Positions 1-64,000 of a stretch of 64,000 nt of DNA are shown here, one piece after another (within the stretch, counting starts at the first letter, position 1; the number at the start of each line of letters is the position of its first letter). The stretch lies in the NCBI GenBank assembly GCA_000004985.1, contig GG738847.1; one strand, given 5' to 3'. The notes under the pieces are model-generated. The model ran no database searches, had not been told where the DNA came from, and saw only the letters and a list, made by a program, of their open reading frames with translations. A program made the position numbers and the translations under genes. Source of the stretch: Naegleria gruberi. Its lineage: Eukaryota.

Positions 1-513
1 TCCACAATTAACTCATTACAACTCGATGATAATACTAATGAATAGGTCATTAATTCAGAAAATTCACTCGCATTATACTCCTTCTTACTCTTCTTTTTAT
101 CATTCACCAACTTGTTAAACTTATCCAAAATTGTCTTTTCATTATATTCCTGTTTTTTCCTCAGTGCTGTCACACTCTCCACTCTCCACAATCCACTCAG
201 TACGTTATACATCAGCAAGGCTCTCTTCTTGAATTTACTATGATAATATTGATAGTGCAAGGCTGTAGAGCTGAATTTAATTCCCTTCGTGTCTGCACTC
301 GTTGATAAGAGTTTCATTTGTTCGTGGGCAGTTTCCGTCTCTTGAATAGTGAAAGGTTTGCCATCATTTTGTCTGATGACTTCTTCAAGAATACTCACTT
401 GTGCATTGTCGAACCATTGGGCTATAGGATTTTTCAAATTTTGATATTTAATGGTTCATCATCGGAATGTGAAAATACATACTTGATGATTTGGTATTCT
501 TTTGTTTAGACAT
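1..513 (-). CDS. GINS complex subunit Psf1-like protein, 5' part only (gene continues beyond window start). Exons: 483..513 (ATG at 513) and 1..421. Intron 422..482 (GTATGT...TAG, 61 nt).
   Basis: Minus-strand translation MSKQKNTKSS|TQWFDNAQVSILEEVIRQ...IKFSSTALHYQYYHSKFKKRALLMYNVLSGLWRVESVTAL has no stops to the window edge. The segment IKFSS...RALLMY...LWRVESV aligns by eye with Psf1 [31 protein letters not shown]. Splice phases are consistent. Confidence 0.5.
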
Positions 514-729
514 TTTTTTTAATAAGAATAATTGAAACAAAGTTTTGTAAAGGAACAAAAGGCAAAAGACTACAGCACCACAGGTTCCCAAGTAATGATG
601 TGGCTCGATGTTGCTCAATTTCTCGTGTGGTGAAAGAAGCCTTAATTTATGAATTATATCTTAGAAAGAAGAGAAATTAGTACTAATGTTATCACATTAA
701 GTAATCATAACTTATTATGTAAGCAAGAA

Positions 730-802
730 GCCGACATAGCTCAGTTGGGAGAGCGTAAGACTGAAGATCTTAAGGTCCCTGGTTCGATCCCTGGTGTCGG
801 CA
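730..802 (+). tRNA. tRNA-Phe (anticodon GAA)
   Basis: GCCGACATAGCTCAGTTGGGAGAGCGTAAGACTGAAGATCTTAAGGTCCCTGGTTCGATCCCTGGTGTCGGCA. Acceptor, D and anticodon stems are perfect, the anticodon loop is CTGAAGA, and the T-loop is TTCGATC. There is one U51:U63 mismatch in the T-stem. The sequence is near-identical to animal tRNA-Phe. A T6 run follows. Confidence 0.88.
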
Positions 803-804
803 AA

Positions 805-810
805 TTTTTT
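805..810 (+). terminator. Oligo-T run, likely Pol III terminator for tRNA-Phe
   Basis: TTTTTT lies 3 nt after the tRNA 3' end. Confidence 0.5.
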
Positions 811-955
811 CTTTATGTATTTCATGATAACTAAAGTGTTTTAATTACATTATCATCGAAAGTTTCAAAATAGAAGGTTGTGAAATAGTTAAATTTATTT
901 TGTTATTAATATTTCTCACTTATTACTAAGAGTGTGAGCAAATGCCAAAATTAAT

Positions 956-1924
956 TTACAAGGAAGGTTTGACGATTGGCTTTGATGACTTCTTGCATGT
1001 CTTTCTCTTGATACAAATCTTCTTCTTGATTGACTTGCAACACTTCTTCTTTCCACCAACAAATTTGAATTTCTTACAAATTTTCTTACCCTTTGAACGT
1101 TTCAAACACTTCTTATAATACTTCTTCTTGATACATCTTGGAGGAATGATAATTGACTTGGCACAATACTTCTTCTTTTGATATTTGACACATTTGGAAA
1201 CAGTCTTCTTGTGCTTACAGAACTTGATGGTCTTATGCTTGGCACAGAAGAATTTCTTCTTAATGAGACAACACTTCTTAACTGATTTTCTCTCCTTACA
1301 ATATTTAACCTTCTTATACTTGGCACATTTCTTAGCCCATGAAACTATCTTGCACTTTTTAACATATCTACATTTGGCAACCTTCTTATTGTAGGAATCA
1401 ACAGTGTACTTGTCGCAAACCTTCTTCTTTTCACACTTCTTGATTGGAACCTTCTTGAATTTCTTGCAGACCTTCTTAAATCCCTTCTTGACACACTTGT
1501 TAATAATCTTGTGTTTGGCACAGAATTTCTTGAAGCCCTTCTTGATGCAAATCTTCTTTGTTCCATAAGAATCACAAACTTTCCAATACTTCTTCTTGGC
1601 ACATCCAACTACTTTGTATGCATGCAAGACGCATTTCTTTGTTGGCTTGCTATACTTGTCACATTTGGAATATTTCTTATGTTTGAGACATTTGCCAGCA
1701 CCGACAATGGCATATTGATCACAGACTTTCTTTTGACCAACGAGTTTGTGCTTTAAACACTTCTTAATCCACTTGTGCTTTAAGCATTTTCTCTTACAAA
1801 TCTTTGGCTTGTGATACTTGTCAACAACGACTGGAGGTTTAGTTTGATAGCTGTCACTTGCTTGAACAGAGAGGATGGCAAGCAAGAGTAGAATTGCAAT
1901 TGAAAAGATTAGATTTGCTTTCAT
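956..1924 (-). CDS. Secreted lysine/cysteine-rich repeat protein (322 aa; signal peptide MKANLIFSIAILLLLAILSVQA)
   Basis: True ATG start. The N-terminal hydrophobic segment is followed by about 300 aa that are roughly 30 percent Lys and 14 percent Cys, with a reiterated K-K-C-x(4-8) pattern. No similarity to a known family was recognised. Confidence 0.7.
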   Translation of the reverse strand: MKANLIFSIAILLLLAILSVQASDSYQTKPPVVVDKYHKPKICKRKCLKHKWIKKCLKHKLVGQKKVCDQYAIVGAGKCLKHKKYSKCDKYSKPTKKCVLHAYKVVGCAKKKYWKVCDSYGTKKICIKKGFKKFCAKHKIINKCVKKGFKKVCKKFKKVPIKKCEKKKVCDKYTVDSYNKKVAKCRYVKKCKIVSWAKKCAKYKKVKYCKERKSVKKCCLIKKKFFCAKHKTIKFCKHKKTVSKCVKYQKKKYCAKSIIIPPRCIKKKYYKKCLKRSKGKKICKKFKFVGGKKKCCKSIKKKICIKRKTCKKSSKPIVKPSL

Positions 1925-2240
1925 TTTTTGTTATTGGATGGAATAGTTCAACAGAAGGGTGCTAATTTAAACCATTTCTAATAGTTTTTCATTTGGAACA
2001 AGCTCAAAAAGTTAGATGTAAGGTTCCAAATTTGGATAGAAAACTGATATCCATACGAACTTGAACTAATTCAATTTACTAATTTACAATTACCTAATAC
2101 TATTCAAATATCAACTCATACTTCAAATTTAAAATTTCTCAAAAATCAACAATTCAGAGCAAGAAAGTTAATAATGTTGACGAATCCAAACAATAGATTG
2201 GTTTATAAAAAAGAACATTACCATTCGTTAAAGAATTCAT

Positions 2241-5200
2241 TTATTTACTCAGAAAAAGAGAATATTTGATGGAAATATTGGTGTGCATTGAAGAAAGTTT
2301 TGTTCCTTCATCAGGAAGCTTGTCACATTCATCAATTACCTTTTGAACTAGATGGTGGATTGAAACATCCTTATTTCTCGTACTTTTCGCCTTGAGAGAA
2401 CTCTTGGAAATGATTAACAAATGAACAATGCTGTCCATAGAAGAAAGTCTCTCAGCAAATGATTCCCAATATTTTTCCATATTGTAATGAACACTGCTCA
2501 ATCTTCTCATACTCAAAAACTTGGATGTACTCTTCTCAGTTGAAGAAGGAGAAGAATAAATAGATGCTGTGGAAATAGCTAGTGGATTATTGGCAGTAGC
2601 ATCAATTCTTGTTAAATTTTGTGAAGTTCTTGTAATTTCTTGTTGATTCTTCTTCTTTGCTTCCAAAATCTTCTTTTGAAGTAGTGGATCACGAATATCT
2701 TGTTCTTCAATTAGTAAATCTTTCAATCTTTGTATTGCTACATAGAGTGCTGTCTCTCCATATAAATTAGTTTTCTCAATTGAATATCTGTAATGTCTTG
2801 GATCTAGTCTTCTCTCCTTCAAAATAAATGAACTATTTTCATGATGTGCTTGATCCTCTTCACTGCTTTCATTGATGGTTGGTCTTCTCCTTCTGAAAAA
2901 TCTACCAGATCTCGGCTCTGAATCCCTTGGAGTTTGTTGATCTTCAGGTGTAGTAGCACTTTGAGATCTTCTTGGAGTTTTGATGAGGTTGGAGAGTTTT
3001 TCAAATCCTTTTTTGAATCTGGCAGTACCTGGGCTTTGTTGAGGACTTGGTTGTGGCGAAATTTTCTTTTCAATTAATGAAACTTTCAACTGTGGAATAT
3101 TCACTCTGCCACTATCTTGTAATGATGTAGATGTTCCACCAAGTTGGAAAGCAAGTTTGGCATTAGAAGGAAAGACTGTAGTATTAATGTCAGAGTCACT
3201 TGAGGACATTTGCTTTGAAACAGCTGTCAATCCCAAATCTGAAACATCCGTAGCTGAACAATCAGTATGTCTTCTGAAAGGAACCAGAGTTCTTCTCTTT
3301 TGTTGAATATCATCTTGATTCTCAGTGGCAACTGAGAGGAATAGCTCTACAACATTCGAATTATTAAACCAACATGCCAAGTGGAGTGGAGTGAATCCCT
3401 CATACTTGTCTGGTTCGTAAAATAATTTCTGATAGAGATCTTCTGGCAGTGAGAGGGCACATAAATGTAAGAATACAACATTATTGGACATGGCTGCCAG
3501 ATGGAACAAGTTCAATCCATGAGCAATAGTCTTGACAGTACAACATGCCTTATAATCAATTTCATTCAAGAGGTATAACCACACTCTCATATAATTCTTT
3601 CTTTCAGCATCAGTTAAATCCTTATTCCAATTTCTAGAGTTGGTTCTAATGAATTTTTCCAGTGATCCCAATGGTGAATTTGGATAATAGGAAGGTTGAT
3701 ATCTCTCCAAGAACTCATCAGTCTCCATCTTGTCATTGTAATGCACAGAAAGAACACTTCTCATTAGAGCAGTTAGACCATTATCATCTCTCATATTGGC
3801 AAAAGTAATTGGCTCTGTATAGAAATCAATTAATAATTTCACAATTTCTGGATATCCTTTTGATGCTGCAATATGAAGTGATGTGACTCCAGAATCTCTC
3901 TTCTTGAGGGTAGGTGAAACCCCCAACAAGATCATTGTTTCTATGGATTTGTAATCTCTAGCATCTGCAGCCAAGTGAATAGCTGCATTACCATAGGTGT
4001 CCTTTCTGGCCCAGTCCAACTTTTTAACACCTGTTTTGGAGAGAGCCGTCAAGAGCATTGTCAAAACATCACAATTTCCTTTTGTGGCTGCTACATGAAG
4101 AGCTGTTCCTTCAATCTTGTTTGTGTAATTGAGATTAATGTCAAACTTGCTCAACATCAGTGCAACAACCTCAACTTGATTATATTGAATTGCTATCTGA
4201 AGTAATGAATTACCATTATGATTATCTCTTATATTGTTCACATTTGTATCATCGAGAACGCACTCCAACAATGCAACACAACCACTCTTAGTAGCATGAA
4301 TGATAATGTTAGAGTTCTTAGCTACTTCTGAAAGTGGAGTCAGCTTGGGAATGTAAAATGATAGAGATGATCCAACTTGTTTCAGAGGAGTACTCACGCT
4401 TATTGGTGCAGCTCCCTTTGTTGGTGTTGATGGATCTTTTAGAGCAGAGGCTGCTACCTGATTAGAAAAACTCAATAAATTGGAAGAGGAGGCTGCCTTG
4501 ATATGAATTGGAGAATTGGTGGAGGAACCTCTTCCAAACATGAGTTTAGTTGGAGTGTGAGGTGATTTGAGGTGTTCTACTAAGAGATCTGTTGCTGGTT
4601 TTGAAGCTTCTAGAGTAGGCACAGGTTTCTTTTGAGGAGAGAAGGCCAATCCATTATTATCCACTGCAGGTATTGGGCTTATTGGATTGATAGAATAATT
4701 GGTAGCACTTGCTGCAACACTATCACTAATGTGATGTTTGATATCGACAACAAAATCTTGGTGATGTGAAAATGATGAAGCTGCCATTGAATTGCTTCTT
4801 CTCTTTCCTTGGGCAGCTCTTTGTTTGGTATTCCTTCTTCTGGCTGTTTTGTTTCCCTGCTCATTGATGTGATTTGTAATTGAGGTCCCAACTCCAACTA
4901 TTGCTCCATAAACTGCTCCAATATCAATACGAGGTGTCAGTAAATCGTGATCATTATAACTTGTCACACTTGATATCGATCTAACAGAAATCATTCCATC
5001 ATGATGGAAAGGATCAGATTCATCCATAGAATTTTTAAAATTCAAATTGAGTGGATACTTTCCCTTTTCTGAATGAGATGGGGGGTGATCTGTTGTTGGA
5101 TTACTATTTACTCTATGATGTTGTGGTTTGTTATGTGCTGGTGATGTAGGGTATGAATGAGAATTATCTGTTATCACTGAAACTGCTGATAGAGGTGTTG

Positions 5201-6413
5201 GGCTATTATTAGTAGTATTAATGGTTGAAGTTGGAGCCACTATATTATCATTAAATACTGATATCTTTACAGGTGACAGAGTTGGTGAGGCAGTTAAATT
5301 GATATGAGAAAATGAATTATTATGATCATTGATTGGGGAAGACACTCTATGAATGTTGGAAGAAGGAGGGCTTGTTGTAAGATTAGAGGAATTATTTTGA
5401 GTTGGTGATGATACATTGGAGGAATTAGTTGGTGGTGGATTTGTTGCTTTTTGAATATTATTACCAATTTGATAATTGTTATCATTATTGAGAGGTGCTG
5501 AACTATTTGGAGAGGTTACATTAGTGGTTTTGGAGGATGAGGATGGAGTTGATACATGATAGAAAGATTGAGATTTCTGATTTAACAATTGAGAGGATGA
5601 AGTGTTAAAATTCACAGGCACTCTTCTACCATTAATAATGGCAACATTATTACCTGACAGTGAGGAAGGGGTGGATGGAGTTTTCATTGCATAATCTATT
5701 GCTCCACCATTGCTGGGTTTTGGAGTACAGACAATATCATTGTCCCAGCCCTGATTGTTTCGTTGTGGTTGTAGTGGTGATTGCAAATCGTGTAAACCAC
5801 TTGTAGGAGATACAAGTCTTTCTGCCGAAGGTGTCGATGGAGTTGGATAATTACTGGCATATCCTAGTCTATTGTTGTGTAATTTTGCCTCTCGTTCCAT
5901 AGTTTCATGAATTTGTTGTTTCTTCGTTTGGACATGATTCAAATAGTTTGCCAAATGCTTGAACATTTTCCCAGAAAGTAGTTTCCCATTATTATTCGAA
6001 TCTTCATGTGGTGAAGTTAGAGTATTGAGACTGGATGTATCATTGGAGCTTCTTGGTGTGATATTGTTTGAACTTCGTGGTGTGGATGGAGTTGTTGACA
6101 TTCCTCCAACAGATGAATTACATGAAGTGGGCGACAGGGCATTATTCCTCATCATGAAAGGCACATGTTGTTGTGATTGTAATGTTGGTTTAAATGTTGA
6201 AGTGCTATTATTACTTCCATTATTATTTGAATTATTATTCCTATTATCTCCATGTTGTTCTTGTTGTTGCTGCTGCGGTAACGAAGAATAGGATGAAGGA
6301 GAGAGAATGATGGAACCACTATTATTGTTATTATTAATTATGGAGGATGAAGAAGTTGTTGATTGAATGGTTGCCGAAGTTGTGGAAACCGTTTGAAGAT
6401 CAATACCATCCAA
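2241..6413 (-). CDS. Ankyrin-repeat protein with long N/S/T/Q-rich low-complexity regions (about 1390 aa in the window; 5' exon not located)
   Basis: Multiple ANK repeats (LHVAATKGNCDVLTMLL, AIHLAADARDYKSIETMILLG, SLHIAASKGYPEIVKLLI, TPLHLACWFNNSNVVELFL). The ORF track start at 6413 is a TTG, and the frame is closed by TAA at 6513-6515 with no in-frame ATG upstream. The first in-frame ATG is at 6155. Confidence 0.72.
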   Translation of the reverse strand: MDGIDLQTVSTTSATIQSTTSSSSIINNNNNSGSIILSPSSYSSLPQQQQQEQHGDNRNNNSNNNGSNNSTSTFKPTLQSQQHVPFMMRNNALSPTSCNSSVGGMSTTPSTPRSSNNITPRSSNDTSSLNTLTSPHEDSNNNGKLLSGKMFKHLANYLNHVQTKKQQIHETMEREAKLHNNRLGYASNYPTPSTPSAERLVSPTSGLHDLQSPLQPQRNNQGWDNDIVCTPKPSNGGAIDYAMKTPSTPSSLSGNNVAIINGRRVPVNFNTSSSQLLNQKSQSFYHVSTPSSSSKTTNVTSPNSSAPLNNDNNYQIGNNIQKATNPPPTNSSNVSSPTQNNSSNLTTSPPSSNIHRVSSPINDHNNSFSHINLTASPTLSPVKISVFNDNIVAPTSTINTTNNSPTPLSAVSVITDNSHSYPTSPAHNKPQHHRVNSNPTTDHPPSHSEKGKYPLNLNFKNSMDESDPFHHDGMISVRSISSVTSYNDHDLLTPRIDIGAVYGAIVGVGTSITNHINEQGNKTARRRNTKQRAAQGKRRSNSMAASSFSHHQDFVVDIKHHISDSVAASATNYSINPISPIPAVDNNGLAFSPQKKPVPTLEASKPATDLLVEHLKSPHTPTKLMFGRGSSTNSPIHIKAASSSNLLSFSNQVAASALKDPSTPTKGAAPISVSTPLKQVGSSLSFYIPKLTPLSEVAKNSNIIIHATKSGCVALLECVLDDTNVNNIRDNHNGNSLLQIAIQYNQVEVVALMLSKFDINLNYTNKIEGTALHVAATKGNCDVLTMLLTALSKTGVKKLDWARKDTYGNAAIHLAADARDYKSIETMILLGVSPTLKKRDSGVTSLHIAASKGYPEIVKLLIDFYTEPITFANMRDDNGLTALMRSVLSVHYNDKMETDEFLERYQPSYYPNSPLGSLEKFIRTNSRNWNKDLTDAERKNYMRVWLYLLNEIDYKACCTVKTIAHGLNLFHLAAMSNNVVFLHLCALSLPEDLYQKLFYEPDKYEGFTPLHLACWFNNSNVVELFLSVATENQDDIQQKRRTLVPFRRHTDCSATDVSDLGLTAVSKQMSSSDSDINTTVFPSNAKLAFQLGGTSTSLQDSGRVNIPQLKVSLIEKKISPQPSPQQSPGTARFKKGFEKLSNLIKTPRRSQSATTPEDQQTPRDSEPRSGRFFRRRRPTINESSEEDQAHHENSSFILKERRLDPRHYRYSIEKTNLYGETALYVAIQRLKDLLIEEQDIRDPLLQKKILEAKKKNQQEITRTSQNLTRIDATANNPLAISTASIYSSPSSTEKSTSKFLSMRRLSSVHYNMEKYWESFAERLSSMDSIVHLLIISKSSLKAKSTRNKDVSIHHLVQKVIDECDKLPDEGTKLSSMHTNISIKYSLFLSK

Positions 6414-7419
6414 CGAAAAGGGAATTGGTTGTTGTGCTACCTTTAAGGAGAGTCGTGTCGTGCAAATAGTTGGTGTTCCATCATCGTCATTGTCTTCTTC
6501 ATCGAGAATAAATTATTATTATTATCGGTTATTGAAACTCTTGATGATGGGTTATTATTGAAGAGTTTGCTTCTCCCGCCGTTTTAGATGATGAGAGAGT
6601 AGTCTCATTTTCTGAAGAGGAATGTTGCGGTGCGTGAAGGTTATCTGTTAGCACGATTTTGTTATTATCTAATGAGAGTGTGTTATTATTATTGATTTTT
6701 GGTGCTGATGATGGTGAAAGAAGAAGAAGGTGTTGTTGATGAATTTGTTATTGTCTTCTGTCCACTACTTAGAATGGGGTTTAGTGAGTCCATCAATAAT
6801 ATTTTGTTATCACTTCCACCATTGTCAGCAGGCCAACGTTGCATTTTTATTGATAGCTGACTTTTAATATTGGCAAGAGAACACAAAAATTGACAGTGTC
6901 GGTGCGAACCAATGTGTTGGAAATCATACGAGAGCTCTTTGCCGGTTCCAGCACTTTTCAGTCACAATCAAGATATTTCAAAATCCAAAATGCTGACTAT
7001 TATCCATTGTTTAATTTCCTTAACTAACTTGGTTCTTCATGAATGGATAAAGATCAATAATACATACAAAAGATGAATAAACACTAAACTATTTATTCTA
7101 TAAAGTTTGCGCAGAGCTTTGGATAACAAACCGTTTGTTGGTTATTTATTGTGAAAAGAATTATTAAAAAACAAGTCTCTGCGGATACTAAGTAAGCATA
7201 ATCGGATTAAAGCTCTCGGCACAAGTGGTTGCTCAATATTCCCATCTATCAACCATTGTCAAAATATCGACAAATATTCATATCGCTGTACATTTCAAAC
7301 GGAAACTATTCATGAATAAGATACGCACCAATTCAAAGAGACTTTAAAACAAAATATCTTCATCATCACATCAAGTTTTTCTGAACATCCTCAACAGTAG
7401 GATCATCAAGAATACCAGA

Positions 7420-9804
7420 ATGAATCGTAACATCGATTCCTCTCAAGTACATTTCAGGGCCACCAGCAGTTTGGATACTAGAACAACCCGCCATTTTCCC
7501 TTCTCTCGAACTCATACTGCCAGCCAAAACAAACGAAATAATGATGTACAAAACTCTTTCAATACATCAGCCAGCTATCCTTCCCCTTACAATCCCAATA
7601 AGAATAGTGATCCAAACAGTGTCAATCTATTCAATACACCTCTAAAATCAAAACCAATTCCCAATAATAATAATGCAAATATCTTTCCAAAACTTCCGAA
7701 TGGTAAGGGACAAGCACTCCCTCCTCTTCAAAACAAACCTCCACCAACAACAGCTTCCTCAGGGTCTAGAAAGAAGGATATCTCTTCAACTCTTGATGAT
7801 GAATTTGGTTCATCTGGACCATTAAATGAAATCAACTGGGAGAGAAAGACGAAGAAGAGACTGAAACCAATTTCTGCCTTTATCACTGAAACTATCAATG
7901 CTCAAGTGGCAGAAGAATCTGTAAATAGTTCAATCGTTACAACGGAAGAAGCAAGTAACAATGGAGGGGGAGGCACTTTCCTTACCGAACTCTCAAGATC
8001 AGCCTCTCCTATCGGAATGAATAGTAATAAGGAAAATAGAGTAGAAATTCAATCAAAGACTTTCTTCAAACAAAATCGAGCACCAACCACTAATCAAACA
8101 AATTTGGAACTCTATGTTGAGGATCCATTCGATGTTACTGATAGAAACAGTTGTGTCAAGAAAGCAATTAGTGGAACCATTAGACGTGTAAATATATTAA
8201 CACACAAAAAATTCGAGTATTGGAAAAACAACTCTGATAACAAGTTTGTAGCTTCTGAACTTTTGACCAAGTTTCCTCAACAGGAGCTCGATGCCAGTTA
8301 TCAAAGATCCCTTATGAGTAGGGCTAAGGAGTTAGACGACAGGCCTGATTTCACCAGACAAACCTTGGAACTGTTATTTTTGCCATTTAAAACTTTTGAG
8401 AATAATAATTTAGTGGAAACATCACTCAATCCAGAAGCAGAACAATCAGCTGCTCAAATCAACTCAGATGATGTTCAGAATACAGGTCCAAAGAGGGTTG
8501 CAGATAAAAAATTTGAAGACAAAATAGATGAAGAACTCAAACGAAGTGATGTGGTATTTAAGGAATTATTTACCAAATCCTATCAAATGGCCAAATCAAC
8601 GATAACACATTCTTCAACTCTCAAAAATCCACTAGTTGGTATTTTGGCAGGATCAGACTTCTTACCTGCCTATCAATCCGAATATGTGACAATAGCAAAG
8701 CCAAAAGCAAAGAGAAAGGTGTTAAATAGTGATGTTTGGAGGAATGAATTTCTCGATGCTCAAATCAACCACCAACAAGATTTGCTTAACATTCTGGATA
8801 CAAGATATGGAAATAGATACATTGTTGAACAGTCTCAAATTTATTTGGAAAAGTTGGTTCAAAGATCAGTGAAACGATCTGAGAGATTTGCTCTCAATGG
8901 CCTCAATGAAACTATTCAAAGAAAGCCTGGAGATATAACTTTTGAATCATTTTGGGATAGATACAGTAAAACTTTGGAAGTGGAAAAGACACAATTTTAC
9001 CAGACAGTGCTTTTCTACAGAAGGTTATTGTTTCACTTGGAAACAATTCAAATTCCATCACCCGACAATTCTTATCTGATAAGATTACTCGAGAGTATAA
9101 GATTAAGACTAATTGAGAATCCAAGACAAGAATTGACAAAAGAGCATATTTTCTTTAGTAATATCAAACCATTGGTCGAGGAAATGTCAAGGTTTGATAA
9201 GCTTCATCCTGAAGATGGTGGAAGATTGGATGCATTCTTCAGTAATAGAGAGACCATTAAGGTTATTCAATTTTTTATTGCCGAGCTCAATATTAACAGT
9301 GATGATTTGTTTACAAACTTCTTACTCAAATTGAGAATTAAACATACAAAGGTTCTGGATGAGCTAAGAACCAGGCTTAAAGAAAGAGAAAGACAACAAC
9401 AAGCACTGATCAAGAAGGTTGATCTCTTCCTTGTAGATGGTGCGGAAAAGAACTTTATCAGAGCGATGGTTATGGCTCTCCAACCTCACTCTGCACTGGC
9501 TGGTTCTTTAATTGTGAAGAAGGGTGATACTGCCAATGAAATGTTTTTCATTCTCAAAGGTTTTGTTGAGGTTATCACAGAGGGCATTGATCCAAAAGTC
9601 ATTGCTACATTGGATGAAGGTAAATTCTTTGGGGAGGTTGGTGTCGTTCTCGATCAGACTAGAATGGCCACTGTAAGGGCTGGGTCGCACTGTGACTTGT
9701 TTGTGCTTAGTAAGAGTGCATTGAAGAGAATTGAGGAAGAATTTCCAGAACCTTGTCAAAAGATTAGGGATAAGGCAATTGAAAGACTTAACTCTGTAAA
9801 ATAA
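7420..9804 (+). CDS. Cyclic-nucleotide-binding (CAP_ED) domain protein (794 aa as called; N-terminal 45 aa doubtful)
   Basis: The C-terminus MFFILKGFVEVITEGIDPKVIATLDEGKFFGEVGVVLDQTRMATVRAGSHCDLFVLSKSAL matches the cNMP-binding fold with FGE...RTATV. The region around the ATG at 7420 uses rare codons and overlaps a better-looking antisense ORF (see findings). Confidence 0.68.
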   Translation: MNRNIDSSQVHFRATSSLDTRTTRHFPFSRTHTASQNKRNNDVQNSFNTSASYPSPYNPNKNSDPNSVNLFNTPLKSKPIPNNNNANIFPKLPNGKGQALPPLQNKPPPTTASSGSRKKDISSTLDDEFGSSGPLNEINWERKTKKRLKPISAFITETINAQVAEESVNSSIVTTEEASNNGGGGTFLTELSRSASPIGMNSNKENRVEIQSKTFFKQNRAPTTNQTNLELYVEDPFDVTDRNSCVKKAISGTIRRVNILTHKKFEYWKNNSDNKFVASELLTKFPQQELDASYQRSLMSRAKELDDRPDFTRQTLELLFLPFKTFENNNLVETSLNPEAEQSAAQINSDDVQNTGPKRVADKKFEDKIDEELKRSDVVFKELFTKSYQMAKSTITHSSTLKNPLVGILAGSDFLPAYQSEYVTIAKPKAKRKVLNSDVWRNEFLDAQINHQQDLLNILDTRYGNRYIVEQSQIYLEKLVQRSVKRSERFALNGLNETIQRKPGDITFESFWDRYSKTLEVEKTQFYQTVLFYRRLLFHLETIQIPSPDNSYLIRLLESIRLRLIENPRQELTKEHIFFSNIKPLVEEMSRFDKLHPEDGGRLDAFFSNRETIKVIQFFIAELNINSDDLFTNFLLKLRIKHTKVLDELRTRLKERERQQQALIKKVDLFLVDGAEKNFIRAMVMALQPHSALAGSLIVKKGDTANEMFFILKGFVEVITEGIDPKVIATLDEGKFFGEVGVVLDQTRMATVRAGSHCDLFVLSKSALKRIEEEFPEPCQKIRDKAIERLNSVK

Positions 9805-9879
9805 ATTAATTTATTTTTAAACTGCAACAACATTAAAATACAATCCCGCTCAAATAAAACTCTAACAACTACAAAAAAA

Positions 9880-10707
9880 ATGAACGTAAAGGAGATGTTT
9901 GATAGTGTGGCCCTCAGCCTCATTGCCTTTCTTGAATCACATGAAGGAGTAAAAAATGTTCAATTATTTGAAACAAAACCAACAGCACAAGCTCAAATAG
10001 ATAATTGGGAAAAAACAAACAAGACACAATTACCATCGGAACTTAAATCATTCTTATTATACTCGAATGGATTTCTTTTAAAATGGAAAATTAGTTTATC
10101 TGATGAAAAGGAAGTTCAGATGGGATACATGTCAATACATTCTATTGAAAAAATTGTGGAAGTGAAAAAGAAGGATGATGACACTGAATCTTCTCATCCT
10201 TTCCATTCCGCATTCGAGCTTAGCAATTCAACAAGTCATTGTAGTGGTAGAGTGTGTTTTGTATATAAGGACAGTCCACAAAATCCTGCTTCGGCTGAGA
10301 TATGGTACCAAGATCTTGGCCTTAATTGGTGGTTTATTTCCAAGACCTTTGTCGAATATTTCAGATTAATGATTCTGCATTTGGGATTACCGAATTGGCA
10401 GATGGTTTTTACTGATACCGGTCTTCCCTCAATAACAAAACAATGGATTCGGTTCTTGTCACCTCAAAGATTAATAATTGATTTGAGCAGAGTATGCTTA
10501 AATAGCGAGTCTCTAATGGAATTACCAGAGGAAAGTATGAATCAATTATTTAGAGTTGAATCCGTTTCCAGACTCAAAGAACTCCAAAACCAAAACAAGA
10601 AAAAGAAGAAGAAGGTTGTAAAAAAGAAGGCAAAGATTGATTTGAAAAAATTGGATGCCATGGCTTCAAAGACTAAAAAGAAAGAAAAGGTTGTAGAGAA
10701 GAAATAG
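9880..10707 (+). CDS. SMI1/KNR4 (SUKH) family protein with K-rich C-terminal tail; possibly TPGS2-like
   Basis: ATG start. LPSELKSFLLYSNGFLLKW matches the SMI1/KNR4 signature LP.dy..Fl...NG. Confidence 0.55.
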   Translation: MNVKEMFDSVALSLIAFLESHEGVKNVQLFETKPTAQAQIDNWEKTNKTQLPSELKSFLLYSNGFLLKWKISLSDEKEVQMGYMSIHSIEKIVEVKKKDDDTESSHPFHSAFELSNSTSHCSGRVCFVYKDSPQNPASAEIWYQDLGLNWWFISKTFVEYFRLMILHLGLPNWQMVFTDTGLPSITKQWIRFLSPQRLIIDLSRVCLNSESLMELPEESMNQLFRVESVSRLKELQNQNKKKKKKVVKKKAKIDLKKLDAMASKTKKKEKVVEKK

Positions 10708-10733
10708 TTTGATTTTACTGTACATTGTGTTAT

Positions 10734-11591
10734 TTACATTTTTTCCATTTGTTCTCGTTCCTCTGAATAACGAATTGAGAGGTACCACTTTTGAGCATGA
10801 CTAGCACATTGTCTTCTACCTCTAGTTTTGACATACTTGGTACTAATCATCTTCCAGTTGTGACCGCATTCCTTTAAGCCCTTCAAAAATCTTTGATGTT
10901 CATCATCTGACCACCATCCAGTATTGAATTGACCCTTTGTAGTGTGCTTCTTCTTCTTTCTAATGACAGGAGTTGTGGTTGTGGTCTTTTTCTTAACTTG
11001 TTTTGGAGATGATTGCTTTTTTGGTTTCTTGACTTCCTCTGATGACGAACAAGAGGAGACTGTTTCATCGTCGTCATGACTATCACTTGGTTGAGTATAT
11101 TCTTCCTCTGCATCTTCTCCAGAATCAGATGAGGTTAAAGGAGAATCCAATTCTTCTTTCTTCTCTTTGTATTCTTTGATTTCGTTTGTTGAAAATTGGT
11201 CTTGCAAGGAATCGATTGATTTTGTTGGACTAGTTAACGACTCGGCATACCATCTATTGATCATCATCTTTCTTGGTTTGGAGATTCCAACACCAGAGTA
11301 TGTACAAGCAAGATCCCAAGCTGTGTTGTTACTGTTTGATTTCGATCCCTTTTGGTGATGGTTGTTGGAGAAGGTCATTGTAAAACTGCTTGTGCCGATT
11401 GATGGTGGTAGATTATTAGTTTGGGAAGGAACATATTGATTAGTTACGGAGCATGATGTAGTTGTGGAGAGGAGTGAGTGGATGTTCCTTTTCACTTCCC
11501 AAAATAATGACTTGCTTTCTTTGTAAATGTCTCTTATTGGACTATGCTTGATGGACAATACAATAATCCTGAAATTTAGGATGAACCTCAA
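10734..11591 (-). CDS. Myb/SANT DNA-binding protein, SHAQKYF class (start uncertain; first ATG at 11378)
   Basis: C-terminal GWWSDDEHQRFLKGLKECGHNWKMISTKYVKTRGRRQCASHAQKWY is a single Myb repeat with the SHAQK(Y/W) motif. The ORF track start at 11591 is TTG with an in-frame TGA three codons upstream. Confidence 0.65.
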   Translation of the reverse strand: MRFILNFRIIVLSIKHSPIRDIYKESKSLFWEVKRNIHSLLSTTTSCSVTNQYVPSQTNNLPPSIGTSSFTMTFSNNHHQKGSKSNSNNTAWDLACTYSGVGISKPRKMMINRWYAESLTSPTKSIDSLQDQFSTNEIKEYKEKKEELDSPLTSSDSGEDAEEEYTQPSDSHDDDETVSSCSSSEEVKKPKKQSSPKQVKKKTTTTTPVIRKKKKHTTKGQFNTGWWSDDEHQRFLKGLKECGHNWKMISTKYVKTRGRRQCASHAQKWYLSIRYSEEREQMEKM

Positions 11592-11938
11592 ATGAATTCA
11601 TTGAATAATAGGTCATCTTTGCAAAATGTCATCATTGAAAGATGACCTATTGAAAAGTAATGGATCTAGTACTGAAAGAGATCTTTGTTAGTACTAACGA
11701 ATATTCTTTGGACGAATCATTTCAATTAATTGATACAATATAATATTCAAATCTTCAATATTCGAATGATTACGTTTTAACTGAAAATTTCATAAGTCTC
11801 AATTAAATTTTAATACTTTTAATACTTGAACCTTCATTTCACAGTTCACTGTTACAATTCAATTTGAAACTAAACTGTATAAATTTAAAAATAGAACAAA
11901 ATTCATAAAAAATATCAAAATATCAACCTTGAAACAAT

Positions 11939-12677
11939 ATGAAGTCTTCATCATCTTCTAATAGTGGAATTGCATTTGGAAAGGAATCTGTTCTCTTACT
12001 TGAAAATGTATTTTCTGATATTGATCCTCGATTTGTCCTTCAGGTAAGAAAGGGAGATTTGACCATGGAAAAAGTCGATGTCATTGTGAATGCTGCTAAC
12101 TGTAGACTTCAACACATGTCTGGTTTGGCCGGAGCTATTGTAAAGGTATGTATGATCATGATCTGTATTTTAATTTTTTGATTTTATGATGATGCTATGA
12201 AATAATAATAATTAATTCTAGAATGGAGGTCAAATTATTCAGAAGGAAAGTAATAAATTGATTAAAGATTTGGGAAGAGAATTAGAAAATGGTGAAGTTG
12301 TGGAAACAATTAGTGGAGATTTACCTTGTAAAACATTATATCACGCTGTAGGACCTATTTGGAGTAGTAGAAAGGCAAATGATTTCAAAACTCTTGGAGC
12401 TGAACAGGAAGATTTCGAATTGGGAATGTGTGTTGAAGCCTCACTTAATATGGCAGTAGAATCTGGTTTGTCTAGCATTTCTCTTCCTGCCATTTCGTCT
12501 GGAATTTTCGGTTTCCCAAAGGATAGATGTGCCAAGGTATTGTTTAATACGGTGACTGAGTTTTTGAAATCCAACAAGGATAACATTAAGGCCGATCGAT
12601 TTGAGGTCAGATTTACCAACTTTGATGATGAGACATGTAATATTTTCTCTAAGGAATTCAAGAGTAGATTTAATTAA
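11939..12677 (+). CDS. Macro (ADP-ribose-binding / deacylase) domain protein, 220 aa. Exons 11939..12145 and 12222..12677. Intron 12146..12221 (GTATGT...TAG).
   Basis: GDLTMEKVDVIVNAANCRLQHMSGLAGAIVK|NGGQIIQ...LYHAVGPIW...ISLPAISSGIFGFP are classic Macro motifs. The splice restores the frame. Confidence 0.8.
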
Positions 12678-12844
12678 ATATCACCTTATTTATCTATCCA
12701 TAAAAACCTAATAGTACGAAGTTGTCTTTATAATCTTCCTCAATGAGATTGGGTTTATGATCGTGTTTTTTCTCAATTGATAGTCCAACATGAAACTTGG
12801 CCCAATCTCCTCTTCCAATTTGAATTTTGTTCAAGTTAGTGCTC

Positions 12845-13981
12845 TCAATCTTGTGGATTAGTCGTAAACACAACGAATTCTCCAGTATCCAATCGGTAAA
12901 ATGAATGTGTAAAATATTCCATGGCGTATAGCCAGTAAGAGCACAATCCACCTCCGATAGTAGTTGTCCAGTCATACATAATCAAGTGATCATAGTGTTT
13001 TGCAGAGAAATTCTCCTCATCTTCAATTCCAAGAAATTGTCTTCTTAGTTTAGGATAGGTTGTTGGAAGTAATGGATCTGGTGTGTAGGCAAACCAATGA
13101 TGATAGGTAAGAATATCAGAAAACGTTTTCAATGGCTCTAAAATTGAATTATTAAGTGGCGTAAAGTTGAAAACGGATGGATCTGAACGAGTGTGGAATA
13201 TTATCTCATTATAATTAGGTGGAGGTGGGTTATCTGTTCTAAAGGTTTTAAATTCATCCAATATGTTCAATAATAAATCAATAGTTCTCATCTCTTTAAT
13301 AATATCTGTCATGAAGTTATTGACAAATCCATGTTTCTTTGGTGGTTCTGATTCAGAATTGGTTGGAAACATCTTATTCCAAATATTTACAATAAAATTT
13401 GATGTGTTAGGAGTATGAAGCTTTGTGTATGGATCAATTGCTTCATTTGAATAAATAACCTCAACATTTGATGTATAAGCAAAATGAGAGAGGAGGCAAA
13501 ATTTGTGAAATTTCATCATTACATTATTATTCTCTTTCGAACAAAAATCTCTCAACATCCATCCAATAATTCTACATGGTTGAGTGATAGAATATTCCAT
13601 ACATCCCCCATAATTAATAAACTGGCCATAAATCTCATTAGAAAAATCATTAGAACTTTTTAAAACCATTGGGTTGAACAGTAATTCCTTAAATAATTCC
13701 AAACAGGAAACAGTTCCCCTTTTACCCTTAATATAATTTCTAAAATCACCAAATGAGTCCCAAATATTGACAACCCTCACACTCGTACTACCATCATCAT
13801 TATTAATAAATAATTTTTTACAAATATTAAACAATTCATTGGAGTAAATAAAATCATCACATTCTAGGAGTAAATTACATATGTGAGAGTTGACTTGTCT
13901 CAATGAAGCGATCGAGGGCTGATCAAGAAAGATGCAAACTTCAGAGAGCAGAAAGGAATCATACAGTATTTCTCTACCCAT
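12845..13981 (-). CDS. Hypothetical protein with F-box-like N-terminus (378 aa)
   Basis: ATG start and a long ORF with organism-typical codon usage. The N-terminal LLSEVCIFLDQPSIASLRQVNSHICNLL resembles an F-box. No other domain was recognised. Confidence 0.5.
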   Translation of the reverse strand: MGREILYDSFLLSEVCIFLDQPSIASLRQVNSHICNLLLECDDFIYSNELFNICKKLFINNDDGSTSVRVVNIWDSFGDFRNYIKGKRGTVSCLELFKELLFNPMVLKSSNDFSNEIYGQFINYGGCMEYSITQPCRIIGWMLRDFCSKENNNVMMKFHKFCLLSHFAYTSNVEVIYSNEAIDPYTKLHTPNTSNFIVNIWNKMFPTNSESEPPKKHGFVNNFMTDIIKEMRTIDLLLNILDEFKTFRTDNPPPPNYNEIIFHTRSDPSVFNFTPLNNSILEPLKTFSDILTYHHWFAYTPDPLLPTTYPKLRRQFLGIEDEENFSAKHYDHLIMYDWTTTIGGGLCSYWLYAMEYFTHSFYRLDTGEFVVFTTNPQD

Positions 13982-14042
13982 TTTTTTTGATTGTGCATTT
14001 GTAAAATTGATTTAGCATATGTTCTTGCTAAATCAAAAGAAG

Positions 14043-14050
14043 AAAAAAAA
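14043..14050 (-). terminator. Oligo-T run (A8 on plus strand), likely Pol III terminator for tRNA-Gln
   Basis: T8 lies on the minus strand about 20 nt downstream of the tRNA 3' end. Confidence 0.45.
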
Positions 14051-14070
14051 TTCATGGCTCGCCACGTTTA

Positions 14071-14141
14071 CCGTCTCGGGAGGAATCGAACCTCCGTCAA
14101 TGGATTCAAAGTCCACTATGCTACCATTACACCACGAGACG
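14071..14141 (-). tRNA. tRNA-Gln (anticodon UUG)
   Basis: Minus strand CGTCTCGTGGTGTAATGGTAGCATAGTGGACTTTGAATCCATTGACGGAGGTTCGATTCCTCCCGAGACGG. All four stems pair, the anticodon loop is CTTTGAA, and the D and anticodon arms are near-identical to animal tRNA-Gln. The first base pair is the unusual C1:G72. Confidence 0.82.
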
Positions 14142-14337
14142 AGCACATTTATGATATTTCGATACGAATAATTAACTGGATTGGAACATAAAAGCACACG
14201 ACATTCTTGTTACATATTGAAAAGTAGTGTAGTATCGTCTTCATTTCCCCAATACTCCAAATTGGTAAAATATTTAGTATGAACAACCGTTTCGAATAAA
14301 TTTCTTGCTTAATCACTGATTCAACAAAATTCGGAAA

Positions 14338-14416
14338 AAGTTACCCAAACATGAACTTGTCCTTCACTGAAATAACGTTGCCAAACGTTCTCCAATTTCA
14401 CTAACGTTACCCAAAC
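14338..14416. promoter_or_regulatory. Three direct copies of AACGTT(A/G)CC(C/A)AAAC in the tRNA-Gln / G-alpha intergenic region
   Basis: Copies at 14338..14350, 14374..14386 and 14403..14416. Copies 2 and 3 share extended flanks (TTCACT..AACGTT). Confidence 0.3.
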
Positions 14417-14951
14417 ACTTTACAATATTCTTACCACACAACACAATAACTCTCAAAAAGAACAATCATCTCTCAAGTGTTCATTCATCTTATGTTTCAC
14501 TTATATATGATGATATCAATATCTTTTTCAATCATTACATATGATATCAAATGATTTGTTTTTATGTAAAAAAAAAGAATTCTCTATATCTCTAGTCATA
14601 AAAGGCGTTTATTCAATGAATATTATGTTTGTTCCTCACTCACTTTTCATTGTTTTATGAAAATGATGAAGGGGTGTTTGAGGTATTTTAATGTTGAATC
14701 TGTTGTGCTGATGAAATTAGGTCCTCACAAATGCCATCATAAACTGCTACAAGTCAGCCATCACTATCCCTTTAAAAAAAACAACTCAAAAAAATTTTCC
14801 AACAACAACTACCCCAATTATCCAACAAATTTGCGAGAGGTATCTCAGTCCCCAGTAAATTTTAGACAACTTTATACATTGGATAATACATCACCTAAAC
14901 TAGACTAATCCTCCCTCACTTTACGAATATATAACATCATCCTTCTTCAAC

Positions 14952-16510
14952 ATGTGCTTTGGAAATTCAGAGAGCAAGAAGCCAGCTACCACCCAACCTA
15001 CACAACCTACACAGCCAGTAGCAGCAGCTAAACCACCTAAAAAGATTCTTCTCGTAGGTGCTGGTGATTCTGGAAAGAGTAAGTAATTATACAAAATGTA
15101 TTGATATGATTCATCACAATTATTGTTTATTCTCTCCACCAAACTTTCTCATGTATTAATTTTGCTCCTTGGTATTGATGATTCACTGAATATGTTTACG
15201 TGATGATACCACAACCTTCTACTATACTTTTTTTGGAAATTTTTGCAATATAATGATAATCATCCTACTATTGACACTTGTTTGCTGTTGTGCATGTGGT
15301 CATGATAATGATATTCTGTTCCTTGATGATGCGAATCGAAACTTTCCCTCCAAATCTTTTCCGTAAATTTTACATATTCATGAAAAATGGCTCAATTTGA
15401 AATGGTGGCCCATGTATGATGAATGTGCTATTCGTACTACTATTTTGATCACAATGCTAATATTGTTGTTGTTGTTGTTATTATTGATGAATGATATGAT
15501 ATTCATCATAATAATAATATTATTGTTATCAAATAATATATAGGTACCATCTTTAAACAAATGAGATTAATCTATAATAATGGATTTACAACTGATGAAA
15601 AGGCTAAAGTTAGACCAATGATCTATGAGAACATTCTCCGTAACATGATGGTTCTTATTCAAGCTACCAAGACACTTTCGCTTCAAATTTCTACAGAAGA
15701 AAATAGAGAACGTGCCGAAAAGATTGAAAGTTTAGAACAAAAGATTCTTCTTGCTCCAGACAGAGTTTGGGATTCTAATTTGGCTCAAGATATTGCTGAA
15801 TTGTGGAAGGAACCAGCCATTCTTCAAGCCATGTCGAGAAGAAACGAATTCCAAATTGAAGATTCTGCTTCATACTACTTTGATAACTTGGAAAGAATTG
15901 GTCTTTCTGATTATATGCCAAGTGAAGAAGATGTCGTCAGAGCTAGAATTAAGACAACTGGTCTTATTGAACAACCATTTACTTTCAAGAATCTTCCATT
16001 CTGTATGATCGACGTTGGTAAGTATTCCGAGTTTATTGAGATATTCTAACAATAATAATAGGTGGTCAAAGAACCGAACGTAAAAAGTGGATTCACCACT
16101 TCCAAGGAGTTGATAGTATCTTGTTTGTTTGTTCATTGAGTGAATTTGACCAAAAATGTTACGAAGATGATACAACTAACAGAATGAAGGAAAGTTTACA
16201 ACTCTTTGCTGATTACATCAACTCAAAGTGGTTTGCCGATACTTTAGTTTATTTGCTTTTCAACAAACACGACTTGTTCTTGAGAAAGATTGAAAATGGT
16301 GCCAGATTAGTTGATACATTCGAAGATTATAAAGGACCAGAAAATGATGGAGAAGCTGCTAAAGATTTTATCAAGGAAACTTACAAGGAAAAGGATACTG
16401 AAAACAGACTCAGAAATGTCTTCTTTGTTACTGCTTTGGATAAAGCCAATCTGAAGGAACGTCTGGAAGAAATTGTTGCTGACATGATCTCTGCTGAGAA
16501 CGATGTCTAA
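14952..16510 (+). CDS. Heterotrimeric G-protein alpha subunit (349 aa). Exons 14952..15078, 15544..16017, 16062..16510. Introns 15079..15543 (GTAAGT..TAG) and 16018..16061 (GTAAGT..TAG, 44 nt).
   Basis: KILLVGAGDSGKS|TIFKQMRLIY (P-loop), DVG|GQRTERKKWIHHFQGVDSILFV (switch II), LLFNKHDLF (NKxD), TALD (TCAT-like). Splice phases 1 and 1 are consistent, and the frames match track ORFs 15561.. and 16121... Confidence 0.85.
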
Positions 16511-16854
16511 GTGAAGGAAGAATAATTTATCACTGCATCTATTTAGAAAATCCTAAACATTCTTGTAATTCATATTAATCCTCACCAATTTTGCATTTCC
16601 ACTCATTATAATCTCACTAAGTTGTAGTTTTAACAATAAAAATCCAAAACAAATTATTTAAAATACCTTTCGTTTTATTAGCCGTTCGCCATTTACAGAA
16701 AAGGTCCTTACTAAACTTTGTTTTTGCCTTTGTGAACTATCAGCAAAAATGTTCTAAAACGATTCTGAGCGTTTTGGGAAATGTTGTCATTAATTAATTT
16801 TGATAAAATGCACCAAAATATACAAATAATTTGAAAAGAATATTTCTAGTTTAT

Positions 16855-19170
16855 TTATTTAAGTTCTGTAACAGCAAGCCCATTCTTGTGAACCAAAGTC
16901 TCTGCATCTTGGACAGCCTTTTTCTTGGCTTCTTGTTGAGTGAAAAGTTTCTTTTGTTTATCTAGAGCCTTAGAAAGATTCTTCTTGGCACTCTTTGTCA
17001 CTTCGACACCATCCTTATCCTTAGTTGGGAGGCCAGTTTCATCCCATTCAGAGAACTGGGAAGCATATTCTCCTTGTTTGAAAAATTCGAGTGGATCAAT
17101 CAATGATGTTTCGTATTCTTTTTGAGCAGTGGCAAGTTTTTCTTCAGATTTCTTGAGAGCATCAAGTTTGGCTTGTTTTTCATTTGCTTTCTTTTCTTCT
17201 CTTTCTCTCAAAAGTTCATTCTTATCGGCCAACTTCCAAGATGTTGTTTCCTTCTTATCTTCTAATCTAATTCCAAGACCTGGAAGAACATCATCTCTCA
17301 AAGAATCACAAGTTTGTAAAATTCTTTGTTCCTTCTTGTCATTCTTGTCACGAGCAATGTTTCTAATTTCAGATCTAAAGTCAGAGAGAGCATTAATGAT
17401 TGGAGCAACATTTTCTTCATAGCTTTCACCTCCAGAAACTGGGAAACCGAATGTATCAACACCATCAACCAAACCAAAAACTGAGAAAATTCTAGTGACA
17501 TAGTAACCAACTTGCTTCAAAAGTGGAACACTTGGATACTTTGGAGCATCAGCACTGTGTTGATCACCTCCTTGTTTGACAAATTCATTGAATTTTTCAA
17601 CATTCTTCTTTTCCAAATAAGTGTTAGTTGCCTTGATCAAAGATTGGAGAGTTATCATACATTTAATGGTATCGAATGAATTTCTCAAAGCAGTATCAAC
17701 GTCAAGTTTGCTCTTTGACAAGGTTTCACTCAATTCAAAATCAGCTTGATCCCATTTTTCAATACTCTTACCAGTCTTGGTAACATAATCTCTGAAAATA
17801 ATCTTTAAATTACCAAAGAATTCTTGGAATGATTTTTCAATAGACTTGGCATATTCCATAGTTGTTTCAGAATATTCCATTTCATCATCAAATTTACGAT
17901 AGAGGAACATCATTCTGATTTGACGAGCAGTGTACTTTTCAAGAGCTTGTCTAATGGTAATAAAGTTCTTCTTTGATTTAGACATGGACATTCCATCAAT
18001 GGACAAGTGACCAGTGTGAAGGAAATAATTGACCCATTGTCTTGAACCAAGATAAGCTTCAGATTGAGCAAGTTCATTATCGTGGTGAGGGAACTTCAAG
18101 TCGATACCACCACAGTGAACATCCAAAGTAGCATCATTAGCAGATCTACCAGCCAATTTAGCAGCTTGTTGAAGTGCATAACAAGCCATAGCACTACATT
18201 CAATGTGCCATCCAGGTCTACCTTTACCCCATTTACTATCCCATTCTGGTTCACCTGGCTTTGAGGTCTTCCACAAAGCAAAGTCCTTCTTTGATTTCTT
18301 TTTAAAAACTTTCTTTTCAGTTTCAGATTCACCTTCACCATCCATCAAACGTTCTTCACAATTAACATTCCATGGTTCCAATTTACCATAAACATGTTTT
18401 TGATTTTGTTGGAAAGCTTCAACATCAAAGTAAACATTTCCACCTTCTTCATAAGCAAAACCATTATCAATAATTTGTTGAATAAAACTAACAACTTCAT
18501 CAATATGTTCAGTAACTCTAACAAGAACTGTTGGTGTCTTGACTTGAAGTTGTTTCATATCTTCCCAGAACAAATGTTCATAATAACGTGGAACAGACAA
18601 AAAGTCTGGTTGAGAAATTAAATCAGCACTCAATCCAGCTTCAACAACAGCATTCACAAGTGCTTTAAATTCATCAAGAATTTGTCCCAATGTAAGTTGT
18701 TTAGCCTTTACCTTTTCTTCTTGATCAATCTTTAACTTTTGTTGCAAATTCAAAAGGTATTCTTGTAATTTACTATTTGATTCCGATGATGGAAGGCTTG
18801 TAAGTTTTTCTAAAAGTGATGAAGCATTATTTTCCAAGGCTACTCTATTACTCTTCTTGATAATCTTATCATCAATATCGGTAATATTTTCAATATAAAT
18901 AACATTAAAGTTGAAATAATCTTCCAAAATTCTGCGAACAATATCAAAACCAACATAGGTTCTGGCATGTCCCATATGACTCCAATCATAAACTGTTGGA
19001 CCACAAGTGTACCAAGTAATGGTATTACTATTGTCTTGTAAGATGAACTTTTCCTTCTGACAAGTCAAGGAATTGTACACTTCAATACCAGTGTCTCTTC
19101 CTTGTGGTTTGAACCATTCTGGTTGTTGTACTGATGGTTTTTGTCCACTTGTTGTTGTTTGTGGTAGCAT
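16855..19170 (-). CDS. Cysteinyl-tRNA synthetase (cytoplasmic type with K/E-rich C-terminal extension), 771 aa
   Basis: ATG start. Class I motifs are present: the HIGH-type region CGPTVYDWSHMGHARTYV, the KMSKS motif (LSIDGMSMSKSKKNF), and the zinc-binding CysRS core (WHIECSAM). Confidence 0.93.
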   Translation of the reverse strand: MLPQTTTSGQKPSVQQPEWFKPQGRDTGIEVYNSLTCQKEKFILQDNSNTITWYTCGPTVYDWSHMGHARTYVGFDIVRRILEDYFNFNVIYIENITDIDDKIIKKSNRVALENNASSLLEKLTSLPSSESNSKLQEYLLNLQQKLKIDQEEKVKAKQLTLGQILDEFKALVNAVVEAGLSADLISQPDFLSVPRYYEHLFWEDMKQLQVKTPTVLVRVTEHIDEVVSFIQQIIDNGFAYEEGGNVYFDVEAFQQNQKHVYGKLEPWNVNCEERLMDGEGESETEKKVFKKKSKKDFALWKTSKPGEPEWDSKWGKGRPGWHIECSAMACYALQQAAKLAGRSANDATLDVHCGGIDLKFPHHDNELAQSEAYLGSRQWVNYFLHTGHLSIDGMSMSKSKKNFITIRQALEKYTARQIRMMFLYRKFDDEMEYSETTMEYAKSIEKSFQEFFGNLKIIFRDYVTKTGKSIEKWDQADFELSETLSKSKLDVDTALRNSFDTIKCMITLQSLIKATNTYLEKKNVEKFNEFVKQGGDQHSADAPKYPSVPLLKQVGYYVTRIFSVFGLVDGVDTFGFPVSGGESYEENVAPIINALSDFRSEIRNIARDKNDKKEQRILQTCDSLRDDVLPGLGIRLEDKKETTSWKLADKNELLREREEKKANEKQAKLDALKKSEEKLATAQKEYETSLIDPLEFFKQGEYASQFSEWDETGLPTKDKDGVEVTKSAKKNLSKALDKQKKLFTQQEAKKKAVQDAETLVHKNGLAVTELK

Positions 19171-19433
19171 TTCTTTTTTTTCAAAGTAATTATTTTTAAA
19201 TTATTATTTTTTTTAATTTTATGTGTTTGGGTGATGGTGCAATTTTGTTATGAAACTTTAAATTTGAATTTCCCATCTAAATTTCACAACTTTCCAAGAA
19301 TAGATCCTGGCTCTTACAATTAAAAAGTACAGTAAGAAGAAGTAATTAAGAAGAAATAGGTTGACATCCAATAACTATTGGAATGATTTCTCTCACTTGA
19401 GACTTTATATAAATTCACACCCCTTAATTATTT

Positions 19434-22400
19434 TCACATCCACATTTCCTTTACAAGTCTTGACATGCCTTTTTCAAATTCTAATAAGAATATTTCCTCT
19501 GGAGTTTTACCTTCGTATTCATTGACAATGATAGGCTGTGGTGGTTCTTCATGTGTAACATTTACAGGAGTAGTTGTCTCAGTAAGTGGGTCATCCTCAG
19601 AATCTTCATCATCAGAAAGTTCAATTACTCTTTGTTCAACAACTGAAGAATTAGCATTATGGCCCTGTTGTTGGGAGGAAGGTTCTGACTTCTTATTGTC
19701 AACTGGTTCTTGTGTTTTGTTTTTGGACTTCTTTGCATCTTGTTGCTGTTTTTTCTTATTCTTGCTCTTGGAACCTTTCTTATTCTTCTTATTTTTCTTC
19801 TTTGGGTCTTCCTTTGGTGCTGTTGGCTGATCTTCTTTCTTTGTGGAATCACCTCTCAACAAATGTGAAATATCCTTCACTATTAATGGTTCATTATAAA
19901 CATTCTTTTGTGGTTTAGGTGGAACAGTATTTGTTGGCTTTGGAGAAGTAATTTTCTTATCATCCACTTGTTGATTATTCTTGCCATTGGCAGATGTACC
20001 CTTCTTGTCTTGGGACATGCCGACGATTCCAATACCAAGTATACCATTCATCAATTTAGAATAAAAGTCCTCATTAAAATCATTTGGAAGTTCTCCCTTC
20101 TTTTTCATTTCCATAAATCTCATAGTTTCCTCCCTAATTATTTCTTCTCTACTATTTCCATTTGATGATGGTTGTTGTGGTGGTTTAATTGATTTGATAG
20201 GTTCTGTCTGGATTGGTTTTGGTGGTTCAGAAACATCATGCCTAGAATCTAAGAAATTCAAAATCTTAAACTTGGTAAATACAAATTCACTAATATTGTC
20301 ACCATAGTCATTCAAGGTGATGTAAAATGTCCTAGCTTTTGCACTGACATCTCTCAGTGCCTCAAATTTACTATTAAATATAATATCTGTTAAAATTTCT
20401 TCACCCTTGTTCTTTTCAAATCTCTTTCTTCCACTCTCAAATCCCAATAATCCAGTCATTGTATTAATTGAATTGTATTGAAGCTCAATCAAGCTCATGT
20501 CAATTCCTGGCTTTCCAAAGGGACTATTAGGATTGGGTACCTTTTTAATAATATCCAATAAAAGCTCCAAATATCCTTTTGATATCAGTGTATTATTCAC
20601 TTGTTCCGAAATTTGTTTTAGTAAGAGAGGTTTTCCCCAACATTCAGGATTTTGACAACTATTACCAATGGTAATAATGGCAAAATTTTTAGCTTCCACA
20701 TCAATAATTTGATGGGAAAGCTTATACAATGCAATTAGTGTCTTTTCATCAGAAACTATTGCTTCCTTGACATCAAAATTCTCCACTGAAAGGTATGCAT
20801 AACATTGGGCAATATATACAGCTTTGACAACTGGCATTCGTTGAACAGCCAATGATCTAGAGACTTGTAGTAATATTGGAGATAGAGCCACAAGTCCATT
20901 CATTTCATAAATAGTTCTGCTAATATCTGAAGAGCCTCCTCTTGCAATAGAAGCAAGAGCAGAAACAGAGGCATCCAAAAGGTCACATAATTGATGATCG
21001 CACTCTCCAATGTCAAGAATTATATAATCGATCAAGGAAAGTTGTTGAATGATTTGTCTTAGAGCATCGCCATCCTCATATTGCACAATTCTTCTCCTGA
21101 GTGAACAATCAGTATCCACACTACACAAATCAGTTACTGCTCTTGTTGAGAAGAGTTTCAATTCTTGATCATCCCACAAACACAGAGAATCCAATATACT
21201 ATCAATACCATTTAAAATTAGAGATCGTTCCTCCTCTTCCTTGAATATTTCCTCCAGAACACTCTTGTTTTCCTTCTTATTTTGTATGTCTATTTTATCA
21301 AAATCTTCTGACATGGCCCTAGAGCATTCATTTACTGCACTAGCAATATAATCTACGAGTAATACTGCGCCCATACTCCTACAATTTATATCAGTGGGAG
21401 ATGAGGCAAGACAATAAATGTCCAAAATATTTAATCCAAAATCATTCTCATCATTTACAAGATCTTCGTCGTAATCGGTAAAGTTTTCAGAATTTTGAAA
21501 TTCCATCTCATTGGATATTTCTTCCATTGAAGGTTTATAACCAAAAACTTCTGCACATTTTTTCTTCTCATACTCCACAATAGATTTAGCATAATAATCA
21601 CAATATTTACAAATATTAACTACTGATTGTTCCAAGGCATCCAAATCACTTTTGGTTTTGTTTTGTTTCTTTGACATTTCATTAATATGATATGATGTTC
21701 CATGTAGAGTTCTCAGGCTATCAAAAACATCCTCCTTACTTCCCAAAAGTAATGTAAAGTCAATATCACACTTGTGTGAATGTCTTCCATTATTATTTTG
21801 ATAATTTTTTTCCTGGGAATCCATTTGTGAATTGATACTGACTTGTTCTAAAAGTGCTGTGAAATTCATATATGCTTCCTTATATTTCTTCATGCATATA
21901 AGAGCATGTCCTTTAATTATATAAGCCTTTTATAATTATTTTGATGAATTTTAAATTGATTGAATAAATATGAATATTAAATATTAATATAATACTTACT
22001 GAATGATAGGAAGAATTTTGTCGCAGAACTGAATCACAATCCACAACTGCTTTAGAATATACATGATGTCCGATAAATGCTATGGCTCTCAAAATATACA
22101 ATGTAAAGGTACAAGGAGAAAGTGGAAGAGAACTTGAAGAACAAGAAATATCATGAAAGCCCAGAGATGAGTGTAAATCCTGCCTATGTTGGTCATCATC
22201 AAAAAGTGTTGATTCCAATATAAAAGGAGGTTCCTGTGTTTGACAATTTTGTAGATCATCCAAGACTCCTCCTTCTTCATCATCCTTCACTATGGTAACA
22301 TATAAATTTTGTTTCAAACCGAGAGAGGTTGTAAAACATCCTATAGCAATTTCATACTTTTGATGATGAAGAAATGAAATTCCTTTAGTGTAGCCTGCAA

Positions 22401-22716
22401 TTATCTTTTTCAATGCAAACTTTTTTCGTTGTTCAAATATTGTGTTTGGTGTGGAATTATCCATTATATTCTGTTGGTCCATATTATCTGTTGATGATGA
22501 CACTACTAGTGATGATGAAGTTTCTATCATTTCTCGAGAAGGTGATGATGAATTTGCCTTTTCATGTTTGGCATTACTATGATTTTGTTGTGTAGTATTA
22601 TTATTATTATTTGATGATGTACTATTCTTTCGTTTTGGTGTTTGCTTTTTCGATTTCTTCTTATTTGCATCACCTTTTTGTTTTGATGATGACTTGGAGT
22701 CGGAATTGGATGGCAT
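19434..22716 (-). CDS. TPR-like/armadillo-like protein of about 1080 aa. Exons 22000..22716 (ATG at 22716) and 19434..21926. Intron 21927..21999 (GTAAGT...AAG, 73 nt). The ORF track split it into two ORFs.
   Basis: The upstream ORF runs straight into a GTAAGT donor after ...RQNSSYHS. The acceptor restores the frame into AYIIKGHALICMKKYKEAYMNFTALLEQ, completing a TPR-like helix pair. The C-terminus is a K-rich basic tail. Confidence 0.68.
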
Positions 22717-22878
22717 TTTATGTATTTTTTATTCTTGATAACAAAAATTGATGAGGGAAGACATTGCTTTTTGATCTACGGCAATAAGATTGATAATTTA
22801 TTAGTGGTCTTTCATTACTTCATAAACTATATTATAAATTAATAATAATAGCCATTCAATAATTCTTTAAAAGAAAAA

Positions 22879-24276
22879 ATGAGTTTTGATGGTTTTGAAG
22901 AAATTGCAAGCACGTTGATTCAAGCCAATCACGTGAAACAAGCTTTGCAAGCTGTAAACAAACAGCAAAAGATGTACAAAACACTCCTCTCACAAAGACA
23001 ATTACCAAAGGAGGGATTTTCGGATCAACAGATTGAGTCCTTGCTTTCCTTCTTTGCATCAATGGATACGAATAATTATGAAAATCATATCGGAATTGGA
23101 GAAAGAGAAGGAAGAGTGTTTAGTAAATTGGTGGAAAAGAGACACTTCTACCTCAGTCATGGTATTGGAAGATCTGGAGAATTAACATCAAATCAACCAA
23201 AAGCAGCTGGATCCTCTATTATTTTACAGTTGTGTAACTATCTTGTCAATCATGCAATTCAATTAGCAGGATGTAAAAATGTAAAGAAATCAATTGTTGT
23301 GCCAATGTGTACAGGAATGACACTTGCCTTGTGTCTGAGATCCTTGGCCAACAGTTTGGAACAGCCCAATAAGAAGTATGTCATTTGGCCAAGAATAGAT
23401 CAACAATCTGTCCTCAAATCTATTGACACTGCTGGATTTACACCAATAGTCATTGAGAATGTTTTAAATGAGGATGGATCTATTGAGGCAAATCTACAAT
23501 CTATTGAAAGCAAGATACAACAAGTTGGAGCTGAAAATATTTTGTGTGTCTTGTCGACAACAAGTTGTTTTGCACCTCGAGTTCCAGATGATGTTTTTGA
23601 AATTGGAAAGATTTGTTTCAAGTATGGAATTGGACAAGTTGTAAATAATGCCTATGGAGTTCAATCAAAAATAATTATGGAGAGAATTAACAAGACAATT
23701 GCCAGTTCAAAATCAACCATTACTTGTTTCGTTCAGAGTACTGATAAGAACTTTATGGTACCTGTCGGAGGAGCTGTTGTTTCCAGTGGTAGTGATATCA
23801 CCTTTATTGATAAGGTGTCGAAAATATATGCAGGAAGAGCATCCATGACACCAATTCTTGACCTATTCATCACTCTTCTATCAATGGGTAAAGATGGATG
23901 GGAGAAGCTTCTCGCAGAACGAGAGGTGCTATTTCAACATTTTGTTTCTGAGATTGAATCCAAATTAACCAATACCCAATCTAAATTTTCCTTAATACGA
24001 GGCTCTTTACAGAGAAACCAAATTTCATTTGCTCTTTCCATTGATTTACCAAAGGAGGAGGCACTAAAGGTGGGCGTATCGCTTTTTTACAGAAATTGTA
24101 CTGGTCCTCGGGTAGTTCTGAAAGGTAGCTCAAAAACAGTACTCCCCCATCTTTCATTTGTTGGATATGGTTCTCATACTGATTCCTATCCTCATCATTA
24201 CATTACGCTTGCTTGCGCTATTGGTATTGAAAAGGAGGAAATTGAATCCTTCTTAACCTTGCTTAATAAAGTTTAA
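22879..24276 (+). CDS. SEPSECS: O-phosphoseryl-tRNA(Sec) selenium transferase (SepSecS, SLA/LP family), 465 aa, single exon
   Basis: GIGEREGRVFSKLVEKRHFYLSHGIGRSGELTSNQPKAAGSS, WPRIDQQS, STTSCFAPRVPD, VNNAYGVQS and the PLP-lysine context STDKNFMVPVGG align closely with SepSecS along the whole length. Confidence 0.9.
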   Translation: MSFDGFEEIASTLIQANHVKQALQAVNKQQKMYKTLLSQRQLPKEGFSDQQIESLLSFFASMDTNNYENHIGIGEREGRVFSKLVEKRHFYLSHGIGRSGELTSNQPKAAGSSIILQLCNYLVNHAIQLAGCKNVKKSIVVPMCTGMTLALCLRSLANSLEQPNKKYVIWPRIDQQSVLKSIDTAGFTPIVIENVLNEDGSIEANLQSIESKIQQVGAENILCVLSTTSCFAPRVPDDVFEIGKICFKYGIGQVVNNAYGVQSKIIMERINKTIASSKSTITCFVQSTDKNFMVPVGGAVVSSGSDITFIDKVSKIYAGRASMTPILDLFITLLSMGKDGWEKLLAEREVLFQHFVSEIESKLTNTQSKFSLIRGSLQRNQISFALSIDLPKEEALKVGVSLFYRNCTGPRVVLKGSSKTVLPHLSFVGYGSHTDSYPHHYITLACAIGIEKEEIESFLTLLNKV

Positions 24277-24520
24277 TCAAGACTACAATATATCTCACAT
24301 CATCCCGCGTACAGTAAGATACATCATTATACTACCGTAATAAATAAAATATTGGTCGGCCGAACTGCAATGATTGTTACCGGAATTTCTACCGGTCATC
24401 GCTCCTTCTATGTGTGACCATTCATGACATTGAGGGGTGTTGTGATGTTCACAAACAGACAAATCCTCAATGTTATTAAGGGCGGCGTAACTAGTTGAGA
24501 GATTCGTTGATAGGAAAAGA

Positions 24521-25030
24521 ATGTCTCAATGTTCTAGTGCTTCATCAGAGAGGTCGTTTGTTATTTCTTCTTCACTTTCAAATCATTGCCAAGCAAGACA
24601 AGAAGAATTTGAAGAAAATCTCGAAGAGAATACTATTATAAGCAATAGTGTAGATTTATTTTCTTCATCAACAACCTTATCAGCGAGCAGCAGAGATGAT
24701 GAGGATACTGATGATGACACTGAGAATGACTTGGATAACGATTCATCATCCACCACTGCTTCCAGTAGTATAGCAATTCCTTCTTCCCCCAAGAATTGTT
24801 ATCAAGATAATTTAATGGGTCCCTTCTCCTTCCCTCCCAAGACAAATATTCGTCATCATGAGCAACAACATCGTCATCGTCGTTCATTCATGAATGCTGC
24901 ATCAGACAATCGCAATACAACAATAACACACGCGTTGAATCATAGACCCTTCATCCACACACACAGAAACAGACCCTCTAGAATATTGGTATTTGATGAG
25001 TACAATAACGGAGATCAAGGGCAGGCTTAA
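24521..25030 (+). CDS. Hypothetical low-complexity acidic/Ser-rich protein (169 aa); may not be real
   Basis: ATG-initiated ORF with mixed codon usage and no recognisable domain. Confidence 0.3.
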   Translation: MSQCSSASSERSFVISSSLSNHCQARQEEFEENLEENTIISNSVDLFSSSTTLSASSRDDEDTDDDTENDLDNDSSSTTASSSIAIPSSPKNCYQDNLMGPFSFPPKTNIRHHEQQHRHRRSFMNAASDNRNTTITHALNHRPFIHTHRNRPSRILVFDEYNNGDQGQA

Positions 25031-25546
25031 TATCCAAAAATCTGTACTGACTCACCTTAATAAGATTCTCAATGGTAGCTTTAAAAATTTTGGAGATTTT
25101 CAGATTCTGACAAAATACTGATACTGATCAAGAATACCTTATTGAACAAATTGAGAAGCCAAATACAAGATTTGATTAAATCACATCTCTAATCAGATCC
25201 TGTTTATTAAATAAAAAAAACAATTTTGAATTAATTTACATTGATTGTTCTTGAATATTGTAAACATCTAGTTCACTGATAATGTTGAAATGATATTGAT
25301 CAATTTGGTTCAAGTAATTGGGTGTTGAGTTTCATGTTTTAGGATAACACTCATTAAAACTTCACTGCACCCATCAAAATTTATTATTTTTTAGTGTGAT
25401 GATGAATGGAAACTCGTCCATCATATCGATGTTGTCATCTAACTTCTGTCAGACATCACTATTCAAAAAAAAACCTCTCTTCACACCAACACCATCGATC
25501 AAGCAAAACTGTTCGATATTTACACAACACAAAATAATAATTCATC

Positions 25547-27836
25547 ATGTCTACCAAACGAGGAAAGGAAGCCATTCTCAAATTCTGTCAACGTGCCTGT
25601 CAAGAACGTGGCGTTGAAGTAAAGAATTTATCAACATCTTTTGCTGATGGTTTGGCATTTGCTGCCATCGTTGATAGTGTATGTATTGATTCTTTTAACA
25701 TTCCCTAACCTTCCTCTTTCACTTTTTTGTATTCTATATATGATTTAACTCTTTCTAACATTATAGCAAAGACCAGAACTCTTGACAAACATGGGTTTAA
25801 CTTTCAAGACCATCCAGGATGATTTTGGTCGTGTTGAAAGACTTCAATGGGCTTTCGATCAAGCAGAACAATTGGGCATTCCACGTCTATTGGATCCAGA
25901 AGATATCGATCCAGAAAAACCAGATGAAAGATCCATCATTACATATCTCTCGGCTGTTTATAAATTCTTTAAGGAAAATGCAGGATCAGGTGCTGCTTCT
26001 TCTGAACAACAAGCCTCCGAAACAACTTCTGCCGCCACTTCTCCAGAAGCTACTGCAGCAGAAACAACACCAATTGAACAACAATCAACTACAGAAGAAA
26101 ATGGCGCCACTTCTACTACTGAAGAGGCTGTGGTTGTAGAACCAACTGCTGCTACTGCTGAAGAGACACCAGCTGCTGTTGTAGAAGAGACACCAGTCGA
26201 ACCAACACCTTCACCAACAACTGAAGAGCAACCAACTGAAGAAACAACTCAACAACCAACTGAAGAAGCTACTGTCGTTGAAGCTGTTGTTGAGTCTGGA
26301 ACTAATGAACTTGTTGCTGAAAAGACTGAATTGACTGATGATGAAAAATTGATTTTACAAGATAATACTGAAGTTCATGTTGATGTTGTTACTCCACAAC
26401 CAAGTGTTGAAGAAACTTTCCCATCTTCTCTTTCCACAACTGCTAGTGCTGGAGGTGCTTCAATTGCTGAAGAGCAATCACTCTCAGAAACTAAATCAGA
26501 TAGCTCATCTGATTCTGAAGAAGAAGAATCTGTTCCTGTTGTTGATAAAAGATCACCACGTCGTGTTACTGAAAGAGTTGCAAGTGTTGTTTCTCAAGTT
26601 ACTGCAACAACTCCAACTAGAGATTGGTCCTTTGATGATTCTGATGATGAGGATAATTCATCTCGTGGTCGTAATACTGGATCTTCATTGGCTTCTCAAG
26701 AAAGAGTTAATGAATTGAGAGATAAGATTGAACAACTCAAGCAAAATGTCAAGCAAGAACAACTTGATAAGGAACGTCTCAAGAAGCGTGAAATGGAATT
26801 GGAAAATGAACTTCAAAAGTATTTGAATGATTTGAAACGTGCTCGTTCTGAAGTTGAAGAAGCCAAATTGCAAGGAAAGCAAGAAAAGGAGTTGGAATAC
26901 GAAGCTCGTCACAAGGTTGAAATTGAAAAGTCTAACCTTTACAATGAAAACAGAAAGTTGTTGGAAACTATTTCTGATTTGGAAAGACAAGTTAGAGAAA
27001 ACCAACAAGGTGAAAAGTCATTGAATAAGGATATTCAAAAATTGCAAAGAACTATTGAAAAACTTCAAGCTGAAAAGAACAGTGAAGTTGAAGACAAGCT
27101 CAGATTGGAAAATGACGTTTCTGATTTGAAGAGACAATTAACTACTGTTACTTCTCAATTCAAGACTTCCCAACAAGTTAGCTCAAATGCTGAACTAGAA
27201 TTACAATCATTGAAGAACTTCTTTGAAAAGGAAAAGAGAAACAGAAAGTTGCTCAACCAAGAAATTAAGGATCTCAAAGGTGAACGTGATGCATTGACCC
27301 TTGAATTGGAAGATGTTCGTGATGAAATTCACAAGTTTGAAATCCGTATCAAGGAAGTTGAAATGGAAAAGGAACAAGAAGCTAGAAAACTCAAAGTTGA
27401 ATTGGAAGAAAGAGTTAATATGGATAATCGTATGAAGCAAATCAGAAAGGACGTTACTGACATGAAGTACAAGGTTGAACAAGAAAGACAAAACGTTCTC
27501 ACTGTTGAAGCTCAAAAACGTAAGCTCGAAGAAGAACTTGCTCTTTCACACACCAAGTATGACCAATTACAACAAGAATTCTCTGCTATGAAGAGAGAAG
27601 TCAAGAAGGCCGAACGTGAAGTTCAAAAGGCTGAAAAGAGAGCTGACACTGAAGAACAACGTTCAAATGAATTGAAGGTTCAACAAAATCAATTGCGTGA
27701 TGAAATTCGTCAATGGAAAGAAAAGGTTACAAAGGCTGAATTCGAAACTGACAAGGTCAAGAGAGAAAAGGAAAGCCTTGAAAGAACTATCAGAGAATTA
27801 GAGTTGCAACTCTCATTCAAATCAAGCAGTTTTTAA
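25547..27836 (+). CDS. Calponin-homology (CH) domain protein with T/E/P-rich linker and long C-terminal coiled coil (733 aa). Exons 25547..25678 and 25767..27836. Intron 25679..25766 (GTATGT..TTCTAAC..TAG).
   Basis: AILKFCQRACQERGVEVKNLSTSFADGLAFAAIVDS|QRPELLTNMGLTF...ITYLSAVYKFF is a CH domain. The C-terminal 400 aa form heptad-rich E/K/L coiled coil. Confidence 0.8.
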
Positions 27837-27874
27837 ATTTGTAAATCATAAAATGAACCAATATTTTGGTAAAT

Positions 27875-30800
27875 TTATTGTTGTTCTTGATTAAGATTGA
27901 CTTGACGAGCTTGATTTTCATTGATAGAGTAAATATCTACCATTTGGAGTGGAATTGGATTAACTCTACGCTTTGATTCTTGTTCGGTTGGGACTACAAA
28001 TACGCTCTTCTTGCCTTCCTTTGGATCTTCTTTAATTTGAACCTTAATATAATATCCTCCATCCTTATGCTTAACAATATTTGCATGGTGAAGCATTGGA
28101 TCATCAGAAATTTGACCATTGTTAACATAAGGTTCTCTTGGAAGTTGACCAACAGGGAATCTCTCTGGTTTTGGTTTAATTTCACCTCTTGGATAAGCTC
28201 TATTATTTGCAGGTTCAACAGTTGGAGGATAATTTTTAAATGTTGCTTGATTATCACCCGGATATGGATTACTAACGTAATTTGTTCTTGAATCAATATA
28301 TGAAGCATTGTTTCTTGCCTCTGAATAACCATTATTTCTTGATTCTGAATAGGCATTATTTCTAGTTTCAACGTAAGAGTTGTTTACGCGCAAGTTATTA
28401 TTGGCTTGACTATTGGATTGGTATGAACTGCTTTGCATTTGAGTACTTGAAATCTTATTATTCATACCAATATTCAATGTGTTTGGAAGATCAGGTCTAA
28501 CAACAGGTTCTTGAGATCCATCATTAAAGTAAGTCTTATAAGTTGTTTCATAAATACCAACTGTTGAGGCTTTTCCATAGCCTGAATAATCAATTTCAGA
28601 ACTCACATTCTTCAATCTATTTTCAGCAACTTCATTTCTGGCAACATATGTGCTTGCAACTTTTGGTTTTTGATTTTCAACAACAATTGAAACTGGTCGA
28701 ACAATTTCCGGTTTTTGTGGTTGTTCATATACTGGAGGGTCAAATCTTGGAGGACTGATATAATCATTAACTGGAACAACTCTTGGAGGAGTTTCATAAG
28801 AGTTATTATTGGATTGAGCAAATTCATTTCTTTGTCTATTTTCAACAACTCTACTTTCAACAACAGTGGCCTTATTATTATTACTAATACCAACAAAATC
28901 GCCGTCAACTCTCCAAACAGGACCTGAACTGATTGGGAGAGGTTGTTCTTGAGTACCATCATTCTTATAATAGGTCTTGTAAGTTGTTTCATAGGTTCCT
29001 GTTGTTGATTTACCATAGTTAGAATGGTCAATTTCTGTAGAGGAATTCTTCATTCTGTTTTCATTCATAGCATTAACTGATTCAACTCTAAGGTTAAGAT
29101 TGGCTTGTCCTGTAACTATGTTATTTCTATCTTGGACAATTGATCTCTCATTGTAATAGACAATGTCGTTCTTCTTATTGTTATCAACTACGTATGAAGA
29201 ATCTGTTTGATTATTATAGCTGGAAAGTTGAGATTGTTCATGCATGTATTTTTCTTGCATTCTGTACGCATCTCTATTTTCAACATATTCTTCATTAATA
29301 TAAGAATCATTGACAACTCTTTCAGGAATTGGTTGAGGGATTGGTTGAGAAACGACTTGCTGTGTCATAATTGGCTTTGGAATTACAGGAACAATTGGTT
29401 GATGAATGACTGGTTGCGAGTTTGTTTGTGGAGGAGGAACTGAAGATCTATTAACAACTTCAGTAACTCTTGCTGCTTGGTCAGTGTTAACATAGTTCGA
29501 TGAATTGTTATGAACAACTTTTTCGTAGTATCCTTCATGTTGATCATTCATGTCAGTCATTGAAGATTGGTTATGGATAACAGACTTTTCAATATTGACA
29601 CGTCCATTATCATTAACAGTTTTAACAATTTCAGATCTGGAGCCATTATTATCTGTAACAGTTGTCTTGACTGTTTCATAGGAACTGTAATTGTTGTTTT
29701 GTCCACTCTTATTATTGACAACTTGTTCTGTTTCAACAGTTTTAGTTTCCAACTTGACAGCAGTGGTATTAGCACCCTTTGTTATATCAATATTTCTATC
29801 ATTAGAGCTCTTATTAACAACAGTCTTGGTTTCAGACTTAGTTTCAGTTGATTCAACGGACTTTCTATTTTGGTTTGCATTTTCTGGAGGTGTTCTCTTA
29901 ACCTTTTTAGCTTCGGTCTTCTTCTTGGCTTCGGTCTTACTCTTGGCTTCAATCCTACTCTTAACTTCATTCTTAGAATTAGAAGCAACCTTTTGCAAAA
30001 CGTGTTTACTTTCTTCTGTCTTTGGGGATGGCTTCTTAATTAATTGAGGTTCAGATTTAGTCTTCTTAGTTTCAGGAGCTGAAATACTTCTACTTGGGTT
30101 TGCCATTTTAACTGGTTTAGCTTCTTGTCTTTTAACAATCTTCCCAGGTGGTGAACCATTTCTTGCTCTATTGTTTACTGCCTTTACAATTCTTTCATTT
30201 GCTTGCATTCTTTCTTGATTAACATCTTTTTGTTGTTGAAGGAGGTTATTTTTTGATTTACGTTCATAAAAATTGATTTTTCCATTATTATTATTCTTAG
30301 CTTGTTCATTCTTGTTGTGGTAGTGTGTCTTTGTTTCAGTTGTAATTTTGCCATTATCATTAATTTCAATTGTGATTTCAGTTCTAGTACCTCGCTCATC
30401 AGTGATAGTTCTCCTTGTTTCCTTCTTTATAATGTTATGTTCAGAGAATTGATTATTCTTTGAACGATTATTGACAACTGCTTCTTGGTTGTTGTAACTC
30501 TCGTCATAATCTTCAGAACGTTCAACATTAGTTCTTTTTCCATTCACCAATGTACTCTTTTCAACATTAACCTTTCCATTATTATTCACACCCTTAACTA
30601 TTTCTGTTCTTGTTCCATTTTCATCTGTAACTGTACGCTTTGTTTCATAAGTGCTGTAGTTGGAAGATTCTGAATCATTCTTCTTGGCTTTCTTTTCCAC
30701 CACATAATTTTCTTCCTGTTGGTTATTCTTTGATTGGACCTTAATAGGTTTCTTTGGTTTTGGTGGAATGAATTGTGGTTTTTGTTTGACAACCTTTTCT

Positions 30801-33800
30801 TCAACCACATAAGAAGGTTCTTGTTTAACAACCTTTTCAACAATTGTTTCTTGTTGTGGGATGAACTTTGGTTGTTGCTTTACAATCTTTTCTTCTTCAA
30901 CAATTTGACTGTGTTTCTCTTCAGAATGAATTCTTTCGTCATAGGAAGATCTCCTATTAATATTACCATTGTCATTAACTTCCTTTACAACTTCAGTTCT
31001 TGTTCCATTATTATCACTAACAGTTTTAGAAGACTCGAATGAGCTGTAACTTGAACTCCTTGTTCTGGAACCATTAAGCTTATCTTCAGTAAAGTGTTCT
31101 GGAAGAGACAGAATGTTTTTAGATGAGGTGTGCATAGTTTGGTGTATTTCTTGTTTTGGTTCATAGCTATTCTTTGATGTGACGATCTTTTCTTCATCAT
31201 AATCTTCTGTTGCAAAAAGTTGATCTTCAACGCTCTCCTCGACAGCTTCTTGTTCTTTTTCTACAACATATTTAGCAGAATCTTTTCTGATAAATCTTGG
31301 TTCTTCAATATGTTCTTCAACTTCATTTTCTTCGATGTATTGAGATTTTTGCTTAATCAATGGCTTACTTGGTTTTGGAGGGCTAACTACCTTTGGAACA
31401 TGTCTTGGTTCATCTATTAGCTTTTCTTCGACACGTTTTGGCACATGATGAATTGCAGTCTCTCTTGGCTTTGGGCTAACAACCTTTGGAAGATAAACTG
31501 GTTCATCAATCTTTTCTTCAACCTCATAGGAAACGTGTTCGACAGTATCTCTTGGTGAAGGAGAGAATTCATTTCTTTGTCTAACAATTTTCTCTTCTAC
31601 TATTGTTTCTTGTGGTGTTTCTTCTACAGCCTTTTCCTCTACGTGGAGCAATGCCTCTTGGTCATAATGTTGAGTCTCTCCATAGCTAGAAGTTACTCTA
31701 CTCCTGCCAGTGCTTCTTCTTGCAGAAGCATATGATCTTCTGGATGAACATTTGGATTCCTTCTCCTTTTCGGATAATTCAGTCAAGAATGGAGGAGCAA
31801 AGTAATCATCACTAGTGCTTTGTTTTGTAATGAAAGTGCTGTTAAACTCTTCTTGAGCAATTGGTGCAGTGTTCTTTGCATGATTACTAACTGCTTGTTC
31901 TTCTTCAATCATAAAGGATGGTTCGACATATTCTTGCTTTACAACACCAGCCTTCTTGTCATTTTCATAAACACTCTTTTCAATATTAACTTTTCCATTA
32001 TCGTTCACTCCCTTAATAATTTCTGTTCTTGTTCCATTATTGTCACTAACAGTATTTGAAGATTCATAAGTACTATAGTTTGTGTAGAATCCACCAGTCT
32101 TTAATCTGGCATCGCCAAGATGTTCTTGAGTTAAAATCTGACCATTATTATTAGATGATTCATAAGTACTATAACTTGTACTATATCCAGTCTTGATGGC
32201 TCTGACATCACCATGATGTTCCTGAGAAGAATATTCCCCGGTATGAAGATTTCTGGAAGCATTAGTAACACCTCTATCATTGTTCATAGCATTTGGATAA
32301 ACATCATAACCATTACCTGAAACAACCTCAGAGTGACCATTTTGAGAAAACACCTTTTCCACATTGACTTTACCATTGTCATTGACCCCTCTTATGGTTT
32401 CAGTTCTCGTTTGTCCATTTTCATCAGTGTAAGTTCTTGTTGTTTCATAGGTACTATAGTTATTAGAATAGCCAGCATTCGAATTGGTTCTATTTTGAGC
32501 AGCAGAAACAGCAACAAGTTCATGCTTTTCACGGCTTCCTTTAGAAGAGAATGGCGATTCAGTTCTTGAAGATTTGCTGCTTTGGTTTCTTGAACCATAC
32601 GTATTAATCTTGTTTGTGTAATATTGGGCATTACTGTTTGAAACAGTTCTTGAGTACTCATTGAAATCTTCATTATGATAGTCATCCAATGTTGTTGACT
32701 CTTGATTCATCTCATCAACTGTTTGGTGATATTCATACCCTCTGTTAGTTTCAGAGTGGGATTTCATAAATGGTACATGTTCATGTTGCTCACGAGCATA
32801 ATTAATAGCTTGCCTACTTCCGTGAGAAGAGGAATAATGACTACCTTTAAAGCTACTACCTCTACTGTATTCTCTTTTTTCTTCTTCACTGTTACTTCTA
32901 CTGGTGAGAGTACGATAGCTTCCTGTATCCTTAATATCAGCCATTGACCTCATATGTTCGTAATTGACAACAGAATGTCCTCCTTCTTTAGTCTCTGTTA
33001 TCATTTGTCTATTTTGCATTTCCTCGGTGCTGACAAAGGTACCACCCTCTTTCCTATAGGCATGAGCACTGGTTGTTTGTCTTGCCACTCCTTCCAACAT
33101 ATTTTGATTGCTTGCATATTGGCTATCAGACGAATTGGTTGTTGTATTGGTTGTGGTGGTTACAACTTTCTTACCTCCATTCTTCTCTAACATTTCAATA
33201 TCAGTGTCGACAGCTTTTGCCACCAACATGATTGTCCCGTCCTTCATTCTCTTACCAACGTACACTACCTTCTTTTTGACAACTACATCTTGTTGGTATT
33301 TCTTCTTGTAATAGCAGCAGCATACGGCCACACAAATGAATGTAATAGTAAAAACACAACAAACCAATAAGATACCACCTGCAACGCAAATAATGATAAT
33401 ATAGGAAACATAGGTGACGGTAGTTGTTTCCATCACGAAAACATTGGTCAAATGATTACATTTACATTTAACAAGTGAAGAATTCAAGGAGGTGTAAGTG
33501 CAATTTGTTGTGGAAAAAGTTGCCAAGCTTGCTGCAGAATCTTCAAAATTAGCACAGTAGAAAATTCTTGATTGAACTACATATGAAAATGATTGTTGAG
33601 TTAGGTCATGAACAATGTTGGTGGTATTCACTGGAATGATATATTCTATACCTTCCCCATTAAACGAGACAGGATTATCAGTAATGGCAAGAGAGACAAT
33701 TGGAGAAACGGCACTTGATAATTTGTAAGTAGATGGTAAGCTTGTCTTGAGAGGGGTGTTCAACTTCTTGTTGAGACCAATGATATCATCAGAAACAATT

Positions 33801-36800
33801 AAAGCATGGGCGAAAGGCTTTGTAATAATTGTTGTCTGAGGTGAGAAGAGAGAAGTAGAGATGGATGTAGATGATTCAACTTGTAAAAGAGTTGCTTGAT
33901 AATTGTATAGAGTACTCTTTCCAACAGTTGAATGGTAGAACGACCCTCTGACATATTCTGGATAATTTACATTGATTTCTCTTGCTCTCAAAAGAGAGAA
34001 TTTCTTCATAATTCTAAAGACCTTGATACCGTTAGAATAACCTCCTCCATTTCTATCATAAATATAATGATATACATTATTTAAACATTTGATCAAGAGA
34101 TTATAAAGTTCAATAGGTATTCCAAGATCTGAAACTAATAAGGCATCATCCATAAATTTGTCCAAAGTTGTTAAGGCTTGAGAAATTGTTATGTTACTGA
34201 GATATGGATAGTTTGTTATGAGAGAATCTATGGCAATAGATACCATGATGACATAATCTTGATCAACTACAACATTAGTTCCATTGAAAACTTGGAGCAT
34301 GCTTCTCAATAGCGTTGACTTATCCATTTGAATATTATCATATTCGGTCACATGAACATCACAATTGTTTCCTACATATCCATCGGCGCATTTACAAGCT
34401 CCAGATGTTGTTTGTATACCATTTGTACACTCCTTTGCAGTGGAGAGTAAATCGAGCCCATTAAGAGCAGAGTTGAGCAAAACAGAATCAATTTTTGAAG
34501 TTGCAGATGATTGATAGAAACTCTTTCCAAAAGCACCAGAAGTGAGATATGAATCACTTAAAGAATTAAAACCTTGTGACTTTTCTAATACAAGGGTGAC
34601 ATTTGAAGCTACTGCAGGTAAAGTTACAGTAATGTCCTTGTAAATTGTCGTTGTTGATTCAGTGGTAACATCAATAATATCAAAGAAAACGGTTACCTTA
34701 TTGGAAAGTGTTGGACCTGGCAATTTAGTAGAAAAGAAATTACCCTTATTGTAGAGAGAAACTTTTAAATTGGCTCTATCATCTATATAACCAAACCTAA
34801 AATCTATATTATTGATCGAGCTCTTACAATTCAAACAATAAAACTGAAATTGTGATTCCATAGCACTACCACTGGTTGGTGAAATGTCACAATTACACAC
34901 TTTTGGAGAGATGCCCACTTGGAAGTTGTAAGTTAGTTGGGTGGATTGACTGATTGTTCCGTCGTTAACCACTACTCGCAAAACATTAGAAGAACCTTCT
35001 GTTAACTTAGAAGAATCAACCTTTACAGTTTGAGATGACCCTGATTGAATTATTCCTGAGTATAAAGTAACGCCGTTCAAACTCCATGTTGAATTTGTCT
35101 TGTCAGAGAAAGATGTCACAAATATTTGTGAGACGAAATTCTTTCCTGGAGCTATTACTGACGATTTTGGTTCAATTGTAACAAAGTTTACAACTGGAGG
35201 AATTGTTTGAAAATAAATGGTTATGCCCTTGGTTATGCTTCTCATATCTGACTTTACAATTTGGAGAGAAATATCAACGGATCTTGGAATGATATCGAAT
35301 AAAGAAGTGGAAACTGTAAAGTAAGTCTTTTTGGTGTTGGAAATGGCACTTAGTAAGGTGAGAAGACGAGGAGAGGTATTATCTAAACAGGTCCAGGTCC
35401 ACGTCTCTGATGAGAGTGTGTTGAATATTGATTCTGGATCAGAATAGTCAACTTGAACTGTTGTGTAATCTGATTTAGCTTCATATTTCATCAAGTTCAA
35501 AATTAAATTAGGAGATTGAGTGTTGAGTGTAATGATACTTGATGTCTTTGTGCTTTGATCCAAAGCATAATATGCGGAAACTTTAAATGTATATGTATTA
35601 CTACCAAATGTTGTCAATTTTGGAATAAAAAGATCATTATATGAATCTACATTATATGCAACACTTGGTCCACTCAATTGAGACCATTCGACCACTATTG
35701 TATCACCATTAGCCCTACAGGATGAGTGCTCAACAAATTTGTTAATCAGTAATGGAAATTGATTTGAGTATTTAGTCAGAGTGTATTGATCCTTTGCAAT
35801 TGTTAAAATTGGCAATACTTTTGTTGATTTCACAAAAGTACTAGAGTAAACTATGATACTATCCTTACTGAGGTATTCACTTCTTACTTGAAGTCTCATC
35901 TTGTAACTTCCGGCAGCGAGAGAGGAATCCAAAGTAATAAAGGCGCTATTAGCAAATGATGTGGATACCACACTCAAAGATGATGAATCCACCACTGCCC
36001 AGTTGTAGGTTAATGCCTTTCCATCTACCGAATAACTTTGAGAACCGTCAACAAGAATGGTATCACAAGAACTGAAGGTATCTACTGCTGGAAGTCTTAT
36101 TGTTGCTATTGGTGTTGCAATAACTGCTGGTGGATTAATAACAAAACTCAAATATGTTATAGTATTAGAAGATGTGGAATTATCAAAAGCACCGGCATTA
36201 ATTCTCAAATTACTAACCCCAGATTGAAGAGAAAAATCAATTGATCCAAACTTGATGAGAAAACGATACGTAGACTTGTCCAAGTAAAAACATCTCACAC
36301 TCGCACTGGTTCCATAAAGATCTCCAGATAAATCAGATGGATGTAAAACTTTGGAGCATGAGAGTTCAGAACCAGTAAAAGATGAAGGGGAATGAAAGAC
36401 GAATGAAATTCCTCTAAAGTCATCAGTTATTGTAGCAGGACCCGCAGCAGATGTGGCACATTTCTCTCCGTAGTATCCATTTTTACATGTATTACATGAA
36501 GCTCCCGTCCAATAACCTTCATCAGCATTGGAGTAACAAACACATGAATCAGAGACATCACATTCTCCATGACTTGAACAAGTTGTTTCTTTTGAGCATG
36601 CAGTGATTTCTTTTGAGTTGTATCTCCTTGTTGTTCGTCGTGGAGTGAATGAAACACCTTTCAAGAGTATATTTCCACCTTGTCCAACAATATACACCTT
36701 ACCGTCAATCTGTGTACTGGTGATGGAGGAAAGTTCATCAGTGAAGAGTTTACCCTTGAATACGCCACCTCTTATTTCACTTGATTTTGCGACGAAAACC

Positions 36801-37480
36801 AGATTATCAATTGAAGCATGTCTTGAGAGTTGGACATCCAAATGGTCAATAATGAGTCTTCCTTCTTCACTATTTGGAAACTTAAGAACCACCTCCTCAC
36901 TCCCCTTTACCACCAGGGTTGGTGGATTCACTTCGTTTGTTTGTGCAGCAAACCATCCATTCTCAAAGCAATAAATATTGCCTCCCTCAACTTGTAAAAG
37001 TGGCAAGTTGGAATCTGATGATGAAAATGTAAAATCGCATGGAGTGTCCATATATTGAGAGTAGGTTTTCCTTGCTGATGAATAAAGTTGTGTGGAGAGC
37101 TGGTCTCCATAGTGGAAAGAACCTCCGTTTTCAGTTAAGAATTGATGAGGAGATAATAAGCCTATCGACGAAACACTTGCTCCACTCACTTTTAGCGAAC
37201 AAGTTGAATCAACATGAACAAAATTTTGACCATTAACAAAGACATATTCTGCTAATGGGTCTTCTACTTTTGATGAACAAAACTTGCCACCAAATCCTGA
37301 ATAACAAAGACAAGTATCTTGATATGTACAAAAACCATGTCCTGAACAGACCCTACTTTTTTCACTCGAGTCTATTCCATTACATGTATATGAAAAAACT
37401 AGTCCTAGATTTAATAATAATAATAATAAAACGGTCGCTAACTTTGCCATTAAGGCTGGCCAGCGCAAATTCCTTGTCAT
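27875..37480 (-). CDS. Giant single-pass membrane receptor (about 3200 aa): signal peptide, EGF-like modules, REJ/PKD-like region, GPS motif, one TM, and about 1400-aa repetitive cytoplasmic tail. Single exon.
   Basis: The ORF track start at 37561 is TTG. Real ATGs lie at 37480 (MTRNLRWPALMAKLATVLLLLLLNLGLVFS) and 37450. EGF-like: CSGHGFCTYQDTCLCYSGFGGKFC, CNTCKNGYYGEKC, CKCADGYVGNNCD. GPS: VKCKCNHLTNVFVM, directly before the TM IIIICVAGGILLVCCVFTITFICVAV. Confidence 0.8.
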   Translation of the reverse strand: MTRNLRWPALMAKLATVLLLLLLNLGLVFSYTCNGIDSSEKSRVCSGHGFCTYQDTCLCYSGFGGKFCSSKVEDPLAEYVFVNGQNFVHVDSTCSLKVSGASVSSIGLLSPHQFLTENGGSFHYGDQLSTQLYSSARKTYSQYMDTPCDFTFSSSDSNLPLLQVEGGNIYCFENGWFAAQTNEVNPPTLVVKGSEEVVLKFPNSEEGRLIIDHLDVQLSRHASIDNLVFVAKSSEIRGGVFKGKLFTDELSSITSTQIDGKVYIVGQGGNILLKGVSFTPRRTTRRYNSKEITACSKETTCSSHGECDVSDSCVCYSNADEGYWTGASCNTCKNGYYGEKCATSAAGPATITDDFRGISFVFHSPSSFTGSELSCSKVLHPSDLSGDLYGTSASVRCFYLDKSTYRFLIKFGSIDFSLQSGVSNLRINAGAFDNSTSSNTITYLSFVINPPAVIATPIATIRLPAVDTFSSCDTILVDGSQSYSVDGKALTYNWAVVDSSSLSVVSTSFANSAFITLDSSLAAGSYKMRLQVRSEYLSKDSIIVYSSTFVKSTKVLPILTIAKDQYTLTKYSNQFPLLINKFVEHSSCRANGDTIVVEWSQLSGPSVAYNVDSYNDLFIPKLTTFGSNTYTFKVSAYYALDQSTKTSSIITLNTQSPNLILNLMKYEAKSDYTTVQVDYSDPESIFNTLSSETWTWTCLDNTSPRLLTLLSAISNTKKTYFTVSTSLFDIIPRSVDISLQIVKSDMRSITKGITIYFQTIPPVVNFVTIEPKSSVIAPGKNFVSQIFVTSFSDKTNSTWSLNGVTLYSGIIQSGSSQTVKVDSSKLTEGSSNVLRVVVNDGTISQSTQLTYNFQVGISPKVCNCDISPTSGSAMESQFQFYCLNCKSSINNIDFRFGYIDDRANLKVSLYNKGNFFSTKLPGPTLSNKVTVFFDIIDVTTESTTTIYKDITVTLPAVASNVTLVLEKSQGFNSLSDSYLTSGAFGKSFYQSSATSKIDSVLLNSALNGLDLLSTAKECTNGIQTTSGACKCADGYVGNNCDVHVTEYDNIQMDKSTLLRSMLQVFNGTNVVVDQDYVIMVSIAIDSLITNYPYLSNITISQALTTLDKFMDDALLVSDLGIPIELYNLLIKCLNNVYHYIYDRNGGGYSNGIKVFRIMKKFSLLRAREINVNYPEYVRGSFYHSTVGKSTLYNYQATLLQVESSTSISTSLFSPQTTIITKPFAHALIVSDDIIGLNKKLNTPLKTSLPSTYKLSSAVSPIVSLAITDNPVSFNGEGIEYIIPVNTTNIVHDLTQQSFSYVVQSRIFYCANFEDSAASLATFSTTNCTYTSLNSSLVKCKCNHLTNVFVMETTTVTYVSYIIIICVAGGILLVCCVFTITFICVAVCCCYYKKKYQQDVVVKKKVVYVGKRMKDGTIMLVAKAVDTDIEMLEKNGGKKVVTTTTNTTTNSSDSQYASNQNMLEGVARQTTSAHAYRKEGGTFVSTEEMQNRQMITETKEGGHSVVNYEHMRSMADIKDTGSYRTLTSRSNSEEEKREYSRGSSFKGSHYSSSHGSRQAINYAREQHEHVPFMKSHSETNRGYEYHQTVDEMNQESTTLDDYHNEDFNEYSRTVSNSNAQYYTNKINTYGSRNQSSKSSRTESPFSSKGSREKHELVAVSAAQNRTNSNAGYSNNYSTYETTRTYTDENGQTRTETIRGVNDNGKVNVEKVFSQNGHSEVVSGNGYDVYPNAMNNDRGVTNASRNLHTGEYSSQEHHGDVRAIKTGYSTSYSTYESSNNNGQILTQEHLGDARLKTGGFYTNYSTYESSNTVSDNNGTRTEIIKGVNDNGKVNIEKSVYENDKKAGVVKQEYVEPSFMIEEEQAVSNHAKNTAPIAQEEFNSTFITKQSTSDDYFAPPFLTELSEKEKESKCSSRRSYASARRSTGRSRVTSSYGETQHYDQEALLHVEEKAVEETPQETIVEEKIVRQRNEFSPSPRDTVEHVSYEVEEKIDEPVYLPKVVSPKPRETAIHHVPKRVEEKLIDEPRHVPKVVSPPKPSKPLIKQKSQYIEENEVEEHIEEPRFIRKDSAKYVVEKEQEAVEESVEDQLFATEDYDEEKIVTSKNSYEPKQEIHQTMHTSSKNILSLPEHFTEDKLNGSRTRSSSYSSFESSKTVSDNNGTRTEVVKEVNDNGNINRRSSYDERIHSEEKHSQIVEEEKIVKQQPKFIPQQETIVEKVVKQEPSYVVEEKVVKQKPQFIPPKPKKPIKVQSKNNQQEENYVVEKKAKKNDSESSNYSTYETKRTVTDENGTRTEIVKGVNNNGKVNVEKSTLVNGKRTNVERSEDYDESYNNQEAVVNNRSKNNQFSEHNIIKKETRRTITDERGTRTEITIEINDNGKITTETKTHYHNKNEQAKNNNNGKINFYERKSKNNLLQQQKDVNQERMQANERIVKAVNNRARNGSPPGKIVKRQEAKPVKMANPSRSISAPETKKTKSEPQLIKKPSPKTEESKHVLQKVASNSKNEVKSRIEAKSKTEAKKKTEAKKVKRTPPENANQNRKSVESTETKSETKTVVNKSSNDRNIDITKGANTTAVKLETKTVETEQVVNNKSGQNNNYSSYETVKTTVTDNNGSRSEIVKTVNDNGRVNIEKSVIHNQSSMTDMNDQHEGYYEKVVHNNSSNYVNTDQAARVTEVVNRSSVPPPQTNSQPVIHQPIVPVIPKPIMTQQVVSQPIPQPIPERVVNDSYINEEYVENRDAYRMQEKYMHEQSQLSSYNNQTDSSYVVDNNKKNDIVYYNERSIVQDRNNIVTGQANLNLRVESVNAMNENRMKNSSTEIDHSNYGKSTTGTYETTYKTYYKNDGTQEQPLPISSGPVWRVDGDFVGISNNNKATVVESRVVENRQRNEFAQSNNNSYETPPRVVPVNDYISPPRFDPPVYEQPQKPEIVRPVSIVVENQKPKVASTYVARNEVAENRLKNVSSEIDYSGYGKASTVGIYETTYKTYFNDGSQEPVVRPDLPNTLNIGMNNKISSTQMQSSSYQSNSQANNNLRVNNSYVETRNNAYSESRNNGYSEARNNASYIDSRTNYVSNPYPGDNQATFKNYPPTVEPANNRAYPRGEIKPKPERFPVGQLPREPYVNNGQISDDPMLHHANIVKHKDGGYYIKVQIKEDPKEGKKSVFVVPTEQESKRRVNPIPLQMVDIYSINENQARQVNLNQEQQ
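28530..32480 (-). repeat. Intragenic tandem protein repeats in the cytoplasmic tail of the giant receptor (at least 8 degenerate units of about 35-40 aa)
   Basis: Repeated units: NYSTYETKRTVTDENGTRTEIVKGVNNNGKVNVEKS; YSTYESSNTVSDNNGTRTEIIKGVNDNGKVNIEKS; YSSYETVKTTVTDNNGSRSEIVKTVNDNGRVNIEKS; and terminal YETTYKTY(Y/F)xNDG(T/S)QE units. Confidence 0.6.
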
Positions 37481-38858
37481 TTTTTTGTTTGCTGACCGTA
37501 ACAAACTAAGCTTTAAACTTTCACAAGACTTTGTGAACAAATTAAGGTGGAGCGTTTCCAAACGAGGCCTCTTCAGTTACTTCTGCACTCGATAACTTAG
37601 TTTCCTTCTCCGATCCCAATACTTCCTTAAGGGAATTGATGCCTTGTTAGATTTTCGGTTACTGATATTCTCGCTGTGTTTTTTTGCCGCAACAATCAAT
37701 TCATCACTTCCCTTAATTTTTTCCTCTTTGTAGTTTAACCAACGCCAATAATAATGTAAATAGGTTGTGTAATCATTGACTGAATAGGAAACTTGAGACA
37801 TTGGCTAAAAAACTTAATGAAATATATTTCATACCTCACCTAGAAATCAAGGCCTAAAAGCTAAGTTGACTTCTAATTAGAAGGCAGGAGTGATTTTTTT
37901 TTTTCTCTGGGGTTTTCTATTGAAAATCAAATTAGAAGTGGAAATAAATGGTAATCTTGCTCAAACTCAACATAACAAACTGGGAAATTCTTTAACTGGC
38001 ATTGATGAAAAAAGTTCTGATGAACTATTAAGTTTCCACCTTTCTTCAAGTCATTTCGGTATAGAATTCATTCTCTTTACTAAACTATTTTGAACAAACA
38101 CTTTATGGAAGTGCCGCTCAATAAAAAGTACCTCAATCATTACTAACAACAAACAAAATAACTTTTCCATCTTTGTTGATAACAATTACTAATAATATGA
38201 TCAATAAAACTGTTCCATCCTTAATACTTCAAAGGGTCAATATAAATTACCAAAGAAACCATTTTGTATTGATGCGGATCTTTTAACACTATTAACAGAT
38301 TTTATCTACCCTTTCCTATGCGCGTCATGGTTCAACATTGAGAAAAACTCATCACCAATAACGACAAATAAGAATTGACGATGCTTTTAAATACAAAAGT
38401 GGCTCCTCTAGCTGATTGTGTCTGCTTTCACCCAACAAGTCCAAGTTACTTGGCGTTTTTGTTTGCATCTCCCTGATGTACTTGTTGTTAACTTGCGTAG
38501 AATAATTAGAGAAAAAAAACAACGCAACTTTGCAGGTATTGAAGGTATAAATCACAACAACAAGCCTTTGAAAAATTAATTGATACTCTGCGGTTTGGAT
38601 TCAACCTCAAATACCAATCATACAACAATAGTACGAGAGTGTGTGAACGCATTGTTTAAACTTGTTTCAAGTATCTTCATAGTCACCGTTTAATTCTCTC
38701 TTCGAATATATTAGCATTTTGTGATCAAACAAGCCTTCCGAAATTTACCCTCTTTGATCATCACAACCACCACATTTTGTATACTACTGCTACCAATCGC
38801 TAATACTTCCATCAAATCTCCACACAATTGTAACATATAACTCTCCTAGGAATACACC

Positions 38859-41156
38859 ATGTTTTTCGAACCATCCCCACCAAACTTTTGCCTTCATAGA
38901 CATCCCTCCTCCTCTTCTTCATCTCCCAACCAAAATACACGTACAGCTTCTGCAGATCCAACATTGGAAGCTACTCGTTTGAGAAATCTCCTTGATAGTC
39001 AACAACACCTTTGTGTGGCATCATCACCTCTTTCAACTCTTAGATCCACAAGCCTCCAATCCAATTCATCACCAACAAATTTGTCAACCAGCCTACCGTC
39101 ACCCAACACAACTATCCAACAACCTCAAATAGATTCCGCCTTTTTCAATCACCTAAAAGACAACCTGAAAGTCATTAGGGACATTTTGATGGGAGATGAA
39201 GAGTTTTGTATGAAGACATTGTCGACCAATATTACCCTAGACGCCTCGTCATGCAATTTGTTCAAAGATTCACTCGATGGTGTGTTGAAATATTTGAACA
39301 ATTCCTTTTTTCAAAACCGCTCTAATTCCACAGCAATTGAACATTTAAATAGCCTAGTGGATGTTAAATCAACCTTGAAAGATAACCCTTGTAGTACAAC
39401 ATCCCAAGATCACATCTTCCAAAACAACTTTTTCCTTTTTTATAAGTTTTGCGTGAGAGCACTCTTTATCCAAAGTATCATTGAAAATCCAGAATTGTAT
39501 TCCAAATCTGGAGATGAATTGAGAAATAGACTCTCTATTGATGATTTGGCTGTTGCCATTGACTTTTTTGAAAATAGAGATTTCTACCATTCTAACTCTC
39601 CAAATGCCAACTCTAATTTTAACTTGTTTGGTTTGTGCCATCAAATTCCAACTCCTAATAATCCTCCTCAATTGATTAATTCTGATGAACCAACTCAAAA
39701 GAGAAAACTTTCTCAATTCTTATCTGATAATGAAGAATACTCACCATTATTGGAGTCTGTAGATTGTGAAGAATCCAAGATAAAGAGAAGAAAATACAAC
39801 ATTGCTGTACTTTCGAGCTTTAACATTGACAAGACTACAACAGAGATTAGAGACCTTTTCCATCCATGCTTGAGATCATTCTATGACCAAGTTAATGAAG
39901 GATTAAAAGCCTATCGGGAAGAAATGCTCTCTGAAAAGAATCAATCCAAGACTTCTATGGATGATGCCATTTTGGGTACAGAACTTGTTTGTAAATATAG
40001 AGCAAAGGAGTCATACTTCCATTTCCTTGAATCTGTCAAGAAGAATCCATACAATTATCATGCCTACTTCCAACTTTTAGAAGTATTTAGGTTAATGGAT
40101 AAGAATATTGAAACTATGAAATGGTTAAGAATTGGTATTGTGAGATGCGACGAAGAACTTAACTATTTAAATACCCTCTACGAAATTGCCAATAGTCCAT
40201 TGATGAACATGAAAAGTTCTCCAAGTGGAATTGAACTACTTTCCACTTTTACAACCCTCATCAAAAAGACAAAGGCTGTCAGAGAAGTATTCTTCGGTTG
40301 CCTCCACCACTTTACTCACAATCCAAGTCCTAACGAACACTTTTTCAGTGCCATAGAGAAAGATAGCCAATGCTTTTATGGACACTATTTTATTGGTATG
40401 CTAACTGGTTTTAACAAACTTTCGTCAAGGAATCAAATGGCTCCAATTCATTTCCTCGACAATTCTTTGAATGCCATCAAGGAATCACATGCTTTTGGGT
40501 TCAGAGGTATTATACCTGCTGCTGCATATTTTGATTCTTGTGATGTTGAAATGACATATGGTAATTCCATGCTTCAACCTTTTGTATATTACATGATTGG
40601 TCTTCTTAAATGGAGAGTCAATGACGTTAAGGCGACCATGCAAAACTTTAATAAGGCTCTAGAATGTAATGAGAATTTAATTCTAATTTACTTGAATAGA
40701 GTAACACTCTTCCAACAAACCAAGTACTTTGACAAGGCCCTAAAAGATAATAATGTTCTAATGAATATTATCTGGAAACATTCACCTCTAAGCGAAATTA
40801 GATCTGAACTTTCAATGGCCTACCTAAATCAAGCTCTTCTCCTTCTAGATATGAAAGAGAAAAATATTAACCTGGTCGTAGAGTCATTAGAAAAGTCTTT
40901 TGAGACTTATCCAATGAATATTTGCGCTCTTGACTGGTTGTGTGGTATTCAAACAAACAGACAATCACTATCTCTAGAGAAGTACGAAAAGTATGCTGAA
41001 CAAGTCTATGAGTACATGGAAAGATTAGAAAGAGACGAAATGATTCGATTCTGCAAACTCCAAGCTCACATGTACAGATTGTTCAGCAGTGACAAACTGG
41101 CCAAGTGGCAAAAAATGTTAAATAATTTCGGAAATATTAACTCACGAACACATTAG
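38859..41156 (+). CDS. Hypothetical protein, 765 aa, Ser-rich N-terminus and helical TPR-like C-terminal half
   Basis: ATG start and a long uninterrupted ORF with typical codon usage. No specific family was recognised. Confidence 0.5.
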   Translation: MFFEPSPPNFCLHRHPSSSSSSPNQNTRTASADPTLEATRLRNLLDSQQHLCVASSPLSTLRSTSLQSNSSPTNLSTSLPSPNTTIQQPQIDSAFFNHLKDNLKVIRDILMGDEEFCMKTLSTNITLDASSCNLFKDSLDGVLKYLNNSFFQNRSNSTAIEHLNSLVDVKSTLKDNPCSTTSQDHIFQNNFFLFYKFCVRALFIQSIIENPELYSKSGDELRNRLSIDDLAVAIDFFENRDFYHSNSPNANSNFNLFGLCHQIPTPNNPPQLINSDEPTQKRKLSQFLSDNEEYSPLLESVDCEESKIKRRKYNIAVLSSFNIDKTTTEIRDLFHPCLRSFYDQVNEGLKAYREEMLSEKNQSKTSMDDAILGTELVCKYRAKESYFHFLESVKKNPYNYHAYFQLLEVFRLMDKNIETMKWLRIGIVRCDEELNYLNTLYEIANSPLMNMKSSPSGIELLSTFTTLIKKTKAVREVFFGCLHHFTHNPSPNEHFFSAIEKDSQCFYGHYFIGMLTGFNKLSSRNQMAPIHFLDNSLNAIKESHAFGFRGIIPAAAYFDSCDVEMTYGNSMLQPFVYYMIGLLKWRVNDVKATMQNFNKALECNENLILIYLNRVTLFQQTKYFDKALKDNNVLMNIIWKHSPLSEIRSELSMAYLNQALLLLDMKEKNINLVVESLEKSFETYPMNICALDWLCGIQTNRQSLSLEKYEKYAEQVYEYMERLERDEMIRFCKLQAHMYRLFSSDKLAKWQKMLNNFGNINSRTH

Positions 41157-41244
41157 TGTTAATAATAAACACAAAATATTGCACAAAGTTAATAGTTGCA
41201 ATATATAAATAATAATAGTTAATTTTTCCAAAGCCTTTTAAAAA

Positions 41245-44177
41245 ATGAAGTCAGCAACAATAACATCATCTTCGCTGTTGATGATGGCAACTTTGCTTTT
41301 CATAATAATATCAAGTGCAAGTGCCATCCTACAAAGTGAAGCCAATACATTTGATTGGATGAAGGAAAATGTAGGAAGAGTAAAATTGGTAGAATCTGGA
41401 TTTTCCAACAAGGCTCTTTCTGTTGTAGCCACAAACAAGGCTGTTTTGGCAGGTTTGAGTATTAGAACAGGCGAGTTAAGTATGTACAAAATTATTTATT
41501 GAATAGTAGAATCAACACACTTACTATGAAAATTGTTATTTAAAATAGTTTGGAGAAGAGTTTTTAATGATGATGAAAATATTGACAGATTATATTCAAT
41601 CGGGAATGATAAAATAGCATCTCTTTCATCTTCATCATCCAAGAGATATGTTAGAGTATGGAATGCTTTAGATGGTAGTCTTTTATATGATATTAATTCC
41701 CTCTCATCTTCATCAGATATTTTGTCTTTAGGAGAAAAGGTAATCATCTCTACAGGAAGTACCCTCCTTTTGAAGGATATCAAGACTGGAGCTGAAAAGT
41801 GGAAGGTATCCTCATCAAACGAAAGGTAAGTATACATTCCGGATAGTGTTAGTAATTTATTGTTAAAAGGGTTGTCTTTGCCAAGTTAGTTTTGCTCGAA
41901 AAGAATGTCAATGCTATTCAAGCTGAATTGAGTGCAGATAGTAATACTATTTCAAAACTTGTTGTAAAGGCTTTAAATACTGATAGTGGAGCTTTGACTG
42001 TGAAGAGTACCATTGATTTGTCATCTTTCTCTCTCACTGTTGAAAGTTTGAATGATTATACTGGTGAACAAGTTATTTTCAAAACAACAAACAAACTTAT
42101 TTATTTCAATGTGAATACTTCTGAATCTAAGGAGGAAGACATTTCTCAACCAGAAAAGATTTCATCATCCACAAATTTGGACGGAACTACTTATCATGCT
42201 TCTATTCAAGAACAAACAGCTACAACTATTAAGATCGTTGTTAAAAAAGCTAATGATGTTTTAGTACAATATGATGCTCCATTGGACATTAAAAAGCACG
42301 GAAAGGCTCAATCTATTTTCTTCCAATTATTCAAGAATTTGGAAAGTAATAACAATCAATTGATTCATAGATTTATTGTAGTTACTGAGGATGATTCTAT
42401 TATTGGATTTAAAGAAAATCAACAACTTTGGAAGAGAGAAGAATCACTTGCTTCTGTTGATGAAATTAAATTTGTTGAATTCCCAGTTCATCACACTGTT
42501 AAATCAGGTAATGGCGTTGCTAGTTTTGGAAACAGAATTTCAACTCAAATTGTTCAAGCTACTGACCTTATTCAAAAGGCTATTGATTATGTGAATGCAC
42601 TTTCTGGTAAGAAGAATAATGGCGAGGGTGGAGATGAAAGCCTCAGATTTGTTCAAGATAGACTTGGTTTCCAAAAGCTTGTAATTCTCAAATCCAAGAC
42701 TGGTAAGATTTTGGCTCTTCACACCTCTGATGGCCATCTTGTTTGGTCTCTCTTCATCAAGGGTGAACTTGAGAAACATATTGATACTTCTTCTACTCTT
42801 AAGATTAACCTATTCATTACCAAGGATCAAGTTCTTAAAGATGATATTAAGATTAGATCACAAGCTACCATCATTGTTTCTGACAATAAGAAGAGTGTTG
42901 CCATTGTTATTGATGCTTTGAATGGACAGGTTTTGACAGTCACTCCACTTCCTTATGTATACACTGATGCTGTTTTACTTCCAACTACAAGCGAAGATAG
43001 AGTTCATCCACTTCTTTTGGTGGATACTGAACTTAATGTTCATATCTTCCCAGAAACTAAAGAAATTATCCAAAATGTCAAGTCATTCCCACTCAATATT
43101 CATTTCCACACCAGGGATGCTGCTCAAGGAAAGCTTTCAGGATACATTTGGAATGTCAATCAAACCAAGTTGACTAACACTTGGTCAGTTTCTCTCAACT
43201 CTCCAATAGTTGCTTTCGCATCTCCACAAGCTCTCTTGAATGAGAATATCTATACTGGCATTATTGTAACTGCTTCTGGTAATGTATTGTACAAGTATCT
43301 TAATCCATCCATGTTTGCTGTTGCTACTATTGAAAAGGAAGCTACTGAATATCCAGTTTTGCGTGTTTATGTTATTGACGGTACTACAGGTGAAGTTCTC
43401 CACCAAATTCATAACGAAGATGCTGTTGGACCTGTTAATATGGTTTTGGATGAAAATACTCTTGTTTATCAATATACGAATGCTAAACAAATGAGACACG
43501 AGTTGACCACTGTTGAATTATTTAACAATGGTACTGATTTCCAAAAGAAAGGTTTCGGATCAATTTTAATGGAAAAGTTATTCGGAAGCAAAGAAGCTGG
43601 AGTTTTCACATCATTCGGATATAGTAAGCCAACTTCTAGAAAGAATACTTATATTTTACCATTCGGTGTAAGATCTATTGGCGTTACAAAGACCACTATT
43701 GGTGTCACCAACAAACAATTCATTTGTAAGTATATTTTACTCTGAGAAATCAATTATTAACAATAATTAATAGTGTCCCTTACTAATGACCAAATTTATT
43801 TGGTTGACAAGAAGATAATCGATGCAAGAAGACCAAGAAATCCAACTGCTGCATCAGATGAAATTGCCGAAGGTTTAATGCCATATAACCCATACATTCC
43901 ATTTGTTTCACTCAATGTTCCAACCTATAACAAACCAGTTAGCAGAGTTAAACACATTCAAACTAGTCCATCAATTCTTGAATCAACTACATTGATGGCC
44001 TCCTCTGGATTGGATGTCTTCTTCACTAGGTTGTCACCATCTAAAAAGTTTGACATTCTCAATGAAGATTTCAGTTATGCCATGTTGATCATTTCTACCT
44101 CTGCACTTTTCATTTCAGTTTTTGTTGCCAAATACTTAGCCAACAAGAAGGAGGTCCAATTGAAGTGGAGCATGTAA
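41245..44177 (+). CDS. EMC1: ER membrane protein complex subunit 1 (EMC1), 923 aa. Exons 41245..41479, 41549..41825, 41870..43725, 43774..44177. Introns of 69, 44 and 48 nt.
   Basis: Signal peptide, then ILQSEANTFDWMKENVGRVKLV (compare EMC1 [22 protein letters not shown]), then TGEL|IWRRV. Internal VYVIDGTTGEVLHQIHNEDAVGPVNMVLDENTLVYQYTNAKQMRHELTTVELF matches the EMC1 PQQ-like region. C-terminal FTRLSPSKKFDILNEDFSYAMLIISTSALFISVFVAKYLANKK is the DUF1620/TM end. All splice phases are consistent with the track ORF frames. Confidence 0.8.
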
Positions 44178-44235
44178 AAACACGTATTGTCATTTCGAGT
44201 TGCAATTATATTAATCTATTTAAATATTAAAAAAA

Positions 44236-47200
44236 ATGTTTTTCAATTTCATGTATCCTTTTCTGAGGACATTCTCGGCTAAATCTTCTCTGAAATCACC
44301 TCAACATGTTACTCCTAATTGTAGTAGTGATGCTATCAAACAAGACCTTTCGGAGGAGGATACAATCGAACAATTAATTCGGAACAATATTGAAAACCAA
44401 ACAAAAATCTCTCCTCATACACAACCAATTTTAAACATCAAACAACACCATCACATCCATAGTAATGGCAGTAATAATGGAAATTTATTAATATTTTCGG
44501 ATTTTATTTCGACCTTTTTCAAATCGTTTATCAAGACTTTGATACCCTTGTTCATATCCAAGATTTGTCAACTCTTTCAGACTGTACTTGTAGGATCAAT
44601 ACTCTCATTGATTGATAGTAGAGCAAATAGTGTGTTGATGGATTTATTTAATTTTGATTTGAAACTTGGTGTTTATTGTTTATTACTTTTTGTAAATAGA
44701 ATTTTAATTGGAATTACATTGAGATGGCACTTTAATGTTCAGAGTGTATTTTCACATCAGGTCAGCTTTAATTTATACTCATTGGTATATGAGAGATGTA
44801 TGAAATGTACAATGAGAAGCTCAACTTTGAATTATTCATCAATTTCGAGTGAGATTACACAAATTGAGAGAACAGTTTCTCAAGCCCATAGCTTACTTTC
44901 ACACATATTTCATTTGGTTGGTGCCATGTTAATTATACACTTTCAATATCATAGCACCTTGCTTACAATAGTGTTCATAATAATTTGCATTTTAACAATA
45001 CCTATTAATTTATATTTGCAATCTAAAAATTCGCAATTTACCAACAAGAAGAATGAAAAATCCAATGAAAGGAATGGAACACTTGCTCATTTTCTCAATT
45101 GTTTCAAACAGGTCAAATCATTAGTTTGGGAATCTTACATTTTGGAACGGATTAAACGAATCAGAAGAAATGAATTGGATTATTTATTCAATTTATATTG
45201 GGTGGATAATATTATTAATTGCATCTGGTATATTTTACCATTCACCATTACTTTTATCATTTTATTGGTATCCAAAGTAATGAATCAACCTACGGACGAA
45301 AAGTCAATATTTACAATTTTGGTATTATTGGATGGTATTTCAGTTCCAATTTTCGAGCTTCCTAAATGTTTAAATCAAGTTATCTATGCCAAGCACTGTT
45401 TGGATAGATTGAATAATTTGTTTTCCAATCTTTGTAATAGGTTTGATTCTGAGAAAATTTCTCCAGCTGAATCTCTAGCTCAGAACAAGTTAATTGAAGT
45501 TCATACTGGAACTAAATTGAAAACTCAGGGAAAGACGCAGATCGTTTCACTAATTACAGAATTTATCATCAACTCGGGTGAATGGACTGCACTAAGAGGA
45601 AAGAGTGGTTCTGGAAAGACATCCTTCATTTTCTCAGTGTTAGACTCGTATCAACAACATGGTGATGGAATTATTCGAATGGCTAATGATTTAAAGATTA
45701 TCTACACACCACAAGATCCATTCATTGTGAATGGTACAATACTGGAAAATATTACTTTTGGATTACCTTTGGATGAGGAAATTTATAATAGAGTCCTCAA
45801 AGAATCCCAATTAGTTTTTGATTTGGATCAATGGTGTACTGTTCTAGGAGATGAGGAGGCAAATCAAAAAGTATGTGGCTACTTTGGTAACAATATTTCT
45901 GGTGGACAGAAAGTGAGAGTCAATCTGGCAAGAGGCCTCTACAAGTTCTACTATTCTAAAAAAACTGAACCCCAAGACTGTAAATACTTGCTGATTTTTG
46001 ATGAGATTTTCAATCCATTGGATCCTACTGTAACTACAGTGATTATGGAATCATTTAGGAGAAAATTGAAGAATTTGAGTGATACCTCTGTTCTATTTTC
46101 CATAAGTGACTCAAGATATGATTCCTATTTGGACAGAGTCTATGATATTGTCGAAGGAAACATTAGTGAGGGCATCTTGAATGCACACCATGAAGATCTC
46201 ACTGAAAGAGAATTTTCCTCTCCAAAAAAAGAGAAACGCTTTGTAAGAGTATCAAGTAATTTATCAGAATTATCTACTCAATCACAATCTGAAGATGGTA
46301 TACAAGAGAGAATGTTTTCACCATTTGAAATTGCCAAATTCTATCTCACCTCAAAAAGTAGTATTTACACACTTGGTCCAACGTTATTTTTTTTAATAGT
46401 TTCACAAATTTTCAAATCCTCTACCAATTCCCTGTTTGGATTTTTCAATGATTATCTATATTTATTTGTTTTACTTGGATGTTTGAGGGTGGTTGTGGAA
46501 TTATGCCTTGGATACTTTTGGGGAATTAAATGCTACAAAACCAGTAGCATGATTCACAATCATGCTCTCAATAAGGTTATGCACGTTCCACTGAGCTATT
46601 TTGTAAATTCGAGCTCTAATCATTCAGAAAAGAAAGATAGATATGGAGATGTTATTGAAAGATTTTCAACCAATATGAACACACTTGACAGATCGATACC
46701 ATGGCTTTTGAAGGAGGCTTCTCAGAAATGGTTAGAGTGTTTGGGTTCTCTCATCACATTGCTCTTGTACATTGCTGGGGCCAGTTTTTGGGTGGTTTTA
46801 TTTTCACTTATTATTACAATAGTAATTATTGTTGAGTCGAGAAGATATTATCATCTCTACTCGAAAACAAAAGATGAATTGTCCCTCATACTTTCTGATA
46901 AGAGAGCATTAATGTCTCAATTGTTTATGGAGTCCACTCATCCAACAGCTCTCATCATGATTCAGAGCTATAATCAAGTCGATTATTTTAATAGGAAATT
47001 CAGACAGTCAGTTTCCAGCACATTGAACGTATCATATGCCTTTAACACTTGCACTGATTGGATTGGTGTAAGATTGGAGTGTTTAATTTCTCTACTATTA
47101 TTCATACCATTCATGTATTTGGTACAAGCTGTTTGTGAGGATAGCTGTCAAGACGCGAACAAGCAGAACTTGCATTATGCAGGTATTTTGCTCACAACTT

Positions 47201-48105
47201 GTATTGAATTTTTCAATAGATTTTTATGGACACTTGTGGTTTCAACAAGAGTCGAATCTGAACTACCATTCATTGGTAAAATTATCAGCTATATTCATTT
47301 GAAAACAGAGGATGAGGAGCAACACAGTGAAAAAGTCATGCCCTCTTCAGCTACTTGTCAATCTTTGGAATTGGAATCTGTATCGTGTAAAAATATCCTG
47401 AATAGTGTCTCTTTCAGGATTAACCCATGTGAAATGACTGGTATTATTGGAAGAACTGGATCAGGGAAGAGTTTTGCACTCTCATGCATTCACAGATATT
47501 GGTATCCTATTGAGGGATCCATTTACCTTGATGGAAGAGATATTTTCAATTACGATACAGATACTTACAGAAATTGTGTTTCAATGATCCCTCAAGATAC
47601 AAGTTTCATGATTGGATCAACACTGAGGGAACATTTCGATGAGAATAATTATTTTACCGATAATGAAATATTGGAAGAGATTGAAAAATTCCAAATTGTC
47701 ACATCAAGTATCAATCTCAATAAGATAATTAATAAGGAAGAGGATTTGAAAATTGAAAAACCAATAATTTACGTTATCAGAGCTATTCTCCTTGTATCTA
47801 AACTTTCTCTCGAACATTCCAAGAGACCCAAGATTTTACTTTTAGATGAAATTACCTCAAACTTGGACAATCAAAACACACAAAATATTGTTGATAGTGT
47901 CAAGAGAATGAATAGAGAATATGGGTTAACAGTTGTGTGGGTAACACATCAATTGAGTTGTTTGAAAGCTTGTGATAATTTACTTTGTTTTGATTCTGGA
48001 AGAGTGATTGAAGAAGGAAAAGTGGAACAATTATTGAATAATCCAATATCGAATAGTTATTCCTTGTTCAGAATGAATAATTACAATACTAATAATACAA
48101 ATTAA
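44236..48105 (+). CDS. ABC transporter, full-size ABCC-like (TMD-NBD-TMD-NBD), 1289 aa
   Basis: NBD1: Walker A GKSGSGKTS, signature ISGGQKVRVNLARGLY, Walker B LLIFDEIF. NBD2: Walker A GRTGSGKSF, Walker B ILLLDEITSNLD, with a degenerate signature. There are two clusters of hydrophobic helices. Confidence 0.85.
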   Translation: MFFNFMYPFLRTFSAKSSLKSPQHVTPNCSSDAIKQDLSEEDTIEQLIRNNIENQTKISPHTQPILNIKQHHHIHSNGSNNGNLLIFSDFISTFFKSFIKTLIPLFISKICQLFQTVLVGSILSLIDSRANSVLMDLFNFDLKLGVYCLLLFVNRILIGITLRWHFNVQSVFSHQVSFNLYSLVYERCMKCTMRSSTLNYSSISSEITQIERTVSQAHSLLSHIFHLVGAMLIIHFQYHSTLLTIVFIIICILTIPINLYLQSKNSQFTNKKNEKSNERNGTLAHFLNCFKQVKSLVWESYILERIKRIRRNELDYLFNLYWVDNIINCIWYILPFTITFIILLVSKVMNQPTDEKSIFTILVLLDGISVPIFELPKCLNQVIYAKHCLDRLNNLFSNLCNRFDSEKISPAESLAQNKLIEVHTGTKLKTQGKTQIVSLITEFIINSGEWTALRGKSGSGKTSFIFSVLDSYQQHGDGIIRMANDLKIIYTPQDPFIVNGTILENITFGLPLDEEIYNRVLKESQLVFDLDQWCTVLGDEEANQKVCGYFGNNISGGQKVRVNLARGLYKFYYSKKTEPQDCKYLLIFDEIFNPLDPTVTTVIMESFRRKLKNLSDTSVLFSISDSRYDSYLDRVYDIVEGNISEGILNAHHEDLTEREFSSPKKEKRFVRVSSNLSELSTQSQSEDGIQERMFSPFEIAKFYLTSKSSIYTLGPTLFFLIVSQIFKSSTNSLFGFFNDYLYLFVLLGCLRVVVELCLGYFWGIKCYKTSSMIHNHALNKVMHVPLSYFVNSSSNHSEKKDRYGDVIERFSTNMNTLDRSIPWLLKEASQKWLECLGSLITLLLYIAGASFWVVLFSLIITIVIIVESRRYYHLYSKTKDELSLILSDKRALMSQLFMESTHPTALIMIQSYNQVDYFNRKFRQSVSSTLNVSYAFNTCTDWIGVRLECLISLLLFIPFMYLVQAVCEDSCQDANKQNLHYAGILLTTCIEFFNRFLWTLVVSTRVESELPFIGKIISYIHLKTEDEEQHSEKVMPSSATCQSLELESVSCKNILNSVSFRINPCEMTGIIGRTGSGKSFALSCIHRYWYPIEGSIYLDGRDIFNYDTDTYRNCVSMIPQDTSFMIGSTLREHFDENNYFTDNEILEEIEKFQIVTSSINLNKIINKEEDLKIEKPIIYVIRAILLVSKLSLEHSKRPKILLLDEITSNLDNQNTQNIVDSVKRMNREYGLTVVWVTHQLSCLKACDNLLCFDSGRVIEEGKVEQLLNNPISNSYSLFRMNNYNTNNTN

Positions 48106-49079
48106 TCTGAGGAGGAATCACTTAAATCCGAATCATCTGAAATATCTGAGAAGGTTTCTTGCTTTTTTCTCGTGTGCTTGAGCTTAGTAGCAGAGGAATG
48201 ATTTAAGAGTTTTCTATTACCTTGATTATTACTGTTAGTTGATTTCTTTGACTTTCGGAAGAGTTTCAATCGAGTGATAAACTTTTGGGCCAATTTGGAG
48301 TTTTTCAATTTCATGCAATCTCTTGCTACAACAATTAACACAACAACAATGCAAAAACTCAATACGAAAACTGAAGTTGGATCGGAGAGGAATGTATAAT
48401 CATATTTTGTTGGATAGAGTTTTGAATTGACACAGTACCTTCTCGATTTTCTGTTATCCTTAGTTCGAGTGAAAATTGGTTTTGATTGAATGTAGGTGTA
48501 GTCATCGGGAGAAATTGGTGTATACTCAATTCCATCCTGGCATACCTGACACACTCCATGGATACATTGCAGACCATCAAATCCACACAGATTTTTCAGA
48601 CTAAGATAAGTGAAAGGATGCTCAATTTTGGTGCAAGTCTCTCCAACCAGAGGATGCAAGGAAAGAGGTTTACAGGTTCCATCCTCTGTGCAATAATCTC
48701 CAATGGGACATTGATAGTTATTCAGAAGGGATGCGTCTTGTGGATCTTCGCAAACTCGTCCTATAGCTGTCTGCTTACAAATGTTAATTTTATAATTACT
48801 GATAATGCTAGAGTACAAAAGAGTAGTTGGAATACATTCACCACACACAAAAGTGGTACTGTTTGGATAATAAAATACACTATTGATAGGACATCCCCTA
48901 TTGAAAGATGCCAGGTCATTCCTTAATGCAATACTTGACTCTATGATTCCATTACAAGATCCTGATTTTATTCCTCCACTATATATACATGATGATGATA
49001 AAACAAAACAATCATTATGAATCCACAGCACAACTATTGAAAGAAGAAAAACCAATGAACGATCAAGCCCAATGGACAT
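48102..49079 (-). CDS. Cysteine-rich type-I membrane protein (signal peptide, Cys-rich ectodomain, one TM, K-rich/acidic-Ser tail), 325 aa
   Basis: ATG start. There are about 30 Cys in the ectodomain, the TM is VFVLSFCIVVVLIVV, and the C-terminus is SDISDDSDLSDSSSD. The 3' end overlaps the ABC gene stop by 4 nt. Confidence 0.6.
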   Translation of the reverse strand: MSIGLDRSLVFLLSIVVLWIHNDCFVLSSSCIYSGGIKSGSCNGIIESSIALRNDLASFNRGCPINSVFYYPNSTTFVCGECIPTTLLYSSIISNYKINICKQTAIGRVCEDPQDASLLNNYQCPIGDYCTEDGTCKPLSLHPLVGETCTKIEHPFTYLSLKNLCGFDGLQCIHGVCQVCQDGIEYTPISPDDYTYIQSKPIFTRTKDNRKSRRYCVNSKLYPTKYDYTFLSDPTSVFVLSFCIVVVLIVVARDCMKLKNSKLAQKFITRLKLFRKSKKSTNSNNQGNRKLLNHSSATKLKHTRKKQETFSDISDDSDLSDSSSD

Positions 49080-49154
49080 GTTTTTTTAAGGTAATTTCCT
49101 TTTATATTTTACAATTTATTTAGCTGGTAACTAGTTGTTATTATTACAAGAGTC

Positions 49155-51932
49155 TTATTCAGATATCTCTACCACTTCCTTAGGTGGAGATTTAGGATTA
49201 TCATCAGTGTTGTTGCTTAGAGGCTTTTTCAACTTTGCTTGTAGTTCCAGAATGTTTGAAAGTCTCGTCTCAATATCGTCACATGTTTCCTTTTGTTCAT
49301 GCAACATTTTAGCAATCTTTTTTAGATTGTTTGGATCTGATGGTGTAGAGTTGAGTGCATCGGCAGCATTTTCGAAAGCGACTGTTATAGCATGAATATT
49401 TGTTTTGGTTGACTTGATATGCTCGTCCGAATTTTCTACAAATTGTTTGAGTAAAGATAGCTCATCATTCACCTCCTTGAGCTTGGACTCATAGTCTCCT
49501 CTGACCTTTCTATTGTCCATCTCTGTATTTTTCTTCAGCTCTGCATTGACAACTTCCAACAAACTAGCTCTGTTGCTGAGTTCTTCATGCTGTTGTTGGA
49601 TCTTTTTGTAATCCTCAAGAGCCTTCTTCTCGCGTTCCAAGTCCTGTTGAGCACATAAAAGCTCATATTTGACGTCATCCATTTCCTTTGTAAAGGTGCT
49701 CTTGTCAGATAAAGCAAGACTTAGCTTTCTTTCTAGTTCTTTGTACAGATCAGCTCTTCTTTCAGGATCATTATCCTTATATAAATCAATCTCGTCATTT
49801 AAAATATCAATCCTAGCTTGCAAAGATCCAATAATATGATCCTTTTGCTCAAGGTGAGCATTACCTTGTTGGTATTTGCACTTGATTTCTTCGTATTTGT
49901 TGGAAAATTCAGTATTCAAGTCTGACAACTTTGCATTTTCTTCCATAAGAGTTTTGAGTTCCTTTTGAAGCTTATTGGCATTGTCTTTGTGTTGGTTGTT
50001 TGTGGCCTTGTATTTAGTGAGGAGTCTCTTGTATTTGTCAATTTGTTCGGCTTGGGAATTTTGAGTGTTTTCTAATGCTCTCTTGATTAAGAGATCATGA
50101 TTCTCTTGTTCCAGCATCTCTATTCTTTCAAATTGTTCCTTGATTATATTGTGAACTCTTTCCAAATCAATTTGAGATCCTTCTTTTTCTTCAGTCATTT
50201 GCTTTGCTTGTTTGTCAATAATTCTTTGGAGTTCCGTCTTTTCTTGATTCCAACCATTCTTCATTGCATCAATATTCTTCTTTTCTTCTCTTAATGAAGC
50301 GATTTCATCGTGTTCTCTATTAAATTTATCTTGAAGTTCCTCGTAAAGTTTTTGGAGAGCTTCCAATTTTTCATCTAGTTCTTGGGTTGTTCTATCCTTC
50401 ACTCGAATAGATTCCTCAAGTATTGTTACATTCTTTTCTAAATCAACTTCAATCCTATCCTTATGTTCAATTTCTCTTGAGGCTTGTTCGTATTTTTCTT
50501 TCCACAGGATGTTTTCTTGGCTTTCTTCAAGAGCTTTGATAAGGTTTATCTGCTCCTTTTCCAAACGATCAAACCTTTCTTTCCATAATTTAATATCATA
50601 TTCGAGTTTATCTGCAAGTTTTGTTTTTTCCTCAATGGATGATTCTAGTGTACAATTATGATCAGTCAAAGATTTGATTTGTGATTCCAACAATGAAAAA
50701 TGTTTCTTTTGACTATCAATTAACCTAGATCTGTCTGACTCGAGTTGTCTTACCAGTACAGTTAATTTGTGGTTTTCCTTTTCCAAGTCTGATTGAGACT
50801 CAGAAGTGGTACTCCTTTCAGAAATTACCTTAAGAGCCTCTGCTAGCTCTTCTCTATGTCTATCCTCTAATTGTTTTAATAGGATGTTTACTTCCTTTTC
50901 AACACTCTCCAAATTATCCTTATATTGCTTCTTGTTTTGTTCGATCTGCAAGAGCAAGGATTCAATTTCATTCTCTCTTGTCTTTTCTAAAATCAAGAAT
51001 TGATCATTGAAATTGATAAGCATAGCTCTCTTTTCTTCTAACATCTTGAGACATTTATCACATTCTTTCTTCTCCTGGTCTGTAGCTGCTGTTTTTGGTA
51101 ACTCCAAGGGTGGGATTTGTACTACTGCTGTTGATGATTGGGATGTATTCGAAGTAAAAGGGCTACTATTTGTTGTTGATGGTGTTGAGGGTGGTGTTGA
51201 CATTATTGCTGTGAATTCTTGTTGGCCAATATCTGTCTCCACCTCCTTATCTTTAACTTCCTTATTTTCAATGTGATGCTTTTGTTGGAGTGCCTTGTAT
51301 TTGGTCTGATATTCAGACACAAAGCTCTTCATTTGATTTGTATAATTTTGTTCAGTATCCTTATAGTATCTTTCCAATTCTTCAACAGATGAAATATATT
51401 TTGCCTTCATCTCATCAATAATGTGAATATATTGTTGGACTTGTTGTTTTGCAAAAGGGAGAGGAACATAAATTTCATCGTTCATCGTAACCACATTCTG
51501 AGTTCCTTCCAGCTCTATGAGTGGTTTTGTATTGGCAATATCCTGTAAACCTTTTGTTAAATCATCTGATGATGGTCTTGTTAGGGTTGATACACTTCTG
51601 GCACTTGAAGATCTTCGGGCAAAGCTTTTTCTTCTTGTTCTTCCCTCAGCAGGAGAGGAGGCTGAAGTTTTAGGTCCACTATTAATTAAAGCTTGTTTCC
51701 TCAAATCTTGTTCCTCACCAACACTTCTTGGGCTTATTTGAGGGCTTCCCGAGTGAAGAGGAGTTTCAAGATGAGTATTCTCACTATTAAAAGCATCTCT
51801 CAGAAAAGATGGTATTCTTGGTGAATTGAGAGGAGAGCTCTCTCCACCACCAGATAAATATTCTTCATCAGAGAGACCAGAACCACCTCCCTCAGAAGGT
51901 TGTCTAGCAAACCATGAACTGATAAAACTCAT
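49155..51932 (-). CDS. Long coiled-coil protein, 925 aa
   Basis: ATG start. The Ser/Pro-rich N-terminus is followed by about 700 aa of E/K/L/Q heptad-rich sequence. Confidence 0.65.
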   Translation of the reverse strand: MSFISSWFARQPSEGGGSGLSDEEYLSGGGESSPLNSPRIPSFLRDAFNSENTHLETPLHSGSPQISPRSVGEEQDLRKQALINSGPKTSASSPAEGRTRRKSFARRSSSARSVSTLTRPSSDDLTKGLQDIANTKPLIELEGTQNVVTMNDEIYVPLPFAKQQVQQYIHIIDEMKAKYISSVEELERYYKDTEQNYTNQMKSFVSEYQTKYKALQQKHHIENKEVKDKEVETDIGQQEFTAIMSTPPSTPSTTNSSPFTSNTSQSSTAVVQIPPLELPKTAATDQEKKECDKCLKMLEEKRAMLINFNDQFLILEKTRENEIESLLLQIEQNKKQYKDNLESVEKEVNILLKQLEDRHREELAEALKVISERSTTSESQSDLEKENHKLTVLVRQLESDRSRLIDSQKKHFSLLESQIKSLTDHNCTLESSIEEKTKLADKLEYDIKLWKERFDRLEKEQINLIKALEESQENILWKEKYEQASREIEHKDRIEVDLEKNVTILEESIRVKDRTTQELDEKLEALQKLYEELQDKFNREHDEIASLREEKKNIDAMKNGWNQEKTELQRIIDKQAKQMTEEKEGSQIDLERVHNIIKEQFERIEMLEQENHDLLIKRALENTQNSQAEQIDKYKRLLTKYKATNNQHKDNANKLQKELKTLMEENAKLSDLNTEFSNKYEEIKCKYQQGNAHLEQKDHIIGSLQARIDILNDEIDLYKDNDPERRADLYKELERKLSLALSDKSTFTKEMDDVKYELLCAQQDLEREKKALEDYKKIQQQHEELSNRASLLEVVNAELKKNTEMDNRKVRGDYESKLKEVNDELSLLKQFVENSDEHIKSTKTNIHAITVAFENAADALNSTPSDPNNLKKIAKMLHEQKETCDDIETRLSNILELQAKLKKPLSNNTDDNPKSPPKEVVEISE

Positions 51933-52263
51933 CTTTTCAACAGCTCCCGGGCAAGATATATTAAGCTGTAATCTTAATTTTTTGAAAAATGGGTGGGTAA
52001 TTTAAGAGTAATAATGATCACATATTTTGTACTGGATAGCCAGGACTACTACTGTAGCTGCAATAAAAGCATAAATGACCAGTCACTTTGAATGATGATA
52101 GTTGTAGTGGGCAATAATGTCGATCCATCAATTAATCCACAATGATGACAATTAGTATTGATTGAAGCTCATACCTTCATAGAGTTGAGATTATTGTTGT
52201 TAATCAATTCATATTATGTAATTCTAAAAAATTGAGCAAATATTACAAAAAGTTCCATAGAGT

Positions 52264-53524
52264 TTAATCTACATCATCATTTTCAATAAAATCAGCCTTC
52301 TGTTCCTCCAATTCTAATAATCTCATTTGTTCCTCAATCTCGCTCTGTGTGAGAGAAATATCATCGTCTATTTCATCTTCATTCTCATCGTGATGCACAT
52401 GAACATCATCATCGTCAATCTCAACTTCATAATCATCATCTTGATGTTCCTCTTCTTCCTCTTTGAGTTTTTCTAATTGCTTCTTTTGTTGTTCAATTTG
52501 GAAGTTACGTAAGATTTCTTCTTGTTCCGCATCTGCTTTTTGTTTTCTTTTAAGGTCTTCAGCTTCTTCTTCTTTTCTCTTCTTTTCCTCTTCCTCATAT
52601 GCTGCTTTAGAAAGAGCAATGGCTCTCTCCAATTCATCCTCCTCTCTATTTCTAAAACTATTATTATACATGAACATTGAAGGTGGTTCATACTCTTCTT
52701 CCTCCTCATCACATTTTTCCATTAATGCTTGTGCTTCCTTGTTTTCTGGTTGCTCTTTTAACACAATTGCCAAGTAGGTCTTTGCTCTTTGAAACTCTTT
52801 ATAAAAGTAGAAGCATTTAGCCATAATGTAGACAGATTTAGTATTTTGTAAAACTCTGTATGCATTCTAAATTTAGGTTAAATGTTTGATCAAAAATAAT
52901 CATCAAGGAATGCAATTAAATAATTAGTGTTGTCACTCCCTACTACTTACTTGGGCACATCTAAATGCTTCACCAACATTTCTCATTTCCAACATTACTA
53001 AAGCAGCATTGTTAAATGTATCACGAACCAGTTCTTCAGCTTGATGAAATTGCTCCCTATTTAAACGATTATTAATAATTTGAAATGTTATCTACTTACT
53101 TTGTAGCAGAGATATTTGTATACTTGTTCTCCTTTAAATTGAACCATACTTCTAGAACCTTGTTATAAAATGGAATAGCCTGAAAATTTCAAATGTCATT
53201 ATCTAAAACAGTTTTACTTTCACTTACATCTTCATAACTATTTTTTTTAAACATGGCATTACCGGCCTCCTTGTTCTCTCTTATTCTTGCGATTAACTCT
53301 TCAAAACTAGTTGATCATCACAAGTTTTCCGAATTTTGATCCAATTTATTCCATTAAAAAACAACTACAAACCTTGAAAATTGTACAACTGATTCTACAT
53401 TTTCATCGGCATCTAATTCGGTTCCGTCGTATTCTGGTTCCTTGTGTTGCTCAGCCTGTTGATCACTGGTGGCACCGTTTGGTGTTGAATTATTGTTGGT
53501 GGCTGAATCTTCGGTTGATGTCAT
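52264..53524 (-). CDS. TPR-repeat protein (TTC1-like, 3 TPRs) with acidic C-terminus containing a UIM. Exons 53373..53524, 53228..53306, 53100..53179, 52950..53056 (frame problem, see findings), 52264..52866.
   Basis: MTSTEDS...VVQFS|S FEELIARIRENKEAGNAMFKKNSYED|AIPFYNKVLEVW...|...FNNAALVMLEMR NVGEAFRCAQ|NAYRVLQNTKSVYIMAKCFYFYKEFQRAKTYLAIVLKEQPENKEAQ. The UIM-like motif is EEDELERAIALSKAAYEEEE. Introns are 66, 48, 43 and 83 nt with GTTTGT or GTAAGT donors. Confidence 0.65.
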
Positions 53525-53815
53525 TTTTTTATAACAATCAAGTTCCACTGTGCATTCAACAAGCAGGTTAGTCTAGACCTTCTCTTCATCAAATAATAAG
53601 AATAGACTAATGTTCATCAAAAATGTTAGTTGAGTGTTGTTAGAATAGACAAGTGTTGGTGTAATTTTGATATTAGTATAAAGTTTCATCCCATCATCAG
53701 CATCAACATGAGAATAATCTATTAAATTTTTGAATATTGTGTGATGATGCAAATTTTAAAGTACAAAAAAATATTTGAATATTGACCCAACAACAAGCAA
53801 CAACAATACTTAACA

Positions 53816-56146
53816 ATGGGTTTTGATAAGAATACTACCGTGTGTGTTCGGAATTTAAGTCCTGAAGTTACTCAAAAGATAGGTTTGATTTTAAATTCAT
53901 CATTTTCTTACAGACAATGTTTACGATTTGGAAAAGTTCTTCCGATTGCGAGTAGGTGATGTAAAGAAAGTAGTACTTGTTACGGATAAACAAACAGAGA
54001 AGAGCAAGGGATTTGCATTTGTTGAATTGTACGTTTTTACTAATAGTTTTTGATGAATTAAATCTGTGGATAGTCCTATTGCAATTTTGGCAAGTGAATG
54101 TTTGAGCAAGTGTAATGGAGCTTCTTTGAATGAAAAGACAATTACTGTTAGACCATATACCGATAAGAAGGAATCTTTGGATAAAAAGAAATCAACCAAG
54201 GAAAAGAAGGAAAAGAAACCAAAAGAAAATGATGTCTTGAGCAAGGATGATCCATTCTATGTTAGTTCAAGTGACGATGAAGATGAAGAAGAAGAAGATA
54301 AACCAGATAAGAATGGAATTTTCCCTAACAGAGTTTTAGTGGTTGCCAGACTTGCAAAATCTATGAATTGGGATCAAGCTATGCAAGCTCTCCAAGAAAA
54401 GTTCAGTAAAATTGGTAAACTGAATAATATCAGAATGCCAAAACAGGGAAGGTTAGTAATTGAATTGTTAAAAATTATACTGAACTCTAATTTCTATTCA
54501 GTAATCACAAGGGATATGCTTTTATCGAATTTAGAAAGGCAAAACATGCCAAGAGAGCTTTGGATTGGGCCAAAAAGAATACAAAGATGAGTGTAGCTTG
54601 GAAAGTTGACCGTGATCAATATGTCAAAAAGAAGCAAGACGCTTTCCTTAAAAAGAAGGAAGAAGAATTCGATAAGGAACAAGAAAAATTCCAAAAACAC
54701 ATGAAAAAGTATACTGAAGGAGAAAAATCTGACGATGAAGAGGATGATGATATTGAGGAACCTGAGGAATATTTTGGAGAGAAGGAAAAGGAATCTAAGA
54801 GTAGTTTGGATGAATTATTTGATGGAGAGGAAAAGGAAGAATCCGATGATGAAAAGGATGATGCTGACGCAGATGAGGACAATCAAGATGATGATGTCGA
54901 AGAGGGTGATGAATCTGATGAGGAGGATCAAGATGATGACATGAGTGTTGGCGAAGAAGATGCTGATGAACAAATGGAAGATGCCGAAAAACCAGAAGGA
55001 GAAGAAGAATCTAAGGAAAAGAAGGAGCAAACAGCTGCTGACTTTAAAAAGACAGTTTTCGTCCAAAATTTACCATTCCAAGCTGGTGTAGATGAAATTA
55101 AGGCCATATTTGAAAAGCACTATGGTTTGGTTGCCTATGTTGCCATTGTTGCCAAGACTGATGGTTTATCAAGTGGTAAAGCTTTCGTCAAATTCAAGAG
55201 ATTCAAGGATGCCAAGAAATGTATCAGAGAAGCCGAAGGAAATCTCATTGAAAAACAACCAGAAAAGAAGAAGGCCTCTGAAAAGATTTCCAAAGAACCA
55301 GAAGAAGAAGAGGAAAGAAATGTTGGTGAAGTTCTTTTGGATGGTAGAAAGTTGCTCATTGCTAGAGCCATCTCTAAGCAATCATCCCAAGAAATTAACA
55401 AGAAGAAGGAAAAGAAGGACGATCCAAGAAATTTGAGATTGGCCAAAATTGGTTTCATTGCTGCCAACAGTCCAGAGGCTAAGGACATGCCAGCTGAACA
55501 CTTGAAGAAGATTCAAAAGAATTGGGCTGAAAAGAATACCAAGCTCAATAATCCAATCTACCACATTTCTCCAACCAGACTTGCTATTCAAAACTTGCCA
55601 AAATCATGGACTGACAAGGATTTGAAGAATCTCGTTTTGGATAAGATTAAATATGATGAAGCTTTGGGTAAAGGAAAGAAACCAAAATTGATTCAAGTCA
55701 AGATTGCTAAGGATAAGGATAGCAAGCAAAGCAAGGGATTCGGCTTTGTAGAATTTGAAAAACATGAAGCTGCTTTGTGTGCTCTCGAAAGACTTAACAA
55801 TAATCCAAAAATTCTCAATCCAAGAGTCAAAGATAATAAGGTTGCCTCAGCAGCTCGTCTCATTGTCGAATTTGCAGTTGAAAATACTATGAAATTGACC
55901 ATTCTCCGAAGGCATCAAACTAACTCTCACAGAGAGAAGGACGATTCTAACATGATATCAGAATTTATTAAGAATAGATACGATCAATCATCCTCATCTT
56001 CAGCTGGTCGTTCCAGACCACCATCACGTGGAGGTAATTACAATAGAAACAATGATAGAAATCAAAAGAGACAAAGAGGTGGTAATGATAACAAACGAAA
56101 ACGTCAAGATAATAATTTTAGAGGTGCAAAGAAGACCAAAAAATAA
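53816..56146 (+). CDS. RNA-binding protein with two RRM domains plus acidic and K/R-rich regions (734 aa). Exons 53816..53882, 53914..54028, 54074..54451, 54502..56146. Introns of 31, 45 and 50 nt.
   Basis: RRM1 is split by an intron: TVCVRNLSPEVTQKI|DNVYDLEKFFRLRVGDVKKVVLVTDKQTEKSKGFAFVEF. A further RRM is KTVFVQNLPFQAGVDEIKAIF...SSGKAFVKF, and a third RRM-like module ends at SKGFGFVEFEKHEAA. The introns carry a TACTAAT-like branch motif. Confidence 0.72.
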
Positions 56147-56241
56147 AATTACTATTTAAAGAAGATACTTATTTGTGGGCAGAAAGAGATTTTCCTTGTT
56201 TTGAAAATTTGCTCAAACTGTAAAAAAAAGTTTGGTTTCAA

Positions 56242-57658
56242 ATGAGCACTCAACCAACATCAACATTACTTTCACCAAGTCTTTCAAATGATAACCTCCT
56301 TCTCGAACCATCTGAAACCTTGTGTGTAGTGACAGGAATCAATGGTTTCATTGCAAGACATTTGGCTTTCCAATTGTTATGTAAGGGATATCGTGTTGTT
56401 GGTACTATTCGACCACCTCCCAATGAAGAATCATTCCCAAGCACTGATGCCTACATTCTCTCCAAACTTCCCTACATTAATCATTGGTTACAAATCTTTG
56501 AAAATCAACTCTCCATTCAAGTAATTGACTTTACTCAGGATGAAAATGCCAAGACACTTGAGAAAATCTTTGAAGGTGCCTATTGTGTCTTTCACACTGC
56601 AAGTCCTGTCTTTTTCAACTCAGAACCACCATCTGAGGAGGAGGCAGAGGAAATGTACTACAAACCAGCAGTGAATGGAACAAGATTGGTATTGGAGGCT
56701 TGTGAAACAAGTAAAGTCACTCGAGTTGTATTAACCAGTAGTACTGCAACATTGTTCAATCCTTACAATCCTCCAAGGTATGTTATTTTCCTATTTAGTC
56801 AATCTCAAATTAACAAACTTGACAATGAATTTTACACATAATCATCATGATAAAATTGTGTTGATTAGAAGTGGCATTGTATCAGAATGTGATTGGAATC
56901 AATCTAGTAAACTAACAGATGCAATGGGTGCCTACAGAATTTCAAAAGTCAAAGCTGAAAGATTTGCCTGGGAATTTTGTAGATATTTAACTTCTTCACA
57001 CAAGATTCAATTGGTAACTGTTCTACCAACCTTTGTAATTGGACCTCCATTCCCCAACAAGGTATTCGATCAAGAAGAATCCAATCAAATTCTCTGCGAA
57101 AAGGTTGAGAAAATGATTCAAGATTTGACAAGCTCTGAAGAATCGATTGATGTTTTGAAGAAATCTGTTCTAACTTCTTCCATTCTTGAAATTTATAAGA
57201 TTCTCCTTCAAAATGAAGATACCTCCATTGTATTCAACTCTGATAATGTTGGAATTGTTGATGTAAGAGATGTTGCCAATTGTCACATTCTAGCAATGGA
57301 AAAAAGACAAGCCAAAGGAAACAGATTCATTTGTTGTCACTCCACAAGAAACTATGTTGAAACTTTCAATAGAATTGCACAAGTTTTCAGAGAAGACTTT
57401 CATGTTGAGAATGTTAACTTTCTTCCAATTTATGATTCCAACTCAACTGGTGAGTTTTCAATCCAAATGAAAAAGATTGATGGATCCAAAGCTGAGAAAA
57501 CTCTTGGATTGAAATATACTCCATTCGAAAGGACGATTAGAGACATGTGTCAATCATTTGCTGAATTGAAATTTGTAAACTCAAGACCTTCAAGAGAAGA
57601 TGAAAAAACCTCCCAAAGAGAAAGATATACAGTCATGACGGATACACTCTTTCCTTAG
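56242..57658 (+). CDS. NAD(P)-dependent extended SDR (GRE2 / cinnamoyl-CoA reductase-like aldehyde reductase), 441 aa. Exons 56242..56777 and 56869..57658. Intron 56778..56868 (GTATGT...TAG).
   Basis: Rossmann motif VVTGINGFIARHL, then CVFHTASPV, then catalytic YxxxK (YRISKVKAE). The acceptor is chosen at the first AG; an AG three nt downstream is equally frame-compatible. Confidence 0.78.
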
Positions 57659-57759
57659 ATTTATATTATGCTCGTCATTACAATATACAATACTCCAAAT
57701 ATGTAAATAACATATTTTAATACTTTACAAAAATCAATCAATTTATTAAAATAAAAAAA

Positions 57760-58311
57760 ATGCCTGTTGATCTAATCGCCTCTCGCCTTCTCTCTGGTAT
57801 TTCCCTGCTCGGATTCCCATCATTTTCCAAAGGATTACTTGATCCTCCGATTGAATCACCCAAGAAGAACCCACAAGATCCATCAAACCCCAAAGTGAAA
57901 CTCTCCAAGCAATGGATGAAACTCTATGGATTGAAGGAGTTAGCCTTGGGTGTGGGTTGTATTGGATCATTTACATTCTATTCAACGCCTATTCATATTA
58001 AATTCCTTCTCCAGATTGGAGTACTTTTAGATGGAGCTGAATTGTGTTATGAATTGATGTATTTGTATTATTGGAGAGGAGTAATAAGTAGGAGGGTGAT
58101 GATTTGGTGGAGTGGAAAGGCTTTGTACTCATTGACGAGTGGCATGTTTTGGTCTGGAATATTGGCCTTGGCTAGTTTGTTTAAAAAGGATCAACCAAAG
58201 GCTTATCTCATGTTGGATGAGATTATGTTTCCTTCTTATATTGCTTTTTGGATGATGTTTTCATTTGTGGGAAATATAATTAATGGAAATAAGAGAGAAG
58301 CAATGAAATAA
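57760..58311 (+). CDS. Small hydrophobic protein (183 aa, about 4 predicted TM helices), hypothetical
   Basis: ATG start, codon usage typical of the window, several 20-aa hydrophobic stretches. Confidence 0.45.
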   Translation: MPVDLIASRLLSGISLLGFPSFSKGLLDPPIESPKKNPQDPSNPKVKLSKQWMKLYGLKELALGVGCIGSFTFYSTPIHIKFLLQIGVLLDGAELCYELMYLYYWRGVISRRVMIWWSGKALYSLTSGMFWSGILALASLFKKDQPKAYLMLDEIMFPSYIAFWMMFSFVGNIINGNKREAMK

Positions 58312-58485
58312 GGAGGAAATTGTGGAGTGTGATGGATAAATGAATAGATTTGTTGACATTCAACTTGAGTTAATAAGACAAGATTGGAAATTGGAAATTG
58401 AACCCTTGACATAATACAAGAATTATAAACCCTAAAAGTAGAGAGAATCGTGCATTTTTAATGATTATATTTTATTATAAATTGA

Positions 58486-59631
58486 TTACCACCTAAAAAC
58501 GAAATATGCTAGGGATAATATGAAAATTGAAAGAAGAGCCTTTCTCACAAATGAATATCTATCATTTACATGATTTTCAGTGAGATTTATAGCTTCTTCC
58601 TTAATTGCTTGATGTTGTTTCAATAGGTCACTTTGATTTTCATACCTTTTCAATTGAACTTTCATTCCAAAGTGATCAGAATAGAATAGATAATCCTTTC
58701 TATTGATATTCCCGAATAGAATATTAAAGAGGGTGTACCAGAGTGGTGTATTTAAAGGTTCAGCACTTAAATGTTTGGAAGATTCATGAATTGGCTTGTT
58801 CGCAAAGAGTTTCATTGGTTGACAAGCTCCAAGAGTGTTTGAGTTTCGAATAAGAATTCTATCCAATCTCATTCTCCTCTTTTCCATTCCTAGATATTTA
58901 AATCTAATGAAACTGTTAATCAGTGGATCGAACGTATACCCCTTATCACTTCTGGTCTCTTTCCAAACATCTCTAAATCCAATTTCCTCAATGATTTCGT
59001 CTTCACTTTCGGCATGAAGATTTAAATCTCCCAAAATGATCACCTGATCCATTTCTTGAACATATGAATTGTTGGCAATTGATTTCAATTCGGTTTTTCT
59101 CTGTTCAACATTCTTTGCATAAGCAAGAGTATGAGCTGAAATCATGCACAATTTTTCAGTGCTGTCACATTCAAAGGTTGCCAAAACAAAATGCTTAGAA
59201 ATTGGATTTTCAATCAAATGAACAGCTATTGGGCAAACTTTAGATAAGATTAAATTGCCTTGAAATCCACTTCCCAAACTCTTATTGACAGAATCTGTCA
59301 CATCATCATTGACAATGTCAGTAAAGAAATAGTTCTTTGAAAAGAATTCAGAATCTTGTAATCTCTTCAAAAACCTTGGAGTCACTTCATTCAAAGCCAG
59401 TACATTAAAATTCTCCTCTTCCAACAACTTGACCGTGTGAACAAATCTTTCGTCATCTCTAATAATAATCGATCGAATAATTTTGTACTTTTCGTCCATA
59501 ATATTTAAAGAACCCAATTTGAATGAGTCATTTATGGAAAGCCCTTGATGTGATGTATCAAATTGTACAGTGATCCATTTTTTAGTATTTGAATCAAACT
59601 TGAAAGGTTTCACTTCTTTGATTTGCGTCAT
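58486..59631 (-). CDS. Endonuclease/exonuclease/phosphatase (EEP) family phosphodiesterase with C-terminal TM anchor (TDP2 / neutral-sphingomyelinase-like), 381 aa
   Basis: EEP motifs LALNEV, ISAHTL, VIILGDLNLH, RLDRILIR and YSDHFG. The C-terminal TM is ALLSIFILSLAYFVF. Confidence 0.72.
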   Translation of the reverse strand: MTQIKEVKPFKFDSNTKKWITVQFDTSHQGLSINDSFKLGSLNIMDEKYKIIRSIIIRDDERFVHTVKLLEEENFNVLALNEVTPRFLKRLQDSEFFSKNYFFTDIVNDDVTDSVNKSLGSGFQGNLILSKVCPIAVHLIENPISKHFVLATFECDSTEKLCMISAHTLAYAKNVEQRKTELKSIANNSYVQEMDQVIILGDLNLHAESEDEIIEEIGFRDVWKETRSDKGYTFDPLINSFIRFKYLGMEKRRMRLDRILIRNSNTLGACQPMKLFANKPIHESSKHLSAEPLNTPLWYTLFNILFGNINRKDYLFYSDHFGMKVQLKRYENQSDLLKQHQAIKEEAINLTENHVNDRYSFVRKALLSIFILSLAYFVFRW

Positions 59632-60177
59632 TTTTTTTGATTTTGTTATTGTAATCGAGTTCCAATTGAGTGAATTTATTTGGAATTGGAAAATCGTGCA
59701 ATTCTCCTTGTAGATGAAATTTCAATAATTTAAATTTGCATTTGTTGTACTATCAACATGTTTACAACATTTACATGGAACTCGATTGAATTTCAATTAT
59801 TCCGAATTGACTTGATTGAAATTGAACCATATTTTGATTGGATTAATATTTGTTGCAGATATGGTCTATAACTATTCAAAAATGTTTAACAGAGAAAGCT
59901 TTGCTTATTCATCCATATTGAGTTATTGTCAGGTGGTGGTGGAAGATAATGTGATTTTGTAAGTTTGATGAGCAATCAAGGATCGGATCAGAATGGAATA
60001 CGACTCACTTCAAGTATTATACAAAACATCCATGATTATGTTTTAATTATTACTAAAACACAAAGATGATGATTTTGAAAATACATAGAAAATAAAAAAG
60101 CAAAGATAACAAACAGGACCTCCCTTTTAAGATTTAATTTAAATAATTATATTTCAATTATATTAGTAAATTTATTG

Positions 60178-61035
60178 ATGATGATGATGAATTTCAATCA
60201 AAAGGATCAAAAACCGAGTAAACAAATAATTTCCACTCCCGAACTACTCAACAATTGGAGAAACTCACTTGATCAATGCTATGAACAAGCTAAATATGAT
60301 TTCTACACTTGTATGAATGAACATTTTCCCAATTCTTACAATATCTATAATAATAATACAAATGTAAATACAACAACCACCAATATTAACAATAATACCA
60401 GCAATACAATGAATAATAATAATACTATTAAAGGAATAAAACTATGGGAAAAAAAGAAGGAAATTAGAGAAGTGGAACAAGTGACCTCACTCTTTAGAAA
60501 TTCACCTCCCGAATCAAACTTTTACAAATGGCTTGGAGTTTCAGAGTTTGAATATTCGAATGGATCTATTGTGGAATTGTTTTCGTATATTACAAAGGAA
60601 AATGATATGGAACAGAGGAGAAAGTGGGATCCAGATTTGGAGGAATTGAAGAGTATTGCCATGTTGGATGAAAAGAATTGGAGAATTTGCTTTCAGGTTT
60701 ACAATACTAATACTAGATTTGTTTCGAATAGAGAATTTGTGATTCAGTATGATATTTATGAGGAATGTGAAAATGTAGCATGGTTGATATGTCAGTCAGT
60801 TTCTGATTTTCCAGAAATGGAGGATTCACAAGCTCCCTATCGAAGAGGAAATGTTAGAGGTTTTGTTCATTCAGTTGCTTGGAGAATTGAAAAGATAAAT
60901 AATGGAGAGAAATTCAAATTGAGTTTTTGTATTCACTCAGATCCAGGAGGTATGATTAGTTCAACCATTTACAATCTCGTCAGTGAGAAACAAGCCCTGA
61001 ATACCTATCGAATTATTAAGGCAATAAATTTGTAA
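60178..61035 (+). CDS. START/Bet v1-like lipid-binding domain protein (N-rich linker), about 285 aa
   Basis: The track start at 60175 is TTG; the first ATG is 60178. REFVIQYDIY...RRGNVRGFVHSVAWRIE...GGMI resembles the START-domain C-terminal half. Assignment is tentative. Confidence 0.45.
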   Translation: MMMMNFNQKDQKPSKQIISTPELLNNWRNSLDQCYEQAKYDFYTCMNEHFPNSYNIYNNNTNVNTTTTNINNNTSNTMNNNNTIKGIKLWEKKKEIREVEQVTSLFRNSPPESNFYKWLGVSEFEYSNGSIVELFSYITKENDMEQRRKWDPDLEELKSIAMLDEKNWRICFQVYNTNTRFVSNREFVIQYDIYEECENVAWLICQSVSDFPEMEDSQAPYRRGNVRGFVHSVAWRIEKINNGEKFKLSFCIHSDPGGMISSTIYNLVSEKQALNTYRIIKAINL

Positions 61036-61215
61036 TTTTGTTAAAGTGAACTGCTTTCTATTGAATTCAGTAGAACAGATCTATCAGTCTGTGCTTTTAG
61101 GTGAAGTGAGGTTGAGGTGGTAATTTTCTGCAATGTTGATCGATAGATTTCTTTTATCGATTTGTATCCCAAAAAGGAATTAAAAAAAATTAAAAAATTA
61201 TATAATTTATATTAT

Positions 61216-62864
61216 TTAGAAAAGTGGAATACCAGCTTCAGCATCACTTTCGACACCACATTCATCAGAACCTCTCAAAATCTTAAAGTAACCATTGTCT
61301 CCCCAAGTTGTTGACCAACTGTTCTTAATCTTCCAATATGGAGTACCATTTTCAACACCCCAACCAACCATCAAGACAGCATGATTGACAACTTCAAAGT
61401 GTGGAATCATTTCATCTTCAGAGAGACCTTGAGCCTTCAATTCTTCAGCAGTAACGTGCTTGTAAACACCGTGCTTGTAGTTTCTCAAATCTGGATAAAC
61501 TTCGAACCCAATAGCAAGTGGACCATTTTGATAAATTTCGTGCATCATGGACAATTCGTGAGAGTTACCATAATAACCACCAACAAAGTAATAGTTTGAA
61601 GAATGGAGACGTTGTTGTCTATTGACTGGACATTGATTGCTGCACTTTCCGAGATCGTGTCCTTGATATGGGTCACAACTTTCAACAGTAAGACCATAAT
61701 CCATAGCATATTTACCAACGAGGAATGGGAAACCACCATCACATCCTTGAGAATAAGCAGAACAATCAACAATGTCTTGTGGTGAGTAAACTGGGACTTG
61801 AGTAAGGTTGGAAGGAATTCTAACTCTACTGCCAAACATGTCACTTGAACTGAAAGCGTAGCAAGATCCGCATTGCTTTTTCCATATTTGGTAATTCAAT
61901 TAAATAAATGTCCATATTTGAATAAATAAATAAAAAATAAATAAAAAAAATAAATAAAAAATAATTAAAAAAAACATACCTCTTGATTTCTGACTGGGAC
62001 AACAAAGTCACGTCCATTAACATTAGTCCAATCGAATTCAGTTGGGAGAGAAGCTCTCAACTTTTCAGCATCTTGAGATTCGAATTGACCAGTCTTACCA
62101 TTGAAAAGGGTAACCTTATCAGCATTCATAGCTCTGAGCTTGGCTTGTTGCTTCTTCAAGTTTCTAGTCTTTTGATAACTTCTTCTGTATGAACCAGTAA
62201 TTCTCTTCAATTCAGCAAAGGTCATACCTTCGAATTGCTTGTGAGCAGTAGCCTTCCATGTGGATTGAGCCTTATTCAATGCTTGAATATATCTGTCATT
62301 GTTAACAAAGACGGTGGAGTGTTCAAAATCTCTCTTAATCTTTTCTTCAGCATGGTCAATGGAGTGAACAGTCTTAGCTTGGAAGCTTGATGACTTGAAT
62401 CCCTTGAAACAACCCCACTTCTTAGCTGGAATAGAGTTATCGTGATAAGTACCAACAAAGGTTTGGTCACAGTGAGAAGTAACAATGGTGTGATTGTTAA
62501 CATTAGCTTCAGTATAGTTGAAGAATGCAAAGTACTTCAATCCGTCAACTTTAATTTCCATACCTTGGTCATAAACCATAGTGAAATGACCACGGACAGT
62601 TGGTTTACCCATCAAGATGGCAATATTTGGTTCAGAGAGTTTAATAGTAACAGTGTCGAGCTTGGTTGTTGGCAATTGCTTCTTATCAATAGAACATTGA
62701 TTATAAATAACTTGGTTATCATAGTTTGGTTCGGTCTTGTAGAAAGTCCAGGTACCGTAAACATTTTCATACAAGCAGTGGACTGGAATGTCGGCCAAGG
62801 CTAATTGGCAAGCAACACCCAAGAAGAAAACTGCTGCGAGAATCTTGGCGAATTGTGATTTCAT
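61216..62864 (-). CDS. CTSC: Cathepsin C / dipeptidyl peptidase I (514 aa): signal peptide, exclusion domain and papain-family catalytic domain. Exons 61980..62864 and 61216..61875. Intron 61876..61979 (GTATGT...AAG, 104 nt, AT-rich).
   Basis: Exclusion domain DIPVHCLYENVYGTWTFY (compare DTPANCTYLDLLGTWVFQ). Junction DFVVPVRNQE|QCGSCYAFSSS (active-site Cys context). Papain motifs follow: catalytic His region NHAVLMVGWG and YWKIKNSWSTTWGDNGYFKILRG. Confidence 0.88.
61900..61975. repeat. Simple A-rich repeat (AAATAAA-like units) inside the cathepsin C intron
   Basis: aataaataaataaaaaataaataaaaaaaataaataaaaaataattaaaaaaaa. Confidence 0.6.
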
Positions 62865-63155
62865 TTTTTTAAAGCTAAAAAAAAAATTTGAAAAAATCGG
62901 AGCGTTAATTTTGTAAACGGAGTTGGGACTGAGAAAATTTTTTATTAGATGTTTTTGATTGGCTCCGTTTTGAATGTTGATGTTTTGTGTAGTTTACATC
63001 TGAGGATGATGCATGATAGAGATGAACATTGTAAAGTTTGGTTCAAGTTGTTTGTGTGCCGCCATTGGTGTGTGAAATGTGTTGGTGGAAGAGATACTTG
63101 GATGGTTGCTACTGTCCAATGATAAATAATTAGTTTTAAACCAATTTCCATAGTT

Positions 63156-64000
63156 CTATTCTGTGAGGAATGGAAGAACCTTATCAATTTTTTGTCTACA
63201 CTCGGTCAGTAAATTGTGAATGGCTTCTGTGTGGAGGTAATTCTTTCGTGTGAATAGATTGAAACAATTATCAATTTGGTTCTTTCTCATGTACATGAGT
63301 GGGAAGGTTCGGGAGAGTGGTGAGTATTCTTTAACCAAGTCTGGATACACTTTGTTAATATCCTCTTCTTTCAATGTTCCATTCTCAATTTGTTGTTGAA
63401 CTACTTGTTGAATTTTTGCGTGGACAACATTCATTAAATTGCATGTAATCTTGTACAGGTTTCTATACTCGACGTAGAGATTGAAAAATTCTGGAACGTA
63501 ATGTTTCACCAATTTGAGATCAGTGGTCATTTCAGAAAGTGTAGACAAGTCGCCTCCACTATTTACAAGTTCTTGAACACTTTCAGAGAGGAAGGATTTC
63601 AAATTTCTAACCATTTCAATCATGTACATTTGATTATTTTCAGAGTCTACACTAGTTTCTTGAGTTTCTGAATCTCTGAAAAGTTCCAAATACGACATGC
63701 TATAATAAATACCAGTTTCAATCTTGACTCTTACAAAATCTTGATCACACAAAATAAATCCAGAATATCTTTCCGGATCCATTGTAGAAAAGTCATTGGC
63801 TAGCTCCATATATTTTTCAAAAACTTTAAATAATGGCAAGTTGACACAAATATCATCTGGTTTCTTTCTCCACATGTTTGCATTGAGAGGTCTCTTTTTT
63901 GGTTTGTATTTGGTCTGTTCTACAATATCAAAGTAAGGACCTTTTGGTATAATTTCAATAATTTCTGGATGTTTCCAATTGTATCTTTCTGCGTGTGGTT
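63156..64000 (-). CDS. Hypothetical helical protein, C-terminal 280 aa only (ORF open to the window edge)
   Basis: The frame is continuous from 64000 (…PHAERYNWKHPEIIEIIPKGPYFDIVEQTKYKPKKRPLNANMWRKKPDD…) to the stop at 63156. Codon usage is typical. No domain was recognised. Confidence 0.5.
   Translation of the reverse strand, partial: PHAERYNWKHPEIIEIIPKGPYFDIVEQTKYKPKKRPLNANMWRKKPDDICVNLPLFKVFEKYMELANDFSTMDPERYSGFILCDQDFVRVKIETGIYYSMSYLELFRDSETQETSVDSENNQMYMIEMVRNLKSFLSESVQELVNSGGDLSTLSEMTTDLKLVKHYVPEFFNLYVEYRNLYKITCNLMNVVHAKIQQVVQQQIENGTLKEEDINKVYPDLVKEYSPLSRTFPLMYMRKNQIDNCFNLFTRKNYLHTEAIHNLLTECRQKIDKVLPFLTE

What the first reader, a model, noticed from the sequence alone, without database searches (positions are those of the whole stretch)
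53816..54502. Ultra-short spliceosomal introns (31-50 nt) with fungal-type branch motifs are common in this genome
Hand-derived models give introns of 31, 45 and 50 nt in the RRM gene; 44 nt in the G-alpha gene; 69, 44 and 48 nt in EMC1; 43-83 nt in the TPR/UIM gene; and 61-104 nt elsewhere. One intron is 465 nt (G-alpha intron 1). Donors are GTAAGT or GTATGT, but also GTACGT, GTTAGT and Entamoeba-like GTTTGT/GTTTGA. Several introns have TACTAAT or TTCTAAC 5-20 nt upstream of the AG. The 31-nt intron (53883..53913, GTTTGA...TTCTTACAG) is near the lower limit for spliceosomal introns. The ORF track ignores all of these, so many genes appear fragmented or truncated.
Basis: partly seen in the sequence, partly recalled or inferred. 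Interest (0 to 1): 0.5.

Follow-up and report, generated by a model that had tools for sequence, protein, structure and literature searches.

The report
Short Naegleria introns; one probably AT-AC
The window is Naegleria gruberi DNA whose many 44-50-base introns are real but already annotated, while the headline 31-base intron is probably a misreading of a rare 46-base AT-AC intron that the public annotations of three Naegleria species each handle differently.

Summary
The window is Naegleria gruberi NEG-M (exact RefSeq protein matches). They are real, ordinary U2-type GT-AG introns and already known. Short introns are typical of Heterolobosea.

The highlighted 31-nt intron (53883-53913) is not supported. 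N. lovaniensis and N. fowleri share the same 5' sequence, but they have no AG that could keep the conserved codons DLEKFFR. RefSeq uses a different GT-AG intron in each of the three species (97, 73 and 115 nt), and each one deletes conserved parts of RRM1.

Only one solution fits all three species. It is an AT-AC intron, AAG|ATAGGT...YAC|GAY (window 53879-53924, 46 nt). It introduces no indel relative to RBM28/Nop4 homologues. It also has the usual local geometry, with CTYAC 11-14 nt before the 3' end.

Published surveys found no evidence of a minor spliceosome in Discoba or Excavata, so this is most likely a U2-type AT-AC intron. I found no transcript evidence, so RT-PCR or RNA-seq is needed.

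The parts
53816..56146 (+). RBM28/Nop4-like gene with four RRMs (RefSeq XP_002682360.1 / D2V126, 712 aa as annotated; 729 aa in the model proposed here)
   Evidence: Pfam RRM_1 x4. Homologues are RBM28/Nop4. The RefSeq model was rebuilt exactly from exons 53816-53839, 53937-54028, 54074-54451 and 54502-56146.
53816..53878 (+). Exon 1 in the proposed model (MGFDKNTTVCVRNLSPEVTQK, contains RNP2)
   Evidence: Conserved as coding sequence in N. lovaniensis and N. fowleri: 48/63 and 46/63 nt identical, with no indels in this stretch.
53879..53924 (+). Proposed intron 1: 46-nt AT-AC intron, ATAGGTTTGATTT...CTTAC...GTTTAC
   Evidence: This is the only boundary pair of a known class that keeps DLEKFF and is present at the homologous position in all three species (L001 3064-3112, L002 2212-2263). 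RRM_1 scores 65.0 bits over the full profile, against 51.6, 46.9 and 42.5 bits for the GT-AG alternatives. There is no indel relative to homologues.
53883..53913 (+).
   Evidence: In frame in N. gruberi only. N. lovaniensis and N. fowleri have no AG between the shared 5' sequence and the DLEKFF codons. It needs a 5-residue insertion (IDNVY) that no homologue has.
53840..53936 (+). Intron 1 as annotated in RefSeq N. gruberi (97 nt, GTGTGT..GAAAAG), probably wrong
   Evidence: Exact rebuild of XP_002682360.1. It deletes VCVRNLSPEVTQKDLEK, which includes RNP2. RRM_1 is only partial (profile 22-70, 42.5 bits).
53907..53911 (+). CTTAC, candidate branch site of intron 1 (A at 53910, 14 nt before the AC 3' end)
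   Evidence: CTCAC sits 11 nt before the AC end in the other two species. The geometry matches other local short introns, where the branch A is 11-13 nt from the 3' end. Only 3 nt lie before the AG of the 31-nt reading.
53925..54028 (+). Exon 2 in the proposed model (DLEKFFRLRVGDVKK...KGFAFVE + 2 nt; helix alpha1, strand beta2, RNP1)
   Evidence: The first 27 nt are 20/27 identical to N. lovaniensis, 7/9 aa identical, with no indel and only synonymous changes in the first 7 codons. This level of conservation is typical of exons.
54029..54073 (+). Intron 2, 45 nt, GTACGT..ATAG, phase 2
   Evidence: Two in-frame stops. Same position and phase in N. lovaniensis (175 nt) and N. fowleri. Present in RefSeq.
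54074..54451 (+). Exon 3
54452..54501 (+). Intron 3, 50 nt, GTTAGT..CTCTAAT..TCAG, phase 2
   Evidence: The frame shifts across it. The junction QG|S.HKGYAF is the same in both other species. Present in RefSeq. CTAAT lies 11 nt from the 3' end.
54502..56146 (+). Exon 4 with stop codon
15079..15543 (+). G-alpha intron 1, 465 nt, GTAAGT..ATAG
   Evidence: The model equals XP_002682353.1 exactly. The sibling-species contig L004 is colinear across the junction.
16018..16061 (+). G-alpha intron 2, 44 nt, GTAAGT..TTCTAAC..ATAG (splits DV|GGQ)
   Evidence: CTAAC lies 12 nt from the 3' end.
41480..41548 (+). EMC1 intron 1, 69 nt, GTATGT
   Evidence: The model equals XP_002682358.1 exactly.
41826..41869 (+). 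EMC1 intron 2, 44 nt, GTAAGT
43726..43773 (+). EMC1 intron 3, 48 nt, GTAAGT..ATTAAC..AATAG
21927..21999 (-). TPR-gene intron, 73 nt, GTAAGT..AAAAG (the only intron in the RefSeq model)
   Evidence: The two-exon model equals XP_002682572.1 exactly.

Best explanation
The window is nuclear DNA of Naegleria gruberi NEG-M. Its genes carry ordinary major-spliceosome (U2-type) introns, and many sit just above a lower length bound of about 44 nt. These have GTAAGT-like donors and often a CTAAC/CTAAT/TTAAC branch site 11-14 nt from the 3' end. They are already in the public annotation.

The first intron of the RBM28/Nop4-like RRM gene is the exception. I read it as a 46-nt AT-AC intron (53879-53924), with boundaries AAG|ATAGGTTTGATTT...CTTAC...GTTTAC|GAT.

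Inferred mechanism:
- The 5' site /AUAGGU pairs with U1/U6 like a normal /GUAAGU site, except at +1.
- CUUAC serves as the branch site.
- Because the intron starts with A, the second step uses a 3' end that finishes in C rather than an AG. This follows the known A(+1)-C(-1) covariation of U2-type 'AT-AC II' introns.

The product is ...VRNLSPEVTQK|DLEKFFRLRVGDV..., a complete canonical RRM1. Gene predictors restricted to GT/GC-AG cannot find this intron, which would explain why RefSeq models in N. gruberi, N. lovaniensis and N. fowleri each use a different GT-AG intron that damages the domain.

Shown: organism identity, introns 2 and 3, the other genes' introns, cross-species conservation, and domain scores.
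Inferred: use of the AT-AC junction, and the spliceosome type.
For: Organism and ordinary introns:
- Exact RefSeq N. gruberi matches.
- Eight introns validated by exact protein identity with RefSeq (465, 44, 73, 69, 44, 48, 45, 50 nt).
- The G-alpha junctions are also matched by a colinear sibling-species contig.

AT-AC intron:
1. In N. lovaniensis and N. fowleri the codons DLEKFFRNQ follow the identical 5' sequence AAGATAGGTTTGATTT, but no AG lies between them. An enumeration of all in-frame GT-AG, GC-AG and AT-AC pairs shows that no GT/GC-AG pair keeps DLEKFF there; the AT-AC pair at the homologous position is the only boundary pair shared by all three species.
2. The 27 nt after the AC boundary are conserved at the level typical of exons: 20/27 nt and 7/9 aa, with no indel and synonymous changes. 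The interior has several indels, including a net 2-nt indel between two N. gruberi strains.
3. Pfam RRM_1 scores for the AT-AC model are full length: 65.0 bits (N. gruberi), 69.4 (N. lovaniensis) and 65.3 (N. fowleri).
4. Alignment with RBM28/Nop4 homologues from animals, fungi and protists shows zero indel for the AT-AC model.
5. /ATAGGT matches the local donor consensus GTAAGT at +2, +3, +5 and +6. It also matches the published AT-AC II consensus /ATAAGT (PMC5029451; PMC1557818). GTTTGA matches GTAAGT only at +1, +2 and +5.
6. CTYAC sits 11-14 nt before the AC end in all three species. That is the same geometry as validated local introns.
Against: - I found no transcript evidence for any version of intron 1.
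- U2-type AT-AC introns are extremely rare where they have been surveyed: 0.003-0.008% of introns in human, mouse and fly (PMC1557818). The prior is therefore low.
- In this AT-rich sequence in-frame AT...AC pairs are frequent (4-10 per species), so the mere existence of such a pair means little.
- N. gruberi itself has a canonical GT-AG alternative (31 nt) that still gives a full-length, lower-scoring RRM.
- The comparison rests on effectively two lineages: N. gruberi against the closely related pair N. lovaniensis and N. fowleri.
- The conserved TAC before the boundary could in principle be a Tyr codon.
Confidence: 0.65

Rival explanations
1. gruberi. A 31-nt GT-AG intron (53883-53913, GTTTGA..ACAG) is spliced and gives ...TQKIDNVYDLEKFF... 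N. gruberi would then have introns well below 40 nt.
For: The intron is in frame and uses canonical dinucleotides. It yields a full-length RRM_1 match (51.6 bits, profile 1-70). The N. fowleri authors set the mapper's minimum intron length to 30 bp, judging from predicted genes (PMC8296547).
Against: There is no equivalent AG in N. lovaniensis or N. fowleri, although the downstream codons are conserved. It scores 13 bits less than the AT-AC model. It requires a 5-residue insertion seen in no homologue. GTTTGA is a poor match to the local donor consensus. The conserved CTTAC lies only 3 nt from this AG, so another branch site about 12-17 nt from the donor would be needed. It would be 13 nt shorter than every validated intron in the window.
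Confidence: 0.12
2. One of the longer GT-AG introns is real, and RRM1 of this protein is truncated or degenerate in Naegleria. Candidates are RefSeq 53840-53936 (97 nt), 53883-53952/53955 (70 or 73 nt, analogous to the N. lovaniensis annotation), or the 115-nt type annotated in N. fowleri.
For: These are the published models. All use GT-AG. The 70/73-nt type has positional counterparts in all three species.
Against: The three RefSeq models are mutually inconsistent. Each removes sequence that is conserved as an open, indel-free, synonymously varying reading frame across species. Each leaves only a partial RRM_1 match lacking beta1 and/or alpha1 (34-47 bits). An RRM without alpha1 or RNP2 would not be expected to fold; this is an inference from the known RRM fold.
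Confidence: 0.1
3. Intron 1 is an AT-AC intron removed by a minor (U12-type) spliceosome that has gone unrecognised in Naegleria.
For: AT-AC termini. The 5' end is unusually conserved to +13 (ATAGGTTTGATTT identical in three species), which recalls the extended 5' consensus of U12-type introns. The branch-like element lies 11-14 nt from the 3' end.
Against: The 5' site does not match /ATATCCTT beyond the first three bases. The branch candidates TTCTTAC and GGCTCAC match TCCTTAAC poorly. Two pan-eukaryote surveys found no evidence of minor introns or minor snRNAs in Discoba or Excavata (PMC10639083; PMC11347168). No minor snRNA lies in the window, though that is uninformative for the whole genome.
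Confidence: 0.04

Closest known systems
U2-type AT-AC ('AT-AC II') introns, e.g. human SCN4A/SCN5A (Sheth et al. 2006, PMC1557818)
   Same: AT and AC termini. The 5' site looks like a normal U2-type donor except for A at +1 (/ATAGGT here, consensus /ATAAGT). The exon context is normal (AAG| ... |G). The boundaries are conserved between species. The lineage has no evidence of a minor spliceosome.
   Different: This would be, as far as my searches show, an unreported case in Heterolobosea. The intron is very short (46-52 nt). The first 13 intron bases are invariant across the genus, which is more than the U1/U6 pairing region. Splicing has not been demonstrated.
U12-type AT-AC introns (minor spliceosome)
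   Same: The terminal dinucleotides, the short distance from branch site to 3' end, and the extended conservation at the 5' end.
   Different: The defining /ATATCCTT donor and TCCTTAAC branch motifs are not present. Discoba are reported to lack minor introns and minor snRNAs (PMC10639083, PMC11347168).
Short-intron regime of compact protist and fungal genomes (N. fowleri and N. gruberi annotations, PMC8296547; Acrasis kona, predicted introns 9-95 bp, PMC11589745)
   Same: The 44-50-nt GT-AG introns of the window, with GTAAGT/GTATGT donors and often a strong CTAAC-like branch motif close to the 3' end, belong here. Seven of them are identical to RefSeq annotation.
   Different: Nothing material. 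They are not 'fungal-type': the organism is a heterolobosean amoeba.
Truly ultra-short introns (about 25 nt in Paramecium, PMC5014332; medians of 22-27 nt in myxozoans, PMC13644364)
   Different: All validated introns in the window are at least 44 nt long, and the 31-nt candidate is not supported by comparison between species.

Membership tests
U2-type GT-AG spliceosomal introns (short class) | GT...AG termini that interrupt an otherwise continuous, homologous coding sequence | tested here: met
   RRM introns 2 and 3, G-alpha introns 1 and 2, EMC1 introns 1-3 and the TPR intron. The spliced products equal RefSeq proteins exactly. The junctions are conserved in two other Naegleria species.
U2-type GT-AG spliceosomal introns (short class) | Removal from mature mRNA | tested here: inconclusive
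   There is indirect support only for G-alpha. A 1360-nt Logan contig of a sibling species is ungapped across both junctions. It could instead be an intronless gene copy. No transcript was found for the RRM gene.
U2-type AT-AC (AT-AC II) introns | AT at the 5' end and AC at the 3' end, at boundaries that restore the reading frame | tested here: met
   Window 53879-53924, L001 3064-3112 and L002 2212-2263. In all three the boundaries join ...T(Q/E)K to DLEKFF.
U2-type AT-AC (AT-AC II) introns | A 5' splice site that matches the U2-type consensus except at +1 (/ATAAGT) | tested here: met
   /ATAGGT matches 5 of 6 positions of /ATAAGT. The local donors are GTAAGT, GTATGT, GTACGT and GTTAGT. The consensus is taken from PMC5029451.
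U2-type AT-AC (AT-AC II) introns | Spliced at these boundaries, by the major spliceosome | not testable with these tools
   This needs junction reads or RT-PCR, and snRNA dependence experiments.
U12-type (minor) introns | 5' splice site /RTATCCTT | tested here: not met
   ATAGGTTT against ATATCCTT: positions +4 to +6 differ.
U12-type (minor) introns | Branch site TCCTTRAY 10-15 nt from the 3' end | tested here: inconclusive
   TTCTTAC (14 nt) in N. gruberi is a partial match. GGCTCAC (11 nt) in the other two species is a poor match.
U12-type (minor) introns | U11, U12, U4atac and U6atac snRNAs present in the genome | not testable with these tools
   Only the 64-kb window could be scanned, and it holds none. 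The literature reports no evidence in Discoba or Excavata.
Ultra-short introns (<35 nt) | An intron shorter than about 35 nt that is actually used | tested here: not met
   The only candidate (31 nt) lacks an orthologous acceptor in two congeners and scores worse than the 46-nt alternative. The shortest validated intron is 44 nt.

The most novel reading that the evidence does not exclude
The AT-AC intron is real, and it belongs to a small hidden class of Naegleria (heterolobosean) AT-AC introns. These would be recognised through a lineage-specific extended 5' element (ATAGGTTTGATTT, invariant across the genus). They would be spliced without a canonical minor spliceosome, and they would be systematically mis-annotated because predictors allow only GT/GC-AG.
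Probability: 0.12. Interest if true: 0.6.

Novelty: new member of a known kind. Interest (0 to 1): 0.33.

Why it matters
Short GT-AG introns in N. gruberi are already annotated and are typical of Heterolobosea.

Re-examining it produced one thing of modest value: a probable AT-AC intron conserved across the genus, in a supergroup where surveys found no evidence of a minor spliceosome.

- If confirmed, it adds a deep-branching lineage to the very few known cases of major-spliceosome AT-AC splicing.
- It corrects the RBM28/Nop4 orthologue models in three RefSeq genomes, including the pathogen N. fowleri.
- It warns that GT/GC-AG-only pipelines silently damage such genes.

Tried and rejected
Transcript evidence for the RRM gene was sought in four ways and not found.
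- Exact look-ups of six full-length N. gruberi, N. lovaniensis and N. fowleri models among 15 billion proteins found none of my models present.
- A homology search with the N-terminal 231 aa returned only genomic exon-3 ORFs.
- A junction-spanning DNA pattern scanned against JGI metagenome contigs gave 0 hits.
- A protein-guided scan of the same collection for further Naegleria loci gave none.

Other attempts that led nowhere:
- Genomic context look-ups for N. gruberi RefSeq proteins are not on record.
- I first concluded that the RRM gene was unannotated in N. gruberi. That was wrong. The RefSeq model was hidden inside a 90% cluster and has a different intron 1.
- Hypothetical non-canonical acceptors in N. 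lovaniensis (introns ending ..CACAT or ..ATAAA) score 57-58 bits but belong to no known boundary class, so I dropped them in favour of AT-AC at 69 bits.
- A shorter AT-AC pairing with the 3' AC at the end of GGCTCAC works in N. lovaniensis but is out of frame in N. fowleri.
- The 13-mer ATAGGTTTGATTT is not recurrent in the window: 3 hits with up to 2 mismatches, against 6.6 expected.
- An Rfam scan found only two tRNAs.
Full report
**Identity of the window.** The sequence is about 35% G+C and gene dense. Two intronless ORFs match RefSeq proteins of Naegleria gruberi NEG-M residue for residue: NAEGRDRAFT_60240 (SepSecS) and NAEGRDRAFT_45841, both on a 941,567-bp scaffold. The 'fungal-type' genome is therefore a heterolobosean amoeba.

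**The gene under the finding.** 53816-56146 (+) encodes a four-RRM protein of the RBM28/Nop4 family.

**Introns 2 and 3 are real and already annotated.**
- Intron 2 (54029-54073) contains two in-frame stops, and the reading frame shifts across intron 3 (54452-54501).
- Both lie at the same codon and phase in N. lovaniensis and N. fowleri, where they are longer (175 nt, and roughly 80 nt by my count). The protein alignment across them is seamless...AFVEF|P.A.LA......MPKQG|S.HKGYAF....
- They are the introns used by RefSeq XP_002682360.1, which I rebuilt exactly.

**Other genes.**
The spliced proteins are identical to XP_002682353.1 and XP_002682358.1.
- A 1360-nt Logan contig from a sibling Naegleria (86% nt, 92% aa identity) is colinear and ungapped across both G-alpha junctions. 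It is most simply a spliced mRNA.
- The TPR gene with a single 73-nt intron equals XP_002682572.1.
- Of the 11 introns I modelled, six are 44-50 nt long and none of the validated ones is shorter than 44 nt.
- CTAAC, CTAAT or TTAAC lies 11-13 nt from the 3' end in three of them. This is the general U2 branch consensus.
- Published figures give a mean intron length of 203 bp for N. gruberi and 126-144 bp for N. fowleri. The N. fowleri authors set the mapper's minimum intron length to 30 bp (PMC8296547). Predicted introns in Acrasis kona are 9-95 bp (PMC11589745).
- This part of the finding is correct but ordinary and already known.

**Intron 1 is the real issue.** Reading the N. lovaniensis and N. 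fowleri DNA shows three things:
- The same exon-1 end and the same following 13 bases, AAG ATAGGTTTGATTT.
- Then 42-45 nt rich in indels.
- Then the codons (TAC) GAC TTG GAA AAG TTC TTT AGA/CGA ..., which read (Y)DLEKFFR. They differ from N. gruberi only by synonymous changes.

There is no AG anywhere between the 5' sequence and those codons.

An exhaustive enumeration of in-frame GT-AG, GC-AG and AT-AC pairs shows that in those two species no GT/GC-AG intron can retain DLEKFF. All three species share an AT-AC pair at the homologous position, AAG|AT...AC|GAY:
- window 53879-53924, 46 nt;
- L001 3064-3112, 49 nt;
- L002 2212-2263, 52 nt.

A second N. gruberi strain from an ENA metagenome (99% identical) carries a net 2-nt indel inside this interval. 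This confirms that the interior is non-coding.

**Why the DLEKFF codons must be exon.** The 27 nt after the AC boundary are 20/27 identical between N. gruberi and N. lovaniensis, with 7/9 residues identical and no indel. This equals exon 1 (48/63) and the rest of exon 2 (57/77). The interior of the interval needs several gaps to align.

**Domain evidence.** Pfam RRM_1 scores for the N-terminus under each model:

| Species | Model | Bits | Profile covered |
|---|---|---|---|
| N. gruberi | AT-AC | 65.0 | 1-70 |
| N. gruberi | reader, 31 nt | 51.6 | 1-70 |
| N. gruberi | 73 nt | 46.9 | 20-70 |
| N. gruberi | RefSeq, 97 nt | 42.5 | 22-70 |
| N. lovaniensis | AT-AC | 69.4 | 2-69 |
| N. lovaniensis | RefSeq | 47.1 | partial |
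| N. fowleri | AT-AC | 65.3 | 2-69 |
| N. fowleri | RefSeq | 34.3 | partial |

Aligned with RBM28/Nop4 RRM1 from animals, fungi and protists, the AT-AC product needs no indel between RNP2 and helix alpha1.

**Splice-signal evidence.**
- Read from 53879, the donor is /ATAGGT. This agrees with the local consensus GTAAGT at +2, +3, +5 and +6, and with the published /ATAAGT consensus of U2-type AT-AC introns (PMC5029451; PMC1557818). It has the usual AAG| exon end.
- Read from 53883, GTTTGA agrees only at +1, +2 and +5.
- A CTYAC element lies 11-14 nt before the AC end in all three species, which is the geometry of the validated short introns. In the 31-nt reading this element is 3 nt from the AG and could not serve as the branch site.

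**Annotation evidence.** RefSeq uses a different GT-AG intron in each species:
- N. gruberi: 97 nt, deleting RNP2.
- N. lovaniensis: 73 nt, deleting alpha1.
- N. fowleri: 115 nt, deleting alpha1 and beta2.

This is what one expects if the true intron is outside the predictors' repertoire.

**Mechanism and class.**
- The inference is major-spliceosome splicing of an AT-AC II intron. A at +1 is tolerated when the last base is C. This rescue is known from yeast, where a G-to-A change at the first intron base is rescued by a G-to-C change at the last (summarised in PMC1557818).
- It is not U12-type. The /ATATCCTT donor is absent, and two surveys found no evidence of minor introns or minor snRNAs in Discoba or Excavata (PMC10639083; PMC11347168).
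- One feature is unexplained. The first 13 intron bases are invariant across the genus, whereas introns 2 and 3 share nothing beyond +6. The motif is not recurrent in the window.

**Caveats.**
- I could find no transcript evidence for any version of intron 1.
- AT...AC pairs are common by chance in AT-rich DNA. The argument therefore rests on positional conservation plus protein homology, from effectively two lineages.
- AT-AC II introns are very rare elsewhere.

**Verdict.** The general observation is true but already known, so it earns low interest. The specific 31-nt claim is probably wrong. The same bases most likely hide a conserved AT-AC intron, a new member of a known rare kind that matters mainly for annotation and for the distribution of non-canonical splicing in deep-branching eukaryotes.

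Noticed in passing
L001 3064-3140 (N. lovaniensis XP_044555250.1) and L002 2212-2330 (N. fowleri XP_044568756.1): Both RefSeq orthologue models use GT-AG introns (73 and 115 nt) that delete conserved RRM1 codons. With the AT-AC intron the proteins would be 681 and 706 aa instead of 673 and 685.
   Followed up: yes
window 53879-53891; L001 3064-3076; L002 2212-2224: The 13 bases ATAGGTTTGATTT are identical in three Naegleria species. This is far more 5' intron conservation than in introns 2 and 3 of the same gene. The motif is not recurrent in the window and remains unexplained.
   Followed up: partly
window 14952-16510 (+): A clear heterotrimeric G-alpha subunit (Pfam G-alpha, motifs GAGDSGKST and DVGGQR) is named 'ARF/SAR family small GTPase' in RefSeq (XP_002682353.1).
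   Followed up: partly
L003 (ENA ERZ929261, PRJEB11402 metagenome contig, 3463 nt) against window 53375-56845: A metagenome contig is 99.0% identical to N. gruberi NEG-M, so an N. gruberi-like amoeba is present in that sample. It carries a net 2-nt indel inside intron 1 and two amino-acid differences in exon 4.
   Followed up: partly
L004 (Logan SRR26109363, 1360 nt): An intron-free G-alpha ORF of a sibling Naegleria species (86% nt, 92% aa identity) with UTR-like flanks. It is probably an assembled mRNA, which shows that Naegleria transcriptomes exist in Logan, although none covered the RRM gene.
   Followed up: partly
window 56242-57658 (+) and 61216-62864 (-): My two-exon models of an epimerase-like gene (91-nt intron 56778-56868) and a cathepsin-C-like gene (104-nt intron 61876-61979) are not exact RefSeq proteins. 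The reference models must differ somewhere, in the start codon or in further introns.
   Followed up: no
window 19434-22716 (-): The RefSeq TPR-gene model (XP_002682572.1, 1069 aa) has only one intron (73 nt).
   Followed up: partly
window 730-802 (+) and 14070-14142 (-): Two tRNA genes: tRNA-Phe (GAA) and tRNA-Gln (TTG).
   Followed up: no
window 27878-37576 (-): A single uninterrupted ORF of 3233 codons. It was not examined.
   Followed up: no
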